From Thermoplasmata archaeon (lineage in GTDB: Archaea; Thermoplasmatota; Thermoplasmata; Lutacidiplasmatales; UBA184), in contig JAWOKS010000025.1 in the NCBI GenBank assembly GCA_033854115.1, positions 19,781 to 83,780 of the forward strand: a stretch of 64,000 nt of DNA, read 5' to 3'. A program made the position numbers and the translations under genes. The notes below the pieces were generated by a model that was given only the letters and a program-made list of their open reading frames with translations, had not been told where the DNA came from and searched no databases. This document shows, one piece after another, positions 1 through 64,000 of the stretch (position 1 is the first letter of the stretch; each line of letters begins with the position of its first letter).

Positions 1-205
1 GCATCGGGACGTGGACCAGGATCTCGACCGGGTCGACGTCCTCGGCCATGACGACGAGCTTCGCTTCCGCGCGCTCGCTCGACTTGGTCACCTCGTTCGT
101 CCCGACCCGGACCTTCCCGGTCTCGCTCGCCACCTGGACGAGCTGCAGGGCTTTCTCGGCCAGATCGCTCGGGGTCTCGAACCTTACGTAGATCGGTCGC
201 GCCAT
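1..205 (-). CDS. rpl7ae: 50S ribosomal protein L7Ae (N-terminal part; gene continues beyond the left edge of the window)
   Basis: My own minus-strand translation from ATG (complement of 203-205) gives [67 protein letters not shown]... This matches the L7Ae/L30e signature GxNEVTK..ER..AKLV..AEDV.P.EI..H.P. It is absent from the ORF track because no stop codon lies inside the window. Confidence 0.85.
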
Positions 206-272
206 CGTGCCTCGCGTCAGCGGAACCCCGAAGGGTCCTCGGCTCACGGGTGAGGCCCCCGTACGGAGCCCC

Positions 273-1358
273 TTATTTAACGGTGCGCGGCCGCGGCGGC
301 GCGGCCGGCTCCGCCGGCGGGCCGGACGCGGGCGGACGCACGGTCCCGAGGGGGGCGACGCGCGCGCGGACCGGGGCGACGAGCCGTTCGAGCGACGCGG
401 CGACCGCCGCCTTCGCGTCCTGGGGATGGACCGCCCCGCTCGTCCAGGCGGTGAGGAACTCCTCCGGTCGCTCGAACGTCACCGGGCCGCCGTGCCGGGG
501 CGCCCGTTCGAGGACGAACCGCCCCTCCCAGGGAAAGACGATGTACCGCACGAGCTCGACGACCGGGTTCCCGTCGACGACCTTCGCCGGGCAGAACGCG
601 GAGGCGATCCGCTCGGCGATCTCGCCGGGCTCGGCCGGGAGGCGGATCGCGCTGGAAGGGTCGGACTTCGACATCTTCCCCTCGGCCGTCCCCTCCACCG
701 GGTCCATGCGGGCCCCGCCCCGGAGCGAGGCGAGGATCGGCGTGTGGATCGCGCACGGCACCGACCAGCCGTAGTGGTGCGCCACCTCCCGCGCGAGCAC
801 GTGGGCCCGGCGCTGGTCGAGCCCGCCGTAGGCGAGGTCGACGGGAAGCTCGAAGATGTCGGCGGCCTGCATCGCCGGGTAGAACAGCTTCGCGGTGTCG
901 AGGTTCGGCTCGTCCTCCGCCCGGCCCATGATCGACATCGCCCGGCGGGTGCGGGCGAGGGAGGTCGCCTTCGCGACCCGGACCACCCGCGCCCAGTAGT
1001 CGGAGGAGGCGACGAGCTCGCTCGCCCACCGGAAGCGGGCCTGCTCGACCCCGAGCGCCTCGAACGTCGCTTGCATGAGGCGCCCGGCGTCCTGGATGCG
1101 CGCGAGGTCCCCGCCGAGCTTGTCGTTGATCCAGGCGTGCCAGTCGGCGAGGAGGACCGTGACGTCGCAGCCGGCGGCCTCGAGGTCGAGGATCTTGCGG
1201 GCGGTGATCAGGTGGGCGATGGTGAGCGGGCCGCTCGGCTCGAAGCCGATGTAGGCCCGGGGGCGCTCCGTCCGCCCGAGGAGCTCCCGGAGCTCCTCCG
1301 GGGTGAGGACCTCGGTCGTGTCCCGGGCGATCCGCTCGGCTCGGTCCTCGACGTCCAC
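273..1358 (-). CDS. tyrS: Tyrosyl-tRNA synthetase, archaeal type (class I aaRS)
   Basis: Taken from ORF 273..1481(-). Contains [15 protein letters not shown] (HIGH-region equivalent), [12 protein letters not shown] and KMSKS. The N-terminal 41 codons of the track ORF are Arg-rich and lie upstream of a TATA-like box. I place the start at GTG 1358 ([13 protein letters not shown]...), though ATG 1481 remains possible. Confidence 0.85.
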
Positions 1359-1379
1359 GGCGGCCGATGACCGTGCGGG

Positions 1380-1385
1380 ATAAAG
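1380..1385 (-). promoter_or_regulatory. TATA-like box (CTTTAT on minus strand) for tyrS
   Basis: An A/T hexamer in an otherwise GC-rich spacer, 22-27 nt upstream of GTG 1358. This fits an archaeal leaderless promoter. Confidence 0.35.
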
Positions 1386-1443
1386 GCGGTGGGGGACCGC
1401 ACCCCGCCCCTTCCGCGCGCCCCGGAGGTCCGAGGGCGGTCTT

Positions 1444-3720
1444 ATGAGCCCCCGCCGCGCTAATCTCCCTCTTGCAGCCATGGAAGGTTCGGCCAGCGAC
1501 GCGACCCGAGCGGCCGAGCCCTCGGCCGCCTCGAGCGGCAGCCTTGCCCGCGCGCTCGGGGTGAGCCCCGAGGGCGCCCGGCGCCTGGTCGCGGCCGGCT
1601 ACGAGACCCCGGAGGCCGTGCGCGCGCTGAGCGCGAAGGAGCTCGGCCGCCTCGGGCTCGCGGCCGGCGACCTCGAGGCCCTCCAGCACGCGGAAGCGGC
1701 CCCGGTCGCCGCGGACGCGGCCGCCGAGGGATCGGCGGACGCGGAGCGCATCGTCGAGCGGTGGGTCGGCTCGGTCGCCAAGGCCGAGAAGACCCGGCGC
1801 CGGAGGTTCGCGCCCGCCGGGAAGGGCTCGACCGAGGTCCTCCGCCGCTGGGTGGAGGGCGACGACCACGCGCTCGAGGAGTGGATCCGCTCGTCGGAGG
1901 CGGTCCCCCCGTCCGCGGGGACGGTCCCGGCCCCCGCCGCGGGCGCGGGACGGGCCGGTCCGGGAGGGGGCCCGGGTTCGGCCGCGATCCTCGAGCGGGA
2001 GGCGACGGTCGTCCGCTGGCTCACCGATCTGCTCGACCGCGTCAAGTCCGACCAGTTCGACCCGACCTCGGTCGTCCAGGAGGTCCAGGAGCTCCAGCGC
2101 CAGCTCTACGACGAGCGGGCGAAGCGGAAGGAGCTCGAGGACGAGGTCGAGCACGTGAAGCGCGGCTCGATCGCGGTGATCAAGTACGTACGCGCCCGGG
2201 AGGCGAAGGAGCGCGAGGCGGCCCGACAGGCCCAGGAGGAGGAGATCGCCCGCCTTCGCCAGCGCCTCGCCTCCCTCGAGGGCCCGGCGGGCGGCCCCCC
2301 GACCGCCCCGGCCGCGGTCGCCCCTCGCGCGGGGACCCCCGCGGCGGCGGTGCCCGAGGCCCGGATCGAGGAGGCCGAGCAGAAGCTCCGCGAGGAGTTC
2401 GCGGGCCGCGAGCAGGGCCTCCTCGAGCGGGAGGCCGAGCTCCGGCGCCGGATCGTCCAGCTCGAGGGCGAGGCCCGCCGGCTGCACACCGACGCCGACC
2501 AGGCGCGGGAGCAGGCGAAGGCCGCGGTGGGGCAGGGCGGCGTCCTGGATGCCGAGCTCGCGCGCCGGCTCACCGACGCCGACCGGCGCGAGCACGACCT
2601 GATCGCGCGGGACAACGCGATCCGGGCGAAGTTCGAGGAGATCCGCATCGGCACGGAGGAGATCACCCGACGTCGCGGCCAGCTCGAGTTCAAGGAGAAG
2701 GAGCTCGCCGGCTGGGACCAGCAGCTCGAGACCCGCCGCGCCGCGCTCGACCTCGAGGCCCGACGGCTCGAGGACGCCCGGAGGGAGCTCGGCGTCGGCA
2801 CGGTCGCCGGGGCGAGCGAGGCCCAGCGGCTCGACGACCTCCGCCAGGAGCTCAACCGCAAGGAGGTCGAGCTCAAGGCGCGCGAGGGCCAGCTCGCCGA
2901 ACGGATGCGCGAGCTCGAGCGCTTGGCCAGCACCGCGGCGACCGGGGAGGCCGACCGCATGCTCGCGGAGAGCACGGCCGAGGCGAAGACCGCACGGGTC
3001 CACAGCGGCGTGCGCCGGCTCGACGACCTGCTCTACGGGGGGTACTTCCCCGGGGTCCAGCTCCTCGTCAACGGCCCCGCCCACACCGGCAAGGACACCC
3101 TCGCCCGCCTCTTCTCGGTCGAGGGGCTCCGCTCCGGGATCCCGTCCCTCTGGATCGTGACGGACAAGACCCACGGCCAGGTCCGCGACGACCTCACGGC
3201 CCTCTTCCCCCAGTACCCCGAGGCCGAGCGCAAGGGCCTCGTCCGGTACATCGACCTCTACTCGCTCTCGGTCGGGGCGACGTCGTCCGCCCCGGGGGTC
3301 CGGCTCCTCTCGCCGAACGACAAGGGGGTCCTCGAGCAGCTCGCGCAGGCCACCGATGCCTACGCAGAGCAGCTCAAGGAGCGGTTCTCGACGTACCGCC
3401 TGATCTTCGAATCGGTCTCGACCGTCGCGGCGTACCTCGACACCGCCGCGACGTTCCGCTTCCTCCAGCCGCTCATCGGCCGCCGCAAGCTGGACGGCGC
3501 CGTCGGCTACTACGAGCTCGAGAGCGGCATGCACTCGGAGTCGGACCTCGAGACGCTCGAGCACATGGTCGACGGCTCGATCAACCTCAAGCTCGAGCAG
3601 ATGAAGCCGTTCCTCCAGGTCCGGGGGATCGGCGAGGCGCAGGCCCGCAGCTGGATCGGCTACACGTTCACGAAGCGGTCGTTCAACCTCGGTTCGTTCA
3701 GCCTCGAGCACATCCGCTAG
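1444..3720 (+). CDS. KaiC/RecA-superfamily ATPase with an N-terminal helix-hairpin-helix-like region and a ~300-aa coiled coil
   Basis: ORF 1444..3720. The C-terminus has LDDLLYGGYFPGVQLLVNGPAHTGKDTLA (Walker A), YRLIFESVS (Walker B-like) and VDGSINLKLEQ...LQVRGIGEA, the typical KaiC/RadA-like layout. Roughly residues 190-500 are heptad-like and rich in E/R/K/L/A/Q. The N-terminus has LGVSPEGARRLVAAGYETPEAVRALSAKELGRLG. An alternative start is ATG 1480. Confidence 0.75.
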   Translation: MSPRRANLPLAAMEGSASDATRAAEPSAASSGSLARALGVSPEGARRLVAAGYETPEAVRALSAKELGRLGLAAGDLEALQHAEAAPVAADAAAEGSADAERIVERWVGSVAKAEKTRRRRFAPAGKGSTEVLRRWVEGDDHALEEWIRSSEAVPPSAGTVPAPAAGAGRAGPGGGPGSAAILEREATVVRWLTDLLDRVKSDQFDPTSVVQEVQELQRQLYDERAKRKELEDEVEHVKRGSIAVIKYVRAREAKEREAARQAQEEEIARLRQRLASLEGPAGGPPTAPAAVAPRAGTPAAAVPEARIEEAEQKLREEFAGREQGLLEREAELRRRIVQLEGEARRLHTDADQAREQAKAAVGQGGVLDAELARRLTDADRREHDLIARDNAIRAKFEEIRIGTEEITRRRGQLEFKEKELAGWDQQLETRRAALDLEARRLEDARRELGVGTVAGASEAQRLDDLRQELNRKEVELKAREGQLAERMRELERLASTAATGEADRMLAESTAEAKTARVHSGVRRLDDLLYGGYFPGVQLLVNGPAHTGKDTLARLFSVEGLRSGIPSLWIVTDKTHGQVRDDLTALFPQYPEAERKGLVRYIDLYSLSVGATSSAPGVRLLSPNDKGVLEQLAQATDAYAEQLKERFSTYRLIFESVSTVAAYLDTAATFRFLQPLIGRRKLDGAVGYYELESGMHSESDLETLEHMVDGSINLKLEQMKPFLQVRGIGEAQARSWIGYTFTKRSFNLGSFSLEHIR

Positions 3721-3794
3721 GGGTCCCGCGCGCTCCGGCCCGTCCCGTTCGCCCCAGCGAAGGGCTATGTACCGGCCGCCCGTCTCTCGCTCTT

Positions 3795-4108
3795 GCTAGG
3801 CTAGACCGGGGGGTTGGGCGTCCCCTTACACACCGAAACCGTCCTTAGCGGGGGTGACAGGCAGGAGCGACGTTCGGAGGAGTTGCGCGTCCCGCGTAGC
3901 TCCGTAGACGCTCTGTTCCGTCGGGCCGCGGGTCCCGCGACGGGCGCTCGGAGGAGCGCCCTAGCGGGTATCCATCACGGGCACCGGGTCAGGTCCTGAC
4001 GGGAGCAGCCTTACCGTGACCCGTCGACGCTGGCGGGGAGACGGGGCCGAGGAGCGCGCGGGGTCTCCGTGCGGCTTCTCCGGGCGGCAATCCTGCTGGC
4101 CTAGCACC
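3795..4108 (+). ncRNA. Signal recognition particle RNA (archaeal 7S RNA), about 314 nt
   Basis: The 5' GCUAGGC (3795-3801) is complementary to 3' GCCUAGC (4099-4105). The 5' domain GACCGGGGGGUUGGGCGUCCCCUUACACACCGAAACCG resembles the archaeal Alu-domain consensus. GGUCAGGUCCUGACGGGAGCAGCC resembles the conserved helix-8 motif. Ends are accurate to about +/-5 nt. Confidence 0.8.
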
Positions 4109-4139
4109 GGGCGACCGTCGCACGCTTCGACCGGACCGT

Positions 4140-4685
4140 TCAAGGAGCGGGCGGGGCGGGGTCGACGACCCCCACCCCTTCTTTTCCCGTGGAGCTCCCG
4201 GGTTCCGTGGACCATCCCGCCGTGGCGGGCTCGAGCGCGTCCTCCTCGAGCCGGTGGCGGCGCGCCCCCGGGATCGCCCGCTTCCGAGCGTGCGCGTAGT
4301 CGTACGTCACGAGGACCGTGCGCCCGATCGCGGTCGGCCTTCCGGTCCGGGGCTCGGTGAAGCGGTAGACGAGGACGAAGCTGGTCCGGCCGAGGGGACG
4401 GACAGGAGCGACCTCGCCCACGAGCTCCGCGCCGTACGGCACCGGGGCGAGGTAGCGGCACGCCGCCTCGGCCACGATGATGTCGAGCTTCGTGGGGTCG
4501 CTCGAGCCGAGGAGCCGAAGGTAGTACTCGCACCGGAGCGTCTCCATCATCGGGAAGTACGCCGCATGGTTGAGATGGCGGAGCACGTCGACGTCGTGGT
4601 AGGTCACCGGGAACCGTCGTTGGAGCGGCCAGGTCGGTCCGCCCGGGCGGCTCGGAGGCATCGGCCGCGGACGGCGACGCTCCAT
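4140..4685 (-). CDS. Acyl-CoA thioesterase, hotdog fold (4HBT/YbgC-like)
   Basis: ORF 4140..4685(-). The motif block VTYHDVDVLRHLNHAAYFPMMETLRCEYY followed by VAEAACRYLAPVPYG is typical of 4-hydroxybenzoyl-CoA-thioesterase-like proteins. An alternative start is Met9. Confidence 0.8.
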   Translation of the reverse strand: MERRRPRPMPPSRPGGPTWPLQRRFPVTYHDVDVLRHLNHAAYFPMMETLRCEYYLRLLGSSDPTKLDIIVAEAACRYLAPVPYGAELVGEVAPVRPLGRTSFVLVYRFTEPRTGRPTAIGRTVLVTYDYAHARKRAIPGARRHRLEEDALEPATAGWSTEPGSSTGKEGVGVVDPAPPAP

Positions 4686-4687
4686 AT

Positions 4688-6115
4688 ATGGGAACGAGGG
4701 GCTCGCACGCCGGAGCCTCGTTCGCGGCCATGGGCACCTCAGCTCCGGGTTCCACTGGAAACGGGGGGGTGGGGGTGGCGACGGCGCGACCCGCGGCCCC
4801 GGTCCCGCCCGCGGCGGGCGAGATGGCCGGCGTCGTCGAGCGCGTGCGCCGCCTCACGCAGGAGCATTCGGCCCGGTTCGAGCGGTCGATCCCGCTGATC
4901 GCGAGCGAGAACCTGCTCTCGCCCTACGCGAAGGAACTGCTCATCTCCGACCTCCATTCGCGCTACGCCGAGGGGCTGCCCGGGGAACGGTACTACGAGG
5001 GGAACGAGCAGGTCGACGAGATCGAGAACCTGACGCTCGAGCTCGCGCGCCGCCTCTTCCGCTGCTCGTTCGCGGACGTCCGCCCGATCTCCGGCACGGT
5101 CGCGAACCTCGCCGTGCTGAAGGCGCTCGCCGAGCCCGGGGAGCTCGTCGGCACGAGCCGGCTCGCCGACGGCGCCCACATCTCGAGCGCCTCGTTCGGC
5201 GCGTTCGGGCTCCGGGGGGTCCGCCCGGTCTACTACGCCTGGGACCCCGAGCGGATGACGATCGACGTCGCGCGGACCCGGGAGGTCCTGCGTGCGGTCC
5301 GGCCGAAGCTCTGCCTGTTCGGCCTCTCCCTGTTCCTGTTCCCGATGCCGATCGACGAGCTCGCCCCGACCCTCGAGCAGATCGGGGCCATCGGCTGGTA
5401 CGACGGGGCCCACGTGCTCGGGCTCGTCGCGGGCGGGGAGTTCCAGGACCCGCTCCGCGAAGGCTGCTCGGTCGTGAGCGGGTCGACCCACAAGACCCTG
5501 CCCGGCCCGCAGCACGGGATCCTCCTCGCCGAGTCGAAGGACGAGACGCTCGTCCCGCGGCTGCGCTCCGGGGCCTTCCCCGGGGTGACGAGCAACCATC
5601 ACCTGCACGCGATGGCCGCGCTCGCGGTGAGCCTCGCCGAGCACCTCGAGTTCGGACGGGAGTACGCGCGCCGCACCGTGGAGAACGCGAGGGCCCTCGG
5701 CGCGGCCCTTCACGAACGCGGGTTCGACGTCCTCGCCCCGAACCTCGGGTTCACCCGCTCGCACACGATCGCGGTTCGCGTGACGAAGGAGGGCGGAGGG
5801 GCCGACGTCGCGCGCCGGCTGGCCGACGCCGGGATCATCGCGAACAAGAACCTCCTCCCCGGGGACCGTAGCCCCCGGCAGCCTGAAGGGGTCCGCCTCG
5901 GGACCCCGGAGGTGACCCGGCTCGGCATGGGGCCCCGGGAGATGGTCCGCATCGCGGAGCTGTTCGACGCGCTCCTGCACCGCGCCCGGCCCGCCGAGGA
6001 GGTCCGGCGCGAGGCCGGGGAGCTGAAGCAGGGGTTCCGTACCCTCCGGTACTGCTTCGGCGCTGGGGAGGCGGCCTACCGCTACTACGACCTCGTGGGC
6101 CGCCCGCCGTCCTAG
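4688..6115 (+). CDS. glyA: Serine hydroxymethyltransferase
   Basis: Contains IPLIASENLLSPYAKE, YAEGLPGERYYEGNEQVDEIE, and SGSTHKTLPGPQHG (PLP lysine). The start is uncertain: in-frame ATGs at 4688, 4730 and 4823 (MAGVVERVRRL...) are all possible. Confidence 0.9.
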   Translation: MGTRGSHAGASFAAMGTSAPGSTGNGGVGVATARPAAPVPPAAGEMAGVVERVRRLTQEHSARFERSIPLIASENLLSPYAKELLISDLHSRYAEGLPGERYYEGNEQVDEIENLTLELARRLFRCSFADVRPISGTVANLAVLKALAEPGELVGTSRLADGAHISSASFGAFGLRGVRPVYYAWDPERMTIDVARTREVLRAVRPKLCLFGLSLFLFPMPIDELAPTLEQIGAIGWYDGAHVLGLVAGGEFQDPLREGCSVVSGSTHKTLPGPQHGILLAESKDETLVPRLRSGAFPGVTSNHHLHAMAALAVSLAEHLEFGREYARRTVENARALGAALHERGFDVLAPNLGFTRSHTIAVRVTKEGGGADVARRLADAGIIANKNLLPGDRSPRQPEGVRLGTPEVTRLGMGPREMVRIAELFDALLHRARPAEEVRREAGELKQGFRTLRYCFGAGEAAYRYYDLVGRPPS

Positions 6116-8892
6116 CTGGCCGGCTCGTCGGACCCGAGCTCTTCGTCCCGGCGGCGGAGGCCGTCCTCGAACGCCTCCGGGTCGAGCGTGACCCTCGGGG
6201 CCCCCGCCGGCCCGCTCGCGAGGCGGAACCGGGCCCGCCCGTCGGGTCCGAGGGTCGCGCCGAGCGTCCCGTCGGCGACGAGCGAGGCGATCCAGTCGGC
6301 GAGCTCGGGAGGCGGGGGCGGCGGGGCCCAGGCCCCTTCGAGGGCAGCGAGGTCGACCGGCCCGAGCCGGCCGACGAGCTCGACGACCCGGTCCCGGCCC
6401 TCGGCGAAGCGGCGGAGATCCTCCTCGCCGGGCTCGGAGGAGCGGCGGCGCCGCCTCCGGCGGGCGACCACGACCGCGGCCATCCCCGCCAGTCCGAGCG
6501 GCGCGGCCGCGGCGAGCGCCACCACGGAGGCGCTCGGACCCCGGGCCGGCGGGGTCGCCGGGACCTCGAGCGGGCCGAGGAGCACCTCGCCCGCCCCGTC
6601 GACGACGCTCACCTCGGCGGCGGCCGTTCCCGGCACCGAGTAGTTGATCCAGACCCCGCTCCCCCCGCCGGGCAGGGGGGTCGCACCGACGAGCTCGACC
6701 GTGCGCCGCCCCCCCGCGACGAGGTCGACGCTGAGGACGGCGCCCGGTGCGGGATTGCCGAAGCGGTCCTCAAGGTGCCAGAAGGTCGAGCTCGCGCGGG
6801 CGTCGCTCGGACCGGCCACGGGGTCGAAGAGCCGGACGTGCAGGCGGTCGGCCGTCGTCGTGAGGTTCTCCCCCGGCACCGCGGCGGGCAAGGAGGCGCT
6901 CGCGAGCCGAACGGTGAACGTCCCGGCGGTCGCGACCACGAGCGTGACGTTGAGCATTCCATCGATCCATGCGGCGGCCGGCACGCCGAACCCCCCGCCC
7001 TCGAGCGACGAGAGCGGGCCCACGCCCGAGGCGTTCGCCCACGCGATCGGGGCACCGGCGGCCGAGCTCAGCACGAGCTCGCCCGTGGCCCCGAAGGTGC
7101 GGTCGGGGGCCCCCGACACATCGAACGCCTGCCAGGAGAGCGCGACCGGCGTCCCCACCGTCACCGGATCGCCGGGCGGGGTGGCCCGGGCGACCACGAG
7201 CGACGCGGGGGCCGGGCCGACCTCGAGGAGCCGGTCGGCGGTCGTGACGGTGCCGAGGTCGTCGACCACCGTGAGGCGGACCTCGAGCGCTCCGGCGAGA
7301 GCGGGAACGAGCGTGACCGCGAGCGCGCCGGCCGCGACGAGCTCGCCGGTCGACAGTGGGCCCGGGGCGGAGGAGACGTTCCACCAGTAGCGGGCGGGGA
7401 GGACCCCTCCGGTGACGTTCGCCTCGAGGCGCACCGGGGTCCCGGCCGTGACGTCCTGGGGGCTCACGTTGAGCGGCCCGACCGCGAGCGGGGCGACGAC
7501 CACGACCGGCACGGACAGGGAGGCGTTGGTCCCGTCGGCGTCGAGCGCCCACGCCCGGGCGGTGTAGTTCCCGACGTCGGGATACGTCGGACGGAACGTC
7601 CAGCGCGGTCCGGGCCCGGGTTCGCAGAGGACGGGGCCCGGCCCGGGGGCGAGGCAGGCCCCCGAGTACGGGGCGGTTCCCGTCCCGTTCGCGGCGACGA
7701 GGGTGATCGGGAGGGGCGCTCCGGCGTACCCCTCCGGTGCGGCGGGGCTTACCGAGATCGACGGCGGCGGCTCGACGGTGAGGTCGGGCAGCCTCCAGCT
7801 CGCCGACGAGTAGCCGTTGGTGACGTTCACGCTCGGCTGCGCGGTGCCGGCGGCCGGGTACGTCACGGACGCTTCGCAGGTCGCGAGGATCGTGCCCGTT
7901 CCGGACGGGACGACCGTGCACGGGGCCCCGACCGTAGGTTGCCCGAGCCCGGGGTCGACGTAGGCGGCGTACGGGAAGCCGGCGGCGCCCCACGCGGTGA
8001 CGTTGACCGCGAGCCGGTCGCCGACATCGAGGGTCGTGCGGTCCGTTTCTGCGCCCTGGATCGTCGTCGGGACGGCGACCACGGCGACGGAGACCGCCGG
8101 AGGGGCCAGGACGGTCGCTCCGACCGACGCCGCCGAGAGAACGCTCAGGGTCGCGGCGCTCGCACCTTGGACCGCGAGGAGGGCGACTGCCGGCCCGTCG
8201 ATCGGCCCGTCGAACGACCAGCCGGTCCCCCGGAGGTCCCATCGGTACGTCACCGCGAGCGGGGAGGGCGTGCCGTTGGCGGCCCAGGCCGAGGCGACAA
8301 ACGGCGTCTCCGCGCCGGGCGTCGTCGTGACGGTCGGGCCGCCCGGGCTCAGGGTGACGGAGGTAAGCTCGCAGACGAGAACGACCGAAATGCTCGCGTA
8401 GTGCCCCTCGACCGAGACCCCGTAGCCCGCCGGGGGGTGGGGGACCGTGAGGCGGACGGGCGCGTCCGGGGCGCCGTACGCGACGCACGAGGACGCGCTC
8501 GACGCGTTGCCGCAGGTCGAGGCGGGGGTCGGCGGGATGAACGCGAACGTTCCGTTCGCGCCGGTGACCGTCGAGTTCGAGAGCGTGAGGCAGGAGTACG
8601 TGACCTTGCCCGACGCGAGGACCGTGACCGGCACCGAGTAGGTGTAGGCGAGCTCGACCCCCGCGGTCGCGTTCGGACCGAGCGGTCCTCCCTCGAGGGC
8701 GAGCGAACCCGAGACCCCCGAGGGCGGGAGGGGACGGACGCATCCGGCGGAGGTCGCCGAGGGCACGGTCGGGGCCTCGCGGGCGCCGGTCGCGGGGGCG
8801 AAGTTCGGGATCGCGAACATGCCGAGACCGAGCAGGGCGACGGCCCCGAGGGCGAGCACCACCTCCCGGCGCGGCGTCGCTCCCACCCCCAC
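6112..8892 (-). CDS. Large cell-surface (S-layer-like) glycoprotein candidate with a C-terminal membrane anchor and a cytoplasmic tail
   Basis: ORF 6112..8892(-). It has an N-terminal hydrophobic signal/anchor (VVLALGAVALLGLGMFAIP) and a long Thr/Ser/Val/Ala/Gly-rich beta-type ectodomain. I counted at least 15 N-x-S/T sequons (NAT, NST, NGT, NAS, NVT, NYT, NVS, NLT, NYS). A TM helix (VVALAAAAPLGLAGMAAVVVA) followed by RRRRRRR precedes a ~110-aa tail. Confidence 0.8.
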   Translation of the reverse strand: MGVGATPRREVVLALGAVALLGLGMFAIPNFAPATGAREAPTVPSATSAGCVRPLPPSGVSGSLALEGGPLGPNATAGVELAYTYSVPVTVLASGKVTYSCLTLSNSTVTGANGTFAFIPPTPASTCGNASSASSCVAYGAPDAPVRLTVPHPPAGYGVSVEGHYASISVVLVCELTSVTLSPGGPTVTTTPGAETPFVASAWAANGTPSPLAVTYRWDLRGTGWSFDGPIDGPAVALLAVQGASAATLSVLSAASVGATVLAPPAVSVAVVAVPTTIQGAETDRTTLDVGDRLAVNVTAWGAAGFPYAAYVDPGLGQPTVGAPCTVVPSGTGTILATCEASVTYPAAGTAQPSVNVTNGYSSASWRLPDLTVEPPPSISVSPAAPEGYAGAPLPITLVAANGTGTAPYSGACLAPGPGPVLCEPGPGPRWTFRPTYPDVGNYTARAWALDADGTNASLSVPVVVVAPLAVGPLNVSPQDVTAGTPVRLEANVTGGVLPARYWWNVSSAPGPLSTGELVAAGALAVTLVPALAGALEVRLTVVDDLGTVTTADRLLEVGPAPASLVVARATPPGDPVTVGTPVALSWQAFDVSGAPDRTFGATGELVLSSAAGAPIAWANASGVGPLSSLEGGGFGVPAAAWIDGMLNVTLVVATAGTFTVRLASASLPAAVPGENLTTTADRLHVRLFDPVAGPSDARASSTFWHLEDRFGNPAPGAVLSVDLVAGGRRTVELVGATPLPGGGSGVWINYSVPGTAAAEVSVVDGAGEVLLGPLEVPATPPARGPSASVVALAAAAPLGLAGMAAVVVARRRRRRRSSEPGEEDLRRFAEGRDRVVELVGRLGPVDLAALEGAWAPPPPPPELADWIASLVADGTLGATLGPDGRARFRLASGPAGAPRVTLDPEAFEDGLRRRDEELGSDEPAS

Positions 8893-9019
8893 CCCGGCCC
8901 GAGGCCGGGGGCCCGTCCTGCAGTCGCCTCCCGCGCCTTAACGGTATGCTCGCGGACGGAGGAACCTGGAAGCTGCCCCGGTCCGGCCTGCTAAGAGATG
9001 GCTGTTCCGTCCCCGTCGC

Positions 9020-9925
9020 GTGCCGCCGCCCACCCGGACCTCCCTCGTGCCCCCGACCCTCGCCTCCCTCCCGACCGAGCGCGAGCAGCTCGAGTACTCG
9101 TCGCGCTCGCTCGTCTTCGTCGACGACGGGCGCCGCCTCCTCCGGGCGTGGGGGCCGCCCGAACGGCCGTTCGTCGTCGGGGTCGAACCGGCCGACGGCC
9201 GGTGGCGGGTCGCTGCGTGGGGCGCAGGTCCCCGCGAGGCCCGCGACGCGGTGCGGGCGATGTTCTCGCTCGACCATCCGCTCGGCGCGTTCTACCGCCG
9301 CGTACGGAACGAGCCGGTCCTCCGGGGGACCGAGCGACGTTTCCGGGGCCTGCGCCTTCCGAGGGACGCGCACGTCTACGAGTCGCTCGTGCATGCCGTG
9401 GTCGGCCAGCAGCTTTCGGTGGCGGCCGCGAACGCGATCAAGCGTCGCCTGGTCGAGCGGTTCGGCCACCCTCTCCTGGCGGACGGGGTCGAGGTGCCCT
9501 ATCTTCCTCCGCCCTCGGCCCTGCGGGTCGCCGGGGCCGACGGTCTCCGCTCCCTCGGGCTCAGTCGGGCGAAGGTGAGGAGCCTTCTCGCGGTCGCGGA
9601 GGCCGGTCCGCGGGCGTTCCCGGCGAGGACCCTCGGCACGGTCGAGCTGGAACGCGCGCGGCGGGCGCTCGAGCGATGGCCCGGCGTCGGCCCCTGGACC
9701 GCCGAGAACGTCCTTCTACGGGGCACGGGTCGGCGGGACGTCTTTGTCGGCGGCGACCTCGGGATCCGCGTCGCCCTCGACCGCTTCGGGGTGGTGCCGC
9801 GGCGCGCTCCGGAGGAGGCCGCGCGGCGGTGGGCCGAGGCCGCCTACCCCGGCTGGGGGAGCTACGCGACGCTCTACCTCTGGCGGAAGCTCGTCGCCGA
9901 GCGCGCGGAGGCGGCGGCCGGCTAG
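9020..9925 (+). CDS. HhH-GPD DNA glycosylase (AlkA / 3-methyladenine glycosylase II-like)
   Basis: Contains VHAVVGQQLSVAAANAIKRRLVERFG, then LSRAKVRSLLAVAE, then LERWPGVGPWTAENVLLRGTGRRDVFVGGDLGIRVAL (HhH + Gly/Pro loop + catalytic Asp). GTG start. Confidence 0.8.
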   Translation: MPPPTRTSLVPPTLASLPTEREQLEYSSRSLVFVDDGRRLLRAWGPPERPFVVGVEPADGRWRVAAWGAGPREARDAVRAMFSLDHPLGAFYRRVRNEPVLRGTERRFRGLRLPRDAHVYESLVHAVVGQQLSVAAANAIKRRLVERFGHPLLADGVEVPYLPPPSALRVAGADGLRSLGLSRAKVRSLLAVAEAGPRAFPARTLGTVELERARRALERWPGVGPWTAENVLLRGTGRRDVFVGGDLGIRVALDRFGVVPRRAPEEAARRWAEAAYPGWGSYATLYLWRKLVAERAEAAAG

Positions 9926-10443
9926 GCGTCCCCTGCGGCCGCGCCCCGGAGCGGCAGGGCGGCGAGGGTCCGGTGGACGGCCCCGCCGGCGCCGAGCACG
10001 CTCTCCTTGAGGAGGAGCTCGTGCACCGCGACCTCCCGGGGGGGAGGGGCGGGCCGCCGGCCGGCGAGGAGCTCCTCGGCCGCCCGCCGGTCCGCCTCCG
10101 ACCGCACGCGGAAGAGCGTGAGATGCGGGACGAAGAGCTCGCGGGTCTCGGCCGGTTCGCCGATCGCCTCGCGGACCCGACGTGCGAGTTCCACCACCTC
10201 CTCCCGTCCCGCGCTGACGCCGACCCAGACGACCCGCGGCCGCGTGGACGAGGGGAACGCGCCCACCCCCTCGATGCGGAGGACGAACGGAGCGAACCCG
10301 CGCGCGACCTCGTCGAGGCGTTCGACGAGCCAGCCGTTCCGTTCCGCCGGGACCTCGCCGAGGAAGAGGAGGGTGAGGTGCGGGCTCGCTCGGTCGCGGG
10401 CCGCCGCGGGGTCCCCGACCTCGATCGCGACGAACTCCCTCAC
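9922..10443 (-). CDS. ligT: 2H phosphoesterase family protein (2',5' RNA ligase LigT / ThpR-like)
   Basis: Two H-x-T-x motifs at the expected spacing (HLTLLFLG and HLTLFRV). The protein is ~173 aa. The GTG start overlaps the stop of the upstream ATPase gene (GTGA at 10440-10443). Confidence 0.8.
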   Translation of the reverse strand: MREFVAIEVGDPAAARDRASPHLTLLFLGEVPAERNGWLVERLDEVARGFAPFVLRIEGVGAFPSSTRPRVVWVGVSAGREEVVELARRVREAIGEPAETRELFVPHLTLFRVRSEADRRAAEELLAGRRPAPPPREVAVHELLLKESVLGAGGAVHRTLAALPLRGAAAGDA

Positions 10444-13028
10444 GACGGAAGGGACCGCGCGGGCGCTTTACCGTCTAGCGGGGCGGTCCCCTCGGCGGCG
10501 AGCGGCCCGCCGAGGGTCCAGACCTGGGCCCGGTCCGGGCCCGCGCCGAGGCCCGCGAGGGTCCGACGGACCCGCGCGGCCCGGCGCGGATCGCCCACGA
10601 CGAAGACCACGAACGCTCCCCGGCCCCTCGCCTTCGCGAGGCCGTGGCGGATCCGTTCCGGCCGGGTCGCGCCCGAGACCTCGACCTCGACGTGCACGTC
10701 GCGCCCGCGGAAGCACCGCCACGCCCAACCTCCCTGCGCGATCGCGATCGCCTCCGCGAGCTCGCCCGGCGAACGTTGACGCGCTCCGTCCGGGAGCTGG
10801 CGGAACAGGGCATCCGGGAGCGTTGTGTCGAACCGCCCCTGCCGGACGATCTCGAGCCGGTAGCCTCTCCGGGCGAACAGGCGGAACGCCCGCACGAGGA
10901 GGTTCCGGTGCTCCGCGCTCTCCCGGCTCGCCCCGGTCGAGGTCCGCACGCCGAGCCAGCGCGTTCCGGCCGCGGTGAGGTGGAGCGTTCCTCCGGCCTC
11001 GGCGACGAGGCCGCACCGGCCGAGGGTCGGGGCCCGGGCCTCGAGCTCGACCGGGTCGGTGGGCGGTCCGGGAAGCTCGCGGGCCGCGGCGACCGCCGTG
11101 CCCGCAGGGAGCGGCCGCCCCTGCTCCTCAGCGGCCAGGATCGCGAGGAGGAGCCGCTCGGTGCCGTCGTCCGGGTGCGTGTCGGCGCTGTGGTCCGCCG
11201 GGCGGAACTCCCCGGCCGTCCGCCCGACCGCGGCGGTCCATCCGAGTCCCTCGTCCCCGTCCGCCCTCGGGCCGGCGACCGCGCGAAGCTCCCCGGAGCC
11301 GCCCGTACGCACGACCGCACAGCCGGTCGGGAGCCCGGGGAGGACGTCGCCCGCGTCGGCGGCCGAGAGCCCGATCCACGCGCCGAGCGCCGCGGCGTTC
11401 GCCAGGGGGGTCCGGAAGACGTGGACGGACCGGCTGACCCCGGCCGCGGCCGCGCGAAGTTCCGGCGCGAGCCGCTCGGGGAACTGGCTCGCGAGGAGCA
11501 GGTGGAGCCCGAACTTCCGCCCCTCGGCGAGCATCTCGGCGACGAGGCGCGGGGCGAGCATCTGCACCTCGTCCAGCACGACGAGGAAGGGGGGAGCGAT
11601 TGGGGAGCCCGGGGTCCCGCGTCCGGCCGCGAGCCCGAGGTAGACCCGCGCGAGGACGAGCGAGGCTGCGAACGACGCCGCCTCGGGACCGACCTCCGCG
11701 AACGGCAGGCGGACGAGGAGCGACCGTCCCCCGCGGAGAAGGTCCTCGACGGGGACCCCTCCGTCCGAGGGGGCGAGCAGCTCCGTGAGGGACGGCACGA
11801 GCACGACCTTCGCGAGGCGCGCGGCGGCCGGCCAGAGGAACTCCGGGTTCCGTCGTACGATCGGGCCGAGCTCGTCCAGGAACGCCCGGAGCTCCGGGAC
11901 CCGGCTCGCGAGCCGCGCCGCGTCCCGGCGGTCCGCCTCGGTGAGGAGCGCGTAGAGGTCGAGGAGCGAGCCACCCGACTCCTGAACGAGCCGCACGAAC
12001 GCGTCGAAGATCCGCTCGAGGCGGAACCCCCAGTAGACCTCGGTCCCGTCCGGACTGAGCCGCTTGACCGCCGCGACCAGCTGGCCGGCCGCCCGCTCGT
12101 CCGAGCCGGCCAGCGCCGCCACGCCGACGACCGGTCGTCGGGTGACGTCGACGGCAACGACCCGGGCCCGCTCGGACGGTGCGAGCCGGCCAACAATCGC
12201 GGGCGCGAGGTCCCCATGGAGGTCGAGCGCAACGACCGTTCGCCCCCCGCGGATCGCGGCCGCGGCCCGTTCGGCGAGGAAGCTCGTCTTCCCCGCGCCC
12301 GAAGCTCCGAGGGCGAGCGCGTGCCCGTCCTCCCCCGTTCCCGGGCCGGTCCCGCTGATCGGCCGGGGCTCGGCGGTGCGCTCGGCGCGCGTCGGAGCGA
12401 GCGCGAGCCAGCATCCGCGGGGCAGCGTCCGCCCGTCCCCGAGGCGCCAGCCGCGATCGGTCCAGGGCCGGACGACCTCGGCCCGGCAGACAACGCCCGT
12501 GGCCCGGCTCCACTCGGCGGCGCCGAGGGTCCGCACCGACGGCGCCCGGGCCGCGAGCTCGTCCGCGGAGGGGTGGGTGAACCGGCTCCGCCGGGCGACC
12601 CAGATCCGTCCGTCGTCCCGCCGGGCGAGCCAGAACGTCTGGAACTCGAGCCGCCCTCCCGCTCCTAGGCTGGCTTCGGGAAGCGGCGCCTCCCAGGGCC
12701 CGAGCGCCCGGAACCCCGTGGGGGAGACCCCGACCGGCCGGTAGAGGTGGACCTCCTCGCGTCCGTTCTCCGGCTTGACCGTGCCGACGGGCGGATCCGC
12801 GTCCACCGGCCGGAGGGGAGGCGCGGACGGTCGGGCGAGCCACGGGCCGACGAGCGAAGCCGGACGGACCGTGACGCGGGGGAGCGGCCGCTCGGTCGAC
12901 GACTCGAACAGCACGCCCGCCGGGCGCTCGATGGCGACGAGCGCTTCAGCGAGCGCCCGGTAAAGGGACAACCGCCGCTCGGGGTCGAGCGGGGCCGTGA
13001 GAGCGAGGGATCCCGATCCCGCGGTCAT
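10440..13028 (-). CDS. HerA/FtsK/VirD4-clade P-loop ATPase (DUF87-like) with a C-terminal wHTH-like region and a restriction-endonuclease-like region
   Basis: Contains HALALGASGAGKTSFL (Walker A), PPFLVVLDEVQMLAP (Walker B) and GRKFGLHLLLASQFPERL (typical of HerA/FtsK-like ATPases). The C-terminal ~230 aa has a helix-rich segment (ERLLLAILAAEEQGRPL...LHLTAAGTRWL), then AEHRNLLVRAFRLFARRGYRLEIV...LPDALF...DVHVEVEVSG...GRGAFVVFVV. Confidence 0.8.
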   Translation of the reverse strand: MTAGSGSLALTAPLDPERRLSLYRALAEALVAIERPAGVLFESSTERPLPRVTVRPASLVGPWLARPSAPPLRPVDADPPVGTVKPENGREEVHLYRPVGVSPTGFRALGPWEAPLPEASLGAGGRLEFQTFWLARRDDGRIWVARRSRFTHPSADELAARAPSVRTLGAAEWSRATGVVCRAEVVRPWTDRGWRLGDGRTLPRGCWLALAPTRAERTAEPRPISGTGPGTGEDGHALALGASGAGKTSFLAERAAAAIRGGRTVVALDLHGDLAPAIVGRLAPSERARVVAVDVTRRPVVGVAALAGSDERAAGQLVAAVKRLSPDGTEVYWGFRLERIFDAFVRLVQESGGSLLDLYALLTEADRRDAARLASRVPELRAFLDELGPIVRRNPEFLWPAAARLAKVVLVPSLTELLAPSDGGVPVEDLLRGGRSLLVRLPFAEVGPEAASFAASLVLARVYLGLAAGRGTPGSPIAPPFLVVLDEVQMLAPRLVAEMLAEGRKFGLHLLLASQFPERLAPELRAAAAGVSRSVHVFRTPLANAAALGAWIGLSAADAGDVLPGLPTGCAVVRTGGSGELRAVAGPRADGDEGLGWTAAVGRTAGEFRPADHSADTHPDDGTERLLLAILAAEEQGRPLPAGTAVAAARELPGPPTDPVELEARAPTLGRCGLVAEAGGTLHLTAAGTRWLGVRTSTGASRESAEHRNLLVRAFRLFARRGYRLEIVRQGRFDTTLPDALFRQLPDGARQRSPGELAEAIAIAQGGWAWRCFRGRDVHVEVEVSGATRPERIRHGLAKARGRGAFVVFVVGDPRRAARVRRTLAGLGAGPDRAQVWTLGGPLAAEGTAPLDGKAPARSLPS

Positions 13029-13171
13029 CGCTCCCCCTCGGGCTCCGGCACCCCGACGACTCTCTTCGGGACGCGGAGCGGGGGCGACCCTACGGTCCAG
13101 GGCCGGCGTTCCCAGGCGCGTTCGCGTGGAAGGGGTTCGCGCATCCTCGGCTCGCGACGTTCGTCGCGCAT
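13025..13171 (-). CDS. Possible 48-aa Arg/Glu/Pro-rich small protein, translationally coupled to the ATPase gene
   Basis: My own translation gives MRDERREPRMREPLPRERAWERRPWTVGSPPLRVPKRVVGVPEPEGER*. Its TGA overlaps the ATG of the 862-aa gene (ATGA at 13025-13028). GAAGGAGGCGAGAAGG lies just upstream of the ATG. It falls below the ORF-track size cutoff and its composition is not diagnostic. Confidence 0.3.
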   Translation of the reverse strand: MRDERREPRMREPLPRERAWERRPWTVGSPPLRVPKRVVGVPEPEGER

Positions 13172-13752
13172 CTTCTCCAACCTTCTCGCCTCCTTCGCTG
13201 ACGCCGTGCGGGTGGAGGCGACCCCGCGCGGGTGGGCCTCCCGGTCCGGAACGGACGCCGAAGGCCCTACGTCGAGGGAACCCCGGCCAGGCTCCCGCTC
13301 GAGGTCGGCGGCCGGACGGCGGCTACGCCGCGACTACGGCGGGGGTCCGGGGGGGTCTCGGGCTCCGGGCGCGGACGAGGCGTCCGCGGGGGGGCGCGGG
13401 ACCCCGGGCCGGGGAGAGGGGCCTTCTCGCAGGGACCGTGCTCGGGGGGTTCAGCTCGACCGTCCGGTCGATCGAACGCGCAGAACGCGGGGCGAGGAGA
13501 AGGTCTCCATCGACGTACGGGGGACGGAGCCGGTCCGAGAAGAGGAACGCGTCGCGCGCCCCGGAACGTGAAAGATGGAGGTGGTGGGAAGGTGCCCCGC
13601 ACGTCGGGACGCGGTACCGTCCCCTGCGACGATCTTGGGGAACCTTCCCTGGGGTGGTTGCATACCTAAGACCGCAGGCCGGCTACTTGAACCCCGGAAC
13701 GGGGGGTCGTGGAACGGTCCTCTCGGGGACCGGTTCCGACCGAGGTGACCCG

Positions 13753-14235
13753 CTAGGTCTTGCCGCGCGCCTCGGTGTCGCCGACGACGATGCGGGGCAG
13801 CTCGCCCTGGATCACCGGGGTCCGCCGCACGGCACCGGCCCGGACGGCCGCCTGGCGTCGGGGGAGGAGCCAGCGTACGCCCCACTGACGGAGCTCCCGC
13901 GCCGCGGGGGCGAGCCCGAGCCCCATCTCCGTGAGGGAATAGACGACCGAGAACGGCCGGGTGCTCACCACGGTCCGCTGGACGACGCCCTGGCTCTCGA
14001 GGAACTTCAGGGTGGCACTGAGGGTCTTCGCGTTGAGCCGGCTGTTCGCCCTCAGGATCTCGCTGAACCGCTGGGGACCCTCGAGGAGCCGGTGGACGAT
14101 GGCGAGGCGCCACTCTGTGCCGATCACCCCGATCGCGGCGAGGACCGGGCAGATCCCCTCCGCCCCGCTCCCCTCGCAGGTGTCCAGACTCTCGTGGGAA
14201 GCGCCGCCCGTGTGGCGGACGCGCTCGTACGTCAT
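13753..14235 (-). CDS. HxlR-family winged-helix transcriptional regulator
   Basis: Contains CPVLAAIGVIGTEWRLAIVHRLLEGPQRFSEILRANSRLNAKTLSATLKFLESQGVVQRTVVSTRPFSVVYSLTEMG, the canonical HxlR layout. A GGAGG lies 8 nt upstream of the ATG. Confidence 0.85.
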   Translation of the reverse strand: MTYERVRHTGGASHESLDTCEGSGAEGICPVLAAIGVIGTEWRLAIVHRLLEGPQRFSEILRANSRLNAKTLSATLKFLESQGVVQRTVVSTRPFSVVYSLTEMGLGLAPAARELRQWGVRWLLPRRQAAVRAGAVRRTPVIQGELPRIVVGDTEARGKT

Positions 14236-14270
14236 CGCGTTGCCTCCAAGACCGTCAGCCCTCAGCGGGA

Positions 14271-14278
14271 TTTATAGT
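14271..14278. promoter_or_regulatory. TTTATAGT / ACTATAAA box in the divergent hxlR / hypothetical-gene spacer
   Basis: This is the only A/T-rich block in 14236-14378. It lies 36-43 nt upstream of the hxlR ATG (14235) on the minus strand and could also serve the plus-strand gene. Confidence 0.35.
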
Positions 14279-14378
14279 TACTGCCTTTTAGCTGCTAACC
14301 TCGCGTTACTCTCCTCTCCGTCCAGGCGGACCGCCTGTTCGCGGAGTACGTTTTCTCCGCCGAGGGTCGTCCGGGCCC

Positions 14379-14978
14379 GTGCCGACCCGTCGGAGGGAGA
14401 TCGAACTCTCGGTCGAGCGTCCCCTCGGGCCGAACGGCCCGGCGGGAGGGGTCGCCCGCCTGAGCACGCGGTTCGAGGTCGCCGCGGAGGCCGAGGGCCC
14501 GTCGCCGGCCGAGCTCGCCCGCGCCCTCGACGAGCTCACGCGGGACCTCGAGGGCCTGCTCGGCCCGTCGCTCGCGGCCCTGCCGGCCCAGCGGGCGGAC
14601 CGCGACCTCAAGGAGCTCGTGGAGACCTACCGGCCGCGGCAGCGGGAGCTGGTCGACCTCCTCCTGGACGACGGAGAGCTCACGCCGGGCGAGCACGCAC
14701 GGCTGCTCGCGAGCCTCGAGGAGACGCGCCGTCCCTCCCCGCCGCCGGTGCCGTCGCCCGCGGCCACGACCCCGGTGCCGTCCGAGGCCTCCCTCGCGGC
14801 GGTGCCGATCGCCGCGGAGCGCGGGCTCCCCGCAGCGCGTCCCGTTCCCGAGCTCCTGCGGACGTACCAGATCGCGTCGCTGAAGCAGGCGGGGGCGGTC
14901 CGGGCCCGCCGGCAGATCTCGTTCGCGGAGTACATGGCCCTCAAGCGCCACTTCGAGGCGAGCCCGCCGGGGACCTAG
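14379..14978 (+). CDS. Hypothetical helical protein
   Basis: ORF 14379..14978 (GTG start). The composition looks like a real helical protein (ELARALDELTRDLEGLLG..., DLKELVETYRPRQRELVDLLLDDGELTPGEHARLLASLEE). The competing antisense ORF 14295..14951 is Arg/Gly/Pro-rich. I recognised no family. Confidence 0.5.
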   Translation: MPTRRREIELSVERPLGPNGPAGGVARLSTRFEVAAEAEGPSPAELARALDELTRDLEGLLGPSLAALPAQRADRDLKELVETYRPRQRELVDLLLDDGELTPGEHARLLASLEETRRPSPPPVPSPAATTPVPSEASLAAVPIAAERGLPAARPVPELLRTYQIASLKQAGAVRARRQISFAEYMALKRHFEASPPGT

Positions 14979-15041
14979 GTCCGCGCGGTGCCGTCCGAAC
15001 CACGCCCGGGCGAGCCGCGCTCGGACGCTCGTGGCGCCGCC

Positions 15042-16355
15042 TCACGCCTCGCGGTGCGGAACGACGGCGACCGCGAGCAGCCCGACATCGGAGATCCCCG
15101 GCCGCATGCCGAGGCGACGGACGGAGCCAGGCGGCACGTTGGCGTCCGGTTCGGTGGAAGCTCCGATGACCGCGCCCGGGACGTCGTCCGGCCCGAACGG
15201 GCCGCTCGTGCGGGCGAGCCCCACGCACATCTCCCGGCGCCGGAGCCCCGGGCCGACCCTTCCGAGGAACGCCTCGAGGGCGGGCCGCTCGGAGACCCCC
15301 TCGGGAACGTCAAGGGTGGTCGCGGCGAACACGGCCATCCCCTTCGTCCGGGACGGCGGCGCCCGCTGCTCGGCGGCGAGGAGGGTCTCGGTCTTCTCGA
15401 GGAGGTGGTCGGCGGCGTCCTCGGGACGTCCTTCGAGGGTAAGGAAGCCGACCCGCGAGGTCCACCCCTTGTCGAAGGCGAGGTCCGCCGCCCCGCGCAA
15501 CGCCTCCGAAGGACCGGCGACGACGACCGGGTGCCGCGCGGGTGCCGGGACGGACCGCTCGTTCGGCCGTGCGGTGAGGGCGGCACGGGTCCAGGCCGGG
15601 AGCCGGTCCGCGAGGCGGAGCCGGTCGAGCATCGTGCGCACGTTCTTCCGCTCGGCTTCGGTGACCGGCACGGTCGGCCCGCCCCCGACGAGCCGAGGTC
15701 CGTCACCCCGGTCGACGAGGAGCGTCTGGACGTCCGCCTCGACCACCGGGGGAAGCAGGCGGCCCCCGACTCCTCCGGTGCCGAGGACCCGGGCGAGCGC
15801 GGTCACTTCCGCGCCCCGCGCCCCGCGAGCATGCGCCTCCGCGAGGAGCTCCGCGAGCTCCCCGCGGCCGCGCCCCGCCGGTGGCACGAGGAGGGCCCGC
15901 ACCGCGCCGGGGGAGACGAGCAGGAGGAAGAGGTCGGAGGCGCGGAGCCCCCCGACGATCTCCCGCGCGGCGTCGACGACGCGGGGGGCCGCCTCCGCCC
16001 CTCCCCATCCGTCCGGGACGATCTCCGAGCGGAACGGGAGGGAGGGAGGCGCCTCCTCCGGTCCCGCGACGAACCCCTGGGTCACCCGGTCCCCGAAGAC
16101 GTGGAGCACGGCGAGCGCCATCGAGCTCGCGGCCCGGCCGAGGGCGACGAACGCCACCTCGCGGTACCGTCCCTCGGGGACGAACCGGTTGCCGATCCGG
16201 AGCGTCCCGGCCTCGCGACGGACGGCCTGGCGGACCGCGTGGTAGGCGTCCGCTCCGACGACGGCCGCCCGGTAGAGGGCGGCGACGAACGGGTCCGGGC
16301 CGGCCGGCTCGGGCTCTCCCGACGGGAACGGGTCCCAGGGGAACTGGCCGATCAC
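15042..16355 (-). CDS. MOFRL-family protein (glycerate 2-kinase / hydroxypyruvate reductase-like; DUF4147 + MOFRL)
   Basis: The N-terminal layout is FVAALYRAAVVGADAYHAVRQAV...REVAFVALGRAASSMALAV (GKAA-like motif as GRAA). A C-terminal MOFRL-like end is present (GMRPGISDVGLLAVAVV). The sequence is diverged, so the activity is uncertain. Confidence 0.7.
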   Translation of the reverse strand: MIGQFPWDPFPSGEPEPAGPDPFVAALYRAAVVGADAYHAVRQAVRREAGTLRIGNRFVPEGRYREVAFVALGRAASSMALAVLHVFGDRVTQGFVAGPEEAPPSLPFRSEIVPDGWGGAEAAPRVVDAAREIVGGLRASDLFLLLVSPGAVRALLVPPAGRGRGELAELLAEAHARGARGAEVTALARVLGTGGVGGRLLPPVVEADVQTLLVDRGDGPRLVGGGPTVPVTEAERKNVRTMLDRLRLADRLPAWTRAALTARPNERSVPAPARHPVVVAGPSEALRGAADLAFDKGWTSRVGFLTLEGRPEDAADHLLEKTETLLAAEQRAPPSRTKGMAVFAATTLDVPEGVSERPALEAFLGRVGPGLRRREMCVGLARTSGPFGPDDVPGAVIGASTEPDANVPPGSVRRLGMRPGISDVGLLAVAVVPHREA

Positions 16356-16481
16356 GCGACGGCGACCGGGGTCCCGACCTAAGAGGGTGGCGGCCGACGC
16401 CCCGCGGCCGCTGCCGCCTCAGCCCGGCCGCTCGAATCCTCTAGCTCGCGAGAGCGTCGGAGGACCTCGATGGAAGGAGCC

Positions 16482-17645
16482 CTACCCGAGCTGGAGCCGC
16501 TCGACGTTCGGGGCCGCTCCGGGCCGAAGGAACCGGGCGGGGGAGAACTCCTGCGGATCGAGGTCGAGCTTCTCACCGAGGACGGCCTGGGCGACCCGGC
16601 GGCTCGCCGCGGGGGCGAGCATGAAGCCGTGGCCGCCGAAGCCGTTCGCGTGCACGAACCCTGCGAGACGCGGGTCCTCGCCGATGATTGGAAGCCCGTC
16701 GGGGGTGTCGTCGTAGAAGCCGGACCAGGCGCGCAGCACCCCGAGTCCTCGCAGGCGTGGGAGGAGGCCGACGAGCGCCCTCGCCATCGAGGTCAGGAAC
16801 CGCGCGGAGCTCGGCACGCCCCGGGCGGTGCCGGTCGGATGCGGCACGCTGAGCCCGCCGACCAGCTCCCCGCGCACGGTCTGGCTGAAATAGAGGCCGT
16901 CGGACGCCCGGACGACCATCGGGTCGAGGAACGGCTTCATCGGCTCGGTCGCGAGGATCTCGTGGCGGGTGGCGATGTTCGCGACCTCGAGGCCGGCCCG
17001 CCGCGAGAGCTCGCCCGACCAGCCTCCCGCCGCGTTCACCACCGTGGGGGTCCGGACCGTGCCCGCCCCCGTGCGGACCGCGCTCACGCGGCCCCCGTCC
17101 CGCTCGATCGCCTCGACGTCGGTCCCGAGCGCGACCTCCACGCCCAGCCCGCGGACGGCCTCGTAGACGCCCCAGACGGCCGGGAACGGGAAGAGGGTCC
17201 CGTCGGTCGCGAGGTACGCCCCCCCGACGATCGTCCCGGGGTCGATTCCCTCGATGAGGTCCGCGATCTCCGCGGGACGGAGCATTCTCGGGCTCAGGCC
17301 CTCGGACCGCACGACCCTCTGGACCCGCTCGAGCCGGGCGAGCTCGTCGGGGTCCTCGGCGAGGAAAAGGTACCCGCCCTGGCGGAACCAGACGTTGTGC
17401 CCGAAGTCGCGGCCGAACCGCCGGTAGGCGGCGACCGCCTCGCGGGCGAGCCGGACGGTCGAGCGCGTCTCCCATTGCTGGCGGACCCCGCCGCCGTTCC
17501 GCCCCGACCCGCCGTTCGAGAGGTACCCGCGGTCGACGACGAGGAGCGGGGCGATCCCCGCGCGCGCGAGGTGGTAGGCCGTGAACAGTCCGACGATGCC
17601 GGCGCCCACGACGACCGCCCGGTAGTCCGTGCGAGCGAGCGTCAC
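16482..17645 (-). CDS. FAD-dependent oxidoreductase, DAO family (sarcosine oxidase beta / archaeal dye-linked dehydrogenase beta-like)
   Basis: Contains YRAVVVGAGIVGLFTAYHLARAG (GxGxxG) and a C-terminal GFGGHGFMLAP typical of the DAO/SoxB family. The GTG start overlaps the stop of the upstream gene (GTGA at 17642-17645). Confidence 0.85.
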   Translation of the reverse strand: MTLARTDYRAVVVGAGIVGLFTAYHLARAGIAPLLVVDRGYLSNGGSGRNGGGVRQQWETRSTVRLAREAVAAYRRFGRDFGHNVWFRQGGYLFLAEDPDELARLERVQRVVRSEGLSPRMLRPAEIADLIEGIDPGTIVGGAYLATDGTLFPFPAVWGVYEAVRGLGVEVALGTDVEAIERDGGRVSAVRTGAGTVRTPTVVNAAGGWSGELSRRAGLEVANIATRHEILATEPMKPFLDPMVVRASDGLYFSQTVRGELVGGLSVPHPTGTARGVPSSARFLTSMARALVGLLPRLRGLGVLRAWSGFYDDTPDGLPIIGEDPRLAGFVHANGFGGHGFMLAPAASRRVAQAVLGEKLDLDPQEFSPARFLRPGAAPNVERLQLG

Positions 17646-19291
17646 GACCCGGCCTCCGGCGGGGCGGCTTCCGCGAGCTCCGCGAGCGCGCCGAGGGCTG
17701 TGGGGACCAGCGGGGGACGCTGCGTGATGAACCCGACCTCGGGCGGCGTGCGCCCCTCGAGCAGGGCGAGGACGAGGATCGCCTCCGGCAGGCAGAACCG
17801 CCCCTGGCAGAGCCCGGTGCCGGCGCTCGTGTAGCGCTTGATCACCTCAAGACCGCGGTAGCCGCGGGCGTGGGCGGCCTCGACCTCGTCCAGGAGAACG
17901 TCCTCGCACGGGCAGAGGACCCATTTGTCCCGACGCGGCTCGCGCAGGAGCTCCCGGTAGTAGGCGAGGAGCTCGCCCCTCGTCCTCTCGACCGGGCCCG
18001 GGGCGGCGGGGCGCGGGGGCGCGCCGAGGACCGCCGTCGCCACGTCCCGGGGGTCGAGGTCCGCCCCGCCACGGGGGGAGGCGGCGGACCCGGCCGCGAA
18101 GAGGCCCTCCACGGGCGTGCGACCCGCCGGTTCGAGGTCGGGGTAGTACGCTCCCGGAGGGTCCCGCCAGACGCGGGGAACCCCGGCCTGGAACAGGAGC
18201 TGGGCGTTCGGCAGGCGCCGGTGGGCGAGGACGACGCTCGCGCACGGGAGACGGAACCGTCCCGTGCCGTCCCGCCGGGCCAGCTCGACCGCGCGGATCC
18301 TCCGTCGGCCGATCGCCCGCACGACCCGCGTGCGCGGATAGAGCGGCACGCCGAGCTCCGCGGCGGCGCCCGCGACCTCCGGGTCGATCGCGTCGAACCC
18401 GACGACCGCCCGCACCTCCTCGCCGAGCCGCTCCACCACCTTGCGCGCCCGCGGGCCGCCCCCGACCACGACCGTTGGACCGAACGGGAGCCCGAGGCCG
18501 GCGAGCACGAGGTCGCCCGTCACGATGCCGGGCCGGTCCGAGCCCTCGAAGAGGAGCCCGGCATCGTACCCCCCGCTCGCGACGACGACCGAGCTCGCAC
18601 GGACGCGGATCCCGCGTCCCTCGTCGTCGAACCCGAGGACCGTGAACCCGGTCGCGCTGCCGGCCTCGGGCGGGGCGAGGAACGTCGCGGTCGTCCCCTC
18701 GACCAGGTCCGCCCCTTCGATCCCCGGGGACGCCCTCGGGCGCTCGCGCTCGAGGACGAGCGGTCTCCGTCCGCGCTGCGCGAGCTCCGCCGCGACCGCC
18801 CGGCCCGCGGCCCCGGCGCCGATCACCACGGTCTCGACGGACCACGTCCGCGTCCCGGGGCGCGCGCGGGCGACGGCCGGATCCGGCACGGCGCCGTAGC
18901 CGGCGAGCCGTCGCACGACCTTCTGGTAGAGCCGCGTCGCCCACGCCGGGCGCCGGAAGCCGTGGACGGTGTCGATCCCGCGCGGGAGCACGAGGTCGAG
19001 GACCCCGAGGAGATCGAACCTCGGCCCGGGCCAGGCGTTCTCGGTGCGGACGCGGTCTCCGTCCTCGACGCGGTAGCGGCAGGCACGGACGTTCGGCCGG
19101 CCGTTCACGCGCACGAGGCATCCGGCGCAGACGCCGGTGCCGCAGACCGGGCCGCGGGGGCGATGGTAGCGCACCGAACGCACGAGCGACGGCCAGCCGC
19201 GGCGCGCGAGCGCTTCGAGGAGGGTCTCCCCGGCCCGTGCCTCCTCGGTCGACCGACCGAACCGGAACCGTCGGGACGAGGGCACGCTCAT
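17642..19291 (-). CDS. Fused 2Fe-2S / FAD-NAD(P) oxidoreductase / BFD-like [2Fe-2S] protein (sarcosine-oxidase-alpha, OoxA/HcnB-like partner subunit)
   Basis: The N-terminus has RFRFGRSTEEARAGETLLEALARRG...PRGPVCGTGVCAGCLVRVNGRPNVRAC. A mid-region dinucleotide fold is VETVVIGAGAAGRAVAAELAQRG. The C-terminus has WVLCPCEDVLLDEVEAAHARGYRGLEVIKRYTSAGTGLCQGRFC (BFD-like). Confidence 0.8.
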   Translation of the reverse strand: MSVPSSRRFRFGRSTEEARAGETLLEALARRGWPSLVRSVRYHRPRGPVCGTGVCAGCLVRVNGRPNVRACRYRVEDGDRVRTENAWPGPRFDLLGVLDLVLPRGIDTVHGFRRPAWATRLYQKVVRRLAGYGAVPDPAVARARPGTRTWSVETVVIGAGAAGRAVAAELAQRGRRPLVLERERPRASPGIEGADLVEGTTATFLAPPEAGSATGFTVLGFDDEGRGIRVRASSVVVASGGYDAGLLFEGSDRPGIVTGDLVLAGLGLPFGPTVVVGGGPRARKVVERLGEEVRAVVGFDAIDPEVAGAAAELGVPLYPRTRVVRAIGRRRIRAVELARRDGTGRFRLPCASVVLAHRRLPNAQLLFQAGVPRVWRDPPGAYYPDLEPAGRTPVEGLFAAGSAASPRGGADLDPRDVATAVLGAPPRPAAPGPVERTRGELLAYYRELLREPRRDKWVLCPCEDVLLDEVEAAHARGYRGLEVIKRYTSAGTGLCQGRFCLPEAILVLALLEGRTPPEVGFITQRPPLVPTALGALAELAEAAPPEAGS

Positions 19292-19403
19292 CGAAGGAGG
19301 CGGGCGGGAACGCCCGCCCCGGCTATTTAGCGCCCCCGACGGCCGGGCCGACCGGCTCCGGTCCGCGCGTCCGGGGCCGACGAACCCAGGGGCGCGCGGA
19401 CGA

Positions 19404-19413
19404 AACTATATAG
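19404..19413 (+). promoter_or_regulatory. TATA box (AACTATATAG) for the AbrB-PhoU gene
   Basis: A strong A/T block centred about 30 nt upstream of ATG 19441. It abuts the upstream ATG 19414, which argues against that start. Confidence 0.45.
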
Positions 19414-19440
19414 ATGCCCGCACGTCGCCCTCCCTCTCCG

Positions 19441-20496
19441 ATGCGCTCGAGCGGCGGCTTTCACGGGCGGCGCATTCAGAAGACCGGCGGCTCGACGTTC
19501 ATCGTGTCGCTCCCGAAGTCCTGGGTCGTCGCCCGGGGCCTCGGCGCGGGGGACGTCCTGGTCTTCGCTCCCCGGGCGGACGGCTCGCTCACGGTGACGC
19601 CCGAGTCCGCCTCCCCGGCCGAGGTCCCGCGCCGAGCGGTCGAGGTGTCGAACTCCGACGAGAAGGATCACCTGCTCCGCCGCCTCATCGCCGAGTACAT
19701 CGCGGGCTACCCCCTCCTCGAGATCCGGACCCCGACGCGCATGAGCGCGCGGACACGCGAGATCGTGCGCAACTTCGCCCAGCGGATGATCGGCCCGGAG
19801 ATCCTCGAGGAGACCGCCGAGTCGGTGGTCCTGCAGGACGTCGTCGGCACGAACCCGTTGCCGATCCCCTCGATCATCCGCCGGATGCACCAGATGGTCC
19901 GGGCGATGCAGGCCGACGCGATGACCGCGTTCCGCGCGGGGGACGCGTCGATCGCCCGCGATGTCGTCGAGCGCGACTGGGAGGTCGACCGGCTCCACTG
20001 GTTCCTCGAGAAGCAGGTGACGAGCGCCCTCCGGGACGCCCGCATCCTCGCGACGCTGGACCTCACGCTTCCCGAGTGCTCGACGTACCTGCTCGCGTCC
20101 CGCATCCTCGAGCGGATCGCCGACCACGCGGTCCGCATCGCCGAGACGGTCGCCCTGCTCGGACGCGAGCCTCCCCCGGACCGGCTCCGCCAGGTGCTCG
20201 ACCGGATGGCCGACCGGGCCGCCGAGGGCCTCGCCGGGGCGCTGGACGCCCTCGAGCACCGCGACATCGCGAAGGCGAACGACGTGATCGACGCCGCGCA
20301 CGCGCTCACCCGGGAGCGCGTGCAGGTCCTCCACGAGCTTGCCTCGAAACGCGGCCGGCTGGCGGTCGGCCTCGCCTACGTCCTCGAGAGCCTCGAACGG
20401 GCCGCGTTCTACGCGAGCGACCTCGCCGAGGTGGCGATCAACCGTGCCGTCGAGACCCCCCCGCGGGGCGAGCCCGCCGCCGCGACCGCCCGCTAG
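19441..20496 (+). CDS. AbrB/SpoVT-domain + PhoU-domain regulator (archaeal phosphate-uptake-regulator-like)
   Basis: The N-terminus RRIQKTGGSTFIVSLPKSWVVARGLGAGDVLVF is a SpoVT/AbrB swapped hairpin. It is followed by two PhoU-like helical repeats (...ERDWEVDRLHWFLEKQ..., ...ASRILERIADHAVRIAE...). The track ORF starts at 19414; I prefer 19441 because of the TATA position. Confidence 0.8.
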   Translation: MRSSGGFHGRRIQKTGGSTFIVSLPKSWVVARGLGAGDVLVFAPRADGSLTVTPESASPAEVPRRAVEVSNSDEKDHLLRRLIAEYIAGYPLLEIRTPTRMSARTREIVRNFAQRMIGPEILEETAESVVLQDVVGTNPLPIPSIIRRMHQMVRAMQADAMTAFRAGDASIARDVVERDWEVDRLHWFLEKQVTSALRDARILATLDLTLPECSTYLLASRILERIADHAVRIAETVALLGREPPPDRLRQVLDRMADRAAEGLAGALDALEHRDIAKANDVIDAAHALTRERVQVLHELASKRGRLAVGLAYVLESLERAAFYASDLAEVAINRAVETPPRGEPAAATAR

Positions 20497-21662
20497 GCGC
20501 GCGGGGGCGCGCCGGTGTTCCGGCCCCGTCCCTCGAGAGTGTCGAGGAGGGCCTCGATCTCCGCCGCGTTCGGCACGCGGGGGTTCGCGAGCACCGCGGG
20601 GGAACGGAGCGTCTCGGCGATGATGCGGGGGCGTTCACCGTCGAGCGCTCCGGACCGGACCCCGGCGGCCTCGAGCCCGGTCGGTGCCCCGACCTGGGCG
20701 GCGAGACGACGCAGGCGGTCGGCAACGCTCGGGACCCCGCTCTCCTCCGGGTCGGCGAGAAGGGCGGCGAGAGCGTCCAGCCGCTCGCGCGCGGCCGGCC
20801 GGTCGAAGTCGAGGACCGGCGGCAGCACGAGGCCGAGCACGGTCGCGTAGGCGAGCCCGGTCGGGCGCACGAGCGCGCGCGCGAGGGCGTGGGCCACGCC
20901 GCGCTGCGCGTTCGACGCCGCGATCCCGGCCTCCGTGGCGGCGTAGTGCAGCGCGCCGCGCGCCTCGGGGTCGTCGCTCCAGCGGACGGCGTGCGGGAGC
21001 CGCCGGACGACCGTGCGCAGCGCGGCGACCGCGAGCGCGTCCGAGAACGGGTTCGACCAGGCGGAGAGGTACGCCTCGCACGCGAGCGCGGCCGCCTCGA
21101 ACGCCCCCGCAAGGACGCCCGCCGCGGGGAGCGACGCGGCGAACCACGGGTCGACGAGCGCCCACTCCGGGAGGAGCGCTCGGTCGGCGAGCTCCCGGGG
21201 CGCATCGTCCGGTCCGACGAGGTCGGCGATCCAGCTCGCCTCCGCGCCGCTGCCGCTCGTCGTCGGGATCGCGGCGAGGCGGCTCCTCGGCGGCTCGGGG
21301 AGCCGGAGCTCGACCGGGGGATCGGCGAGGTCGAGGTCCGGCCGCTCGTAGGCGAGGCGCGCGGCCTTGACCCCGTCGATCGTCGTGCCGCCGCCGACGG
21401 CGACGAGCCGGTCCGGCCCGAGCGCGCGGAGCCGTTCCGCGAGGCGGACGACCGTCTCGAGCCGGTCGAGCGTGCGCAGGTCGTCCACCACATCGACCGT
21501 CGCACCGCCGCGCTCGAGCTCCTCGACGACCCGCCGGGGGCCGATCGCGCCCGCGAGCGCCGGATCGACGACCACGACGGCCCGGCGGGCCCCGAGCCCG
21601 CTCAGCTGTTCGATCGCTCCGGAGCCCCAGGCGATCGAGGGGACCGTGACGAACCCCACCAT
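20493..21662 (-). CDS. Iron-containing (group III) alcohol dehydrogenase family protein
   Basis: Contains LVAVGGGTTIDGVKAA (GGGS.xD.xK motif) and AAIPTTSGSGAEAS (TTxGTGSE-like). The length is ~389 aa. Confidence 0.8.
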   Translation of the reverse strand: MVGFVTVPSIAWGSGAIEQLSGLGARRAVVVVDPALAGAIGPRRVVEELERGGATVDVVDDLRTLDRLETVVRLAERLRALGPDRLVAVGGGTTIDGVKAARLAYERPDLDLADPPVELRLPEPPRSRLAAIPTTSGSGAEASWIADLVGPDDAPRELADRALLPEWALVDPWFAASLPAAGVLAGAFEAAALACEAYLSAWSNPFSDALAVAALRTVVRRLPHAVRWSDDPEARGALHYAATEAGIAASNAQRGVAHALARALVRPTGLAYATVLGLVLPPVLDFDRPAARERLDALAALLADPEESGVPSVADRLRRLAAQVGAPTGLEAAGVRSGALDGERPRIIAETLRSPAVLANPRVPNAAEIEALLDTLEGRGRNTGAPPRA

Positions 21663-21675
21663 CGGACCGGCCCGC

Positions 21676-21987
21676 TCACGGGGCGGGCGGACCTTCGCGG
21701 CACCGCTGGCAAGCGCCCGTCAGCGAGAAGGCGATCCTCTCGAGGCTCCAGCCGTCCGGGCGGCCCGCGGCGAGCTCGGTGAGGAGGTGGCGGTCGAGCT
21801 CCGTGAGCTCGAGGCCCTGGATCCGCCCGCAGACGCGGCAGACGATGTGGCCGTGAGGGTCCTCGGAGAGCACCGGGGTCGCCCGCAGCGGGCGCGACGG
21901 GGGCATCTCGGCGGGGGCCGGCGCGCGCGCGTGCCGCGTCGCGGGGCGCGCGGTGGCGGGCCGCCCCGAACGGCGCGCGGACGGCAT
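21676..21987 (-). CDS. Small protein with a Fur-family C-terminal (metal-binding/dimerisation) domain only
   Basis: The tail of ORF 21676..22131(-) reads EDPHGHIVCRVCGRIQGLELTELDRHLL...FSLTGACQRCRE, which matches the Fur/PerR pattern H-x-H-x-x-C-x-x-C ... G-x-C-x-x-C. The upstream part of the ORF is Arg/Pro-rich with no recognisable HTH. Start candidates are ATG 21987 (about 25 nt downstream of GTAAATAC) or ATG 21906. Confidence 0.45.
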   Translation of the reverse strand: MPSARRSGRPATARPATRHARAPAPAEMPPSRPLRATPVLSEDPHGHIVCRVCGRIQGLELTELDRHLLTELAAGRPDGWSLERIAFSLTGACQRCREGPPAP

Positions 21988-22168
21988 CGGAGGCCGCGAC
22001 GGCCGACGTGTATTTACGTTGGGCCAAGCCGCGGGACCGCGCCGTCGTCCGGGTCCCGTGCCCCGCTGCGACGTGGCTCGGACCGTCCCGATCGAGCTTC
22101 TCCGGGCTGAGGTCAACCCTAGCCCACCCACCGTTCATTAGCGGACCTCGGGCTCGAGCCAATCGTTC

Positions 22169-23041
22169 ATGCTCGAGATTCGGTTCCATGGCCGGGGAGG
22201 GCAGGGCGCGGTCATCGCGAGCGAGCTACTCGCCCAGGCGGCGTTCCTGGACGGCCTCGAGCCGCAGAGCTTCCCGTTCTTCGGGGTCGAGCGTCGCGGC
22301 GCGCCGGTCACCGCCTACGCGAGGATCGACGAGCGGCCGATCGGTCTCCGGACCTCGATCGTCGCGCCGGACGTCGTCGTCGTGCTCGAGCCCGGCCTGC
22401 TCACGAGCACCCCGGTCGCGGACGGCCTCAAGGATGGCGGCCTTCTCCTCGTGAACTCCCCGCTCCCACCCGAGCGCCTCCCCGTGCTGCGGCCGGTCCG
22501 CCGGGCCGCGCTGAACGCGACCGCGATCGCGCTCGCCCACGGTCTCGGCTCTCCGACGATGCCGATCGTCAACACGACGGTCCTCGGCGCCCTCGCGCGG
22601 GCCACGGGCGTCGTCAGCCTTGAGGCGGTCCAGCGCGCCATCGAGCGGTTCGTCCCGTCGCACCGGGAGGAGAACCGGGCGGCCGCGGCCGAGGGGTTCA
22701 CGGCGGTGAAGATCCTCGGGGTCGTGCCCGGCCCGGCCCCCGTGCCCCGTCCGAGCGGGCCGTCCCGCCCGCTCCCGATCCCGGGGGGCCCCCTCGCCAC
22801 GGTGCCGAGCAGCACGCTCCGGACCGCCGCCTGGCGCACCTTGACGCCGAAGATCGACGTCGCGCGCTGCACGAAGTGCACGTTCTGCTGGAAGTACTGC
22901 CCGGACGATGCGATCGAGCTCGACGCGTCGGGGATCCCGTCGGTGCGGCTCGACTCCTGCAAGGGCTGCGGGATCTGCGCCGAGGTCTGCCCCCCGCACG
23001 CGATCGAGATGGCCAGCGCCCCGGTGGAGGCCGTCGCATGA
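22169..23041 (+). CDS. porG: 2-oxoacid(pyruvate):ferredoxin oxidoreductase, fused gamma + delta subunits
   Basis: The N-terminus MLEIRFHGRGGQGAVIASELLAQAAFLDG is the gamma-subunit signature. The C-terminus has CTKCTFCWKYCPDDAI...CKGCGICAEVCPPHAIEM, two 4Fe-4S ferredoxin motifs that make up the delta subunit. Confidence 0.85.
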   Translation: MLEIRFHGRGGQGAVIASELLAQAAFLDGLEPQSFPFFGVERRGAPVTAYARIDERPIGLRTSIVAPDVVVVLEPGLLTSTPVADGLKDGGLLLVNSPLPPERLPVLRPVRRAALNATAIALAHGLGSPTMPIVNTTVLGALARATGVVSLEAVQRAIERFVPSHREENRAAAAEGFTAVKILGVVPGPAPVPRPSGPSRPLPIPGGPLATVPSSTLRTAAWRTLTPKIDVARCTKCTFCWKYCPDDAIELDASGIPSVRLDSCKGCGICAEVCPPHAIEMASAPVEAVA

Positions 23042-24219
23042 CCCGCCAGGTGATGTCGGGCAACTACGCGCAGTCGTACGCCGTGCGGCTCGCCCGCGCT
23101 CAGGTGATCGCGGCCTATCCGATCACGCCCCAGACCTCGATCGTCGAGAAGCTCGCGGAGTTCGTCGCGCACGGCGAGCTCGACGCCGAGTACGTGAAGG
23201 TCGAGTCGGAGCACAGCGCCCTCCAGGTGGTGGTGAGCGCGGCCGGCCTCGGGGCGCGCACCTACACCGCGACCTCGAGCCAGGGGCTGCTCCTCATGCA
23301 CGAGCTCGTCCACTGGGCGTCGGGGATGCGGGCCCCCGTCGTGATGGGGGTCGTGAACCGCGCGGTCGCTCCGCCGTGGAACATCGGCGCCGACCACACC
23401 GACACGATCTCCCAGCGGGACACCGGCTGGATCCAGTTCTACCCCGAGAGCAACCAGGAGGTCCTCGACACCGTCCTGATCGCCTTCCGCCTCGCCGAGG
23501 ACCCGGCCGTCCGCCTCCCCGCGATGGTGAACGAGGACGCCTTCTACCTCTCGCACACGGTCGAGCCGGTCGACGTGCCCGACGCCGAGCTCGTCGACCG
23601 GTTCCTGCCGCCGCGCCGGGCGCAGGCCGTCCTCGAGCTCGAGCGGCCGTCGCGGCTCGGCTCGTTCACCGGTCCGGACCACTACGTCGAGTTCCGGCGT
23701 GCGCTCGCCGACGCCACGGCCGAGGTGCCGGGCCGCCTCGTCGAGATCGAGGAGGAGTACGGCCGCCTTACCGGACGGAGGCACGGGGGGGCGGTCGCGA
23801 CGTACCGGACCGACGACGCCGACGCGGTCCTCGTCACGATGGGGACCACGACCACGACCGCCCGCTCCGTCGTCGACGCGCTGCGCGCGGAGGGCCGGAA
23901 GGTCGGCCTCGCGAAGCTCCGCCTGTTCCGCCCGTTCCCGGACGAGGAGATCCGGCGCCTCGCGGCCACCGTCGACCGGCTCGGGGTCGTCGACCGGTCC
24001 TACACCTTCGGGGCCCTCGGCCCGGTCGCGACCGAGGTGCGGGCCGCGATCTATCCCACCCCTCACCGGCCGCAGGTCGCGGGCTTCCTCGCCGGCATCG
24101 GGGGCCGGGACGTGACGCCGGGTCACGTGCGTCGGATGTTCGGCGAGCTGCTCGAGGGGGAGGTCGGCCCGGTCCGGTGGGAGGACCTCGCGGCCGAGGA
24201 GGTGGGCTCGGATGGCTAA
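23038..24219 (+). CDS. porA: 2-oxoacid(pyruvate):ferredoxin oxidoreductase alpha subunit
   Basis: Contains MTRQVMSGNYAQSYAVRLARAQVIAAYPITPQTSIVEKL... The ATG overlaps the porGD stop (ATGA at 23038-23041). The track ORF 22876..24219 has a spurious N-terminal extension. Confidence 0.9.
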   Translation: MTRQVMSGNYAQSYAVRLARAQVIAAYPITPQTSIVEKLAEFVAHGELDAEYVKVESEHSALQVVVSAAGLGARTYTATSSQGLLLMHELVHWASGMRAPVVMGVVNRAVAPPWNIGADHTDTISQRDTGWIQFYPESNQEVLDTVLIAFRLAEDPAVRLPAMVNEDAFYLSHTVEPVDVPDAELVDRFLPPRRAQAVLELERPSRLGSFTGPDHYVEFRRALADATAEVPGRLVEIEEEYGRLTGRRHGGAVATYRTDDADAVLVTMGTTTTTARSVVDALRAEGRKVGLAKLRLFRPFPDEEIRRLAATVDRLGVVDRSYTFGALGPVATEVRAAIYPTPHRPQVAGFLAGIGGRDVTPGHVRRMFGELLEGEVGPVRWEDLAAEEVGSDG

Positions 24220-25144
24220 GCTCACGATCCCGGCCGACGAGTGGATGTTCCGTGGCCATGCGGCGTGCCCCGGCTGCGGGCCGGCGCTCACGATGCGCCT
24301 GCTCCTCAAGGGCTTCGGGCCCCGCACGATCCTGTCGGTCCCTGCGTGTTGCTGGACCGTGATCGGGACGCCGTTCCCGACGACCGCGCTCGGCGTGCCG
24401 ATGCTCGACAACCCGATCGAAGCGACGGGCGCCTCGATCTCGGGCCTCCGCGCGGCGGCGGACGCCCTCGGCCTCAAGGGCGTGACCGTGGTCGGGTTCG
24501 CGGGCGATGGCGGCACCGCCGACATCGGGCTCCAGGCGCTGAGCGGGATGCTCGAGCGCCGCACCGACGCGATCTACGTGATGTACGACAACGAGGGCTA
24601 CATGAACACCGGGATCCAGCGCAGCGGGGCGACCCCGCAAGGCGCCTGGACCACGACGACCCCCGTCGAGGGCCCGAGCCGGGGGAAGCCGGAGCCGAAG
24701 AAGGACATCATGGGGATCGTCCTCGCGCACCGGCCGTCGTACGCGGCGACCGTGAACCCGGCGTTCCCCGAGGACCTCGTCCGCAAGGCCCAGAAGGCGC
24801 GGGCCGTGCGCGGGGCCAGGTTCCTTCACGCGCTCACGCCATGCCCGCCGGGCTGGAGGTTCTCGTCGGAGGAGACGATCGCTCTCGGTCGGCTCGCGAC
24901 GGACACCGGGGTCTTCCCGCTCTACGAGGTCGAGGACGGCGTCTACCGCATCACCCGCAAGGGCGGGGCCCTGAAGCCGATCGAGGACTACGTCCGGGCG
25001 CAGGGCCGCTTCCGTCACTTCACGCCGGCGGAGGTCGAGGCGCTCGGCAGGGACGTCCGGGCGGGGTGGGAGCGGCTCCTGCGCCTCGAGCGCGAGACGG
25101 CCCGACCCGTCGCGCCGCGGCCAGTAGCCCCCCTGACGGCGTAG
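24212..25144 (+). CDS. porB: 2-oxoacid(pyruvate):ferredoxin oxidoreductase beta subunit (TPP-binding)
   Basis: Contains GHAACPGCGPALTMRLLLK and GFAGDGGTADIGLQALSGMLER...YVMYDNEGYMNTGIQRS (TPP motif GDG...N). Confidence 0.9.
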   Translation: MAKLTIPADEWMFRGHAACPGCGPALTMRLLLKGFGPRTILSVPACCWTVIGTPFPTTALGVPMLDNPIEATGASISGLRAAADALGLKGVTVVGFAGDGGTADIGLQALSGMLERRTDAIYVMYDNEGYMNTGIQRSGATPQGAWTTTTPVEGPSRGKPEPKKDIMGIVLAHRPSYAATVNPAFPEDLVRKAQKARAVRGARFLHALTPCPPGWRFSSEETIALGRLATDTGVFPLYEVEDGVYRITRKGGALKPIEDYVRAQGRFRHFTPAEVEALGRDVRAGWERLLRLERETARPVAPRPVAPLTA

Positions 25145-25188
25145 GCGCCCCAGGGCGTTCCGCGGACCGGATCCCGGTCCTCTCCGGC

Positions 25189-25557
25189 CTAGCTCGACGT
25201 CCCCGTCGGCCGGTGGAGGATCCCCTGTACCAGTTCGAGCAGGCGGGCCGGCTCGAGCGGGAGGCGGACGACATGGAGCCCGTCCGAGCTGCGCAGCGCA
25301 GGGTCGCGCGTCCCCACGACGACGAGGTCGGCCTCCCGGAGCGGCCCCTGGCACCAGCGGTTCGCGCTCGAGCAGTAGTGGCTGTTGGAGGCGACGACGA
25401 CGAGCGGGTGGGCGACGCAGCCTCCCGCGTGGTACGACTCGGCCGCGGAGAGCCCCGGGAACCGACGGACCGGGATCCCGTGAGCCTCGAGGAACGCCAC
25501 CAACGAAGAGGCGAGGCTCGGAGTCTCCTCGACGACGAGCACCTCGGCCGTCACCAT
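25189..25557 (-). CDS. CheY-like receiver-fold protein lacking the canonical phospho-acceptor residues (pseudo-receiver candidate)
   Basis: ORF 25189..25557(-). It shows an alternating beta/alpha pattern: VLVVEE / LASSLVAFLEAHG / PVRRF / LVVVASN / DLVVVGT / HVVRLPLEPARLLELV. It has EE where DD is expected and Ala/Ser where the phospho-Asp is expected. It is divergent from the histidine kinase gene. Confidence 0.5.
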   Translation of the reverse strand: MVTAEVLVVEETPSLASSLVAFLEAHGIPVRRFPGLSAAESYHAGGCVAHPLVVVASNSHYCSSANRWCQGPLREADLVVVGTRDPALRSSDGLHVVRLPLEPARLLELVQGILHRPTGTSS

Positions 25558-25583
25558 GGGCGCTTAAGGCCGGAGACCCGAAC

Positions 25584-27209
25584 TTGAAGGGAAGGTTGAC
25601 TACGCTTGACCCTCCCGAGACGGCGCCGAGGAAGCTTTTGAGCAACGACCGACGTTCCATCGAACGAGGGGGAACGGCCGTGCCGGACGCCGATCTCGGG
25701 CTGGGCGGGATCTTCGACCACGCCCCGGTCGGCCTCGTGCTCCTCGAGGCGGACGGCCGGATCGCTTGGACGAACGCGACGTATCGGCGCTGGGCACCGG
25801 GAGGAGCGGGCCGCGACGCCCCGCGCGGGTTCCGGGACGATCCCGGGCTGCGGGCCCCGGCGCTCCTCGCGGCGATCGAAGAGGGCCTCGCGCTCGCGGC
25901 CGGCACAGGCGGGAGCCCCCCGCACGCGAGCGCCGTGCCGTTCGGGGACGGGGCCGGGCCCGGCCCGCGGTTCGTCGACCTCGCGCTCGCGTTCGTCCCG
26001 AGCGGGGACGACCGCCCCCGCCGGCTCCTCGCGGTGCTGAGCGACGCGGGGGAACGGCTGGGCGAGCACGAGCAGGCGCGCCTTCTCTACGAGGCGTTCC
26101 TGACGAGCACGAACGCGATGGAGGTCACCGACCGCCATGGCTTCCTCGTCGACGTGAACCCCGCCTTCGAGGCAACGTACGGTTACTCGCGGGCGGAGTG
26201 CATCGGCCGCAAGCCGAGCCTCGTCCGGAGCGGCCGGACGAGCCCCGAGACCTACGCCCGGATGTGGAAGGACCTCCTCGACCCGAACCGGGGGAACTGG
26301 TCCGGCGAGATCGTGAACCGCGACCGCTCCGGCCGCGATCGGCCGGTCTTCCTCACCGTCACCGCCGTGAAGAACGAGGCGGGCGAGGTCACCCACTACG
26401 TCGGGGTCGCGGTCGACCTCACGGAGCAGAAGGCCTGGGAGCGCCTTGCGGCCCACTCCGAGCGCCTCTCGTCGCTCGGCCAGCTGGCCGCGGGGGTCGC
26501 GCACGAGATCAACACGCCGCTCGCGAACGTCATGCTCGTCGCGGAAAGCCTCCGACGGCGGGCGACGGATCCCTGGACGCGCCAGCGGGCCGAGACGATC
26601 GCCGCCCAGGTCGACGTCGCCGCGAGGATCGTCCGCGGGCTGCTCGACTTCGCCCGGCGCAGCGAGCCGCAGGTGACCCGCCTCGATCTCTCCGCCGTCG
26701 CGCGTCAGGCGGTCGGGTTCCTCCGCGGGAAGCAGCCGGCGAACGTTGAGGTCGAGGAGCACTACCCGCCCGAGCCGCAACCGATCTTCGGCGACCGCGG
26801 CCAGCTCATGCAGGTCTTCACGAACATCCTGCTCAACGCCTACGACGCGCTCGAGGGAGCGTCCGATGGCCGGATCTGGGTCGAGGTCCGGTCGACGGGC
26901 CCGGACGTGGAGATCGAGATCCGGGACAACGGCCCCGGGATCCCCGTGGAAGCGCTCCCCCGGGTCTTCGACCCGTTCTTCACGACCAAGCCCGAGGGTC
27001 GCGGCACCGGGCTCGGGCTCGCGATCTGCCACGGCATCGTCCAGGCGCACGGGGGCACGATCGCCGCGCGCAACGTCCCGGGGAGCGGGGCAAGCCTCCT
27101 TGTCACGCTCCCGCTCGTCGGGGGGCTCAGCGGCCCCTCGGTGACGGCCGGAACCGCCCCGTCCGCCCGGCCGGCGGTCCCCCCGGACCCCGGCGCCCGC
27201 CCGGCCTGA
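25584..27209 (+). CDS. Cytoplasmic PAS-domain sensor histidine kinase
   Basis: Contains the H-box LAAGVAHEINTPLANV, the N-box FTNILLNAYDAL, G1 IRDNGPGIP and G2 GTGLGLAICHGIVQAHGG. Upstream PAS-like segments include YEAFLTSTNAMEVTDRHGFLVDVNPAFEATYGYSRAECIG. It has a TTG start and I saw no TM segment. Confidence 0.85.
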   Translation: MKGRLTTLDPPETAPRKLLSNDRRSIERGGTAVPDADLGLGGIFDHAPVGLVLLEADGRIAWTNATYRRWAPGGAGRDAPRGFRDDPGLRAPALLAAIEEGLALAAGTGGSPPHASAVPFGDGAGPGPRFVDLALAFVPSGDDRPRRLLAVLSDAGERLGEHEQARLLYEAFLTSTNAMEVTDRHGFLVDVNPAFEATYGYSRAECIGRKPSLVRSGRTSPETYARMWKDLLDPNRGNWSGEIVNRDRSGRDRPVFLTVTAVKNEAGEVTHYVGVAVDLTEQKAWERLAAHSERLSSLGQLAAGVAHEINTPLANVMLVAESLRRRATDPWTRQRAETIAAQVDVAARIVRGLLDFARRSEPQVTRLDLSAVARQAVGFLRGKQPANVEVEEHYPPEPQPIFGDRGQLMQVFTNILLNAYDALEGASDGRIWVEVRSTGPDVEIEIRDNGPGIPVEALPRVFDPFFTTKPEGRGTGLGLAICHGIVQAHGGTIAARNVPGSGASLLVTLPLVGGLSGPSVTAGTAPSARPAVPPDPGARPA

Positions 27210-27301
27210 AGGGCGGGGCGCGGGCGGGAGGCCGCGGGCTCCCGGGCCACCCCCGGGGAACGCCGACAAACCTCAAGCGGGGGTGCGACCGTTCCGCGAA
27301 C

Positions 27302-28348
27302 GTGAGGCTCCTCGTCGTCGATGACGATGCCGTGTTCCGGGAGGAACTCGCCGACCTGCTCCGGGACGACCACCACGAGGTGACGACCAGCCCGTCCGCG
27401 GTGAAAGCCCTCGAGGAGCTCGCGCGCCAGGAGTTCGACGTGGTGCTCACCGACCTCAAGATGCCCCGGCAGAGCGGGCTCGATCTCCTCCGGGAGGTCC
27501 GGGCGCGGTTCCCCGCGACCCCGGTCGTCATGATCACCGGCTTCGCCACGGTCGAGACCGCGGTCGAGGCGATGAAGTCGGGGGCGGCCGACTACGTGCA
27601 GAAGCCGTTCAAGATCGACCAGGTCCGCCAGGTCCTCGGCCACATCGAGCAGGAGGGTCGCTTCCTTTCCGGCGAGGAGCGCGCCCCGAGCCCGGACCAG
27701 CTGGTCCGGGGCTGGGTCCGCGAGAACGGGTCCGCCGTCCTCTACCTCACCCCGCGGGAGGTGCGGCCCGTCCCCGGGGTCACGGTCCAGAGACCCGACC
27801 TCGAGAACCCGGCGGCGATGCGCGACGCGATCGAGGCGTTCCTGGCCGAGCGGCCCCGGGCCGGCGTCCTGCTCGAGGACGTCGACCGCATGCTCCTCCA
27901 CCACCGGCGCAGCGACATCCTCGCGTTCCTCGAGGACATCCGCCAGCGGATGGAGGGCCGCGGCCCGTTCGTCGTGACGTTCAACCCGAAGCGGATCTCC
28001 GCGGCGGACGCCCGGGACGTCCGCGCCGCGGTCGTCGGTCCGGCGACCCGCCTCACGCTCGAGGCCCTCGCGAACCCGGTCCGTCGCGCCGTCCTGCGTC
28101 GGGCCGCCGACGGGGCGTGCTCGTTCACCGAGGCGATGCGCGCGGCGGGGCTCGAGGACTCCCCGAAGCTCGCTTTCCACCTCCGACGCCTCGTCGACGA
28201 CGGGCTGCTCGTCCACGGCGGCGAGAACTATCGCATCACCGCGAAGGGGACGGAGGCGATGCGCCTGTTGAGCGAGCTCGACGAGCTCGCCCGGTTCTCA
28301 GGGATGCACAACGGCGCGATCCCCTTGACCCCCGTCAAGGGGACCTGA
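27302..28348 (+). CDS. Response regulator: receiver + DUF835-like domain + ArsR-type wHTH
   Basis: The receiver is canonical: LLVVDDD, VVLTDLKMP (phospho-Asp), VVMITG, VQKPF. The middle has LYLTPREV...AIEAFLAERPRAGVLLEDVDRMLLHHRRSDILAFLEDIRQRMEGRGPFVVTFNP, which is DUF835-like. The C-terminus has LANPVRRAVLRRAADGACSFTEAMRAAGLEDSPKLAFHLRRLVDDGLL, which is ArsR-like. GTG start. Confidence 0.85.
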   Translation: MRLLVVDDDAVFREELADLLRDDHHEVTTSPSAVKALEELARQEFDVVLTDLKMPRQSGLDLLREVRARFPATPVVMITGFATVETAVEAMKSGAADYVQKPFKIDQVRQVLGHIEQEGRFLSGEERAPSPDQLVRGWVRENGSAVLYLTPREVRPVPGVTVQRPDLENPAAMRDAIEAFLAERPRAGVLLEDVDRMLLHHRRSDILAFLEDIRQRMEGRGPFVVTFNPKRISAADARDVRAAVVGPATRLTLEALANPVRRAVLRRAADGACSFTEAMRAAGLEDSPKLAFHLRRLVDDGLLVHGGENYRITAKGTEAMRLLSELDELARFSGMHNGAIPLTPVKGT

Positions 28349-28404
28349 GCCGGGCCGCACCCGCCGTCGCGCTGTCCGCCCGGCGGAGCGTCCTCGACGC
28401 GAGC

Positions 28405-29037
28405 TCAATCCTCGAGCCGTCGCACCGGCCGGTGCGTCACGACGCGGGAGCCGGCGGGCCTCGGCGACGCGGACGGGTCGGGCTCGGAACCGATCGGGAC
28501 GAGGACAGCGACCTCGTCCGCGTCGGGCCGTTCCGCGATCGGGAACCCGCTCGTCCGGAAGACCTCGAGCATCCCGGGATTGTCGGGACGGACCCGGGCC
28601 TCGAACTGCCGGATGCCGAACGCCCGCGCGGCCCGGGCGAGGCGCGCGAGGAGCAGCATCGGGATCCCGCGGTCGCGGTAGGCGTCGTCGACCAGGAACG
28701 TCACCTCGGCGGTGGCCCCGCGCGCCTCCTCGCGCGCGTAGCGGCCGAGCCCGAGGACCGCCACCCCTCCCGCCCGGTCCCCGAGCACGAGGAGGCCGAG
28801 CGCCTCGTCGGCCCGGGACGCCGCGGCGACCTCGGCCGCTCCGAGCTCGGGACGGGAGGTCGGGAAGACCGTCGAGGCGAGCGCTTCGGCGGACGCCCTC
28901 GCGAGGAACTCGGCGAGGAGCGGCCGGTCCTCCTCCTGGGCCTCCCGCACCCACACCTCGGTCCCGTCGCGCAGGAAGGCCGGACCGGTCACCGCAGGCG
29001 GAAGACGAGGTCCGGCCGAGCTCGTCGGCGTCGTCAT
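28405..29037 (-). CDS. GNAT-family N-acetyltransferase
   Basis: The C-terminal part of ORF 28405..29667(-) has EVTFLVDDAYRDRGIPMLLLARLARAARAFGIRQFEARVRPDNPGMLEVFRTSGF, which is GNAT motif A (R-x-x-G-x-G/A-like). I place the start at ATG 29037 (MTTPTSSAG...). The longer track ORF is Arg-rich upstream. Confidence 0.75.
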   Translation of the reverse strand: MTTPTSSAGPRLPPAVTGPAFLRDGTEVWVREAQEEDRPLLAEFLARASAEALASTVFPTSRPELGAAEVAAASRADEALGLLVLGDRAGGVAVLGLGRYAREEARGATAEVTFLVDDAYRDRGIPMLLLARLARAARAFGIRQFEARVRPDNPGMLEVFRTSGFPIAERPDADEVAVLVPIGSEPDPSASPRPAGSRVVTHRPVRRLED

Positions 29038-29268
29038 CCTCGTACAGTACTTCGGACCGTTCGCGAGGGATGAACGCCCTGTGAACCGCATTTGACCGTG
29101 CCGCGTCGTCGCGCCGGGAGAGCTCGGGGCGCCCCGAAGGGCCGAAGCGCACCCGCCCGGGACCACTGGTCGGCACGGCTCCCCCCCGGCGGCCGTCGCC
29201 CTGGCTCGACGGGGGCGCCATGTACTTCTCTCGGCCCCGCCTTTCCTCCCGGAGGGAGGAAGGATCCG

Positions 29269-29691
29269 ATGGGCTGGCTCTCGCGCTTCGTCCGCGGCGG
29301 CCCGCCGCCGGCTGAGGGCGCGGCGACCTCCACGGCCGGGGAGGACCGGTCCCCCCGTCCGTCGCCCCCCGAGCGTCTCACGACGCTCAACTTCGAGAAG
29401 TTCCTTCGCGACCACCCGCGGGTCGTGGTCGACGTCTGGGCGCCGTGGTGCGGCCCGTGCCGAGCGTTCGCCCCGATCTTCGCCTCGGCGGCCGCGGAGT
29501 ACGGCCACGCGGTCGGCTTCGCGAAACTGCACGCCGACCACGAGCCGACGCTCGTCCGCCGGCTCGGGGTCCGGTCCCTTCCCTCGCTCCTGTTCTTCCG
29601 TGACGGGCGTCTCGTCCGCCGCGAGGTCGGCGTTCTCCCGGCCGAGCGGTTCGCGAAGCGCCTCCACCTGGTCTTCCGCGACCTTGCCTGA
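29269..29691 (+). CDS. trxA: Thioredoxin
   Basis: Contains VVVDVWAPWCGPCRAFAPIF (WCGPC active site). ATG 29269 is preceded by GGAGGGAGGAAGG. A ~35-aa Gly/Pro/Ala-rich N-terminal extension precedes the Trx fold. Confidence 0.85.
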   Translation: MGWLSRFVRGGPPPAEGAATSTAGEDRSPRPSPPERLTTLNFEKFLRDHPRVVVDVWAPWCGPCRAFAPIFASAAAEYGHAVGFAKLHADHEPTLVRRLGVRSLPSLLFFRDGRLVRREVGVLPAERFAKRLHLVFRDLA

Positions 29692-29721
29692 ACGGCACCG
29701 CCCGCGGGGAGCGGGGCGGGG

Positions 29722-30894
29722 TCAGCGGAGGGCCTCGCGGCGTCCGCCGGTGAGGTCCCGCTCAGGGCTCACGAGACGCGCGACGTCGGGCTCGATCGCC
29801 GGTCGACCGTGCGCGATCAGCGAGGCGAGGTGCCGGCCGACCCCCGGGCCGAGCATGAAGCCCTGGCCGCACATCCCGACCCCGAGGTAGAGGCCGTCGA
29901 CGTTCGGCGCCCTGCCCACGATTGGGAGCCCGTCCGGCGTCATCGGGTAGAGCCCGCGCCAGACCCGCCGGATCGTGAGGTTCTTGAGACGCGGAAGGAC
30001 CTCGACGAGCCGGGCCGCGACGATCGGCATGAACTCGTAGGTCGAGACGCGGTTCTCCCCGGGGATCGGGACCCGCGGCGTGTAGCAGAAGATCACCTGG
30101 TCGTCCGCGTCCTGTCCGAAGTAGAAGTTGGAGGTCTTCCCCTCCGGCCCGGGCCGCAGGTCGACCACGAGCGGGCCGAGGAACCGCTCGACCGGGGCCG
30201 AGATCCCGGCCTCGTGGCTCTCCGGGAGGATCGGGACGGGCACCCCCGCCGTCCGGCCGATGCGATCGGCGTGGACCCCGGCCGCGTTGACGACGACCGG
30301 GGCCCGGTACTCGGCCCGCTCGGTCGCGAGCCCCACCACCGTGGAGCCGCGCACGAGGATCGAACGGACCGTCTCCCGGTAGCGGTAGACCGCCCCGCGG
30401 CGGATCGCCTCCCGGGTGAACGACTCGGAGGCCCGGAGCGGGTTGACCTGGCCATCCTCGGGAGAGAACGTGCCCCCGCGCAGCCCGTCCGGGTTGATGC
30501 CGGGGACGAGGCGACGGACCTCCTCCGCGTCGCGCCAGTCGATCGCGAGGCGGTGCTGGTGCTGGACCGGGAGCAGCGAGCGGAGGGTCGCCTCGACCTT
30601 CTCGTCGAACGCGGGGAAGCAGTAGCCGCCCGGCTTCCAGCCGATGTCGGTGCCGGTCGCCTCCTTCCAGTGGGAGAAGGTCTCGAGGCTCAACTGACAG
30701 AGCCGGATCTTCGCCGGGTCCGAGTGCGTGGCCCGGACCCCGCCGATCGCCGCCTTGTTCTGCCCCTGGCCGGACGACGCGAGCTCGTCCACCACGAGCA
30801 CCCGCAGCCCTTCCTCGGCGAGGGCGAACGCCGTAGGGTTGCCGACCGACCCCGCGCCCACGACGATCGCGTCAAACTCGGGAGTCGTCAGCAC
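29722..30894 (-). CDS. FAD-dependent oxidoreductase, DAO family (probable L-proline dehydrogenase beta-type subunit)
   Basis: Contains FDAIVVGAGSVGNPTAFALAEEG (GxGxxG) and a C-terminal GVGMCGQGFMLGPGVG. It is a paralog of 16482..17645. The assignment to proline is an inference from the adjacent P5C dehydrogenase. Confidence 0.85.
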   Translation of the reverse strand: MLTTPEFDAIVVGAGSVGNPTAFALAEEGLRVLVVDELASSGQGQNKAAIGGVRATHSDPAKIRLCQLSLETFSHWKEATGTDIGWKPGGYCFPAFDEKVEATLRSLLPVQHQHRLAIDWRDAEEVRRLVPGINPDGLRGGTFSPEDGQVNPLRASESFTREAIRRGAVYRYRETVRSILVRGSTVVGLATERAEYRAPVVVNAAGVHADRIGRTAGVPVPILPESHEAGISAPVERFLGPLVVDLRPGPEGKTSNFYFGQDADDQVIFCYTPRVPIPGENRVSTYEFMPIVAARLVEVLPRLKNLTIRRVWRGLYPMTPDGLPIVGRAPNVDGLYLGVGMCGQGFMLGPGVGRHLASLIAHGRPAIEPDVARLVSPERDLTGGRREALR

Positions 30895-33007
30895 CTTCCC
30901 CCAGGAACGCGCGGAGCGGGACCTCCTGCGTGAACGGTCGATGCACCGGCGGCGTGAGGGTGCGGGGGTCGATCCCGAGCTCGCGGTAGACCCGCACGAT
31001 GAGCTCGGTGCACGTCTTCCCTCCGCACGGCCCCATCCCGCAGCGGAGCGCGGCCTTGACGGCGTTCAGGTCCCGCGCCCCGGTCGTGCGGACGTAGTCG
31101 AGGATCGCCTCGCGCGTCACGCGCTCGCAGCGACAGACGACCACCTCGTCGTCGCGCGCCGCGGGGGTCGGGACGAGGGGAGGGAGAGCCTCGGGGGGAC
31201 GGTACCGCACGCCCGCGACGCGGTCCGCCTCGTTCGCGGGCACCTCGAGGACGACGAGCCGGCGCCGGCGGAGGGCCTTCCCTGCGAGGACCCGGACCAC
31301 CGTGCCGGTCCCGACGGGCTCGCCCTCCGCACCGGTGGTGGGGACCTCATCGCCCGCGCGCGGACCCCCGTCGGGCATCTCCCACGGCACCGTAACGCGC
31401 GCGCGGGCGCGCCCCCCGTCGTACCGCCGGTCGACGAGGCTGATCGCGAGGCCCGGGCAGACGACCACGCACTGGAGGCAGCCGACGCAGTCGCCGGTGA
31501 GCCGCGGCCGGCCGAGGAGGTTCCCCTCGGGGATCGTGATGCTGTCCTTCACGCAGACCTCGGTGCACGGGTTGCACGGGATCTCCTGCGCGCACCGGAT
31601 CACCGGGTAGACCTTCGCCTCGGCAGGCACGGGATAGGCTCCGAGCACGGGGCCCGGGTGCGAGCTCAGCGTCGCGCGGAGCGCGAGCCAGGCGGCGGGG
31701 ACCTCCACGGGCTCGCCGAGGTCCTTGAGGATCGACCGGGCCGCGATCTTCCCGGAGAACATCGCGGCGGACGCCTCCGCGATCTCGCGGGCATCGCCCG
31801 CCGCGTAGGCCCGGAGGCCGAGGCGCTGCGCCTCCTGGTAGAGCTCGTTCACGGAGGAGAGGCCGACCGCGACGAGGACCGTGTCGACCTCGTAGGCGCG
31901 CGCGGTCCCCTCGACCGGCCGGAAGTTCGCGTCGACCTCGGCGACGATCGCCCGTTCCACGTGGTCGGTCCCCTCGGCGCGAAGGACCGTGTGGGAGGTG
32001 AGGACCGGCACCCCGAGCCGGAGGAGCTTGTCGCGGTGGACCCGGTAGCCCCCTACCTCGGGCAGGACTTCAACGACCGCGGCAACGTCGACGCCGGCCT
32101 GGAGGGCCTGGTACGCGACGATCAGCCCGACGTTGCCACCCCCGACGACGAGGATCCGCCGGGACGGCCGGACGAGGTCCCGGTTCACGAGCGTCTGGAA
32201 CGCCCCCGCGCCGTAGACGCCGGGGAGGTCCGCCCCGGGGAACGCGAGCGCCTTCTCGCGGGCGCCCGCGGCGACCAGGAGCGCCTGGGGACGTACCAGG
32301 GTGAACCTCCCGTGGCGGACGACGCCGACCACCCCTCCGTCGAAGATCCCGACGACCGGGGCCTCGGTCCAGACCTCGACCTCGGGATGCGAGCGGACGT
32401 CGCGGTCGAGCCGCGCGGCAATCTCCGTGCCCCGCTCGCCGGCGTAGCAGTCCTCGACCGAGCCGAAGAAGTTGTGCGTCTGCAGGGTGAGCTTCCCGCC
32501 GAGCGTCGGCTTGTCGTCGCAGAGGAGGACGCGCCGTCCGTGCGCGCCGAGCTCGGCGGCCGCCGCGAGGCCGGCCGGTCCGCCGCCCACGATGAGCACG
32601 TCGGTCGTGACCTCGTCGATCCCGCGCCGCGCGGGCGGGGGCCCGGCCTCGGGCCGGAGCGGGGGGAACCCCTCGAGCGGCTCGACGACCATCCCCGGCC
32701 GCACGGGGGTGAGGCACGCCTTCACGGCGAGCCCGTCGGCGAGCACGAGGCACTGGGCGCACTGGCCGTTCGCGCAGAAGATCCCCTGGGGGGCACCGTC
32801 CCGCCGGTGCCGGCCGAAGACCTGGACGCCGTTCGCGAAGAGCGCGGAGGCGATCATCTCGTTCCGGCGCGCCGTGAGGTCCCGCCCGTGGAACGTGAAC
32901 GTCACCGTCTCCGGGTGCTCCGGAACGTCGAGGATTGGGTGCTTTTCGATGCGGGCCGGCGCCGGAGCGAGCATGCTTGGCCCGAAGGAGGGCCGGGACG
33001 CGGTCAT
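30872..33007 (-). CDS. Multi-domain redox subunit: 2Fe-2S + FAD/NAD(P) oxidoreductase + 2x[4Fe-4S]-like + BFD-like [2Fe-2S]
   Basis: Reading N- to C-terminus: FTFHGRDLTARRNEMIASALFANG...FCANGQCAQCLVLADGLAVKAC, then DVLIVGGGPAGLAAAAELG and RILVVGGGNVGLIVA, then IRCAQEIPCNPCTEVC...GDCVGCLQCVVVCP, then VVVCRCERVTREAILDYV...LRCGMGPCGGKTC. Confidence 0.85.
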   Translation of the reverse strand: MTASRPSFGPSMLAPAPARIEKHPILDVPEHPETVTFTFHGRDLTARRNEMIASALFANGVQVFGRHRRDGAPQGIFCANGQCAQCLVLADGLAVKACLTPVRPGMVVEPLEGFPPLRPEAGPPPARRGIDEVTTDVLIVGGGPAGLAAAAELGAHGRRVLLCDDKPTLGGKLTLQTHNFFGSVEDCYAGERGTEIAARLDRDVRSHPEVEVWTEAPVVGIFDGGVVGVVRHGRFTLVRPQALLVAAGAREKALAFPGADLPGVYGAGAFQTLVNRDLVRPSRRILVVGGGNVGLIVAYQALQAGVDVAAVVEVLPEVGGYRVHRDKLLRLGVPVLTSHTVLRAEGTDHVERAIVAEVDANFRPVEGTARAYEVDTVLVAVGLSSVNELYQEAQRLGLRAYAAGDAREIAEASAAMFSGKIAARSILKDLGEPVEVPAAWLALRATLSSHPGPVLGAYPVPAEAKVYPVIRCAQEIPCNPCTEVCVKDSITIPEGNLLGRPRLTGDCVGCLQCVVVCPGLAISLVDRRYDGGRARARVTVPWEMPDGGPRAGDEVPTTGAEGEPVGTGTVVRVLAGKALRRRRLVVLEVPANEADRVAGVRYRPPEALPPLVPTPAARDDEVVVCRCERVTREAILDYVRTTGARDLNAVKAALRCGMGPCGGKTCTELIVRVYRELGIDPRTLTPPVHRPFTQEVPLRAFLGEGADDSRV

Positions 33008-33069
33008 TAACCCCGTATCAAGGAGAGTTCACGAAACGGTTAGTACCGCGGGTCCGCTCGCGGGAGGTC

Positions 33070-34689
33070 ATGATCTGGAAGGTCGAGCACCCGGTCAACG
33101 ACGTCAACACGATCCGGTCGTACGCCCCCGGCTCCGCCGACCGGGCCCGCCTCCTCGAGGAGCTCGCCCGCGCCCGGAAGGAGACGGTCGAGGTCCCGCT
33201 CGTCCTCGGGGGCGAGGAGGTGCGGACGGACCAGGTCGTCGACCTCCCGTGCCCGGACGACCGCTCGACGATCCTCGCCCGCGCCCATCTCGCCGGGGAG
33301 GACGAGCTCCGGCGCGCGGCCGAGGCCGCCCTCGCAGCCCACGCGGCGTGGGCCCGGACGGACCCGTACCACCGGCTCGCCGTCTTCCAGAAGGCCGCGG
33401 CCCTCCTCGCGGGCCCCCACCGGATCCGCCACATCGCGGCGATCATGCTCAACCATTCGAAGAACCCGTACGAGGCCGAGATCGATCTCGCCGAGCTCGT
33501 TGACTTCTGGAACTTCAACGCGTACTTCGCGCGCCAGATCTACGAGATGCAGCCCGACCAGTATCCGGGCGAGACCAACCGGTTCGACTGGCGCCCGCTC
33601 GAGGGGTTCGTCCTCGCCGTCCCGCCGTTCAACTTCTACTCGATCGCGGGGAACCTCCCGACCGCCCCGGCGATGGTCGGGAACGTGACGATCTGGAAGC
33701 CCGCGCGCGCGGTGATCCTGTCGAACTACCGGATCTTCCAGGTCCTGGTCGAGGCGGGGCTGCCGCCGGGCGTCATCAACTTCGTCCCGTTCCCGAGCGC
33801 GCACGCCCCCGTCCTGCTCGAGCACCCGGGGCTCGCCGGCGTCCACTTCACGGGCAGCTACGCGAGCCTCGTAGAGATCTGGAAGCGGGTCGGCGCCCAT
33901 GTCGAGGCGTACCGGAACTTCCCGCGGATCGTGGGCGAGACCGGTGGGAAGGATTTCATCGTCATGCACCCTTCGGCCGACGCGCGGGGGACGGCGATCA
34001 ACCTCCTCCGGGGCGCGTTCGAGTACCAGGGCCAGAAGTGCTCGGCCTGCTCCCGCGCCTACGTCCCCGAGAGCCGCTGGCCCGAGGTGGAGCGGATCCT
34101 CAAGGAGGAGGTGCCGAAGGTCCCGGTCGGGCCGCTGCACGACCTCGCGAACTCGGTCGGGGCGGTCATCGACGAGGCGGCGTTCACGAACATCCAAGGG
34201 TACCTCGAGTACGCCCGGGCGCACCCGGACCGCTACGAGTTCGTCGTCGGCGGGACCACGGACGCTTCCGCCGGCTGGTTCGTCCACCCCACCGTCATCC
34301 GGACGACCGAACCCGAGGGGAAGCTGATGTCGGAGGAGATCTTCGGACCGGTCCTCACGGTCTACGTCTACCCGGACGCGAAGTACGAGGAGACGCTCCG
34401 CCTGTGCGACGCAACCTCGCCCTACGGCCTCACCGGCGCGATCTTCGCCCGCGACACGTCGGCGATCGTCCGCGCGGAGGAGGCCCTCCGCTGGAGCGCG
34501 GGGAACTTCTACATCAACGACAAGCCGACCGGGGCGATCGTCGGACGGCAGCCGTTCGGCGGGGCACGACGCTCCGGCACGAACGACAAGGCGGGCTCGT
34601 TCCTCAATCTCCTTCGGTGGATGACGCCGCGGAACCTCAAGGAGAACGCGGTGCTCCCGAAGGACTGGCGTCGTCCGTTCCTCGGCTAG
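33070..34689 (+). CDS. 1-pyrroline-5-carboxylate (L-glutamate gamma-semialdehyde) dehydrogenase
   Basis: An aldehyde dehydrogenase with GETGGKDF and FEYQGQKCSACSR (catalytic Cys), plus an N-terminal region typical of the long P5CDH class. ATG 33070 is preceded by GGGAGG. The track ORF start at 32935 (TTG) lies inside the divergent spacer. Confidence 0.85.
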   Translation: MIWKVEHPVNDVNTIRSYAPGSADRARLLEELARARKETVEVPLVLGGEEVRTDQVVDLPCPDDRSTILARAHLAGEDELRRAAEAALAAHAAWARTDPYHRLAVFQKAAALLAGPHRIRHIAAIMLNHSKNPYEAEIDLAELVDFWNFNAYFARQIYEMQPDQYPGETNRFDWRPLEGFVLAVPPFNFYSIAGNLPTAPAMVGNVTIWKPARAVILSNYRIFQVLVEAGLPPGVINFVPFPSAHAPVLLEHPGLAGVHFTGSYASLVEIWKRVGAHVEAYRNFPRIVGETGGKDFIVMHPSADARGTAINLLRGAFEYQGQKCSACSRAYVPESRWPEVERILKEEVPKVPVGPLHDLANSVGAVIDEAAFTNIQGYLEYARAHPDRYEFVVGGTTDASAGWFVHPTVIRTTEPEGKLMSEEIFGPVLTVYVYPDAKYEETLRLCDATSPYGLTGAIFARDTSAIVRAEEALRWSAGNFYINDKPTGAIVGRQPFGGARRSGTNDKAGSFLNLLRWMTPRNLKENAVLPKDWRRPFLG

Positions 34690-34765
34690 GCGCGCCCGGT
34701 CGGCTTCGTTCCCCCGCGGCCGGTCCGGAGGGCCAGGCCCTCGTCCCCGCACGCGCCCGGGAGGG

Positions 34766-34850
34766 TGCGGGGAGAGGGATTTGAACCCACGAACCCCTAC
34801 GGGACCAGACCCTGAATCTGGCGCCTTTGGCCAAGCTTGGCAATCCCCGC
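34766..34850 (-). tRNA. tRNA-Leu (anticodon CAG), 85 nt, no encoded CCA
   Basis: Folded by hand. The acceptor is GCGGGGA/TCCCCGC. The anticodon stem CCAGA/TCTGG carries loop TTCAGGG. It has a long variable arm (TCCCGTAGGGGTTC), T-loop TTCAAAT and discriminator A. There is one U-U mismatch in the T-stem. Confidence 0.85.
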
Positions 34851-34874
34851 GCGCGGGGCCCGAGCGGAGGGCGG

Positions 34875-34880
34875 TTTAAG
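34875..34880 (-). promoter_or_regulatory. TATA-like box (CTTAAA on minus strand) for tRNA-Leu
   Basis: An A/T hexamer 25-30 nt upstream of the predicted tRNA 5' end (34850). Confidence 0.4.
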
Positions 34881-34903
34881 ACCGTTCTGCCGGCCCGGCG
34901 TGC

Positions 34904-35728
34904 TCACGCCGCGCGTGCGGAGACCGGAGGATGGGCCGGGGTGCCCTTCGTTTCCTCAAGGAGGTCGAGCGCTTCGCGCACCGTCGCCTTCTCGTGCACG
35001 ATCGCGCGGAGGGCCCTCAGCATCGCGACCGGGTGGTCGGACTGCCAGATGTTGCGGCCCATATCGAGGCCGCGGGCTCCTTCGGCGATCGCGCGGTAGG
35101 CGAGCTCGAGCGCGGCCCGGTCGTTGTCGAGCTTCGGCCCCCCGGCGACGACGATCGGGACCGGACAGCCCTCGACGACCTTCGGGAACCCGTCGCAGTA
35201 GTAGGTCTTCACGAGGTGGGCGCCGAGCTCCGCCGACACCCGGCAGGCGAGCGCGAGGTAGCGAGCGTCGCGCTTCTCGAGCTCCTTGCCGACCGCGGTG
35301 ATCGCCATCACGGGGATCCCGGCGTCCTCGCCGTCGTCGACCAGGCGCCCGAGGTTGGCGAGCGACTGGTGCTCGTGCGGGGCTCCGACGAACACCGAGA
35401 GCGCGACCGCGCTCACGTTGAGGCGGGCGGCGTCGCGCATCGACGTCGTGAGCGTCTCGTTCGAGAGATCGTCGTGGAGGACCGTGACCCCGCCTGAGAC
35501 CCGCAGGACGACCGGCGTCGCGCTCGACGGCGGGACGCAGGTCCGGAGCACCCCCCGCGTGAGCGCGACCGCGTCCGCGTGCGGCAGGAGCGGGGCGATC
35601 GTCGCCCGGGCGTCCTCGAGGCGACGCGTCGGGCCCATGAAGTAGCCGTGGTCGACCGCGAGCATGACCGTGTTACCGCTCCCGGTCGGGAACATCCGCG
35701 CGATGCGGTTGCGCATCCCCCAGTCCAT
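34904..35728 (-). CDS. Class I aldolase of the DhnA/FbaB/ADH-synthase family
   Basis: The layout MLAVDHGYFMGP...LRVSGG...ALSVFVG...GIPVMAI...GAHLVKTYY (Schiff-base Lys)...PIVVAGGPK...GLDMGRNIWQ closely parallels archaeal FBP aldolase / 2-amino-3,7-dideoxy-hept-6-ulosonate synthase. I place the start at ATG 35728. The 500-aa track ORF reads through lrp out of frame. Confidence 0.8.
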   Translation of the reverse strand: MDWGMRNRIARMFPTGSGNTVMLAVDHGYFMGPTRRLEDARATIAPLLPHADAVALTRGVLRTCVPPSSATPVVLRVSGGVTVLHDDLSNETLTTSMRDAARLNVSAVALSVFVGAPHEHQSLANLGRLVDDGEDAGIPVMAITAVGKELEKRDARYLALACRVSAELGAHLVKTYYCDGFPKVVEGCPVPIVVAGGPKLDNDRAALELAYRAIAEGARGLDMGRNIWQSDHPVAMLRALRAIVHEKATVREALDLLEETKGTPAHPPVSARAA

Positions 35729-35769
35729 CGCCGCCTCGCCCCGATCGTACGGGACCCGGCTAGATAGCG

Positions 35770-36285
35770 TTACGGGAGCTCCGCGGCCCTCGGCCGCTCC
35801 GTCCCGGCCCTCGGCCCGGGACGAAGGACGACGGGGACCCTTCGCTCTTCCTTCACGCGGTTCAGGACGACCTGGGTGTTCGAGCGCTCGACGTGCGGGT
35901 CCTGGAGGGCGTGCTTCACGAACCGATCGAGGTCCCCGCGGTCCCGGAACCGCCCGATGAGGAGCGCGTCGTAGTCGCCCGTGACGTCGTAGATCGCGTA
36001 GGCGTGCGGGTCCCTCGCGAGCCGGTCCTCCACCTCGCGCAGCTTCCCTTTCGAGATGCGGACCCCGACCACGGCGCAGAGGTCCCAGCCGAGCTGCTCG
36101 TCGTCGAGGACCGGGACGTAGCCCCGGATGATCCCCTCGGCCTCCATCTGGGCGACGCGGGAGCCCACGGTCGTCGGTGAGATCTTGAGGCGCTGGGCGA
36201 TCGCGCGGTGGCTCCGCCGGGCGTCGACGTTGAGCTCCTCGAGGATCGACCGGTCGAGCTCGTCCAGGCTGGACGCACGGCCCAT
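35770..36285 (-). CDS. lrp: Lrp/AsnC-family transcriptional regulator
   Basis: Contains LDRSILEELNVDARRSHRAIAQRLKISPTTVGSRVAQMEAEGIIRGYVPVLD (HTH_AsnC), followed by a RAM/AsnC_trans_reg domain (DYDALLIGRFRDRGDLDRFV). Confidence 0.85.
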   Translation of the reverse strand: MGRASSLDELDRSILEELNVDARRSHRAIAQRLKISPTTVGSRVAQMEAEGIIRGYVPVLDDEQLGWDLCAVVGVRISKGKLREVEDRLARDPHAYAIYDVTGDYDALLIGRFRDRGDLDRFVKHALQDPHVERSNTQVVLNRVKEERRVPVVLRPGPRAGTERPRAAELP

Positions 36286-36308
36286 GCGGCTTGAACGGAG
36301 AGGTCGTG

Positions 36309-36314
36309 CTTAAG
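36309..36314 (-). promoter_or_regulatory. Palindromic CTTAAG box upstream of lrp
   Basis: It lies 24-29 nt upstream of the lrp ATG (36285), consistent with a leaderless transcript. Confidence 0.35.
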
Positions 36315-36322
36315 GCTTGTTC

Positions 36323-36352
36323 CAGGAAAGATGGACGTTCGTCCAATTCCTG
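36323..36352. promoter_or_regulatory. Nested imperfect inverted repeat in the lrp-glnA spacer (candidate operator)
   Basis: The sequence is CAGGAA-AGAT-GGACG-TT-CGTCC-AA-TTCCTG. The outer 6-nt arms and inner 5-nt arms are exact reverse complements. Confidence 0.4.
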
Positions 36353-36404
36353 TCCCTGAGCCTTGAAGTAGGCCGAGCGGTTCAACCCGCCGGGGGAGCG
36401 CGGC

Positions 36405-37865
36405 ATGGCGGGGCGTCCCGGAGCGAAGGCGGAGAGCGGGGAGGCGGTCGTCGATCGTCTGGCGGCCGAGAACGTGCGGTGGGTCCAGTTGTTCTACACC
36501 GACGTGTTCGGGGGGTTCAATCAGGTCTCCATCCCCCGCGAGGGGCTCGATCCCGAGATGTTCCGTACGGGGGTGCCGAAGCTCGACGGCTCCTCGGTCC
36601 GCGGCTTCCGTGAGATCTCCGATTCCGACATGCTGCTCGTCCCGGACGCGTCGACCGTCGCGACGATCCCCTGGGACCCGGAGGCCGGACGCACGGTCCG
36701 CTTCATCTGCGACGTGCGCCTCGGCGCGTCCAAAGAGCCCTACGAGCACGACCCCCGAGGGGTCGCCCGCCGCGTCGAGCGGATCCTCGCGGACGCGGGG
36801 TACGCGTGGTCGTACTGGGGTCCCGAGGTGGAGTTCTTCGTCTTCGACGAGGTCGAGCTGGTCCCGTCGTACGACGCGGTTCGCCACGCCTGGGCCGGGG
36901 CCGGTTACCTCATCCGCCAGACGGAGTCCCCCTGGCAGCCCGGCAACTCGCACGCCCCGATCCGCTTCAAGGAGGGGTACCACCGCAGCCCGCCGGTCGA
37001 CTCGCTCCACGGCCTTCGGACGGAGATGTGCAACATCCTCGCGGACGACTTCCACCTCGTCCTCGACGCCCACCACCACGAGGTCGCCACCGCGAGCCAA
37101 TCGGAGATCAACCTCCGCTTCGACGAGCTCGTCCCGATGGCCGACCACATCCAGGACCTCCGCTACGTGATCAAGAACGTCGCCCACCGCCACGGCAAGG
37201 TCGCGTGCCTCATGCCGAAGCCGATCTACGGCGACAACGGCATCGGCATGCACACCAACCAGTCGCTCTGGAAGGACGGGACGAACGCGTTCTTCGACGC
37301 GAGCGACCCGTACGCCGAGGTCAGCGAGACGTGCCGGTACTACATCGGGGGTCTCCTCGAGCACGCCCGGGCCCTCTGCGCGATCACGAACCCGATCACG
37401 AACTCCTACCGCCGTCTCGTGCCGGGCTACGAGGCTCCCGTCTTCATCGCCTGGAGCCGGGCGAACCGCTCCGCGAACGTCCGCATCCCGTTCTACCACC
37501 GGGGACGCCCCGAGGCGAAGCGCATCGAGTACCGCACGCCGGACTCGGCTGCGAACATCTACCTCACGGAAGCCGCCCTCGCCCTCGCCGGGCTCGACGG
37601 GATCCGCCGGAAGATCGAGCCGCCTCCCCCGGTCGATCAGAACATCTACAAGCTCACGCCCGCCCAGCGTCGCGAGCTCGGCGTCCGCGAGCTTCCGGGC
37701 TCGCTCGGCGAGGCGCTCGACTGCCTCGCCTCCGACCAGGAGTTCCTGAAGCCGGCGTTCGCTCCGAGCCTCCTCGAGACGTACCTCGAGCTCAAGAGGG
37801 AGGAACAGCTCGAGCTGAACCTCCGCCCCCACCCGTACGAGTTCTACCGGTACCTCGACGTCTAG
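36405..37865 (+). CDS. glnA: Glutamine synthetase, type I
   Basis: Contains VRWVQLFYTDVFGGFNQVSIP, FFVFDEV, KPIYGDNGIGMHTNQSLWK, and NSYRRLVPGYEAPVFIAWSRANRSANVRIP. Confidence 0.9.
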   Translation: MAGRPGAKAESGEAVVDRLAAENVRWVQLFYTDVFGGFNQVSIPREGLDPEMFRTGVPKLDGSSVRGFREISDSDMLLVPDASTVATIPWDPEAGRTVRFICDVRLGASKEPYEHDPRGVARRVERILADAGYAWSYWGPEVEFFVFDEVELVPSYDAVRHAWAGAGYLIRQTESPWQPGNSHAPIRFKEGYHRSPPVDSLHGLRTEMCNILADDFHLVLDAHHHEVATASQSEINLRFDELVPMADHIQDLRYVIKNVAHRHGKVACLMPKPIYGDNGIGMHTNQSLWKDGTNAFFDASDPYAEVSETCRYYIGGLLEHARALCAITNPITNSYRRLVPGYEAPVFIAWSRANRSANVRIPFYHRGRPEAKRIEYRTPDSAANIYLTEAALALAGLDGIRRKIEPPPPVDQNIYKLTPAQRRELGVRELPGSLGEALDCLASDQEFLKPAFAPSLLETYLELKREEQLELNLRPHPYEFYRYLDV

Positions 37866-37913
37866 GCGGCGGACGGGGCCGGGCCGGCGGGAGGGGCCGG
37901 CACGAGGCGCACC

Positions 37914-39464
37914 GTGGTGAACGCGACGCGGTTCGAGGGGGGCCGGATCTACACAGGGCGCCGGTACGTGGAAGCGCTCGTGGTCGAGGACGGGCGGGTC
38001 GTCGCCGCCGGGGCGCTCGGAGCGATCGGCCGGGCGACGCCGACCGGGGCCGACCGGGTCGACCTCGGGGGCCGCCTCGCGGTCCCCGGGCTCGCGGACG
38101 CCCACCTCCACCTCGCCGAGATCGTGCGGACGCGCGAGGGGCTCGAGGTCGGCTCCGCCCGCAGCATCCCCGAGCTGCTCGGGCGCCTCGCCCTCCCGCG
38201 GCCGGACCGGGGGGTGGGGGCGATCGTCGGCCGGGGGCTCGACCCGGAGCGCCTCGCCGAGCGCCGGTGGCCGACCCCCGCTGAGCTCGACTCGGTGGTC
38301 GCCGACCGGCCTGTCGTCCTCTACCATGCGAGCGGCCACGCCGCCCTCCTCAACTCCCGGGCCTGGGAAGAGGTGCTCGCGACCCCGTCACGCCCGCGGG
38401 GGTCCGACCGCCTCCCCGCCGGCGTCGTCGCCGAAGAGGGCCTTGCCACGCTCCGGCCGATCGCCCGAGAGGCCCTCCCTCTCCGCGCCGAAGCCGTCGC
38501 GGCGGTGCTCCGGGAGCTCGTCCGCCTTGGCCTCACCGCGGTGGGGACGATGACCACCTCCCGGGAGGAGCTCGACCTCCTCGAGGAGCTTGACCGCCGG
38601 GGGCACCTCCCGCTCCGGGTCGTCGCGTACCCTCCCCTCGACGACCTCTCGCGGATCCCGGGCCCGGCGGGAATCGGCCCCGCGGCGCGGCTCCGCATCG
38701 GCGGAGTGAAGGTCTTCCTGGACGGCGCGTTCGGTCCGCGGACCGCCTCCCTCGCCGCCCCGTACGCGGACGACCCTTCGACCGCAGGGATCGACCGGGG
38801 GGACGACGCCGAGCTCGCCCCCCTCCTCGAGGAGGCGCGGCGCCGCGGGCTCACCCCGGCGCTGCATGCCATCGGGGATCGCGCGGTCGGCCGGGCGATC
38901 CGGCTCGTCGCCCGCTCCGCGGGCGCCGCCCCGCCGCCCCGCCTCGAACACGCGAGCCTCACGCCCCCCTCGCTCCTCGGACCGCTCCGCGCGGTCGGGG
39001 CGCGCCTCGTGGTCCAGCCCGGGTTCGTCTGGAGCGACCACTGGCTCGGCCGTCGGCTCGACCACGACCGGGTCCGGTGGGCCTACGCGTTCCGCACCCT
39101 CCGCGACGCTGGTCTCGAGCTGGCGGGCTCGAGCGACGCTCCGTTCGACCCCCTCGATCCGTGGAGGGGGGTCCGCGCGGCGGTCGAGCGGCGGGACGAG
39201 CTCGGGCGGTCCGCGAACTCGAGCCCGGGCGAGGCGCTCCCCGCCGAAGAGGCTCTCGGGCTTTACACGCGAGGGGCGTCCCTCGCGCTCGGCCGGCCGG
39301 GGGCCGGCTCCCTCGAACCCGGGAGCCCGGCCGACCTCGCGGTCCTCGAGGCCCCCCGGCTCGCGGACGCCTTGCGCGCGTCGGGACCGATCGTGCGCGC
39401 GACGTGGGTCGCCGGCGTCGCGTTCCGGGACGACGGGCACGACCGCCCCGGGCAAAGCGTCTAA
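37914..39464 (+). CDS. Metal-dependent amidohydrolase (Amidohydro_3-like TIM-barrel hydrolase)
   Basis: Contains AVPGLADAHLHL (HxH metal motif), KVFLDGAFGPRTA, ALHAIGDRAV, and a C-terminal GSLEPGSPADLAVL. GTG start. Confidence 0.8.
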   Translation: MVNATRFEGGRIYTGRRYVEALVVEDGRVVAAGALGAIGRATPTGADRVDLGGRLAVPGLADAHLHLAEIVRTREGLEVGSARSIPELLGRLALPRPDRGVGAIVGRGLDPERLAERRWPTPAELDSVVADRPVVLYHASGHAALLNSRAWEEVLATPSRPRGSDRLPAGVVAEEGLATLRPIAREALPLRAEAVAAVLRELVRLGLTAVGTMTTSREELDLLEELDRRGHLPLRVVAYPPLDDLSRIPGPAGIGPAARLRIGGVKVFLDGAFGPRTASLAAPYADDPSTAGIDRGDDAELAPLLEEARRRGLTPALHAIGDRAVGRAIRLVARSAGAAPPPRLEHASLTPPSLLGPLRAVGARLVVQPGFVWSDHWLGRRLDHDRVRWAYAFRTLRDAGLELAGSSDAPFDPLDPWRGVRAAVERRDELGRSANSSPGEALPAEEALGLYTRGASLALGRPGAGSLEPGSPADLAVLEAPRLADALRASGPIVRATWVAGVAFRDDGHDRPGQSV

Positions 39465-39535
39465 CCCCGCCCCGTTCTCCGAGGGCCGTGCCCGACCCCT
39501 CCGAGGTGCCTCCGCTCCGGGAGCTCTCCCCGTCG

Positions 39536-40135
39536 ATGCGCGTCGACCTGTTCGTCTCCGACTGGAAGGCGAGCCTCGCGCCGGAGCTGCCCGAAGAGGA
39601 GCGGGAGGGTCGCCTCTACGGCCAGGCGTGGGACGCCTACCAGGAAGGGGACCATGGGTTCGGCCTCTGGTGCTGGCACGAGTGCGACCGCCTGACGAAC
39701 AACCTCGAAGGGAACGTGCGTGAGGTGACGCGGATCCTCGGCCCGGGCCGCTACTTCGGCTTCTCGCACCGCCGGGCGATCGCGCTCGAGGTCCCGATCG
39801 AGCGGATCTACCGGCCCCGGAAGGGCGACATGAGCACCCCGCGGACGGATGCCTTCGTCCTCCCCCACTACCAGGTCCTCTGCGTCTACTTCGCGAAGGC
39901 GTCGACCGGCGACCCGACCGCGAAGGCGCTCCTCGAGATCGCCCTCGGAGAGCTCGAGGACCGCCGTCGGGCCGACCCCTTCCTTCGCCACTTCGAGACG
40001 TTCCGTGACCTCTGGCAGCGGACAAGCCCCGGAGCCGCCCGGAAGAGCGGGGAATCGAAGGCGCCGGAAGCTTCGCGGGCTCTGGACGCGGGACCGGTCG
40101 CTCGGCCGCGCCGGCCGGGCCGAAGCCGCCATTAG
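39536..40135 (+). CDS. Hypothetical protein
   Basis: The C-terminal part of ORF 39077..40135 has normal composition (MRVDLFVSDWKASLAPELPEEEREGRLYGQAWDAYQEGDHGFGLWCWHECDRLTNNLEG...). I recognised no family. An in-frame GTG at 39488 is an alternative start. Confidence 0.55.
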   Translation: MRVDLFVSDWKASLAPELPEEEREGRLYGQAWDAYQEGDHGFGLWCWHECDRLTNNLEGNVREVTRILGPGRYFGFSHRRAIALEVPIERIYRPRKGDMSTPRTDAFVLPHYQVLCVYFAKASTGDPTAKALLEIALGELEDRRRADPFLRHFETFRDLWQRTSPGAARKSGESKAPEASRALDAGPVARPRRPGRSRH

Positions 40136-40164
40136 CCGCGGGCGCTCGGCCGGCCCGGGGCACG

Positions 40165-41382
40165 ATGCGCTCGGTCGTCCTCGGAGGCGGCGGGCTCGTC
40201 GGGCGCGCGACCGTCCGCCACCTCGCGGCCGCCGGCCCGTTCGACGAGGTCGTCGCCGCCGACCTCGACCCCGGGCTCGCGGCGTCCGCGGCACGGGACG
40301 CGGGTCGACGGGCGGTCGCCGCCCCGGTGGACGCCCGGGACCGGGGCGCCCTCGTCCGCCTTCTCGAAGGCGCGTCGGTCCTCGTGAACGCGACCCCGTA
40401 CCCCGCCAACCTCGACGTGATGGCGGCGGCGCTCGAGGCCCGCGTCCCCTACCTCGACTTCGGAGGGCTCTTCCACGTCACCCGGAGGCAGCTCGAGCTC
40501 GACGGGGCGTTCCGCCGCGCCGGCCAGCTCGCGATCCCCGGGCTAGGCCAGGTGCCCGGGATCTCCAACGTTCTCGCGGCGGCCGCCGCGGAACGGTTCG
40601 ACCACCTGGAGAGCCTCGTCCTCCGCGACGGGTGGAGGGACCTCGCTCCGTCCGGTCCCGATCTCGCGTTCACCTGGTCGCCGGCGACGCTCTTCGACGA
40701 GCTGGTGCGCCCCGCGGTCGCCTTCGAGGACGGAGCGTACCGCGAGCACCCGCCCCTCAGCGACGCGGAGGAGTTCGAGTTCGCTCCCCCCGTCGGCCCG
40801 ACGCGGGTCTACCGCACCCTCCACTCGGAGCCCGCGACGCTCCCCGAGAGCCTGGCCGCGAAGGGGCTCCGGAGGTGCGAGTGGAAGGAAGGCGGACCCG
40901 GCCTCGAGGTGCTCCGGGCGATCGCCCAGCTCGGCCTCGTCTCGGACCGGGCCGTGAGCGTGAACGGCTCCCTGGTCGTGCCGCGCGAGCTCACGATCGC
41001 CGTCCTGCGCCGGGAGAACCTCCTTGGGGCGCGGCCGGGAGCGCCCGTCCGCGACTGGGAGGTGCTCGACCTCGAGCTCCGGGGCCGGGCGCACGGTGGG
41101 CCTTGGGAGTGCCACGCCATCGCCCGGTTCCCGCCGCGGCCCGACTGGCACCTCCCGGCGACCCCCTACGCCGTGGGGGCCGCGGGGGCGATCGGGGCGG
41201 AGATGATCGCCTCGGGGGCGATCCGGGGTGCCGGGGTGATCCCCCCCGAGCGGTGCGTGCCGACCGCGCCGTTCCTCGAGGCCCTCCGACGCCGCGGGAT
41301 CGCCACCGCGATCGTCCCCCCCGGACCGCCCCTCCCGACCCTCGCCGACCACGAAGCGCAAGTCCGAGCGCTGAACGCATGA
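40165..41382 (+). CDS. Saccharopine dehydrogenase-like NAD(P)-binding oxidoreductase
   Basis: MRSVVLGGGGLVGRATVRHLAAAG...VVAADLD is a Rossmann fold. The later GLGQVPGISNVLAAAAA motif is typical of the Sacchrp_dh family. Confidence 0.75.
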   Translation: MRSVVLGGGGLVGRATVRHLAAAGPFDEVVAADLDPGLAASAARDAGRRAVAAPVDARDRGALVRLLEGASVLVNATPYPANLDVMAAALEARVPYLDFGGLFHVTRRQLELDGAFRRAGQLAIPGLGQVPGISNVLAAAAAERFDHLESLVLRDGWRDLAPSGPDLAFTWSPATLFDELVRPAVAFEDGAYREHPPLSDAEEFEFAPPVGPTRVYRTLHSEPATLPESLAAKGLRRCEWKEGGPGLEVLRAIAQLGLVSDRAVSVNGSLVVPRELTIAVLRRENLLGARPGAPVRDWEVLDLELRGRAHGGPWECHAIARFPPRPDWHLPATPYAVGAAGAIGAEMIASGAIRGAGVIPPERCVPTAPFLEALRRRGIATAIVPPGPPLPTLADHEAQVRALNA

Positions 41383-41504
41383 AATCTAGCAGCATTCACA
41401 GCGAAACCGCCACCGAAAGGTCGATTTCGATGCGATTTCGCTAGGGACTCTTGCGTCCCATCCAGGGTAGGTACATCTCGATATCGTTTCCGGCGGCCGG
41501 CCAT

Positions 41505-41514
41505 CTATATATAC
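41505..41514 (+). promoter_or_regulatory. TATA box (CTATATATAC)
   Basis: A strong A/T block in the low-GC spacer, 40-49 nt upstream of ATG 41554. Confidence 0.45.
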
Positions 41515-41553
41515 GTACCCGGGGGTGAAGGCCGAGCCGGAGATGCGTTCTTC

Positions 41554-43131
41554 ATGGTGGACCCGGAACCCGCCCTCGTGCCGTCGTCGTGGCGCGCCGC
41601 CACGAAGCCGGACGACGGGCCGCCCGGGGTCCTCCTGAGGGCCGAAGGCGCCGTCGATCCTCCGAAGGAGATCGCGCCGGCCCCGTCCCCCACCGAGGCT
41701 CACGGACCGCTCGCCAAGGAGGCGCCGGCCGGTCCCCCCGCGGCGCCGGAGGCCGAGGCGCCCACCCCTCTCCCGATCCCGATCGCGCGGCTCGTTCCGA
41801 AGCTCAAGAAGAGCGCGAAGCTCTTCGCGGAGGGGCGCCAGCTGATCCCGAACGCCTCGAGCTCCCTCATCCGGGTCGCGTCCTACGACCCCGTGCCGCC
41901 GTTCATCGCGCGGGCGAAGGGGAGCCGGATCTGGGACGAGGACGGCAACGAGTACCTCGACTTCAACCTCGCCTACGGGGTGCTCATCAACGGCCACGCG
42001 CCGAGCGAGCAGGTCCGGGCGATCCACGAGGCCGCGCAGTTCGGGCTCCACTTCGCCTCGCCCACCTCCCTCGAGATCGAGGTGGCGAAGCTGTTCCGGC
42101 GGCTCGTGCCGAACGCCGAGCGCGTCGCGTTCTGCTCGAGCGGCTCCGATGCGACGATGAACGCGATCCGGATCGCGCGTGCCGTGACGGGGAAGGACGC
42201 GATCCTGAAGTTCGAGGGCCACTACCATGGTCAGCACGACCTCGCGCTCATCAGTGCCGAGGCGCCGCCCGTCGTCGCGGGGCTCGACGAGTACCCCCGT
42301 CCGCTCCCGAACTCCGCCGGGATCCCGCCCGGCGTCACCGACTACGTCCTGGTCGCGCCGTACAACTCGATCACCGCGTTCGAGCGGATGGTGCGCCGCT
42401 ACCGGGACCGTCTCGCGGCGGTCATCCTCGAGCCTGTCATGGCAAACGCGGGGGTCATCCCGCCTGCGCCGGAGTTCCTGAAGCGCCTGGTCGAGATCGC
42501 CCACCAGAACGAGATGCTCGTGATCTTCGACGAGGTCTTCACCGGCTTCCGGGTCGCGCCCGGGGGGGCGCAGCAGCTCTACGGGGTCGAGCCGGACCTC
42601 TCCTGCTGGGCGAAGGCGCTGGGAGGGGGCGTGCCGGTCTCGGCCGTCTCGGGCCGGGCCGAGTACATGGACCTGATCGCCCCGGGCCGGATCTCCTTCG
42701 GGGGGACCTACAACGCGAACAACCTGTCGATGGCCGGCACGCTCGCGAACCTCAAGATGCTCGCCCGAGGCGGCCCGGAGCTCTACGCGAAGCTCGCCCA
42801 GCTCACCCGCAAGCTCGAGCAGGGCCTTGAGGAGGCCGCGCGGGACGCGAAGGTCTCGGTCCTCGTCCAGTCGGTCCCCGGGATGCTCCAGTTCTTCTTC
42901 ACCCGCCGCAAGAAGATCGTCAACTACCGCGAGGCGCTCCAGATCGACTGGAACCTCTACCTCCGGCACCACCAGCTGCTCCTCGACCGGGGGATCTACG
43001 TCCATCCGGACAACTACGAGCGGCTCACGTTCTCGAGCGCCCACACCGAGAAGGACATCGAACGCCTGGTCTCGATTGCGTCGGAGACGCTGCGGGAGCT
43101 CCGCACCCTCCCGAGGGACTACCTGCCCTGA
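41554..43131 (+). CDS. Class III (GSA-aminomutase/HemL-like) PLP aminotransferase with a ~85-aa Pro/Ala-rich N-terminal extension
   Basis: Contains KSAKLFAEGRQLIPNASSS..., FCSSGSDATMNAIRIARAVTGKDAILKFEGHYHG, IFDEVFTGFR, and CWAKALGGG (PLP Lys). No in-frame canonical start lies nearer to the conserved core. Confidence 0.85.
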   Translation: MVDPEPALVPSSWRAATKPDDGPPGVLLRAEGAVDPPKEIAPAPSPTEAHGPLAKEAPAGPPAAPEAEAPTPLPIPIARLVPKLKKSAKLFAEGRQLIPNASSSLIRVASYDPVPPFIARAKGSRIWDEDGNEYLDFNLAYGVLINGHAPSEQVRAIHEAAQFGLHFASPTSLEIEVAKLFRRLVPNAERVAFCSSGSDATMNAIRIARAVTGKDAILKFEGHYHGQHDLALISAEAPPVVAGLDEYPRPLPNSAGIPPGVTDYVLVAPYNSITAFERMVRRYRDRLAAVILEPVMANAGVIPPAPEFLKRLVEIAHQNEMLVIFDEVFTGFRVAPGGAQQLYGVEPDLSCWAKALGGGVPVSAVSGRAEYMDLIAPGRISFGGTYNANNLSMAGTLANLKMLARGGPELYAKLAQLTRKLEQGLEEAARDAKVSVLVQSVPGMLQFFFTRRKKIVNYREALQIDWNLYLRHHQLLLDRGIYVHPDNYERLTFSSAHTEKDIERLVSIASETLRELRTLPRDYLP

Positions 43132-43383
43132 TCGCGGGGGCGGCACGGTCGGAAACCTTCCGGAAGAGCTCCCTTGGGCCGCGAGGGACGCGCGGTCCGC
43201 GGGATTCGGGCGGTTGGGAGGCGAGCGTCACGCGCGGAAAGTCTAAGCCCCCTCGGGCCGTTATCGACCCCTTCGGGCCGAGGCCGTCGCGATGAGCGCG
43301 TCGCAGTCCGTGGGACGCCGACCCCCGGCCTCGCCTCGGTCCGCCGTAGCGCCCCGGTCCGTCGGTCGCGTCCGGGCGCGACC

Positions 43384-44412
43384 ATGACGGCCTCCGGGGA
43401 CGCTGAGCTCCCGCGGTGTCCGTCGTGCGGACGGCCGAACCCGGCGGGCGGCCGGACCTGCTGGAACTGTGGGACGGCGCTCGGCCCCGCGCCGGGATCG
43501 GGGCGGCCCGCCCCTTCCGGGGAGGCGCCTCCCTTCGCCCGGGCGCCGACGCGGGGCGCTCCCTCGCCATCGGGGCGGGACCCTGACCTCGACGACGAGC
43601 CGGACCTTGAAGAGCCCCGCTCGAAGCCGTCGCGTGCCCGCCCGTCGAAGGGACGCGGCGCTGCGCCCCCGTACCGCCGACGCCGGCGGCATCGCGACGC
43701 AGCGATCGTGCTGGTCACGCTGGTCGTGATCGGGATTGCGATCCTGCTCGTGCTCGAGAGCGGGATCCTCGTCCCCCGCCCCCCGGTCGTCTACGGGACC
43801 CCGCTCTACTACAGCCAGTTCATCGGCGTCGCCGAGCTCTCCCAGAGCCGGACGCCCGGCGGACCGTGGACGCCCGTCGCGGTCCTCGGGCTCGGCGTGG
43901 GCTCGAGCACGTCGGGTTCCAGCGCCGCCCGCACCCTCGAGGGGAGCGGGTGCGCGCCCCGCTGGTCGAACGCGAGCTCGCCGATCGTCCCCGCGACGCC
44001 GTCGGACGCGCACGTCGGCGCGGTCTCGGCCTGGTTCCTGATCTCGTCCGATGCGTACGGGGACCTGCTCCTCACCGTGGTCACCTACACCTCGGATGCG
44101 CCCGAGGGCGCGGCCCTCGCCATCGTGCCGGGGACGTGCGCCTCGGCCTACGCCGGGGGCGGGGCGGTCCCGACCTCGGTCGTCGACTCTCCGGTGGTGG
44201 TCAACCGGACGAACCACGCCGGCGGGACCTCGTTCCTCCAGAACAACTCGGTCGCCTCGGAGGAGCTCGAGATCCAGGGCCCGTACTGGATCGTCACCTA
44301 CTCCACGTGCCCGTTCTTCGCGACCCGCGGTCACGGCTCCGAGTTCGTCGCGACCTACGGTGCGGTCAACGGTGTCTACGTCGACGCGACCTCGCAGTCG
44401 GTGACCTGCTAG
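43384..44412 (+). CDS. Zinc-ribbon membrane protein of unknown function
   Basis: MTASGDAELPRCPSCGRPNPAGGRTCWNCG is a CxxC...CxxC ribbon. It is followed by a disordered basic linker, a TM helix (AAIVLVTLVVIGIAILLVL) and a ~220-aa Ser/Thr/Val/Gly-rich ectodomain with N-x-S/T sites. The track ORF starts at 43174; I prefer ATG 43384. Confidence 0.6.
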   Translation: MTASGDAELPRCPSCGRPNPAGGRTCWNCGTALGPAPGSGRPAPSGEAPPFARAPTRGAPSPSGRDPDLDDEPDLEEPRSKPSRARPSKGRGAAPPYRRRRRHRDAAIVLVTLVVIGIAILLVLESGILVPRPPVVYGTPLYYSQFIGVAELSQSRTPGGPWTPVAVLGLGVGSSTSGSSAARTLEGSGCAPRWSNASSPIVPATPSDAHVGAVSAWFLISSDAYGDLLLTVVTYTSDAPEGAALAIVPGTCASAYAGGGAVPTSVVDSPVVVNRTNHAGGTSFLQNNSVASEELEIQGPYWIVTYSTCPFFATRGHGSEFVATYGAVNGVYVDATSQSVTC

Positions 44413-44551
44413 GGATCGCGGGGGGCGCGGAGCGCCCCGGATACGGGCCGTGACCTTCGGCGCGAAGCGAAGGACCTCGAGGTCGCGGCGCAGGGTACCC
44501 GCGCCGGCGAGCGACCGCCGAGCCCATATCCCGGGGACGCTCGGGCTTTCG

Positions 44552-46162
44552 ATGCCCTCGCGGACCCGGCGCGCCCGCGGTCAGCGCCCTCGCCGTCCGG
44601 TCCCCGCGCGCCGGAGCCCCCGTCGTTCCCGCCCCGCCCACGAGCCGTTCTTCGACGCGGACCTTCCCCCGGCCGAGTTCCGCCGGCTCGGCCATCACGC
44701 GATCGACCTGCTCGCGGAGTACTACGCCGGACTCCGCGCGCGGCGGATCCTGCCCGTGACCCCGGGGCCGCCGCCGTTCGCGGAGCCGCTGCCGCAACGG
44801 GGGGCGGACCCTCGCCACCTCCTCGACCGCTGGACCCGCGAGGTCGTTCCGGCGTCGGCGCACCTCGGCTCCCCCCGCTTCTTCGGCTACGTCCACGGTT
44901 CCGGTCTCCAGCTCGCCGCGCTCGCGGACCTGCTCGCCGCCGGCCAGAACTCGAACGTCGCCGACCGGCGGATGTCGCCCGCGGAGTCCGAGATCGAGCG
45001 CTGCGTCGTACGGTGGATCGCCGAGATGATCGGCTATCCGGCGGACTGCGGAGGCTCGCTCGTGAGCGGCGGGATGGCCGCGAACCTCGAGGCGCTGCTC
45101 GTCGCCCTGCGCGCGACGGCCCCGTTCGACTCGGCCGAGGAGGGGCTCCAATCGTCCCACCGACAGGGCCGCTTCCTCGTCTACATGAACGGCCACGAGG
45201 GCCACGTCACGATTCGTCGCGCGGCCGACTTCCTCAACCTCGGCCGGGGGGCGGTCCGGGACGTTCCGTTCCGGGACGACTTCACGATGGACCCCGAGGC
45301 GCTCCGCCGGATGATCGGCGAGGACCGGGCCCGGGGCGACCAGCCGTTCTGCGTGGTCGCCCAGGCCGGCTCGATCAACGTCGGGGCGACCGACCCGCTC
45401 CCCGCGCTCGCGGACCTTTGCGGGGAGCAGGGCCTCTGGCTCCACGTCGACGGGGCGGCCGGGGCGTTCGGGGCGCTCCTGCCCGAGCTGCGGGACCAGT
45501 TCGTCGGCCTCGAGCGCGCGGACTCGGTGACCGTCGACCCCCACAAGTGGCTCTACCTCCCGAAGGAATGCGGCGCGCTCCTCGTCCGCGAGGAGGCGCG
45601 CCTTCGGCAGACGTTCCGCCTCGAGGCCGCCTACCTCGAGCGGCAGGAGGGCCCCACGGAGGGTGGGGAGAACTACCGCTCGCTCAGCATGCAGAGCTCG
45701 CGCGGCTTTCGCGCGCTCAAGGTCTGGATGGCCCTCCAGCAGCTCGGGACCGAGGGGTACCTCCGACTGTTCCGCCAGAACCTAGCCTGCGTCGCCCGCC
45801 TCGACCGTCGCGTACGCGACGACCCCGATTTCGAGGCGCTCCACGCTCCGCGCCTGTTCATCTACTCGTTCCGTTACCGTCCCCGCGAGCTCGAGGGGGG
45901 TCCGGGCGGACCCGGGCTGACCCTCGGCACGAGCATCTACCTCGACCGTCTGAACGACCGGATCGTCGAGCGGACGAACCGGACGGGGATCGTCTTCCTC
46001 ACGACCACGAAGATCCGGGGCCGGACGGCCCTCCGGGTCTCGGTCTGCAACCACCGGACCCGCCCGGCCGACATCGACCGCCTCTTCGCCCTCCTGAAAC
46101 AGACCGGCGCCCGCCTCCACGCCGAGGCGCTCAGGGACGACGAGGCCGGCGCCCGTCCCTAG
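44552..46162 (+). CDS. Group II pyridoxal-dependent amino-acid decarboxylase
   Basis: Contains SGGMAANLEAL, HVDGAAGAF, and SVTVDPHKWLYLPKECGALLV (PLP Lys in DPHKW). The start is uncertain (ATG 44552, or 44450 as in the track). Confidence 0.85.
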   Translation: MPSRTRRARGQRPRRPVPARRSPRRSRPAHEPFFDADLPPAEFRRLGHHAIDLLAEYYAGLRARRILPVTPGPPPFAEPLPQRGADPRHLLDRWTREVVPASAHLGSPRFFGYVHGSGLQLAALADLLAAGQNSNVADRRMSPAESEIERCVVRWIAEMIGYPADCGGSLVSGGMAANLEALLVALRATAPFDSAEEGLQSSHRQGRFLVYMNGHEGHVTIRRAADFLNLGRGAVRDVPFRDDFTMDPEALRRMIGEDRARGDQPFCVVAQAGSINVGATDPLPALADLCGEQGLWLHVDGAAGAFGALLPELRDQFVGLERADSVTVDPHKWLYLPKECGALLVREEARLRQTFRLEAAYLERQEGPTEGGENYRSLSMQSSRGFRALKVWMALQQLGTEGYLRLFRQNLACVARLDRRVRDDPDFEALHAPRLFIYSFRYRPRELEGGPGGPGLTLGTSIYLDRLNDRIVERTNRTGIVFLTTTKIRGRTALRVSVCNHRTRPADIDRLFALLKQTGARLHAEALRDDEAGARP

Positions 46163-46240
46163 GCCGGTCCGCGCGCTCGCGCACCCCCCTCGGCCGCCGG
46201 AGTCTTTAGCGGGGGGCTGCTGGCCCCGGCGACCCGAGCC

Positions 46241-47734
46241 ATGGACCACGCGATGCTCATCGGGGGCGAGTGGGTCACCGCCTCGGGCGAAGCGACGGTC
46301 CCCGTCACGAGCCCGTTCGATGGGTCCGATCTCGGCACCGTGCCCCGGTCGTCCCGCGAGGACGTCCGTCGGGCGATCGATGCGGCCCGCGAGGCGTTCG
46401 ACCGGGGTCCCTGGCCGAGGCTCGCGCCCCGGGCTCGGTCGGAGGTCCTCCTCCGTGCGGCCCAGCTCCTGAACCAGCGTCTCGGCGAGATCGCCGAGCT
46501 CGAGAGCCGCAACCAGGGGAAGACGATCAAGCAGGCCGCCGACGCGGACCTCCCGTTCTCGGTCGACAACCTCACGTTCTTCGCCGGGGCGGCCCGCACC
46601 CTCGAGGCGCGGAGCCCGGCCGAGTTCACGGGCGAGGGCACGACGATCCTCCGCCGCGAGCCGGTCGGCGTCGTCGGGGCGGTCACGCCGTGGAACTACC
46701 CGATCATGATCGCCGTCTGGAAGGTCGCGCCGGCGCTCGCGGTCGGCAACACCGTCGTGGTGAAGCCGGCGAGCTGGACACCACTCTCCACGCTCGAGCT
46801 CGCGCGGACCTTCCAGGACGCCGGCCTGCCGGACGGGGTCCTCAACGTCGTCACCGGGCCCGGCGCCGAGGTCGGGGACGAGCTCGCGCGCCACCCGGGC
46901 GTCGACCTCGTCTCGCTCACCGGGGACACGACGACGGGCCGCGAGGTGATGGCCGCGGCGAGCGGGACCGTGAAGCGCCTGCAGCTCGAGCTCGGAGGCA
47001 AGGCCCCGTTCCTCGTCTTCCCGGACGCCGACCTCGAGGCCGCGGTCGACGGGGCGATCGTCGCCGGGTTCGTGAACGGCGGGCAGGACTGCACGGCGGC
47101 GACGCGCCTCGTCGTGCACGCGAGCGTGCGGGCGAGGTTCGTCGAGCACCTCCTCGAGCGGATCCGGACGATCCGGGTCGGCGACCCCCTCGCGCGCTCG
47201 ACGGACCTCGGACCCCTTGTGAGCGTCCCGCACCAGCGCCGGGTCCTCGAGTTCGTCGCGAAGGGGCGCGACGAGGGCGCGACGCTCCGCGCCGGGGGGT
47301 CCGATGCTGCGGCCGAGCACCCCCGGGGAGCGTTCGTCCTGCCGACGGTCTTCGACGGAGTGACCCCCGAGATGACGATCGCCCAGCGGGAGATCTTCGG
47401 CCCGGTGCTCGCGGTCCTCGAGTTCACCACGTTCGACGAGGCGATCGCGGTCGCCAACGGGGTCGACTACGGGCTCGCGGCGAGCGTCTGGACCCGCGAC
47501 CTCCGCACCGCGATCCGCGCGGCCCACGCGCTCCGGTTCGGGGACGTCTGGGTGAACGACCACCTCCCGCTCGGCTCGGAGACGCCGCACGGGGGCGTGA
47601 AGCAGTCCGGGTTCGGCAAGGACCTCGGCGTCGACGCCCTCTACGACTACACGGCCCTCAAGAACATCTACGTCGACCTCACCGGCGCGCGTCGGAAGAG
47701 CTGGCACTACACCGTCTTCGGCGAGCCCGAATAG
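46241..47734 (+). CDS. NAD(P)-dependent aldehyde dehydrogenase
   Basis: Contains VTPWNYP, LQLELGGKAP (catalytic Glu), GFVNGGQDCTAATR (catalytic Cys), and REIFGPV. Confidence 0.9.
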   Translation: MDHAMLIGGEWVTASGEATVPVTSPFDGSDLGTVPRSSREDVRRAIDAAREAFDRGPWPRLAPRARSEVLLRAAQLLNQRLGEIAELESRNQGKTIKQAADADLPFSVDNLTFFAGAARTLEARSPAEFTGEGTTILRREPVGVVGAVTPWNYPIMIAVWKVAPALAVGNTVVVKPASWTPLSTLELARTFQDAGLPDGVLNVVTGPGAEVGDELARHPGVDLVSLTGDTTTGREVMAAASGTVKRLQLELGGKAPFLVFPDADLEAAVDGAIVAGFVNGGQDCTAATRLVVHASVRARFVEHLLERIRTIRVGDPLARSTDLGPLVSVPHQRRVLEFVAKGRDEGATLRAGGSDAAAEHPRGAFVLPTVFDGVTPEMTIAQREIFGPVLAVLEFTTFDEAIAVANGVDYGLAASVWTRDLRTAIRAAHALRFGDVWVNDHLPLGSETPHGGVKQSGFGKDLGVDALYDYTALKNIYVDLTGARRKSWHYTVFGEPE

Positions 47735-47742
47735 GACCGGCC

Positions 47743-49227
47743 GTGGCCGAGGCAAGCCCGACGGGAGGTCGCGCGGAGCTCTTCCTCGGAGGTCGCTGGC
47801 AGCCCCCGCGCGACGGTCGGCACGCCCCGGTCGTCGACCCGTCGACCGGCCGGCCCCTCGGCGAGGCGCCCGTCGCCTCCCCCGACGACGCGCGGGCGGC
47901 GGTCGACGCGGCGGCGGAGGCCGAGGAGCGCTGGGGCGCGGTGCCGGGGCACGAGCGGGCGCGCCTGTTGCGCCGGCTGAGCGAGCGGATCGCCCTCGAC
48001 CGCGACGGGCTCGCGACCCTCATCGCGCGCGAGGTGGGCAAGCCGATCGCCGACGCGCGCACCGAGGTCGACCGGGCGGTCGAGGTCGTCGCGTTCGCCG
48101 CGGACGAGGTCCGCCATCTCACCGGCGAGAGCTTCCCGGCCGACGCCTACGACCGGCCGGCGGGCAACGAGCAGCGCCTCCTCTTCACCGTCCGTGAGCC
48201 GATCGGGGTCGTCGTCGCGATCGGCCCGTTCAACTTCCCGCTCAACCTCGTCTGCCACAAGCTCGCGCCGGCGCTCGCCGCCGGCAACCCGGTCGTGGTG
48301 AAGCCCGCGGGCGCCGCCCCCCTCACCGCGCTGCGCCTCGCCGGGCACGTGGAGGCGGTCGGCTTCCCCGCGGGCTCGGTGAGCGTCGTTCCCGGTCCGG
48401 GCGCGACGGTCGGCGACGCCCTCGTCGACCACCCGCGGAGCCGGATGATCACGTTCACGGGCTCGACGGCGGTCGGGAAGCACATCGCCGAACGCGCCGG
48501 GCGGCGGGCCGCCCGCGTCCTCCTCGAGATGGGGGGCGTCGATCCCCTCGTGGTGCTCGAGGACGCCCCGCTCGACGCCGCCGTCGCGGCGGCCGTGCGC
48601 GGGACGTTCGGCTACGCCGGCCAGGTCTGCACCGCCTCGAAGCGGCTCCTCGTCCAGGCCCCGGTCGCCGAGCGCTTCGCCCGCGCGCTCGCGGAGAAGG
48701 TCGGCGCCCTGCGCGTCGGTCCGGCGCTCGAGGAGGAGACCGAGGTCGGGCCCGTGATCGACCGCGCGGCGATCGAGCGCCTCGAGACCCTGGTCGACGA
48801 CGCCCGCGCGCGGTCGGCGAAGGTCCTCATCGGGGGCGCTCGCCTCGCGCGCGGTGGCGGAACGTTCTACGCCCCGACGGTCCTCGACGAGGTCCCCGAG
48901 GAGGCGCGCGTTGTGTGCGAGGAGCCGTTCGGCCCCGTCGCCCCGATCGTGCGGTTCTCGGACGCCGAGGAGGCGGTCCGCCTCGCGAACGCGACGCCCT
49001 ACGGCCTCCAGGCGTCGGTCTTCACGCGGGACCTCGCGCGGGCCTTCGCGCTCGCCCGGCGGATCCGGGCGGGCAGCGTGCACCTCAACGACCCGACGAC
49101 CCTCCGGTGGGACGCGCTCCCGTTCGGCGGGGTCCGGGACAGCGGGCTCGGCCGCGAGGGGCTCCGCTACGCGATGCAGGAGATGACCGAGGGGAAGCTC
49201 ATCTCGGTCAACTACGCCGGCGGCTGA
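47743..49227 (+). CDS. NAD(P)-dependent aldehyde dehydrogenase (second, non-identical paralog)
   Basis: Contains GPFNFPLNL, LLEMGGVDP (Glu), FGYAGQVCTASKR (Cys), and EEPFGPV. GTG 47743 is the first start after the stop of the previous gene. The 985-aa track ORF 46270..49227 is off-frame over the first ALDH. Confidence 0.85.
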   Translation: MAEASPTGGRAELFLGGRWQPPRDGRHAPVVDPSTGRPLGEAPVASPDDARAAVDAAAEAEERWGAVPGHERARLLRRLSERIALDRDGLATLIAREVGKPIADARTEVDRAVEVVAFAADEVRHLTGESFPADAYDRPAGNEQRLLFTVREPIGVVVAIGPFNFPLNLVCHKLAPALAAGNPVVVKPAGAAPLTALRLAGHVEAVGFPAGSVSVVPGPGATVGDALVDHPRSRMITFTGSTAVGKHIAERAGRRAARVLLEMGGVDPLVVLEDAPLDAAVAAAVRGTFGYAGQVCTASKRLLVQAPVAERFARALAEKVGALRVGPALEEETEVGPVIDRAAIERLETLVDDARARSAKVLIGGARLARGGGTFYAPTVLDEVPEEARVVCEEPFGPVAPIVRFSDAEEAVRLANATPYGLQASVFTRDLARAFALARRIRAGSVHLNDPTTLRWDALPFGGVRDSGLGREGLRYAMQEMTEGKLISVNYAGG

Positions 49228-50731
49228 CCGGGCCCTCGGAGCCGTCGAGCGACGGCCCGGGGACCGGCGGGACCCCGGGCACCGGCACCGCGTGCTCGCT
49301 CGGCCGTCGGAGCTCGGCGGGCACGGCCGGGGCATGGACCGCGCGCGAGCTCCTCGGGGGCTCGGGCGACCCCTCGAGGCTCTCGAGCCCATCCTCGAAC
49401 GCGGCGAGGCCCCGCTCGAGCAGCTCGTCCTCGATCACGAGGGGGGCCATGAACCGGAGCACCTGGTCCCAGGCGCCCGCCGTGTGCATGAGGACCCCGC
49501 GGGCGAGGAGCGCCGCCCGCATCGCCTTCGCCCGGTCGCCCCAGGGCGCGCGGCTCGTCCGGTCGCGCACGAACTCGACGCCGACCATGAACCCCCGGCC
49601 GCGGACGTCGCCGATCGACGGATGGCGCTCGGCCATGCCGCGGAACCGGCGGAGGAGCGCCTCGCCCCGCGACGCGGTCCGGTCGAGGAGGTCCCCCTCC
49701 CGTAGCACGCGGAGGGTCTCGGTGCCCAGCGCGAGGGCGAGCGGGTTCCCCCGGAACGTCCCGAGGTGGAACCCCCGCGGGAGCTCCTTCACGAGGTCGG
49801 CCCGGTAGGCGACCGCCGCGAGCGGGAGGCCCCCTCCGATCGACTTCGACACGCACAGGATGTCCGGGGTGACCCGCGCATGCTCGACAGCCCAGAGCTT
49901 CCCGGTCCGCCCGAGCCCGGTCTGGACCTCATCCACGATGAGGAGAAGGTCGTGTCGGTCGCAGAACTCGCGCAGCGACGGCAGGAAATCGTCCGGAGGC
50001 ACGACGTACCCGCCCTCGCCCAGGATCGGCTCGACGACGACCGAGGCGACGGTGTCGACCCCGGAGCCCGGGTCGCCGAGGAGGTGCTCGAGGTAGGCGA
50101 TCGTCCCGGCCGACCCCTCGTCGGCCCCAAGGACCGGACGGTAGGGGTTCGGGTACGGCACCCGGATCACCGAGCCGCCCCGGAACGACGACGTCGCCCG
50201 GTAGCGGCGCCCGCCGGTGAGGTTGACGACCCCTCCGTGGACCCCGTGGTAGGCCCCCGAGAACGCGACGGTGCCGTGGCGGCCCTGGGCGAAGTCGGCG
50301 AGGTTCACCGCGGTCTCGACGGCGTCCCCGCCCGTCACGGAGAGGTAGATGCGCGCACGGTGCGCGAGACGGCCCGGAAGCGCCCCTTCGAGCTCCTCGA
50401 GGAACGCGACCCGGGCCTCGGTCGGGAGCTCAAGCGCATGCCAGATCGCACCGGCCTGGCGCTCGAGCGCCGCAACGAGACGCGGGTGGCGGTGCCCGAG
50501 ATTCAGGACGGAAACGCCCGAGACCCAGTCGATGAAGCGGTTCCCGTCGACGTCCTCGATCGTGGAGCCCTGCGCGACCCGGGGCGCGATCGGGAAGTAG
50601 TGCGGGTAGGCGATCGCCTCGGTCTCGGTCCGGGCCTGGGCCGCGAGCAGCTCCCGGGACTTCGGTCCCGGCGGCGGATGAACGATCCTCGGGGCGTCCG
50701 GGAAGCTGAGCCAGTCCGCCCGCCGGGTCAC
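49208..50731 (-). CDS. Class III PLP aminotransferase (4-aminobutyrate / acetylornithine aminotransferase-like)
   Basis: Contains AFSGAYHGVHGG, LIVDEVQTGLGRTGKLWAVEH, and CVSKSIGGGLPLAAV (PLP Lys). It has a ~60-aa Pro-rich C-terminal tail that overlaps the convergent ALDH gene by 20 nt. Confidence 0.85.
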   Translation of the reverse strand: MTRRADWLSFPDAPRIVHPPPGPKSRELLAAQARTETEAIAYPHYFPIAPRVAQGSTIEDVDGNRFIDWVSGVSVLNLGHRHPRLVAALERQAGAIWHALELPTEARVAFLEELEGALPGRLAHRARIYLSVTGGDAVETAVNLADFAQGRHGTVAFSGAYHGVHGGVVNLTGGRRYRATSSFRGGSVIRVPYPNPYRPVLGADEGSAGTIAYLEHLLGDPGSGVDTVASVVVEPILGEGGYVVPPDDFLPSLREFCDRHDLLLIVDEVQTGLGRTGKLWAVEHARVTPDILCVSKSIGGGLPLAAVAYRADLVKELPRGFHLGTFRGNPLALALGTETLRVLREGDLLDRTASRGEALLRRFRGMAERHPSIGDVRGRGFMVGVEFVRDRTSRAPWGDRAKAMRAALLARGVLMHTAGAWDQVLRFMAPLVIEDELLERGLAAFEDGLESLEGSPEPPRSSRAVHAPAVPAELRRPSEHAVPVPGVPPVPGPSLDGSEGPVSRRRS

Positions 50732-50832
50732 GGTCCCTCCGCGACGGGAATGGTCTCCCGCGGGCTAATACGATTCGCTCCCCGGGAGTCCACCTTCCGG
50801 GCTCGGGCCGCGGCGCACCACGCGCCAGAGAG

Positions 50833-50907
50833 TGCTCCCGGCGGGATTTGAACCCGCGTTACGGGGTCGAAGGCCCCGAATCCTTGGCCGGACTAGACTA
50901 CGGGAGC
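50833..50907 (-). tRNA. tRNA-Glu (anticodon UUC), 75 nt, no encoded CCA
   Basis: Folded by hand. The acceptor is GCTCCCG/CGGGAGC and the D-arm is GTCT..GGAT. The anticodon stem CGGGG/CCCCG carries loop CCTTCGA. T-arm is GCGGG-TTCAAAT-CCCGC, with discriminator A. Position 33 reads C rather than the usual U. Confidence 0.8.
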
Positions 50908-51009
50908 ACCGCGCCAGCCGCGGTAGGAGCCCGGGCCCTTGAAGTGTTCCCGCCCCGGGGGCGTCCCCCCCTGGGCGCCCCGATCACGCGCCCGACCCCA
51001 GGGACGCCG

Positions 51010-51741
51010 CTACCCCTCGCGCAGGCCCTCGAGCGCGTACGGGACGTAGGCGTGACGCGGGAGGTACTCGCCCCGCCGCTGGCCGGTGGCGGCGTAGATC
51101 GTCCGCTCGCCGATCTTGCAGGCGTTGTCGGCGATCCGCTCGAAGTGACGAGCCACGAGGAGAGCCCCGGCGAGACGCGGGGCCGCGCGGGGGTCGTCCA
51201 CCAAGCGCCCGACGATCGCCCGCATCGCCTCGCCGTGCATCCGGTCGACCTCGTCGTCGAGCGCGAAGAGGCCCTTCGCTCCCTCGGCATCCCCCTCCTT
51301 CAGCACGGTGAGGGCCCGGCGCACGAGCGCCTCGACCGCCCGGTCCATCGGACCGAGGAGCGCATCGATCGCGGACGCCCGAGGCCCTTCGGGAGGCCTC
51401 GTCATCCGGGCCATGTCGAAACCGAGGCGTCCGATGCGGTCGAGGTGCGTCGTGGACTTCAGAAGAGCCGCGGCGGACCGGAGGTCCCCGGCGGCGGGCT
51501 GCCGGACGACGAGGAAGCCGATCACCTCGTGCTCCACCTCCTGGTCGAGACGGTCGAGCTCGGTGTCCCGGTCCAGCACCTTCTGAGCGAGCCCGAGGTC
51601 CCCCGTGCGGAACGCTTCCCATCCGTCGTGCACCATGTCGAGGGCCCAGGTCCCCATCTCGACCGCGCGCGCGGTGAGGTGGGCGAGCTCGGCCTCGAGG
51701 CGCCGCCGGCCGTCCTCGCTCGGTCCTGCTCCTTCGGTCAT
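51010..51741 (-). CDS. phoU: Phosphate transport system regulator PhoU
   Basis: It has two PhoU repeats (LDRDTELDRLDQEVEHEV... and VARHFERIADNACKIGE). It is the last gene of the pst operon and overlaps pstB by 4 nt. Confidence 0.85.
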   Translation of the reverse strand: MTEGAGPSEDGRRRLEAELAHLTARAVEMGTWALDMVHDGWEAFRTGDLGLAQKVLDRDTELDRLDQEVEHEVIGFLVVRQPAAGDLRSAAALLKSTTHLDRIGRLGFDMARMTRPPEGPRASAIDALLGPMDRAVEALVRRALTVLKEGDAEGAKGLFALDDEVDRMHGEAMRAIVGRLVDDPRAAPRLAGALLVARHFERIADNACKIGERTIYAATGQRRGEYLPRHAYVPYALEGLREG

Positions 51742-52505
51742 CCGAACCTCCCGGTGATGTACTCCTGGGTAAGCCGTTCACGGGGCCGCTCGAAGAGGTC
51801 CTCGGTCGGCCCGAACTCGACGAGGCGCCCCTCGTAGAGGAACGCAGTGCGGCTCGCGACCCTCGCGGCCTGCTGGAGATTGTGGGTGACGATCACGACC
51901 GTGTAGTCCGACTTCAGCTCGAAGAACAGTTCCTCGATCTTCCGGGCGGCGATCGGGTCGAGGCTCGCGGTCGGCTCGTCGAACAGGAGGACCCGGGGTT
52001 CGATCGCGAGCGCCCGGGCGATGCAGAGCCGCTGCTGCTGGCCGCCGGAAAGCTCGAGCCCCGGGCGGTCGAGGTCGGCGGCGACCTCCTTCCAGAGCCC
52101 GGCCCGCCGGAGCGAGCCCTCGACGACACGTTCGACCGTCCCGTCGTCCTCCCCCTGCAACCGCAGCCCGAAGGCGACGTTCTCGTAGATCGAGAGCGGG
52201 AAGACCGCGGGTCGCTGGAACACCATCCCGATCCGCTGACGCACGAGCACCGGGTTCACCTCCGGGGCGTAGAGGTCCTGGCCCCGGTAGCGGACCGTCC
52301 CCTCCACCGTGAGCCCCGGACTCGTCTCGATCATACGGTTGAGCGTCCGGATGAGCGTCGTCTTGCCGCACCCGGACGGTCCGATGATCCCCGTGACATC
52401 CTTGTCCGGGACCTCGAGCGAGACGTCCTCGAGGATCGTGCGCGCGCGTGCCCGGACCGTGAGGTGGTCGGCGCTCAGGACCGGGACCTCGGAGCTCGCC
52501 GTCAT
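51738..52505 (-). CDS. pstB: Phosphate ABC transporter ATP-binding protein
   Basis: Contains GIIGPSGCGKTTLIRTLNRM (Walker A), LSGGQQQRLCIARAL (ABC signature) and LLFDEPTASLD (Walker B). ATG 52505 overlaps the pstA stop (ATGA). The 525-aa track ORF is over-extended. Confidence 0.9.
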   Translation of the reverse strand: MTASSEVPVLSADHLTVRARARTILEDVSLEVPDKDVTGIIGPSGCGKTTLIRTLNRMIETSPGLTVEGTVRYRGQDLYAPEVNPVLVRQRIGMVFQRPAVFPLSIYENVAFGLRLQGEDDGTVERVVEGSLRRAGLWKEVAADLDRPGLELSGGQQQRLCIARALAIEPRVLLFDEPTASLDPIAARKIEELFFELKSDYTVVIVTHNLQQAARVASRTAFLYEGRLVEFGPTEDLFERPRERLTQEYITGRFG

Positions 52506-53437
52506 GCGTAGAGCCCCCGCAGCCGTAGGCGGTAGCGGTCCGAGAGGACCTGGACGGCGACGTTCAGCACGAGGACCATCACGATGAGCAGGAACGCGGC
52601 CTGGAAGGCGAGCACCCGGTACGACCCGAGGTCCGCCGGGAACTGGTAGAAGTTCCAGATCGCGCCCGCGAGGAACGCCGACGGCTGCATCAGGCCCGCG
52701 ACGGGGGTCGAGCTGAACCCGGCGGTAAAGAGGAGGGGGGCCGCCTCGCCGAGGGCGAGCGCCATGGCGAAGAAGATCCCCGTGAGGACGGTCGGAAGCG
52801 CGATCGGGAACGCGAGCCGGAGCAGGTACTGATGCCGGCGGCACCCGAGCGCGATCGCCGCCTCCCGCTGGGAGCCCGGAACGTTCGAAAGCGCGACGTC
52901 CGTCGTGCGGTAGATGTACGGGAACATGAAGATCCCGAGCGTGATCCCGCCGGCGAGCGCCGTGTAACCCCAGTGGGTGTCGAGGACCAGGAGGAAGTAG
53001 CCGAAGTAGCCGAGCACGACGGCCGGGACCCCGGCCAGCACGTTGCCGCCGAGGCGACCGATCCGACGCACGAGGGGCGAAGCGTACTCGCTCGTGTAGA
53101 ACCCGGCGAGGAGCCCGAGGCCGGTCGCGATCGCCGTCGCGAGGGTGGTGAGGACGAGCGTCCCGACGATCATGGCGTAGAGGCCTCCGCCGAGACCGAC
53201 CTGGTTCTCGGTGAGCGTCGCCCACGACATCCGCGGAACGGCCTCCGCCGAGACCCAGTAGATCATGTCGAAGAGCGGGAACAGGACCGCCGCGAACGCG
53301 ACGAGGAGCGCCCATCCGATCGCCCGATCGAACGCCAGGCGCCGACGGAGGCGGCCGGTGGCCCCAACGAGGTCGTCGGGCTCCCGGGGGGCGGGAGGCG
53401 CGGCGGCCCGGACCGCCGCGAACGCCGAGGCGGTCAC
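52502..53437 (-). CDS. pstA: Phosphate ABC transporter permease PstA
   Basis: A polytopic membrane protein with the EAA-like loop SQREAAIALGCRRHQYLLRLAFP. It sits in the pst operon context. Confidence 0.85.
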   Translation of the reverse strand: MTASAFAAVRAAAPPAPREPDDLVGATGRLRRRLAFDRAIGWALLVAFAAVLFPLFDMIYWVSAEAVPRMSWATLTENQVGLGGGLYAMIVGTLVLTTLATAIATGLGLLAGFYTSEYASPLVRRIGRLGGNVLAGVPAVVLGYFGYFLLVLDTHWGYTALAGGITLGIFMFPYIYRTTDVALSNVPGSQREAAIALGCRRHQYLLRLAFPIALPTVLTGIFFAMALALGEAAPLLFTAGFSSTPVAGLMQPSAFLAGAIWNFYQFPADLGSYRVLAFQAAFLLIVMVLVLNVAVQVLSDRYRLRLRGLYA

Positions 53438-54465
53438 GGGCCGCCGGCCCCCCCGACGGTCGTCGCCGTGGCGACCTCCGAGCGCGTGAGCAGCTGGGCC
53501 GCGAGGTTCACCACGACGGCGAGCGCCATCAGGACGAGCGTGAGTTCGACGAGGAACTCAAGGAGGTCCGGGTAGGTGAACGCGCTGTCGAGCTGGGAGA
53601 AGACGTACGAGGCGACCGTGATCGACGGCGCGTAGAGGCTCGCCGGAAGCTCCCGGGCCCCCCCGATCACCATCGCCACCGCGACGCTCTCCCCGACCGC
53701 GCGGCCGAACCCGAGGAGGACGGCGCTCCACAGGCCAAGCCGTCCGACCTTCATCCGGATCCTTCGGGTGACCTCCCAGCGCGTCGCCCCGAGGACGAGC
53801 CCGGCCTCGACGAGGTCCCGCGGGGCGGCGCGGAGCGCCTCGCGCATGAGCGCGGTCGTGAGCGGGACGATCATGATCGTGAGGAGGAACACGGTGAGGA
53901 GGATCCCCCAGGGACCGATCTGGGACGCGGGTCCGCCAAAGCCGGGAAGCCAGCCGAGGAGGTCCCGCAGGTTCGGCTCGAGCTCGAGACCGAAGAAGGG
54001 GGCGAGGACTACGAACCCCCAGAGGCCGTAGACGACGCTCGGGATCCCCGCGAGGAGGTTCGTGAGGACCGTGAGGACGCGGCCCGGCAGGCTCGGCAGG
54101 TAGACCACGAGGGAGATCGCGAGGGCGAGGCTGAGCCCGGTCGCGAGGAGCAGCGCGAGCGAGGCGGTGATCGCCGTGCCCGCGACGTACTCCCCGACCC
54201 CCCAGCTGTTGGGGACCGAGGTCGCGCTCCCGGGGGGAACGAAGTTGAACGTGAAGCTCCAGAACGACGCGCCGAAGTTGTGGAGGTCGCTCGCGATCAC
54301 GAGGACCGTGGTCACGAGCCCGAGGAGCAGGACGGGGAGAAGGGCGGGCCCGTTCGCAAGGAACGAGCCCAGGCGGCCGCGCGTCGCCGCCCGCCCGGAC
54401 GACGGAGGCGACCTCGCCGATCCTCCCGGAGCCGCCGGAGCCGTGGTTCCCTGGGCGCCCGCCAC
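53434..54465 (-). CDS. pstC: Phosphate ABC transporter permease PstC
   Basis: A polytopic membrane protein with the loop DLVEAGLVLGATRWEVTRRIRMKV (EAA motif). It sits in the pst operon context. Confidence 0.85.
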   Translation of the reverse strand: MAGAQGTTAPAAPGGSARSPPSSGRAATRGRLGSFLANGPALLPVLLLGLVTTVLVIASDLHNFGASFWSFTFNFVPPGSATSVPNSWGVGEYVAGTAITASLALLLATGLSLALAISLVVYLPSLPGRVLTVLTNLLAGIPSVVYGLWGFVVLAPFFGLELEPNLRDLLGWLPGFGGPASQIGPWGILLTVFLLTIMIVPLTTALMREALRAAPRDLVEAGLVLGATRWEVTRRIRMKVGRLGLWSAVLLGFGRAVGESVAVAMVIGGARELPASLYAPSITVASYVFSQLDSAFTYPDLLEFLVELTLVLMALAVVVNLAAQLLTRSEVATATTVGGAGGP

Positions 54466-54499
54466 GACGTCGACCTCGCCCGCGGCCCCCGCCGTCCGC

Positions 54500-55756
54500 T
54501 CAGCCCACCGGCACCTGGCCGAGGGCCAGCATGTCGTACCCGACGATCGTCGGTGGCAGGGGGAGGAAGTACGCCTGGGGGGCGTACGTCCCGCCGTAGG
54601 TCAGCGCCCACTCGAGGAACGCGACGACCCACTTTTGGTGGGACGTGCTCGACGGCTCGGTGTTGATGAGCAGGTACTCGAGGTTCGTGTCGGGGTACGG
54701 TGCGGGGTAGTCGACCGTCGCGTTCGTGCCCCCCTGGCCCCGGTGGAGGTCGGTGGCGCCCGCGACGCCTCCGAGGATCAGGCTGATCGCGACGCTCGGG
54801 GGCTCGAGGTGCTGGAGCGAGAGGTTCGCGTCCTCCGCGAGGGTCTGCGGGGTCGGCAGGACGTAGTTGCTCTGGCCGGCTCCGCCCGCGCTCACCGTGC
54901 CGTTGTAGTTCGCGTTGTTGTCGCCGAGCGCTGCGTACTCAAGGTTCGTGTCGGCGCCGATCTGATGGAGGTAGCTGATCCCGATGTACGCGATCCCGTA
55001 CGGTGTGCTGTTGAGCGTCGTGAGCATGCCGGCGTTGCCCGTCGCGCTCGCCTGGCCGCTCGGCCACGTGACGGTCGTGCCGTACCCGGCCGTCCAGCCG
55101 GACCAGGACATGTAGCAGAGCGAGGTGAACATGAACGTGTCCCCGCTGCCGTCGAAGCGGTGGATCGGCTTGATCGTCGCCGACGGGAGGCTCACGTGGG
55201 GGTTCGCGGCCGCGATGGCCGGGTCGTTCCAGCTCGTGAGGTCGCCCTGGTAGATCCTCGCGAGGACCGTCCCGTTGAGGTTGAGGTGGGACGTGATCCC
55301 GGGGAGGTTGTAGACGACGAGTTGGGCCGAGATCGCGATCGGCACGTTGACGAGGTGGTAATGCGAGGCGTTGGCCGGGTCGAGGTAGGCGTCGGTCCCG
55401 CCGAGATCGACGGTACCCGCCTCCGCGGAGCTGATGCCGGTGCCGCTCCCGGAGGAGATCGGGGAGAAGCAGACCCCCGAGTAGGCCGAGGTGAAGCTCG
55501 GCGCGAGGATCTGGAGGTACGGGTAGATCAGGCTCGAGCCCGTCTCGCTGACGGTCGTCTGCCAGCAGCCGGTCCTCGAGCCGCCGTAGTAGGTTCCGAG
55601 CGCGTAGCCACCCCCCATGCCCACGACGAGGAGGGCCACGCCGAGCCCCACCACGAGGCCGGTGGAGAACGAGCTCTTGCGCGACGACCGACGAGCCGCG
55701 GTCGGTCCGATGACGCCGTCGTCGGGGCGCGACGGCCCCGTCGGGGGTCCGCTCAT
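54500..55756 (-). CDS. pstS: Phosphate-binding protein PstS, membrane-anchored
   Basis: Contains SGSGTGISSAEAGTVDLGGTDAYL (PstS-type anion-binding motif) and an N-terminal TM anchor LVVGLGVALLVVGMGGG. I place the start at ATG 55756. The track start at 55972 lies beyond an A/T-rich promoter block. Confidence 0.85.
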   Translation of the reverse strand: MSGPPTGPSRPDDGVIGPTAARRSSRKSSFSTGLVVGLGVALLVVGMGGGYALGTYYGGSRTGCWQTTVSETGSSLIYPYLQILAPSFTSAYSGVCFSPISSGSGTGISSAEAGTVDLGGTDAYLDPANASHYHLVNVPIAISAQLVVYNLPGITSHLNLNGTVLARIYQGDLTSWNDPAIAAANPHVSLPSATIKPIHRFDGSGDTFMFTSLCYMSWSGWTAGYGTTVTWPSGQASATGNAGMLTTLNSTPYGIAYIGISYLHQIGADTNLEYAALGDNNANYNGTVSAGGAGQSNYVLPTPQTLAEDANLSLQHLEPPSVAISLILGGVAGATDLHRGQGGTNATVDYPAPYPDTNLEYLLINTEPSSTSHQKWVVAFLEWALTYGGTYAPQAYFLPLPPTIVGYDMLALGQVPVG

Positions 55757-55800
55757 CGCCCCGCGTCCTCCGGGGTCCGGTCGGTCGGTCCGTTCGAGCC

Positions 55801-56880
55801 GTGCGATCCCCGTCGCGCACCGGAGTTCCGGGCGGTGGCGGTTGGCTGTTGCTGTCCGTTCATGGTTCCTTTTGTGCTCCCTTCGGGCGGACGACGGACC
55901 GGTCGGTATATATCGAGATTCTGCAGAAACTATATTGTAGAATATACCAGTCTCGCTGTGCCGGTCCAGCACGCGCTCCTGTCGGGGCGAGAGGCAAAGC
56001 CGCTATCCTCGCCCACCGGTCCGAGCCTTCCACGCAGCGCTGGCTGGTCCGGTTCGGCTACGACGGACTCGCGTTCGCCGGCTGGGCCCGGCAGCCGGGC
56101 CTCCGGACGGTCGAGGGGGAGCTTCGCCGGGCCCTCGGCCGGTCCCCTCGTCACGGCGCCGCCGAGCCGCCCGAGCTTGAGGTGGCGAGCCGCACCGACC
56201 GCGGCGTGAGCGCGGTCGCGAACGCGCTGACCCTGCGCTCGGGTCTCGAAGGTCCCGCCCTCCTGCGTCGCCTCAACGCGGTCGCCCCCGACGTCTTCTT
56301 CACCGCCGCCGTCCCGGTCTCCGACGGCTTTCGCGTACGCCGGGCGGAGCGGCGGATCTACCGCTACTTCCAGGCCGGGGAGGGGCGGGACGCGGCGGCC
56401 TGGGCGCGGGCCGCCCGCCTCTTCCGCGGCCGCCTCGACATCCGGTCGTTCGGCCGGGGCGTGCCGGCGGGCCGCCCGTGCTGGCGGGACATGGAGGCGG
56501 TCGAGGTCACCCGCCGCGGGGCCGGCCTCGAGGTCGAGGTGCGGGCCCCCTCGTTCGTCTGGGGCATGGTGCGCAAGATCGTCGGGGCCCTTCGGGAGCA
56601 CGAGAAGGGCCGGCTCCCCCTCGACCGGCTCGAGGCCGCGCTCCGGGGCGAGGTGCGCCTCACGCTCCCACTCGCCGAGGCGGAACCCCTCGTCCTCGAG
56701 CGGGTCGAATACCCCCTCGCCTGGGCCATCTCGTGGGCCGGGCCGAACCGCCGCCAGCTCGAGCACGAGCGGCGGCGACGCGAAGAACTGTGGGCCCGCG
56801 CCCAGGTCCTCGCCTGCCTGGTCCGGCCCGGCCCGCTCTCTCCCGCGGAAGCGCCCGCCCGGAGCGGGACAACGGCTTGA
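55801..56880 (+). CDS. truA: tRNA pseudouridine synthase A (TruA/Pus1-like); start uncertain
   Basis: The conserved core starts at 56041 (WLVRFGYDGLAFAGWARQPG). The catalytic motif is ASRTDRGVSAVANAL. The only canonical in-frame starts (GTG 55801, TTG 55849) lie upstream of the A/T-rich promoter block. Confidence 0.75.
   Translation: MRSPSRTGVPGGGGWLLLSVHGSFCAPFGRTTDRSVYIEILQKLYCRIYQSRCAGPARAPVGARGKAAILAHRSEPSTQRWLVRFGYDGLAFAGWARQPGLRTVEGELRRALGRSPRHGAAEPPELEVASRTDRGVSAVANALTLRSGLEGPALLRRLNAVAPDVFFTAAVPVSDGFRVRRAERRIYRYFQAGEGRDAAAWARAARLFRGRLDIRSFGRGVPAGRPCWRDMEAVEVTRRGAGLEVEVRAPSFVWGMVRKIVGALREHEKGRLPLDRLEAALRGEVRLTLPLAEAEPLVLERVEYPLAWAISWAGPNRRQLEHERRRREELWARAQVLACLVRPGPLSPAEAPARSGTTA
55905..55948. 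promoter_or_regulatory. A/T-rich divergent promoter block with inverted repeat GGTATAT...ATATACC
   Basis: The sequence is GGTATATATCGAGATTCTGCAGAAACTATATTGTAGAATATACC. It holds three TATA-like elements, and the terminal 7-nt arms are reverse complements. It lies between pstS (-) and truA (+). Confidence 0.45.
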
Positions 56881-56897
56881 GCCCCGGCGCGCCCGCG

Positions 56898-58202
56898 CTA
56901 GCCGACGCGCTCCCAGCGCTCGAGCTTCTGCACCGCGCTCAAGGTCGAGCCGCGCCGGATCTCCTCGCGGACGCGGTTCTCGTGCTCGAGGACGTCGAGC
57001 GCGCGGTTCGCGATCTCCTGGGCGCGCTCGCGGGGAACGACCACGAGGCCGCTCGCGTCCCCGACGATCCAGTCGCCCGGGCGAACGCGCTGCCCGCCGA
57101 CCATGACCTCGACGCCGATCTCGCCGTGGCCCTTCGGCTCGCCCGCGTTCGCGCTCACGTACCGGCTGAACGCGGGGAACCCGAGGTCGAGGATCGCGTC
57201 GAGGTCGCGGATCGCCCCGTCCACGACGACCCCGGCGAGCTGGCGACCGTGGGCCGACCAGCTCGCGAGCTCGCCCCAGACCGCCGTTTCCCCTCCGCCC
57301 GCATCGACGACCACGACGTCCCCCGGGCCGGCCCGGTCGATCGCCTCGACCGGCTTCGCCCAGTCCCCGTCCCGGGTGACGACCGTCACGGCGGGGCCGG
57401 CCATGCGGACCGTCGGGTCCTTGAGGCGAGGCGCGAGGCCGTGGATCGCCCCCTGCCGCTGCATCGCGTCGGAGAGGTTCGGGGTCGAGACCTTGAGGAG
57501 GGCCGTGCGGACCTCGGCGCTCCCGTAGCGTTGGAACGACGCGCTCGGCACCTCGCGGCGCTCGGCGATCGCGTTCGCGATCGCACGGGTCGCCTCCGTG
57601 ATCTTCGGGCTCTTCGTGATCGCCCCTCCGACGATCAGGATCTGCGCTCCGGCACGCGTCGCGGCCGCCACGCTCTCGCTCGTGAGCCCGCCCGCGACCG
57701 CGACCGGGAGGGGCGACGCCTTCACGAGGCGGTCGAGCTCCTCGAACGGCGTCTTCGCCTGCATCTGCATGTCGATGCCGACGTGCCAGCAGACCGCCGC
57801 CGCCCCGAGCTCGGCCGCCCGGCGTGTCCGCGCGACGGGGTCGGCGACCCCGAGAAGATCGACCATCACCTCCGCCCCGTAGAGCTCGCCTCCGCGGACC
57901 GCCTCCGCGATCGTGTCGTCGTCGGCCGCGCCGAGGACCGTGACGAGGTCCGCGCCCGCCTTCGCGGCGATCTCGACCTCGAAGGCGCCGGTGTCCATGA
58001 TCTTCATGTCCGCGACGATCCGCCGGTCGGGGAACGCCTTCTTGAGCTCGCGGACCGCGTTCAGCCCCTCGCTCTTGATGAGCGGGGTCCCGGCCTCGAT
58101 CCAGTCCGCCCCACCCTCGACCGCCTCGCGCGCCGCCGGGACCGCGCGCGAGAGGTTCTCGAAGTCGAGCGCGACCTGCAGCACGGGTCGGTCGAGCCTC
58201 AT
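56898..58202 (-). CDS. Fusion protein: 3-hexulose-6-phosphate synthase (OMPdecase/HUMPS family) + RraA/DlpA-like domain
   Basis: The N-terminus is LQVALDFENLSRAVPAAREAVEGGADWIEAGTPLIKSEGLNAVRELK...ADMKIMDTG (HPS). The C-terminus is TPNLSDAMQRQGAIHGL...PGDVVVVDAGGGETAVWGELASWSAHGRQLAGVVVDGAIRD (RraA-like). Confidence 0.8.
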   Translation of the reverse strand: MRLDRPVLQVALDFENLSRAVPAAREAVEGGADWIEAGTPLIKSEGLNAVRELKKAFPDRRIVADMKIMDTGAFEVEIAAKAGADLVTVLGAADDDTIAEAVRGGELYGAEVMVDLLGVADPVARTRRAAELGAAAVCWHVGIDMQMQAKTPFEELDRLVKASPLPVAVAGGLTSESVAAATRAGAQILIVGGAITKSPKITEATRAIANAIAERREVPSASFQRYGSAEVRTALLKVSTPNLSDAMQRQGAIHGLAPRLKDPTVRMAGPAVTVVTRDGDWAKPVEAIDRAGPGDVVVVDAGGGETAVWGELASWSAHGRQLAGVVVDGAIRDLDAILDLGFPAFSRYVSANAGEPKGHGEIGVEVMVGGQRVRPGDWIVGDASGLVVVPRERAQEIANRALDVLEHENRVREEIRRGSTLSAVQKLERWERVG

Positions 58203-58225
58203 CGGGGCGGCGAGAGGGGGGGACC

Positions 58226-58236
58226 TCTCTTAACCC
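58226..58236. promoter_or_regulatory. CTCTTAACCC / TTAAGAG box in the 56-bp divergent spacer
   Basis: This is the only A/T element between the hps-rraA start (58202) and the methyltransferase start (58259). It lies about 25-30 nt from each start codon. Confidence 0.3.
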
Positions 58237-58258
58237 ATCCCTCGATCGCCCGGGCTCG

Positions 58259-59065
58259 GTGGGCGGCCGGTCGCGGCAGGGAGGGGTCCGGCTGGTGCGC
58301 GGCGACGCGCGCGTCCTCGAGGGGATCCCCGACGCCTCCGTCGACCTCATCGTCACGAGCCCCCCCTACCCGATGATCCCCCAGTGGGACGAGCTGTTCC
58401 GCCGCCTGGGCGCCACGGACCATGCCGCGATGCTCCGCGTCCTGGCGGACGCCTGGAAGGCGGCCTACCGCGTCCTGGTCCCGGGCGGCCTCCTTGCGGC
58501 GGTCGTCGGGGATGCCCTGCGCCGGGGGGAGGACGGGTTCCGGCTGTGGGCCAACCACGCCGCGACGCTCCTCGACGCCGAGGCCGCGGGGTTCGTGCCG
58601 CTGCCGTACGTCCTGTGGAAGAAGCCGACGAACCGGCCGAACGCCTACCTCGGCTCCGGTTTCCTTCCTCCGAACGCCTACGTCACGCTCGACTGCGAGT
58701 TCGTCCTGCTCCTCAGGAAGGGCGCCCTGCGGGGCTTCCCGCCCCACGACCCCCGCCGCGAGGCGAGCCGGTTCACCCGGGCCGAGCGCGACCGATGGTT
58801 CTCCCAGGTCTGGGACGACGTGCGCGGGGCCCCCCAGCGCGGACCGCGAGGGAGAACAGGGGCGTTCCCCCCGCACCTTCCCGAGCGCCTGATCCGCATG
58901 TTCTCGGTCGTTGGCGACACCGTGCTCGACCCGTTCGCCGGCACCGGAACGACCGTGTGGGCGGCGGCGCGCCTCGGGCGCCGGGCGATCGGGGTCGAGT
59001 ACGATGCCACGACGTTCGCGTCCCTCGTCGCGGACGCGCGGCGCCGGGGCCTCGTCAGGGCGTAG
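58259..59065 (+). CDS. Site-specific DNA methyltransferase, beta class (N4-cytosine or N6-adenine)
   Basis: Motif IV DLIVTSPPYP comes before motif I VLDPFAGTGTT, which is the beta-class order. SPPY is more typical of m4C enzymes. I recognised no restriction endonuclease next to it. Confidence 0.8.
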   Translation: MGGRSRQGGVRLVRGDARVLEGIPDASVDLIVTSPPYPMIPQWDELFRRLGATDHAAMLRVLADAWKAAYRVLVPGGLLAAVVGDALRRGEDGFRLWANHAATLLDAEAAGFVPLPYVLWKKPTNRPNAYLGSGFLPPNAYVTLDCEFVLLLRKGALRGFPPHDPRREASRFTRAERDRWFSQVWDDVRGAPQRGPRGRTGAFPPHLPERLIRMFSVVGDTVLDPFAGTGTTVWAAARLGRRAIGVEYDATTFASLVADARRRGLVRA

Positions 59066-59684
59066 GCGCCGCGGGCGGCGGTGCGGCCGCCGGGGGAGCC
59101 TCCGCGGGCGGGGCTGGGGCCGAGGACGCCGCCGTGGGCTCGGGCGTCCCGTCGGGGTCCGTCGAAGTGAGGGGCGCGATCGGGGTCGGCGGCGGGAGCG
59201 GCCCGGGGGAGGTCCTCGCCCGGTGGGCGAGCTCCTCGTCCACCGTGGTGCGGAGGTAGCGGAGCGCGGCGTCCCCGAGGCGGTCGAGGTGCAGGAGAAG
59301 GTAGTGGAGGTAGAGCCGCTCCGGTCGGGAGAGCGGCCCCGGTAGACGGACCCGCTCCCCGAGCGCGGCGGGCGGGGGGCGATGCCGCTCGAGGGTCTCC
59401 GCGTGGTGCTCGTGGTCCGGGCCGTGGTAGTCCCGCCCCGCCGCTCCCACGAGCGGAGGGTAGACGTGGCCGACCGGGTCGTAGCGTTCCTCGGGGGCGT
59501 TCGCCCCTCCGTTCCCGCCTCTTCCCGACGCGGCTCCGAGCTTCGCCTGGAGGTACGGGTGCACGGGCCGGCTGGGGTCCTGGAACTCCCCGATCGGCCG
59601 ACCGGAGACGTCCTCGACGATCGTCTTCAGGCTCCAGCTCGCGCGTCGCCGCGCCGGGCCGTCGGCCGTCGCACCGTCCGGCAC
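59055..59684 (-). CDS. Hypothetical protein with a His-rich patch and a Pro/Ala-rich tail
   Basis: ORF 59055..59684(-), immediately downstream of the VirB4-like gene. The central region has ordinary composition (RLYLHYLLLHLDRLGDAALRYLRTTVDEELAHR). It also has DYHGPDHEHHAETLERH. I recognised no family. Confidence 0.45.
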   Translation of the reverse strand: MPDGATADGPARRRASWSLKTIVEDVSGRPIGEFQDPSRPVHPYLQAKLGAASGRGGNGGANAPEERYDPVGHVYPPLVGAAGRDYHGPDHEHHAETLERHRPPPAALGERVRLPGPLSRPERLYLHYLLLHLDRLGDAALRYLRTTVDEELAHRARTSPGPLPPPTPIAPLTSTDPDGTPEPTAASSAPAPPAEAPPAAAPPPAAPTP

Positions 59685-59708
59685 GCCGGAAAGGGGTCGT
59701 TGCCCGGT

Positions 59709-61406
59709 CTATAAACCCCCACCTCCATCGGAACGGGTCGCCGACCCGGGCTCGGCCCCCCGGGCTCCGAGGGCGGCGCTGATCAGCTCGAACTCCGGGG
59801 TCGAGGCGACGAGCGCGAGCGGAAGGTGCCAGCCGCCGACCCTCCAGAGCGACTCCGCGTAGCCCGCCTCCCGCGGCAGACGCGCCCGGGGAAGCCACTC
59901 CGCCTCGGACGCCGACAGCCCGAAGAACGCCCGGCTCGCCTCCGAGACCTCGGGAAGCCGCAGGAGGCCGACGGCGAACAGGTTGCGGAGGAGCGACCGG
60001 CCGCTCGGACGGCCGAGGAAGTCGTCCGGATTCTGCGTGACGAGGAGGACGCCCGCCTCGAAGTGGCGGACATGCCGGACGAGCCGGTCGAGGAACTCGG
60101 TGGTCCCCTCGTGTCGGGCGACGAGGTGGGCCTCGTCGAGCAGGAGGAGTTTCGGGCCGGGCCCCCGGGCGAGCCGGTGGTAGGACCAATCGAGCAGGTA
60201 CGTCAGGTGGAACGGGAGCTGGTCGTCCGGGATCCCCGAGAGGTCGATCGCGGTGAGGGGGTCGTCGACGCGCAGGGTCGTCGGCCCGTTCACGCCGCGG
60301 AGGGACCCCGACCGGAAGACCTCGAGCAGGGTCGCGAGCCGCGCGGCCCCCGGTCCGAGAGCGTCGAGGTCGTCCCGGAGGGCATCGAACGTGACCCCGT
60401 CCGCCGCGCGGTCGTACTCTCGGCTCAACGCGGCATCGAGGAGCGCGGTCTCCTCGTCACGCAGGCTCGGGAAGAGGGCCCGAAGCATGGTGCCGACCCT
60501 TCCGGCCTTCTCGCGACGATCGCCGGCCGTGGTGGCGAGGTCGAGCGGGTTCAGCCGGCCGGACTCCGGGTCCGCGAGGCGCACGACGGTCCCCCCGAGC
60601 GAGCGGACGAGCCGCGAGTACTCCCCGAGGGGATCGAGCACCAGCACCTCCGTCTCGGGCCGGAGCCACCGCGTCCGGAGGACCGTGAGCGCCGCGCCGA
60701 ACGATTTCCCGGAGCCGGTCGTTCCGAAGATCCCCCACGAGTGGCTCGCGTGGGCCCAGCGGTCAAGGAAGACCGGGCTCGCGTCGGCGAGCGCGAGCCC
60801 GAGCAGGACGCCGCCGGGCTCGAGGACCGTCTCGTCGCCGAACGGGAAGAGGGCCCCGACCCCGTCCGTGGTGAGCGTCTGCCAGTACCCTCGGGGCCGC
60901 CCGGAGGACCGGGCGAACGTGAGCGGGGCGAGGGCCTCCGCCGTCTCGTAGCGGGGGACGCGCGTGCGGAACCCGAGCGCGGCGAGCCGCTCGGCGAGCT
61001 GACGGCGGGCGGTCTCCGCCCCGGCCCGCGAGGAGCTGTTCGCGACGAAGCGGAGGCCGGTCCTCCAGAGCTCCTGGACGCGTCCGGCGAGCGCCCGACC
61101 GAGCTCCTCGGCGGCGACGCGCTCGACCTCGAGCTCGGGCGTCGCCGGCCCGCCGCCGCCCGCGGCCAGCTCGGCCTCCGCGACGGCGCGCGCCGCTTGA
61201 ACGACCTCGAGCGCCCGGGCCGGAGGGAGCCGTTCGGCCTCGAGGGCGACGTGGACGGGCGTCGAGGAGGAGGCCACGCGCCCGACGAACCCGAACGGGA
61301 CCTCGGGGGGGAAGCGGTGGACGAGGAGGGGGGCGGCGAAGCGGCGCCCGACCCGGAGCCACGTCGGACCCTCCCACCGGCCCGACGTGCGGTCGCCCGA
61401 CCTCAC
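59709..61406 (-). CDS. VirB4/TrbE/CedB-like type-IV-secretion ATPase
   Basis: Contains WGIFGTTGSGKSFGAALTVL (Walker A), PKLLLLDEAHLVARHEG (Walker B) and GVLLVTQNPDDF. An N-terminal VirB4-like segment is TWLRVGRRFAAPLLVHRFPPEVPFGFVGRV. I place the start at GTG 61406, which overlaps the stop of the upstream gene (GTGA). The 670-aa track ORF is over-extended. Confidence 0.8.
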   Translation of the reverse strand: MRSGDRTSGRWEGPTWLRVGRRFAAPLLVHRFPPEVPFGFVGRVASSSTPVHVALEAERLPPARALEVVQAARAVAEAELAAGGGGPATPELEVERVAAEELGRALAGRVQELWRTGLRFVANSSSRAGAETARRQLAERLAALGFRTRVPRYETAEALAPLTFARSSGRPRGYWQTLTTDGVGALFPFGDETVLEPGGVLLGLALADASPVFLDRWAHASHSWGIFGTTGSGKSFGAALTVLRTRWLRPETEVLVLDPLGEYSRLVRSLGGTVVRLADPESGRLNPLDLATTAGDRREKAGRVGTMLRALFPSLRDEETALLDAALSREYDRAADGVTFDALRDDLDALGPGAARLATLLEVFRSGSLRGVNGPTTLRVDDPLTAIDLSGIPDDQLPFHLTYLLDWSYHRLARGPGPKLLLLDEAHLVARHEGTTEFLDRLVRHVRHFEAGVLLVTQNPDDFLGRPSGRSLLRNLFAVGLLRLPEVSEASRAFFGLSASEAEWLPRARLPREAGYAESLWRVGGWHLPLALVASTPEFELISAALGARGAEPGSATRSDGGGGL

Positions 61407-61777
61407 GGGACCTCCCGCGGTGCCGCCTTCGCCCTCGTCCGACGCCCGGTCGCCCAAAGCGGGACGAGCGCAAGGCCGAGGAGGAACCCGCGCTCGGTCG
61501 CCAGGGCGGGGGGCGGATCGAGGAACAGCCCGACCATCCCCGCGAGCAGGGCGAGGGCCAGCGCCGGAGCGAGCCGGGAACCGGTCGCCGGGCCGGGTCC
61601 GGCCGCCCGTCGTTGCCGGGAGGCCCAGCCCGCGACCGCGAGGGCGGCGAGGGGGAGCAGGACCGGCGCCAGCGTAGGGACGGCGAGCGACAGCGCTCCG
61701 GCGATGACGGCAAGACCGCACGCGGTGCCGAACGCCTCGAACCCGAGGTCGGAGGCCATCCGAGCGCGCCCGATCAT
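61403..61777 (-). CDS. Small integral membrane protein (3-4 TM) of the T4SS-like operon
   Basis: It has hydrophobic segments ACGLAVIAGALSLAVPTLAPVLLPLAALAVAGWA, LAPALALALLAGMVGLFL and GFLLGLALVPLWA. Both gene boundaries overlap their neighbours by 4 nt. Confidence 0.6.
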   Translation of the reverse strand: MIGRARMASDLGFEAFGTACGLAVIAGALSLAVPTLAPVLLPLAALAVAGWASRQRRAAGPGPATGSRLAPALALALLAGMVGLFLDPPPALATERGFLLGLALVPLWATGRRTRAKAAPREVP

Positions 61778-62556
61778 CCCCGCGAGGACCTCTCCCCGAG
61801 GCCCATCTTCCGGCTCGCGTCCTCGAGCGCCCGATCCCGCAGCCGCTCCGGCCGGAGCCCGAGGCCGGCGAGCCGGTCTCGGAGCGCCGCGATCGAACTC
61901 TCGAGCCGGCCGTGGTCCTCCGGACCGGCCCCCTCCACGGCCACGGCGACGTAGACCCGTCGCACGGACCGTCGTCGGGCGAGGAGCCCGACGAGCTCAG
62001 CGTAGCCGTCGCGGGCCTTCCGCTCGGTCCCGACGGGCGCGGGCTCCGCCGGGGCGAGCGCGTTCGCGAAGATCGGGGCGGACGTCGCGACGATCGCGAG
62101 GCTCCCGTCCAGGGACCGGAGGAGCTCGCGGTACTGTTCGAACGTGCGGGCGAGCTCGTCGGGGGGGAGGTAGGCCAGTGGTACCCCGCCCGTGCGGACG
62201 ATCCCGGCCAGCCGGCCGTCCTCGAGCCGCACCGTCGATCTCCTTCGGGTCGGGGAGGCCCGCTCGGGCCCGGTCACGCGGTTCCCTCGGGCGAGCCGTC
62301 GGCCCGTCCAGCGGAGCAGGGGGCCGAGGCGCTCGTGGAGGGGCTCGTGGCCGGGACGCGCCATCGTGAGCGCGGAGGCGAGCAGCACGACCGGGACTCC
62401 GGCCCAGGGCCCCGCCACAAGGGCGAGGATCCCGCCGATTGCGGCCCCGGTGACGAACCCGAGCGCCTCCCGCCCCGAAGGGAAGGGACCGAGCCGAAGC
62501 CTCCGATCGAGGCGTTCGGGCACGGCGACCCGCGGCGGCCCGTCACCGTCGGCCAT
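61774..62556 (-). CDS. PrgI/VirB3-like membrane hairpin fused to a soluble domain resembling the N-terminal segment of Gram-positive-type VirB4
   Basis: Contains MADGDGPPRVAVPERLDRRLRLGPFPSGREALGFVTGAAIGGILALVAGPWAGVPVVLLASALTMA, then STVRLEDGRLAGIVRTGGVPLAYLPPDELARTFEQYRELLRSLDGSLAIVATS. I place the start at ATG 62556 (the track gives 62652). Confidence 0.6.
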   Translation of the reverse strand: MADGDGPPRVAVPERLDRRLRLGPFPSGREALGFVTGAAIGGILALVAGPWAGVPVVLLASALTMARPGHEPLHERLGPLLRWTGRRLARGNRVTGPERASPTRRRSTVRLEDGRLAGIVRTGGVPLAYLPPDELARTFEQYRELLRSLDGSLAIVATSAPIFANALAPAEPAPVGTERKARDGYAELVGLLARRRSVRRVYVAVAVEGAGPEDHGRLESSIAALRDRLAGLGLRPERLRDRALEDASRKMGLGERSSRG

Positions 62557-63682
62557 CCTCGCCCCGCTCCGCGGAATGGAACGGCGGCAGCCGGGGCGGT
62601 CGGTCGCGGAGGCCCGGGCCGTGTCCCAGGTGGCGCGCGAGGTGCCGGGCACCGTGCCCGAGGAGCTCGTGGACGGCGGTGGGGATCGCGAGGGGAGCGG
62701 TCGCGCCGGCCACCGAACGGACGCTCCCGAGGGCCGCGCGGGCGGCCGGGCCCGATGCCGCGGCGGCGCTGGCGGACGGGGCGACCAGCCCGACCCCCGC
62801 CGACGGAGCGCTCGCGAACCCCCGCTGGACGCCGCTCTGGGCGAGCCCGCCGGCGCCCGGGAAGCCGAGGGCGACCAGGTGACCGCCCGCGGTCGAGAGG
62901 AGGAACGGGGCTCCGAGCGCGGCGGTCAGGTAGCCGACGAGGAGGATCGGGTTCGGGCTCCCGACGGCCAGTTCGAGCGGCACGACGAGCACGCACGGGA
63001 GGAACGCGAGCTCCGCGAACAGGAGCCAGGCCCGTCGCGGGATCGAGGAGAGGGGTCGGAACGGCCAGAGCAGGGTGAGGAGCGGGAGGACGACCAGGAG
63101 CGTGGCGAGCACGGCGTCCCGGATCCCCACCGCGAGCAGGAGCCCGAAGACGAGGGCGAACTCCGCGACCGCGAGCACGAACGCGAGCGCCCCGTTGTCC
63201 CAGGAGAAGCGGAGCTCGCCCCAGCCGGCGAGGTCGACCCAGTGGGTCCAGGCCCCCCCGTCCCAGCCCGCGACGACCGGGTAGAGGCCCCCGGCGACCG
63301 AGAGGATCCCCGCCGCGATCGGGACGGTGAAGTTGGCGGCGAAGACCGCGATGACGAGTCGCGTGAGGAGCCCGTCGAACTCGACCGCCCATCGGGCGAC
63401 GGTCGCCCGTGCGAGGTAGAGGAGCGCGACCCCGAGCGCGAGGAGCGCGACGAGCGGGTCGACGACGTTCCCGAGCAGGTACGCGGAGAACGCCGCGGCC
63501 TTCCCGAGGAAGTCCGTGGGGCCGCTTCCGTACACCGCGGGGTAGAGCGCGGACGAGGCGAGCTCGGGGACGAGCAGGTGGTCGTAGGTCGGGCCGACGA
63601 CGGCCGCGACCAGGGCCGTGAGGTCGGCGAAGAGGAGGAAGAGGATCGTGCGGACCAGATCGCCGACGTCGACCGCAAGCAT
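62543..63682 (-). CDS. Polytopic membrane protein (about 7 TM), VirB6/TrbL/CedA-like candidate
   Basis: ORF 62543..63682(-). It has repeated long hydrophobic helices (ILFLLFADLTALVAAVV, LVALLALGVALLYLA, LVIAVFAANFTVPIAAGILSVAGGL, FVLAVAEFALVFGLLLAV, LATLLVVLPLLTLLW, LLFAELAFLPCVLVVPL, ILLVGYLTAALGAPFLL) and a basic/Ala-Ser-rich C-terminal tail. Confidence 0.65.
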   Translation of the reverse strand: MLAVDVGDLVRTILFLLFADLTALVAAVVGPTYDHLLVPELASSALYPAVYGSGPTDFLGKAAAFSAYLLGNVVDPLVALLALGVALLYLARATVARWAVEFDGLLTRLVIAVFAANFTVPIAAGILSVAGGLYPVVAGWDGGAWTHWVDLAGWGELRFSWDNGALAFVLAVAEFALVFGLLLAVGIRDAVLATLLVVLPLLTLLWPFRPLSSIPRRAWLLFAELAFLPCVLVVPLELAVGSPNPILLVGYLTAALGAPFLLSTAGGHLVALGFPGAGGLAQSGVQRGFASAPSAGVGLVAPSASAAAASGPAARAALGSVRSVAGATAPLAIPTAVHELLGHGARHLARHLGHGPGLRDRPPRLPPFHSAERGEDGRR

Positions 63683-63690
63683 CGTTCCTC

Positions 63691-64000
63691 CTACGAGCCC
63701 GTCACGACCCAGTGGGCGAGGCCCCAGACGAGGCCGCTCACGGCCGCGGTGAACAGCAGCGTGCCGACGAGCGCGTCGCGTGCGCGGTCCTTCGCCTGGA
63801 CCTTCTTCGTGATGTCGTTGGAGAACCAGCTGAACGCGACGCGGGCCCAGACGAGCGCAAGGATCCCTCCGCCGGCGAACCCGACCAGCTCCACGAGCCG
63901 GTTGATCGCCGCGGTGAAGTTCGCGACGGGACCGCTCGTCCGATTCGGCGCGGGGGCCGCGTCGGACCCGTTCGAAGAGGGTCCCGGGCCCGGACCGGTC
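63691..64000 (-). CDS. VirB2/TrbC/CedA1-like pilin candidate (5' end beyond the window)
   Basis: The track lists 63691..63894, but the frame stays open to position 64000: ...GPGPGPSSNGSDAAPAPNRTSGPVANFTAAINRL-VELVGFAGGGILALVWARVAFSWFSNDITKKVQAKDRARDALVGTLLFTAAVSGLVWGLAHWVVTGS. It has two hydrophobic helices joined by a short basic loop at the C-terminus, as in VirB2-type pilins. Confidence 0.5.
   Translation of the reverse strand, partial: TGPGPGPSSNGSDAAPAPNRTSGPVANFTAAINRLVELVGFAGGGILALVWARVAFSWFSNDITKKVQAKDRARDALVGTLLFTAAVSGLVWGLAHWVVTGS

Follow-up and report, generated by a model that had tools for sequence, protein, structure and literature searches.

A three-gene set on the minus strand of the window (the whole stretch of DNA analysed, 64,000 nucleotides from a Thermoplasmata archaeon) is a real, vertically inherited operon of uncultured Thermoplasmata archaea. 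Its central gene encodes an 862-aa protein that, as judged from structural models, is a soluble TrwB/VirD4-like ATPase of the FtsK-HerA superfamily and not a typical HerA. The family presents an undescribed architecture across the whole clade: a coupling-protein-type pump, apparently followed by a DNA-binding domain and a nuclease-like tail. Literature searches found no description of this family. A gene for LigT/ThpR accompanies the ATPase gene frequently, not invariably. We tentatively prefer, at somewhat less than an even chance, to explain the ATPase as a site-guided DNA translocase-nuclease that combines a coupling protein and a relaxase-like nuclease in one chain and acts in DNA transfer.

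Operon layout and inheritance

The first-pass annotation described three minus-strand ORFs chained by start/stop overlaps. Direct reading of the sequence finds all three, along with both 4-nt overlaps:

13025-13171, minus strand: small upstream ORF, 48 aa, ATG start at 13171 (ORF listing)
13025-13180, minus strand: small upstream ORF from an alternative TTG start at 13180, 51 aa
10440-13028, minus strand: multidomain ATPase, 862 aa, ATG start (ORF listing)
9922-10443, minus strand: LigT/ThpR, 173 aa, GTG start (ORF listing)

The TGA stop of the small ORF overlaps the ATPase ATG (GCGATGACC, ATGA at 13025-13028), and the ATPase stop overlaps the LigT GTG (TCGTGAGGG, GTGA at 10440-10443). The second overlap is limited to the window and two related loci (L002 and L003); elsewhere the usual spacing is 24-27 nt. 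Comparison of loci shows co-directional genes and short operon spacing. Both the ATPase (GC3 0.91) and LigT (GC3 0.93) are typical for genes of a window with 75% GC; the small ORF lies below these values, at 0.78-0.79.

Full-length ATPase homologs are 50-63% identical to the window protein. They fall into 108 clusters (50% identity) below 1e-30, and relatives are found on 114 genome contigs, with each species represented by one genome; a metagenome scan with a narrower alignment added three useful loci. The family is nearly confined to metagenome-assembled Thermoplasmata genomes, and all source-given organism names among the 120 ATPase matches listed are Thermoplasmata. The ATPase is present once per locus examined, in a neighbourhood of about 15 kb that is syntenic across the clade and includes genes for an HxlR regulator, a glycosylase, SHMT, and oxidoreductases. 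An HhH-GPD DNA glycosylase gene is frequently the next gene, in convergent orientation. ATPase divergence follows that of the neighbours (rho 0.42-0.85), and the ATPase evolves faster than they do (median identity 51% versus 72-80%).

There are no integrase or other mobile-element genes near the locus. Searches of 72,556 plasmids by tblastn (with the full protein, its tail, and the tail of the bacterial protein P0237) found nothing, which left no basis for an annotated relaxase set. Synteny, together with divergence in step with the neighbours, indicates that the ATPase family does not lie in a defence island. Where a defence-type locus had been suspected, a syntenic, vertically inherited housekeeping neighbourhood is found instead.

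The ATPase motor and its N-terminal domain

The motifs quoted in the first-pass annotation (GASGAGKT, VVLDEVQ, LPDALF, and VHVEVEVSG) are all present in the 862-aa protein, whose parts are as follows:

12333-13028, minus strand: N-terminal domain, residues 1-232, mixed alpha/beta, family-specific (AlphaFold model)
11229-12332, minus strand: P-loop ATPase core, residues 233-600 (motifs, fold match)
12285-12308, minus strand: Walker A GASGAGKT, residues 241-248 (read from the translation)
11562-11582, minus strand: Walker B VVLDEVQ, residues 483-489 (read from the translation)
residues 502-507 of the ATPase: EGRKFG (read from the translation)
10953-11171, minus strand: winged helix-turn-helix, residues ~620-692 (C-terminal model)
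10509-10931, minus strand: nuclease-like alpha/beta domain, residues ~700-840 (model and conserved motifs)
10905-10922, minus strand: ESAEHR, in the nuclease-like domain
10803-10820, minus strand: LPDALF, residues 737-742, in the nuclease-like domain
10671-10697, minus strand: VHVEVEVSG, residues 778-786, in the nuclease-like domain
10623-10643, minus strand: GLAKARG, in the nuclease-like domain

The AlphaFold model of the whole protein has a mean pLDDT of 78.3. Its secondary structure places an all-alpha insertion within the ATPase core (residues ~311-432). Residues G241, S243, G244, G246, K247, D486, and E487 are invariant in ATPase homologs. The top Foldseek match in the PDB is TrwB (E 4e-10; TM(target) 0.60-0.64), which superposes with an rmsd of 4-5 Å over ~390 columns; HerA, the DndH C-domain, and VirB4 follow, all with E values from 4e-10 to 1e-6. 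Several homologs carry a precomputed PF10412 annotation, and TrwB_AAD_bind and TraG-D_C are found in distant relatives of the core. On the window ATPase itself, Pfam TrwB_AAD_bind scores 16.6 bits, below its cutoff of 20.5, and the NCBIfam HerA models score far under theirs (NF040819, 11.2 versus 970; NF042943, 13.9 versus 800). The PADLOC mad8 HMM matches residues 233-541 at 2.1e-15; the PADLOC HerA and DndH models also match the core only, the HerA matches being weak. The earlier label of HerA/FtsK-type ATPase therefore survives at the level of the superfamily P-loop core, but Foldseek puts the protein closer to TrwB than to HerA.

TrwB/FtsK-HerA motors are DNA pumps, and canonical coupling proteins carry an N-terminal membrane anchor. 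The substrate of the window ATPase is presumably DNA, and the protein probably forms a ring or hexamer. Residues 1-232 contain no transmembrane segment; the Kyte-Doolittle maximum, 1.64, falls at residue ~450, inside the ATPase core. The suggestion that the N-terminus might be HAS-barrel-like finds no counterpart in the AlphaFold model of residues 1-232, which is mixed alpha/beta. The domain has no match in Pfam, NCBIfam, or PADLOC, and the PDB profile search gave noise.

Winged helix and nuclease-like tail

The C-terminal model (pLDDT 90.7) bears out the proposed winged helix-turn-helix after the motor, with the order H-H-H and then a beta-hairpin. Its Foldseek matches in the PDB are led by O-methyltransferases that bear this domain, and a MarR-type regulator is among the BFVD structure matches. 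(The methyltransferase matches were rejected as fold evidence for the tail; only the architecture is alike, with TM 0.2-0.27.)

A winged helix behind the motor also occurs in FtsK. This feature is consistent with a housekeeping DNA-maintenance motor, which would be this lineage's counterpart to HerA-NurA end resection or to chromosome resolution of the FtsK type. The winged helix would then stand in for the FtsK gamma domain, with the nuclease acting on ends or junctions. Such a role would suit a single-copy, core-syntenic gene, vertically inherited across the relatives in 114 contigs and often next to a DNA glycosylase gene; HerA, moreover, is among the top fold matches. However, the family is confined to one Thermoplasmata clade, the HerA models reach 11-14 bits against cutoffs of 800-970, and annotation of the window and related loci agrees with the first-pass annotation that no NurA, Mre11, or Rad50 gene is adjacent. 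Decay of the small upstream partner in the window's lineage (see below) also argues against an essential two-part machine. We regard this alternative as distinctly unlikely.

The terminal 140-aa domain appears nuclease-like from its conserved residues and predicted structure, and it may have nuclease activity. D739, E781, E783, and K799 do not vary across 17 divergent sequences, and H707 is conserved as well; the resulting signature, H…PD…ExE…K, is kept even at 24-36% identity within the domain. The Lys sits in the next helix, giving a PD…ExE pattern, unlike the canonical ExK. In the C-terminal model, the order of elements (alpha-beta-beta-(helical insert)-beta-alpha-beta-alpha-beta) is compatible with the alpha-beta-beta-beta-alpha-beta core of the PD-(D/E)XK superfamily. 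Among the weak BFVD matches of the tail, nucleases are overrepresented (E 0.016-0.5; TM(target) at most 0.55), but Foldseek finds no PDB nuclease for the C-terminal model. The tail has no match in the Pfam, NCBIfam, or PADLOC libraries, and the PDB profile search gave noise. Thus, of the restriction-endonuclease-like C-terminus first proposed, the acidic residues stand and the fold is unconfirmed.

A parallel comes from two bacterial proteins, P0237 and P0264, with an ATPase core homologous to that of the window. Both end in a winged helix followed by Replic_Relax, and their tail pattern, H…PD…ExD…K, resembles that of the window tail. Replic_Relax has been placed in the PD-(D/E)XK superfamily (PMC3424549) and in the MobC relaxase class (PMC5357655). 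Pfam PF13814 (Replic_Relax) does not match the tail, and the tail profile aligns with Replic_Relax-bearing C-termini at non-significant hhalign E values of 0.048 and 0.098. At E 0.05-0.1, the MobC/Replic_Relax link is retained as a resemblance only.

The small upstream partner

At 53 of 81 informative loci, the position and frame of the small ORF are occupied by a gene that ends on the ATPase start and whose product contains a conserved domain of 79 aa. Gene callers independently report its product as a protein of 106-109 aa, and partner and ATPase have adjacent NCBI locus tags (ACRECT_08935 and ACRECT_08940). Among the 120 listed matches of the partner family (356 members), 17 carry an organism name given by the source, Thermoplasmata in every case. 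Close relatives of the window instead have ORFs of 28-53 aa that retain only the N-terminal motif M-x(9-14)-[EQ]P[VIL][PR], and the five best profile HMM matches fall exactly at that position (L065, L015, L068, L004, and L052).

The 48-aa ORF of the window has no significant score with the partner-family profile HMM, and blastn against the other loci detects no nucleotide conservation across 13029-13560. (A tblastx comparison of the upstream gap was flooded by low-complexity high-GC matches, so blastn and profile HMMs were used.) The small proteins have no Pfam, NCBIfam, or PADLOC match. The best PDB profile match of the partner protein, PA3566 (E 0.013), was not trusted as a relative; the rest were noise.

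The ATGA overlap arises automatically, because the ATPase starts with a conserved Met-Thr and the high-GC frame is poor in stops. Judged on the window alone, the small ORF thus does not exceed chance expectation, and comparative data rescue it only in part. Its proposed membership in the operon gains from the match in position and frame to a conserved partner, but its GC3 is low and its similarity is not significant. The 48-aa ORF probably is the positional counterpart, in truncated form, of the ~106-aa partner gene, whose product the ATPase may bind.

These same weaknesses of the small ORF would be expected if there were no system at all: three independent genes side by side through inherited synteny, the 48-aa ORF being a non-coding chance frame. 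Synteny of the whole 15-kb neighbourhood and the Met-Thr origin of the overlap likewise fit. We consider this highly unlikely, given that a conserved partner gene runs into the ATPase start at those 53 loci, that the ATPase-LigT pair survives rearrangement of both flanks, and that intergenic spacers are uniformly short.

LigT/ThpR and its pairing with the ATPase

The identification of the downstream product as a LigT-type 2H phosphoesterase is secure, with both HxT motifs present:

10369-10380, minus strand: HxT motif 1, HLTL, LigT residues 22-25
10114-10125, minus strand: HxT motif 2, HLTL, LigT residues 107-110

Scores exceed the cutoffs for both Pfam LigT_PEase PF02834 (2.4e-23; 82.5 bits versus 23.3) and NCBIfam TIGR02258, the ThpR equivalog (91.3 bits versus 65.7).

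LigT lies directly downstream of the ATPase on the same strand at 73 of 83 informative loci, and the pair outlasts at least four flank arrangements (L053/L058, L083, L087, and L092). The other flank of LigT varies across loci. At the remaining 10 loci, spread over five arrangements, no LigT gene lies downstream, and at L083 a methyltransferase gene stands between the two. The first-pass annotation had suggested a fixed pairing, and counted against it any ATPase ortholog without an adjacent 2H phosphoesterase; taken strictly, the 10 loci hold such orthologs.

It had also suggested a link to signalling or RNA repair. In its obligate form, an ATPase-nuclease and a 2H phosphoesterase would make up one module for RNA repair or for signalling by cyclic or 2',5'-oligonucleotides; for example, RNA cleavage by the tail would produce 2',3'-cyclic phosphate ends for ThpR to heal. 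The persistence of the pair through rearrangement, at spacings of 24-27 nt or less than zero (overlapping), is in keeping with this idea, and the conserved His and invariant Lys of the tail would be compatible with metal-independent RNA cleavage. Nonetheless, it is very improbable: the pairing is interrupted or missing at the loci just described, the LigT is an ordinary ThpR equivalog, no cyclase, sensor, or ligase gene lies nearby, and motors of the TrwB/FtsK-HerA type pump DNA. LigT/ThpR is best read as an often co-transcribed but dispensable passenger or accessory, and not as an effector. Because the link is facultative, experiments are better steered away from the RNA-repair/signalling model.

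Methyltransferases, the VirB4-like cluster, and the upstream region

Two further elements of the window bear on function:

58259-59065 of the window: orphan methyltransferase, 44-46% identical to the L084 methyltransferase
59055-63682 of the window: VirB4-like/membrane cluster, encoding 379-aa, 292-aa, 670-aa, and 209-aa proteins

At L083, the gene directly downstream of the ATPase encodes a type-II-like DNA methyltransferase (PDLC03354, 6e-137), with 4-nt overlaps on both sides. An unrelated type-II-like methyltransferase follows the ATPase at L084/L090 (PDLC03283, 3.5e-139). Both are of the N4/N6 type.

These neighbours suit the main rival of the DNA-transfer reading, restriction-like defence, in which an ATP-driven translocase-endonuclease would scan and cut foreign DNA while a methyltransferase, adjacent in some lineages and unlinked in that of the window, would protect self. 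Two mutually unrelated methyltransferases have come to lie behind the ATPase, and the window's orphan resembles one of them; the core meets the mad8, HerA, and DndH models and shares the DndH C-domain fold; and the ATPase evolves faster than its neighbours. Against this, of 83 distinct informative loci only 3 have a methyltransferase next to the ATPase, there is no specificity subunit, and a fixed housekeeping position with vertical inheritance is unusual for defence genes. PADLOC matches no system; only the ATPase core meets its models, which are generic at this level. We judge the restriction-like role somewhat unlikely. If true, it would represent an unusually stable core-genome defence nuclease.

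Within the VirB4-like/membrane cluster, the 379-aa protein has at least six transmembrane-like segments, the 292-aa protein is a transmembrane protein, and the 670-aa protein is a VirB4-like ATPase (4ag5, 4.7e-11; Pfam P-loop_TraG and AAA_10). The cluster lies 46 kb from the ATPase in the window. Orthologous clusters abut the ATPase only in L062, L069, and L074, a single sub-lineage, probably as the result of one rearrangement. A functional link between cluster and ATPase is tentatively proposed. No separate relaxase gene accompanies either one.

The first-pass annotation was right, for proteins, that the ~580 bp upstream of the operon lack a credible ORF. A candidate conserved structured RNA lies in the upstream stretch (13570-13730, minus strand). 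This conserved 160-nt element was rejected as an oriT or operon leader: it invariably comes after the HxlR gene and is missing where HxlR is missing. No oriT-like element was found upstream of the operon, and a repeat scan of that region found only short two-copy repeats, which may be chance.

A model for the ATPase

For the preferred DNA-transfer reading, the following steps can be envisaged. The winged helix would guide the enzyme to a specific site or structure in the DNA; the terminal domain would then nick or cut there; and the motor would afterwards pump the DNA. The family-specific N-terminal domain probably docks the small protein encoded directly upstream, which would be the ~106-aa partner in most lineages and a remnant of 28-53 aa in that of the window. 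Most likely the DNA would be processed and handed over for transfer, together with the VirB4-like/polytopic-membrane-protein cluster of the same genome.

The coupling-protein part of this proposal draws on the TrwB fold match, the PF10412 annotations of homologs, the TrwB_AAD_bind and TraG-D_C domains of relatives, and the invariant Walker residues. The nuclease part draws on the modelled winged helix and alpha/beta domain, the H/PD/ExE/K residues, the nuclease enrichment in BFVD, and the P0237/P0264 parallels. Several points count against transfer: there is no membrane anchor, oriT, mobile gene, or solved nuclease match; the Pfam score is below cutoff; the VirB4 cluster is 46 kb away; plasmid searches came back empty; and the locus is core-syntenic. 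Adjacent type-II-like methyltransferases fit a restriction role equally well.

A bolder version, which we hold to be unlikely, is that a clade of soil/peat Thermoplasmata has domesticated a conjugation-like apparatus for DNA transfer, inherited vertically and functionally analogous to Ced/Ted. It would comprise a fused soluble coupling ATPase and relaxase-like site-specific nuclease, the ~106-aa partner, a chromosomal translocon formed by the VirB4-like ATPase and the polytopic membrane protein, and a methyltransferase that protects transferred DNA.

If the ATPase is a DNA-transfer component, then abundant uncultured soil archaea would encode DNA exchange on the chromosome, and coupling and relaxase functions can merge in a single chain. 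None of the N-terminal domain, the C-terminal domain, and the small partner matches any curated family. Residues offered for testing are K247, D486/E487, H707, D739, E781, E783, and K799.

Comparison with known systems

The LigT of the window agrees with E. coli ThpR and the archaeal 2'-5' RNA ligase family in its HxT motifs and scores. The protein itself is ordinary; only its frequent operonic place behind the ATPase is unusual.

MADS is an eight-gene operon, mad1-mad8, that includes a methyltransferase, a specificity subunit, and a kinase. The ATPase core resembles those of MADS (mad8) and Dnd/Ssp (DndH), and methyltransferases occasionally adjoin the window family. The likeness is restricted to the ATPase domain, however, and other MADS or Dnd genes are absent at the locus. 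MADS membership was rejected on these grounds, and also because the MADS HMMs derive from HHpred alignments to the PDB (preprint 10.1101/2023.03.30.534895).

HerA-NurA, Sir2-HerA, and DUF4297-HerA likewise couple an ATPase of the FtsK-HerA superfamily to a nuclease. In the window family the nuclease-like domain is fused, rather than a separate NurA or DUF4297 subunit. It also differs from HerA in its mixed alpha/beta N-terminal model, with no evidence of a HAS-barrel, and in NCBIfam scores far below the cutoffs.

MobC relaxases (Replic_Relax, PF13814) share the order of a winged helix and then a PD-(D/E)XK-type domain, with a parallel motif order, H…PD…Ex(D/E)…K. Homology of the window tail is undemonstrated at these hhalign values, and neither oriT nor mobile element is evident.

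The archaeal Ced/Ted systems (VirB4-like CedB plus membrane proteins) are not known to use a coupling-protein/relaxase-like fusion. The NCBIfam CedB match, 15.9 bits versus a cutoff of 700, is limited to the P-loop. A point in common is that the window genome encodes, on its chromosome, a VirB4-like ATPase together with a polytopic membrane protein.

Type IV coupling proteins (TrwB of R388, VirD4, and TraD/TraG) are alike over residues ~230-600, which span the P-loop and the all-alpha insertion. They share Pfam domains TrwB_AAD_bind and TraG-D_C with relatives of the window ATPase, and presumably its nature as a hexameric DNA pump. In contrast, the window ATPase lacks the N-terminal transmembrane anchor, has an extra soluble N-terminal domain of 230 aa, and carries a fused winged helix and nuclease-like tail. 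Whereas these coupling proteins are borne on plasmids or ICEs, the window gene is chromosomal, core-syntenic, and vertically inherited.

Layout of the operon

Three minus-strand ORFs make up the operon:

9922-10443, minus strand: LigT, 173 aa, GTG start
10440-13028, minus strand: ATPase, 862 aa, ATG start
13025-13180, minus strand: small ORF, 51 aa, TTG start (48 aa from the ATG at 13171)

The first-pass annotation described these ORFs as chained by start/stop overlaps, and the ORF listing and the junctions, read directly, agree: ATGA at 13025-13028 (small ORF/ATPase); and GTGA at 10440-10443 (ATPase/LigT). The motifs that it quoted were all found in the ATPase. Its observations stand, but its interpretation was right only in part. 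G+C content is 72-77% along the entire window. By a third-position G+C filter, the ATPase (GC3 0.91) and LigT (0.93) are typical genes; the small ORF reaches only 0.78-0.79.

LigT (minus strand) and an HhH-GPD DNA glycosylase gene on the plus strand (9020-9925) converge, and their stop codons overlap at 9922-9925 (CTAG). Directly upstream of the small ORF, at 13200-13241, two 16-nt direct repeats (GACGCCGTGCGGGTGG and GACCCCGCGCGGGTGG, spacing 20 nt) are overlapped by a 16-nt palindrome. This arrangement could be an operator, or a chance product of high-GC DNA.

A coupling-protein-like motor with a nuclease-like tail

The description that fits the ATPase best is a TrwB/VirD4-type DNA pump fused to a winged helix and to a domain with a probable restriction-endonuclease fold. 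No description of the family was found in the libraries or literature searched. Pfam sees only the P-loop (TrwB_AAD_bind and AAA_30, both weak); NCBIfam gives weak CedB, HerA, TraD, and VirB4 scores, far under cutoffs; and a PDB-sequence profile search matches HerA and TrwB at the Walker-motif level only. PADLOC adds weak HerA matches and a mad8 match to residues 233-541 (2.1e-15), read here as generic ATPase similarity because the MADS HMMs were built from HHpred alignments to PDB (preprint 10.1101/2023.03.30.534895).

An AlphaFold model (21-sequence alignment, mean pLDDT 78.3) retrieves TrwB first from PDB with Foldseek (E 4e-10, TM(target) 0.60-0.64), superposed at an rmsd of 4-5 Å over ~390 columns. 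Behind TrwB rank HerA, the DndH C-domain, VirB4, and DotL-type coupling complexes. The core's distant relatives (E 1e-20 to 1e-28) carry TrwB_AAD_bind plus TraG-D_C and vary in architecture. Coupling proteins have a hydrophobic anchor, whereas the ATPase has none. Its N-domain (residues 1-232) is mixed alpha/beta in the model, with no match in Pfam, NCBIfam, PADLOC, or PDB profile searches.

Residues 615-845, modelled separately (pLDDT 90.7, pTM 0.86), comprise a winged helix and, after it, an alpha-beta-beta-(helices)-beta-alpha-beta-alpha-beta domain. This confident model upholds the winged helix-turn-helix (wHTH) noted in the first pass. Residues H707, D739 (of PD), E781 and E783 (of VEAEVS), and K799 are invariant in 17/17 sequences, a comparison that takes in relatives just 24-36% identical within the nuclease-like domain. 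They fit a putative restriction-endonuclease-type site in which ExE would replace ExK, with the lysine in the next helix. For the restriction-endonuclease-like C-terminus first proposed, the invariant H/PD/ExE/K residues speak in favor and the fold is unproven, the tail having no Pfam match and no PDB sequence match. Foldseek matches the tail in PDB only to wHTH-methyltransferase architecture (TM 0.2-0.27). Its BFVD matches are weak (E 0.016-0.5, TM(target) at most 0.55); a notable portion are named nuclease, restriction endonuclease, VRR-NUC, or endonuclease I.

Two bacterial proteins with a homologous ATPase core end in a wHTH and a Replic_Relax domain (PF13814). Replic_Relax corresponds to the MobC relaxase class (PMC5357655), and has been placed in the PD-(D/E)XK superfamily (PMC3424549). 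The bacterial tails contain H…PD…ExD…K, parallel to the pattern in the ATPase tail, and hhalign compares Replic_Relax-bearing tails with that of the ATPase at a non-significant E of 0.05-0.1. This likeness is a resemblance, short of demonstrated homology.

A probable decayed partner gene

The lead to a conserved small partner protein was a 136-aa ORF that precedes the ATPase in L083 (such handles denote homologous loci in other genomes, with their own coordinates). Two features mark this protein: the motif M-x(9-14)-[EQ]P[VIL][PR], near the N-terminus, and a domain of 79 aa (VRLPIAGPYRPWARLY…LWxVRLWE…). The stop of its gene overlaps the ATPase start, the NCBI locus tags of the two are adjacent, and it is present in 53 of the 81 informative loci. 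The protein collection holds 356 family members, mostly of 80 or 106-109 aa; among the 120 listed, all 17 organism names given are Thermoplasmata, and none has a Pfam domain.

The 79-aa domain is missing from the window and its closest relatives. There, an ORF of 28-53 aa occupies the same frame and place and retains the N-terminal motif. An HMM of the partner's N-terminal part finds its five best matches exactly at this place in L065, L015, L068, L004, and L052 (iE 1.6e-4 to 0.12); the window's small ORF is not among its matches. Nucleotide conservation was not found over 13029-13560, and the conserved Met-Thr with which the ATPase begins accounts for the TGA overlap of the small ORF. We conclude that the 48-aa ORF is probably a positional remnant of a real partner gene. 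The ATPase's dedicated small partner is best described as having decayed in the window's lineage.

A divergent subfamily (L081, L086, and L088) has a different, likewise conserved upstream ORF that overlaps the ATPase start. Neither it nor a conserved protein after the ATPase has a family match:

L081 5783-6004, L086 5008-5244, L088 4989-5189: upstream ORF, 67-78 aa
L081 8740-9207, L086 8020-8487: conserved 155-aa protein after the ATPase

A core-genome locus

Most of the best 120 homologues listed are full-length (738-888 aa), and identities run from 50 to 63%; organism names given by the sources are all Thermoplasmata. In an exhaustive HMMER search, 108 representative clusters fell below 1e-30. 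With each species represented by one genome, a scan found relatives on 114 genome contigs, labelled nearly all as Thermoplasmata, UBA184 and Lutacidiplasmatales among them.

The whole neighbourhood is syntenic across loci: oxidoreductases, a DUF4147 protein, a 199-aa protein, the HxlR regulator, a gap, and the ATPase; then LigT, the HhH-GPD glycosylase, a PKD-domain surface protein, and SHMT. Across loci, the identity of the ATPase to its window counterpart tracks that of the neighbours (Spearman rho 0.42-0.85), and the ATPase evolves faster (median identity 51%, versus 72-80% for oxidoreductase and SHMT). The locus belongs to the core genome and is vertically inherited; it is no mobile island. 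Beside this setting stands the third-ranked reading, a housekeeping role for the ATPase in repair or resolution, which we consider improbable.

A conserved structured RNA candidate lies just downstream of the HxlR gene:

13570-13730, minus strand: RNA candidate, hairpin at 13586-13650

The ~65-nt hairpin has 21 consensus pairs, 16 of them with compensatory changes (35 sequences); its G-U pairs point to the minus strand. A conserved TGCAACCACCCC is preceded, at ~25 nt, by a TATA-like GTTCAAGTA. Nothing in Rfam matches at E<=1. Searched with a covariance model, the window yields a single copy, and each HxlR-bearing locus tested has one after HxlR; loci without HxlR have none. The RNA candidate thus accompanies HxlR rather than the ATPase operon.

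A frequent but dispensable ThpR

LigT matches Pfam LigT_PEase (2.4e-23) as well as 2_5_RNA_ligase2, exceeds NCBIfam's equivalog threshold for RNA 2',3'-cyclic phosphodiesterase (91.3 bits against 65.7), and has both HxT motifs. By these sequence criteria it is an ordinary ThpR. Among 90 distinct loci (~14 kb each), 83 had sufficient downstream sequence for judging LigT, and in 73 of these a same-strand LigT follows the ATPase. The spacer is usually 24-27 nt; the window, L002, and L003 alone have the 4-nt overlap. The pair is kept where the glycosylase is relocated upstream (L053 and L058), in DnaJ/oxidoreductase surroundings (L087), and with a changed downstream flank (L092). In L083, the pair flanks an inserted methyltransferase gene that overlaps each of them by 4 nt. 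Downstream LigT is absent from the other 10 judgeable loci:

L060, L067: PrsW protease next to the ATPase, convergent
L062, L069, L074: second ATPase cluster after the ATPase
L081, L086: 155-aa protein of no known family after the ATPase
L084, L090: methyltransferase after the ATPase
L088: no same-strand gene after the ATPase

Since LigT is absent in 10 loci, yet the pair survives flank rearrangements, the association is strong but facultative. The fixed ATPase-2H phosphoesterase pairing suggested at first is not borne out, and ThpR is best described as a frequent, dispensable operon companion. With the link facultative, the RNA-repair or signalling role that the first-pass annotation built on LigT becomes very unlikely.

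Methyltransferases, a VirB4-like cluster, and a possible role in DNA transfer

In separate lineages, the gene immediately behind the ATPase encodes one of two unrelated type-II-like N4/N6 DNA methyltransferases (PADLOC MTase_II models, 6e-137 and 3.5e-139), and the window has a standalone methyltransferase:

L083 8775-9926, L084 8129-9136, L090 3269-4201: methyltransferases behind ATPase orthologs
58259-59065, plus strand: window N6_N4 DNA methyltransferase, convergent with the VirB4-like cluster
59055-63682, minus strand: four-gene VirB4-like cluster, adjoining this methyltransferase

The window methyltransferase is 44-46% identical to that directly downstream of the TrwB-like ATPase in L084, L085, L089, and L090. 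These links fit a restriction-like nuclease just as well as DNA transfer; a restriction-like role for the ATPase ranks second, possible though unlikely.

Of the four cluster proteins, the 379-aa one is a polytopic membrane protein (at least six TM-like segments), and the 292-aa one has a TM segment. The third, of 670 aa, is a VirB4-like ATPase (PDB 4ag5 at 4.7e-11; Pfam DUF87, P-loop_TraG, and AAA_10); the last, 209 aa long, is proline-rich. In L062, L069, and L074, the orthologous cluster sits right beside the TrwB-like ATPase in convergent orientation; identity to the window cluster is 51-57% for three of the four proteins and 37-39% for the 292-aa one. The cluster may be a Ced/T4SS-like translocon. 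Each adjacency (methyltransferases, VirB4 cluster) may represent a single evolutionary event. Elsewhere in the window, a 758-aa protein (1444-3720, plus strand) combines a coiled-coil region with a KaiC/DUF7504 ATPase domain at its C-terminus.

We tentatively favor, at somewhat less than an even chance, a role in DNA processing and hand-over: the ATPase would process DNA and pass it on, much as a coupling protein plus relaxase does. Together, the coupling-like motor, relaxase-like tail, VirB4/membrane module, and methyltransferase resemble the parts list of conjugative DNA transfer.

Follow-up and report, generated by a model that had tools for sequence, protein, structure and literature searches.

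The block of genes packed into the last few kilobases of a 64,000-nucleotide window of archaeal DNA (the whole stretch that was analyzed) raises the question of whether a secretion-type machine has been built into an archaeal chromosome, and what such a machine would move. An archaeal SRP RNA at positions 3794-4106 of the window identifies the host as an archaeon. The host is an uncultured soil organism of the class Thermoplasmata, and the lineage is therefore non-crenarchaeal, as the original prediction had surmised. That prediction, made from the letters alone, read positions 59709-64000 as a DNA-transfer cluster of five minus-strand genes, related in composition to bacterial type IV secretion systems (T4SS) and to the archaeal Ced and Ted systems. 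The same five genes are annotated by an independent gene caller on an almost identical contig that shows 13 mismatches over 10,565 nt, and dozens of species have orthologues of each one. Thus, they are not chance open reading frames, and the packed, co-oriented block consists of real, conserved genes.

The complete unit comprises seven co-oriented genes, of which the p725 gene and the start of the pilin gene lie beyond the window end. The gene for the p725 surface protein (725 aa) is located upstream of the pilin gene, outside the window, and overlaps it by 25 nt. The pilin-like gene (p131, 131 aa) extends from 63691 to beyond 64000 with a start that would be at 64086; the window holds its 3' 310 nt, and the full-length gene is found on contig L001 (9597-9992). 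An 8-nt gap separates it from the gene for the membrane protein p379 (62543-63682, 379 aa), which overlaps the p260 gene (61774-62556, 260 aa) by 14 nt. Overlaps of 4 nt then join p260 to the gene for the membrane protein p124 (61403-61777, 124 aa), and p124 to the gene for a VirB4-family ATPase (59709-61406). The ATPase is 565 aa long from a GTG start, rather than 566 aa as first given, and its gene does not end the unit, since the co-oriented p209 gene (59055-59684, 209 aa), 24 nt downstream, belongs to it. An orphan N6/N4 DNA methyltransferase gene on the plus strand (58295-59065; Pfam N6_N4_Mtase, 1.6e-31) runs convergently to the p209 gene, the two sharing 11 nt at the p209 3' end. Synteny of the methyltransferase gene extends over the main lineage, but the gene is absent beside the module in loci L090, L094 and L096; it is probably a neighbor outside the machine.

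Profile searches place the ATPase in the VirB4 family. Its best NCBIfam score is to the VirB4-like model conju_CD1110 (132 bits, 2e-38), in an alignment spanning 467 residues and model positions 204-692 of 752, followed by VirB4_plasma (4.6e-26), TraC (1.3e-16) and VirB4_CagE (2e-15). CedD matches at 7e-10 (38 bits), the HerA models at 11-23 bits (3e-5 or weaker), and CedB at an E-value of 0.12 (10.9 bits). The Pfam matches are DUF87, P-loop_TraG and AAA_10, and the best relative in the PDB is the VirB4 C-terminal domain (4AG5). The Walker A motif GTTGSGKS (residues 228-235; 60702-60725, minus strand) contains Gly228, Thr230, Gly231, Gly233 and Lys234, which are invariant across 27 homologues, as are Asp424, Glu425, Ala426 and His427 of the Walker B motif LLLLDEAH (residues 420-427; 60126-60149, minus strand). 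Judged by these sequence relationships, the protein is a VirB4, nearest to the monoderm/archaeal type, and not a HerA, FtsK or CedB. It is a short form in which the P-loop domain is preceded by the latter half of the N-terminal domain of VirB4. The VirB4-like N-terminal segment expected on the ATPase is therefore present in half, and the other half sits on p260.

p260 starts with a PrgI/VirB3-like membrane hairpin (approximately residues 31-60), as had been proposed, which precedes a soluble domain that is the counterpart of the first N-terminal module of VirB4. A profile built from 41 orthologues matches residues 1-290 of VirB4-like proteins of 700-1100 aa (P0345, 3e-12; P0306, 7.9e-12), the downstream parts of which fit the ATPase profile. 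The same profile matches a "PrgI family protein" from an Embleya plasmid at 3e-8. Family models recover the relationship in a subset of the orthologues: SCO6880_fam from NCBIfam in 14 of the 41, and Pfam PrgI and TraC_F_IV in five and two, respectively, all of the Pfam matches being weak. These profile matches identify p260 as a PrgI/VirB3-like hairpin joined to the first VirB4 N-terminal module, an arrangement that is fused to VirB4 itself in relatives.

The small protein p131 also proved to be pilin-like. Its Sec-type signal peptide is followed by a linker that varies and then by a mature helix-loop-helix of approximately 76 aa, in which the loop is basic and an N-F-T/S sequon is invariant. 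Across 39 orthologues this mature part hardly changes, and the AlphaFold2 (AF2) model places helices at residues 53-95 and 101-129. The Pfam T4SS_pilin family is matched weakly in 15 of the 39 orthologues. Their profile reaches a bona fide PF18895 member at 6.1e-21, a protein whose own Pfam score is 31.3 bits against a cut-off of 26.6. Neither Foldseek nor profile searches matched p131 to a solved pilin. p131 is thus a homologue of T4SS pilins.

For p379, hydropathy indicates approximately 6-8 transmembrane helices and a low-complexity cytoplasmic tail. Its profile matches TrbL_3-annotated proteins (7.2e-10 and 1.4e-6) encoded directly upstream of fused PrgI-VirB4 genes. PF19590 (TrbL_3) is a precomputed match for the orthologue P0165, and 20 of 120 homologues carry the same listing; the assignment was not recovered when we ran hmmscan ourselves. 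Profile homology and gene position thus speak for the predicted VirB6-like character; the fold does not, since the AF2 model, although helical throughout, is weak, with a pLDDT of 65.5, and Foldseek found nothing with it. We regard p379 as a candidate VirB6/TrbL-like channel or platform. The small integral membrane protein p124 has 3-4 hydrophobic segments and is not assigned to any family. The location of its gene between those for the PrgI-like protein and VirB4 is conserved; L090, L094, L095, L096 and the Embleya plasmid also have a small membrane gene there, with no sequence similarity to p124 detected. p209 is soluble and largely disordered, with three conserved motifs (RRRxSWSLKxIVEDV, YDPVxHxYPPLVG..GRxYHGPEHEHH and PERLYLHYLLLHxDRL) and no Pfam or PDB match; although its gene follows that of VirB4, it lacks a P-loop. 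Orthologues occur in every locus whose sequence continues past the ATPase, and homologues in the cluster of a second lineage (3.8e-18 and 1.7e-16). p209 is a conserved member of the module. p725, its conserved first gene product, combines PKD/Ig repeats with a membrane anchor, and its cytoplasmic tail is conserved and winged-helix-like; it is probably an adhesin or an envelope anchor for cell-cell contact.

To place the module in its chromosomal context, we compared 80 fetched Thermoplasmata species loci, approximately 60 of which have enough flanking sequence. In all of these ~60 the genes of the cluster and of its housekeeping flanks follow one another in the same order, namely DUF885, YjgF, fibrillarin, p725, p131, p379, p260, p124, VirB4, p209, methyltransferase, OMPdecase-RraA, PseudoU synthase and PstS. 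This shared synteny indicates a vertically inherited chromosomal locus and no mobile element. Identities within the cluster are comparable to those of the flanks (56-73% for VirB4, 61-78% for fibrillarin). Such housekeeping-like conservation, together with the near-invariant mature pilin, argues for purifying selection rather than decay. The remainder of the window is given to housekeeping and metabolism, and the GC content is uniform over the region. Extension of the contig by 10 kb past position 64000 added fibrillarin, YjgF, DUF885, MFS, TetR and radical SAM genes. No coupling protein (T4CP), relaxase or integrase was found in the window or in this extension, so their absence, noted originally for the visible part, held; genes for a T4CP or a relaxase may still lie in other parts of the genome. 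HerA, NurA and Rad50 recombination or repair genes, present at some Ted loci, are not linked to the cluster.

Related clusters occur in other lineages. In a second lineage (L090 and L094) the seven-gene module occupies a different chromosomal site, and in a third (L096) the five-gene core lies amid housekeeping genes. Several proteins of L095 have large ectodomains joined to a pilin-like C-terminus. The nearest fused relatives, on the archaeal contigs L092 and L093, encode TrbL_3, PrgI::VirB4 and a T4CP-like protein in a row, the last exceeding the Pfam cut-offs for TrwB_AAD_bind, T4SS-DNA_transf and TraG-D_C. The Embleya plasmid locus (NZ_CP108778.1) also has a relaxase-like gene and an NlpC/P60 cell-wall hydrolase. 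That a T4CP follows VirB4 in L092 and L093, where p209 follows it here, we count as evidence of loss.

These data bear on two other accounts of the locus. The ATPase might be a HerA- or FtsK-type motor for DNA repair or segregation with unrelated membrane genes beside it: its top single Pfam match, DUF87, is titled "Helicase HerA, central domain", and some databases call its orthologues HerA-type. However, DUF87 is common to HerA and VirB4, and NurA, Mre11 and Rad50 were not found near the cluster. The N-terminal module is carried by a membrane protein of PrgI-like type, which relatives have as a fusion with VirB4, and at least four lineages combine the ATPase with pilin and TrbL_3-like genes. 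With 132 bits for conju_CD1110 over 467 residues against 11-23 bits for HerA models, a HerA/FtsK identity was rejected, and we attach next to no probability to this account. It is also very unlikely that the cluster is an integrated conjugative element, or its decaying remnant, with a T4CP, relaxase and integrase just outside. The window edge does cut the cluster, and related VirB4 genes are found in T4CP-bearing clusters and on conjugative plasmids (a tblastn search of a plasmid collection with the ATPase matched 573 records, of which 370 are typed as conjugative). In L095, AbiEii and a weak integrase match lie nearby. Against this stand the 10-kb extension free of mobile-element genes, the collinearity of cluster and both flanks in ~60 species loci, proteins as conserved as their neighbors with a nearly invariant mature pilin, and the uniform GC content, which largely refute it. 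The conserved gene order favors a chromosomal apparatus, towards which the original prediction had leaned.

We are therefore confident that the locus encodes a T4SS-derived, domesticated pilus or channel apparatus. Reasoning from homologues in bacterial T4SS and in archaeal Ted and Ced, we propose a T4SS reduced to the parts for a conjugation-type pilus and a membrane channel. The pilin precursor would be exported by Sec and its signal peptide removed, leaving a two-helix hairpin in the membrane with the basic loop towards the cytoplasm, probably N-glycosylated at the invariant sequon. p260 would tether the VirB4 ATPase to the membrane and supply the missing first part of its N-terminal domain; VirB4 would pull pilins from the membrane for polymerization on the p379 platform, with membrane-bound p124 and soluble p209 as lineage-specific accessories. 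The apparatus may then serve DNA exchange between conspecific cells, as in Ced/Ted. Of this proposal, pilus assembly is likely, and DNA exchange or import, the weaker half, is plausible. Because the cluster lacks a coupling protein, a relaxase and an integrase and behaves as a housekeeping locus would, the most likely role is DNA transfer that benefits the chromosome rather than spread of an element. By analogy, we lean slightly towards a chromosomally fixed, MPF-FATA-like T4SS derivative for DNA transfer between conspecific cells.

The same pilus machine may instead work without DNA transfer, in adhesion, biofilm formation, cell-cell contact or the movement of proteins or other molecules, a function put forward for the chromosomally conserved T4SS of Patescibacteria; we consider this a less probable but serious alternative. 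A large Ig/PKD-repeat surface protein is the conserved first gene product, no T4CP, relaxase or DNA-processing gene was found in the cluster, the L095 fusions suggest adhesive pilus tips, and T4SS with non-DNA roles are known (PMC12857230, PMC12102498); in the absence of a T4CP such a system can, for instance, export toxins or mediate adhesion. However, Ced and Ted, with the same minimal composition, are linked to DNA import (PMC9905601, PMC11868833), VirB4 and VirB6 make a translocation channel in all characterized T4SS, and effector, toxin and immunity genes were not found nearby. A further reading is a T4SS that secretes proteins or kills on contact by delivering effectors into other cells. 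Some T4SS do function without VirD4 (PMC12857230), and p209 is a conserved orphan with no assigned role; yet the neighborhood is invariant housekeeping with no adjacent toxin/immunity pairs or variable cargo genes, and p209 is strongly conserved where typical effectors vary. We consider such a function improbable, and retain DNA transfer between conspecific cells as the preferred reading.

We did not find a published description of such a Thermoplasmata cluster. Among its closest counterparts are the monoderm (MPF-FATA-type) modules of Firmicutes, Actinobacteria and archaeal plasmids, which share the order of large membrane protein, PrgI-family protein, small protein and VirB4; those of Embleya, L092 and L093 have homologous VirB4, PrgI-like and TrbL_3-like components. 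In these loci, which lie on plasmids or in variable regions, a T4CP follows, and Embleya adds the relaxase-like protein and NlpC/P60 hydrolase. In contrast, the Thermoplasmata cluster is chromosomally fixed, lacks T4CP, relaxase and hydrolase, and has a VirB2-like pilin and a probable adhesin. The T4SS of Patescibacteria is likewise of MPF-FATA ancestry, conserved lineage-wide, mostly without relaxase, and equipped with PF18895 VirB2-like pilins in a monoderm envelope (PMC12102498). It is bacterial, however, usually keeps VirB8, VirB1 and often a T4CP, has pilins in arrays and is tied to an epibiotic lifestyle (PMC12102498), for which it is essential, DNA movement not having been demonstrated (PMC12102498, PMC12857230).

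Ced and Ted are the sole experimentally studied archaeal systems of such composition, both linked to DNA import (PMC9905601, PMC11868833). The predicted likeness to them stands for the architecture; no sequence link to Ced components or to any solved pilin was detected. Ted of Thermoproteales consists of the pilin TedC, VirB6-like TedA and VirB4-like TedB, without a T4CP (PMC9905601). As here, it is chromosomal, conserved across an archaeal order and free of T4CP and relaxase (PMC9905601), with a signal-peptide-bearing VirB2-like pilin adjoining a ~7-TM VirB6-like protein and a true VirB4-type ATPase. Its hosts belong to another phylum and are hyperthermophiles, whereas the Thermoplasmata live in soil and peat, and the Thermoplasmata pilin profile has no detectable similarity to any solved pilin. 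Unlike in Ted, VirB4 is split here, with its first N-terminal module on p260; conserved p124, p209 and p725 are additional; and Rad50, HerA and ParA genes are not linked to the cluster. Ced of Sulfolobales and Desulfurococcales (CedA, CedA1, CedA2, CedB, CedD and CedE; PMC11868833) is similarly a domesticated, T4SS-like chromosomal set of pilin, polytopic membrane protein and FtsK-HerA-superfamily ATPase, and it too spreads the VirB4 N-terminal domain over two polypeptides, CedB and CedD. It differs in that the ATPase here scores as a VirB4 (132 bits) and not as CedB (10.9) or CedD (38). The Thermoplasmata pilin has a signal peptide of the cleavable type; CedA1, in contrast, is reported to be unprocessed (PMC9905601). 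In place of an ATPase paralogue, the second polypeptide of the present locus is a membrane protein of PrgI/VirB3-like type. VirB3 homologues have been stated to be absent from archaea (PMC11868833), and p260 and its relatives contradict this statement.

The cluster at the right end of the window comprises five minus-strand genes: the pilin gene p131 (63691 to past the window end, where the start would be at 64086; full length 131 aa), the membrane protein p379 (62543-63682, 379 aa), p260 (61774-62556, 260 aa), the membrane protein p124 (61403-61777, 124 aa) and an ATPase (59709-61406, 565 aa). The ORF listing, the genes called independently on an almost identical public contig (GCA_037917035.1 JBAIWW010000030.1; 13 mismatches in 10,565 nt) and a check of the coordinates concur that all five predicted genes are real. 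From the pilin to the ATPase, the genes are joined by an 8-nt gap and then by overlaps of 14, 4 and 4 nt. The unit is, however, larger than the five genes of the original prediction. A co-oriented gene for a soluble orphan protein (p209; 59055-59684, minus strand, 209 aa) follows 24 nt after the ATPase. On the public contig, which runs past the window end (locus L001), the pilin gene is overlapped upstream by 25 nt by the first gene of the operon, which encodes a 725-aa surface protein (p725; minus strand, L001 7444-9621, outside the window at what would be 64062-66239). The G+C content is ~75% throughout the window, with no compositional break at the cluster. The host, taken at the outset to be archaeal, carries an archaeal SRP RNA in the window (3794-4106, plus strand, 139.5 bits).

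The ATPase was predicted to be a P-loop protein with VirB4-type motifs. Walker A (GTTGSGKS, residues 228-235, 60702-60725, minus strand) and Walker B (LLLLDEAH, residues 420-427, 60126-60149, minus strand) were both located, and their residues are invariant in 27 homologues. The top NCBIfam match was VirB4-like CD1110 (132 bits, 2e-38), which covers residues 122-588 of the 670-aa ORF and model positions 204-692 of 752. Other VirB4 models also matched, namely VirB4_plasma (90.8 bits, 4.6e-26), TraC (59.7 bits, 1.3e-16) and VirB4_CagE (56.1 bits, 2e-15), while CedD reached 38 bits (7e-10), HerA models at most 22.7 bits (3e-5 or weaker) and CedB 10.9 bits (0.12). A grouping with HerA or FtsK, considered at the outset, is therefore not borne out, since the VirB4 profiles score far higher, and a HerA repair locus was rejected on the profile scores together with the neighboring genes. 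Every score falls below the NCBIfam equivalog cut-offs, indicating a divergent VirB4 rather than an equivalog of any named subfamily. Among solved structures, 4AG5, the C-terminal domain of a VirB4, is the best match. A tblastn search of 72,556 plasmids with the ATPase matched 573 records, 370 of them typed as conjugative; the matches came mainly from Enterococcus, lactobacilli, Bacillus and haloarchaea. In a crude neighbor-joining tree, built from unlabelled 50%-identity representatives and two plasmid VirB4 references without HerA, CedB or TedB references, the window ATPase groups with a second archaeal lineage (loci L090 and L094), within a clade of mostly short-form proteins. Judged by these matches, the ATPase is a divergent VirB4 of the monoderm/archaeal kind. 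The name "VirB4 family type IV secretion system protein" is already in use at NCBI for some orthologues, so the identity of the ATPase is not in itself new.

Single-sequence searches with p260 gave no match. A profile built from 41 orthologues matched the first ~290 residues of many VirB4-like proteins of 700-1100 aa, among them P0345 (3e-12) and P0306 (7.9e-12); the downstream part of these fused proteins matches the ATPase profile. One fused protein, from another Thermoplasmata MAG, matches Pfam PrgI over residues 19-108 (29.5 bits against a cut-off of 27), and another of the PrgI-VirB4 type matches CagE_TrbE_VirB above its Pfam cut-off. The p260 profile also matched (3e-8) a protein that NCBI names "PrgI family protein", whose gene, on an Embleya plasmid, immediately precedes that of a short VirB4. 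Among the 41 orthologues, 14 matched NCBIfam SCO6880_fam and five matched Pfam PrgI directly, though weakly. The membrane hairpin of p260 lies at about residues 31-60, and in relatives the matching regions are fused to VirB4. These profile matches bear out the predicted PrgI/VirB3-like character of p260 and identify it as a PrgI/VirB3-like membrane hairpin joined to the first N-terminal module of VirB4, here separately encoded. The VirB4-like N-terminal segment that had been ascribed to the ATPase is present on it from CD1110 position 204; alignment begins only there because the first module sits on p260 instead. An internal duplication was not detected, as hhalign found no similarity between the p260 and ATPase profiles, and the p260 profile gave no meaningful matches to PDB sequences.

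The small protein p131 has the layout expected of a T4SS pilin, with a signal peptide, two hydrophobic helices and a short basic loop. In the alignment of its orthologues, a variable signal peptide and linker precede a ~76-aa region that is nearly invariant across species and contains the two helices, the basic loop TKKVQAKDRARD and an invariant N-F-T/S sequon. The loop between the helices reads SNDxTKKVQAKDRARD. An AlphaFold2 (AF2) model shows a helix-loop-helix (helices 53-95 and 101-129; pLDDT 70.7). The window protein scores 10-13.7 bits against Pfam T4SS_pilin (PF18895), below the gathering cut-off of 26.6, and the family is matched weakly by 15 of the 39 orthologues (best E-value 0.0027). 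The orthologue profile matches a 177-aa protein from a further lineage (L095; 6.1e-21, 65 bits), which occupies the same position in a homologous cluster and itself passes PF18895 (31.3 bits against 26.6). Homology to the T4SS pilin family is thus transitively established by profile comparison, in keeping with the pilin-like prediction. Neither a search of PDB sequences with the pilin profile (nothing at E up to 10) nor Foldseek with the AF2 model returned anything relevant, short helical hairpins being poorly suited to either method. The reported relationship between CedA1 and the CedA N-terminus has no counterpart here in hhalign, which found no similarity between the pilin and p379 profiles.

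The L095 locus encodes three further proteins of 326-406 aa (2908-6126) whose last ~70 residues match the pilin profile (6e-17, 3e-12 and 7e-6). With a pilin-like domain joined to a large N-terminal part, these proteins may serve as minor or tip pilins.

For p379, hydropathy and the AF2 model give 6-8 long helices, and its position between the pilin and PrgI-like genes is kept in five lineages. A precomputed match to PF19590 TrbL_3 (E at most 1e-5), a TrbL/VirB6-like family, exists for the orthologue P0165, and 20 of 120 homologues are listed with that family. Proteins annotated as TrbL_3 are also encoded directly upstream of the fused PrgI-VirB4 genes in two other loci (L092 and L093), and with the p379 profile they give matches of 7.2e-10 and 1.4e-6 across ~200-280 collinear residues. 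Our own hmmscan of 38 + 10 + 4 proteins against Pfam-A returned no TrbL_3 match, even for proteins with precomputed ones, a discrepancy that may lie in tools, pipeline or Pfam release rather than in biology; we count the precomputed matches as supporting evidence only. The AF2 model of p379 from a 50-sequence alignment is weak (pLDDT 65.5, pTM 0.40), too weak for the lack of a Foldseek match in the PDB below E = 1 to count as a negative, and the p379 profile had no meaningful matches to PDB sequences. The proposal that this ~7-TM protein is a VirB6 draws on profile homology to TrbL_3-annotated proteins, not on a fold match, and we assign p379 as VirB6-like with moderate confidence. No family was detectable for p124 or p209. 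The p124 profile matched nothing in the plasmid loci and distant clusters, where the p209 profile matched in the second lineage only; p209 likewise gave no meaningful matches to PDB sequences.

In the surface protein p725, a signal peptide precedes PKD/Ig-like repeats with abundant N-x-S/T sequons, a single C-terminal transmembrane helix and a cytoplasmic tail of ~65 aa. It is the most divergent component of the cluster, and its tail is far better conserved than the ectodomain. The tail has a winged-helix-like pattern (consensus ..VLRxIIEPADGADRxTVELLAEEAGVPLxxVRSTIDRLIAEGTVRSE..DGEEVLAWS) and recurs in the 1790-aa PKD homologues of the second lineage. A predicted membrane-anchored winged helix beside a DNA-transfer-type motor is unusual. 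A large PKD protein is also encoded elsewhere in the window, unlinked to the cluster (6112-8892, minus strand; 926-aa ORF, PKD at 1.8e-8).

Upstream of p725, L001 carries genes for fibrillarin, a YjgF-family protein, DUF885, an MFS protein, TetR and a radical SAM protein. Downstream of p209 lie a convergent N6/N4 DNA methyltransferase gene, an OMP-decarboxylase/RraA-like gene, a pseudouridine synthase gene and the pst operon. The remaining 52 kb of the window consist of housekeeping and metabolic genes, including those for an aminoacyl-tRNA synthetase, SHMT, glutamine synthetase, POR, a two-component system and dehydrogenases. The visible part had been read as lacking a coupling protein (T4CP), relaxase, integrase and hydrolase; with the contig extended 10 kb past 64000, there is still no integrase, relaxase, coupling protein or peptidoglycan/pseudomurein hydrolase in the 74 kb of window and extension. 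There is also no obvious tRNA-linked integration site, as tRNA-Leu(CAG) (34764-34850, minus strand) and tRNA-Glu(TTC) (50832-50907, minus strand) are both non-adjacent to the cluster. The methyltransferase (58295-59065, plus strand; Pfam 1.6e-31) overlaps the 3' end of p209 by 11 nt and is an orphan, with no restriction enzyme found nearby. Although the gene keeps its place across the main lineage, it is absent beside the module in other lineages, and for this reason we rejected it as a component of the machine.

Several other genes in the window are of separate note. Two paralogous gene pairs (16482-19405 and 29722-33028, both minus strand) each encode a DAO-family FAD oxidoreductase and a 2Fe-2S/pyridine-nucleotide-disulphide oxidoreductase, resembling sarcosine or opine oxidases. 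A 778-aa ORF (1384-3720, plus strand) combines a C-terminal KaiC-like ATPase/DUF7504 with a long N-terminal region without assigned function, and a 960-aa ORF (10440-13322, minus strand) has gene-like codon bias (GC3 0.88) and no Pfam match at E up to 1e-5.

At 62-73% identity, the ATPase has ~500 homologues, virtually all of them from soil and peat Thermoplasmata MAGs, and screening one genome per GTDB species revealed a relative in at least 150 species. We fetched the best 80 of 150 loci, all but one labelled Thermoplasmata, and searched them by tblastn with 18 L001 proteins. Gene order and orientation, with DUF885 at one end, PstS at the other and the seven cluster genes between them, were identical in the ~60 loci with enough flank, which removes the objection that the genes might not be syntenic in related genomes. 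Identities to the window proteins were 56-73% for VirB4, 47-68% for p379, 55-89% for the mature part of the pilin, 44-76% for p209, 35-56% for p260 and 30-59% for p725, and the flanking fibrillarin and methyltransferase gave 61-78% and 60-79%. Judged from the aligned loci, this combination of order and identity bears the mark of vertical inheritance and purifying selection. An integrated element was rejected on synteny, and with none of the mobility genes in the window plus 10 kb and an invariant position, the locus does not qualify as a self-transmissible element (ICE or plasmid). The cluster is fixed in the chromosome and is not a mobile element.

Relatives were found in other lineages, in a library clustered at 50% identity in which the clade itself collapses to one full-length representative. 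The second lineage (L090, L094) has the same seven-gene module in a different housekeeping neighborhood, comprising the 1790-aa PKD protein, pilin, VirB6-like, PrgI-like and small transmembrane proteins, VirB4 and a p209-like protein. Another lineage (L096) has the five-gene core among housekeeping genes, and L095 has extra pilin-like-domain proteins and a weak integrase match nearby. The L092 and L093 loci show the order TrbL_3, long fused PrgI::VirB4 and T4CP-like protein, the last of a type that passes the Pfam cut-offs for TrwB_AAD_bind, T4SS-DNA_transf and TraG-D_C. On the Embleya sp. plasmid (NZ_CP108778.1, 9867-15863), a long PrgI-family protein, a small protein of the XF1762 family and a short VirB4 are followed by T4CP, relaxase-like and NlpC/P60 genes. 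Since this actinobacterial plasmid shares the split, placing the VirB4 N-terminal module on the PrgI-like protein is not specific to archaea. The simplest reading is that a conjugation module of the MPF-FATA type shed its coupling protein and DNA-processing genes, retained or gained a pilin and an adhesin, and became a resident chromosomal operon. The relatives form a series, from fused PrgI-VirB4 with a T4CP in other archaea, through the split form with T4CP and relaxase in Actinobacteria, to the locus here, a split PrgI-like protein and VirB4 without a T4CP and with a pilin. Such a series can reveal how a conjugation machine becomes domesticated and which of its parts are dispensable.

In type IV secretion systems, VirB4 powers pilin extraction and pilus polymerization, VirB3 tethers VirB4 to the membrane complex and VirB6 forms the membrane platform or channel. 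The VirB4, VirB3-like and VirB6-like proteins would take the corresponding roles here, if established T4SS biology carries over. We regard the component identities (for p379, with moderate confidence), the operon organization, the local absence of mobility genes and the chromosomal fixation as demonstrated. By analogy with Ced and Ted, the machine would move DNA between conspecific cells, probably by import (PMC9905601; PMC11868833). The main rival is that the same apparatus serves adhesion or non-DNA exchange, and non-DNA roles have been discussed for the conserved T4SS of Patescibacteria (PMC12102498; PMC12857230). In the DNA-transfer reading, the Ig/PKD protein p725 may, speculatively, supply cell-cell recognition, and its divergence would fit species specificity.

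A further possibility, which we put forward tentatively and consider less likely than not, is that the cluster represents a third, hitherto undescribed family of domesticated T4SS-derived systems in Archaea and the first outside Thermoproteota, a core operon of a mesophilic soil/peat Thermoplasmata clade (at least 150 species) for pilus-based chromosomal DNA exchange. Such a family would consist of a VirB2-type pilin, a VirB6-like platform, a VirB3/PrgI-like protein with half of the VirB4 N-terminal domain, VirB4, and a dedicated transmembrane adhesin whose cytoplasmic winged helix might link cell contact with the motor or with DNA. Other archaeal lineages have sister modules. To our knowledge, Ced and Ted, both of hyperthermophilic groups, are the only known T4SS derivatives that are chromosomal and non-mobile and transfer DNA from one archaeal cell to another. 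With a third family, fixed in the chromosome of an abundant, uncultured soil lineage, gene flow of this kind would reach mesophilic archaea and a second phylum, and conjugation-like chromosomal DNA exchange would be common in ordinary soil archaea rather than a hyperthermophile speciality. What makes the system interesting is how widely it occurs (at least 150 species), where its hosts live and the evolutionary series that it offers. For metatranscriptomic or proteomic work on peat and soil data sets, the VirB4 and the pilin, which hardly varies, would make good markers.

Full-text literature searches on type IV secretion and its VirB4 and VirB2 components in Thermoplasmata and Thermoplasmatota turned up no account of this system, and there is no mention of it in the Ced and Ted papers, a 2025 T4SS review or the description of the soil order Lutacidiplasmatales. 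Archaea have been said to lack VirB3 homologues (PMC11868833), but the predicted PrgI/VirB3-like p260 and its relatives show otherwise.

The cluster had been described as Ced/Ted-like, of which the Ted-type architecture holds and the Ced component profiles do not. With CedB at 10.9 bits (E = 0.12) and CedD at 38 against 132 for VirB4, the profile comparison indicates that the cluster is not a member of Ced; none of its membrane proteins has an NCBIfam match, and Ced, whose import of chromosomal DNA is induced by DNA damage, belongs to Thermoproteota, whereas the host here is a member of the Thermoplasmata. The closest known architecture is that of Ted, which is chromosomal and has a signal-peptide pilin, an adjacent 7-TM VirB6-like protein and a VirB4-like ATPase, without a T4CP (PMC9905601). 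Compared by description, the cluster shares all of these features, a signal-peptide pilin adjoining a 7-TM VirB6-like protein, a VirB4, no T4CP and a chromosomal location, although the two systems may have only their T4SS ancestry in common. It differs from both Ced and Ted in phylum and habitat, and it alone has a separate PrgI/VirB3-like protein bearing part of the VirB4 N-terminal domain, the accessory proteins p124 and p209, and a linked adhesin with a cytoplasmic winged-helix-like tail.
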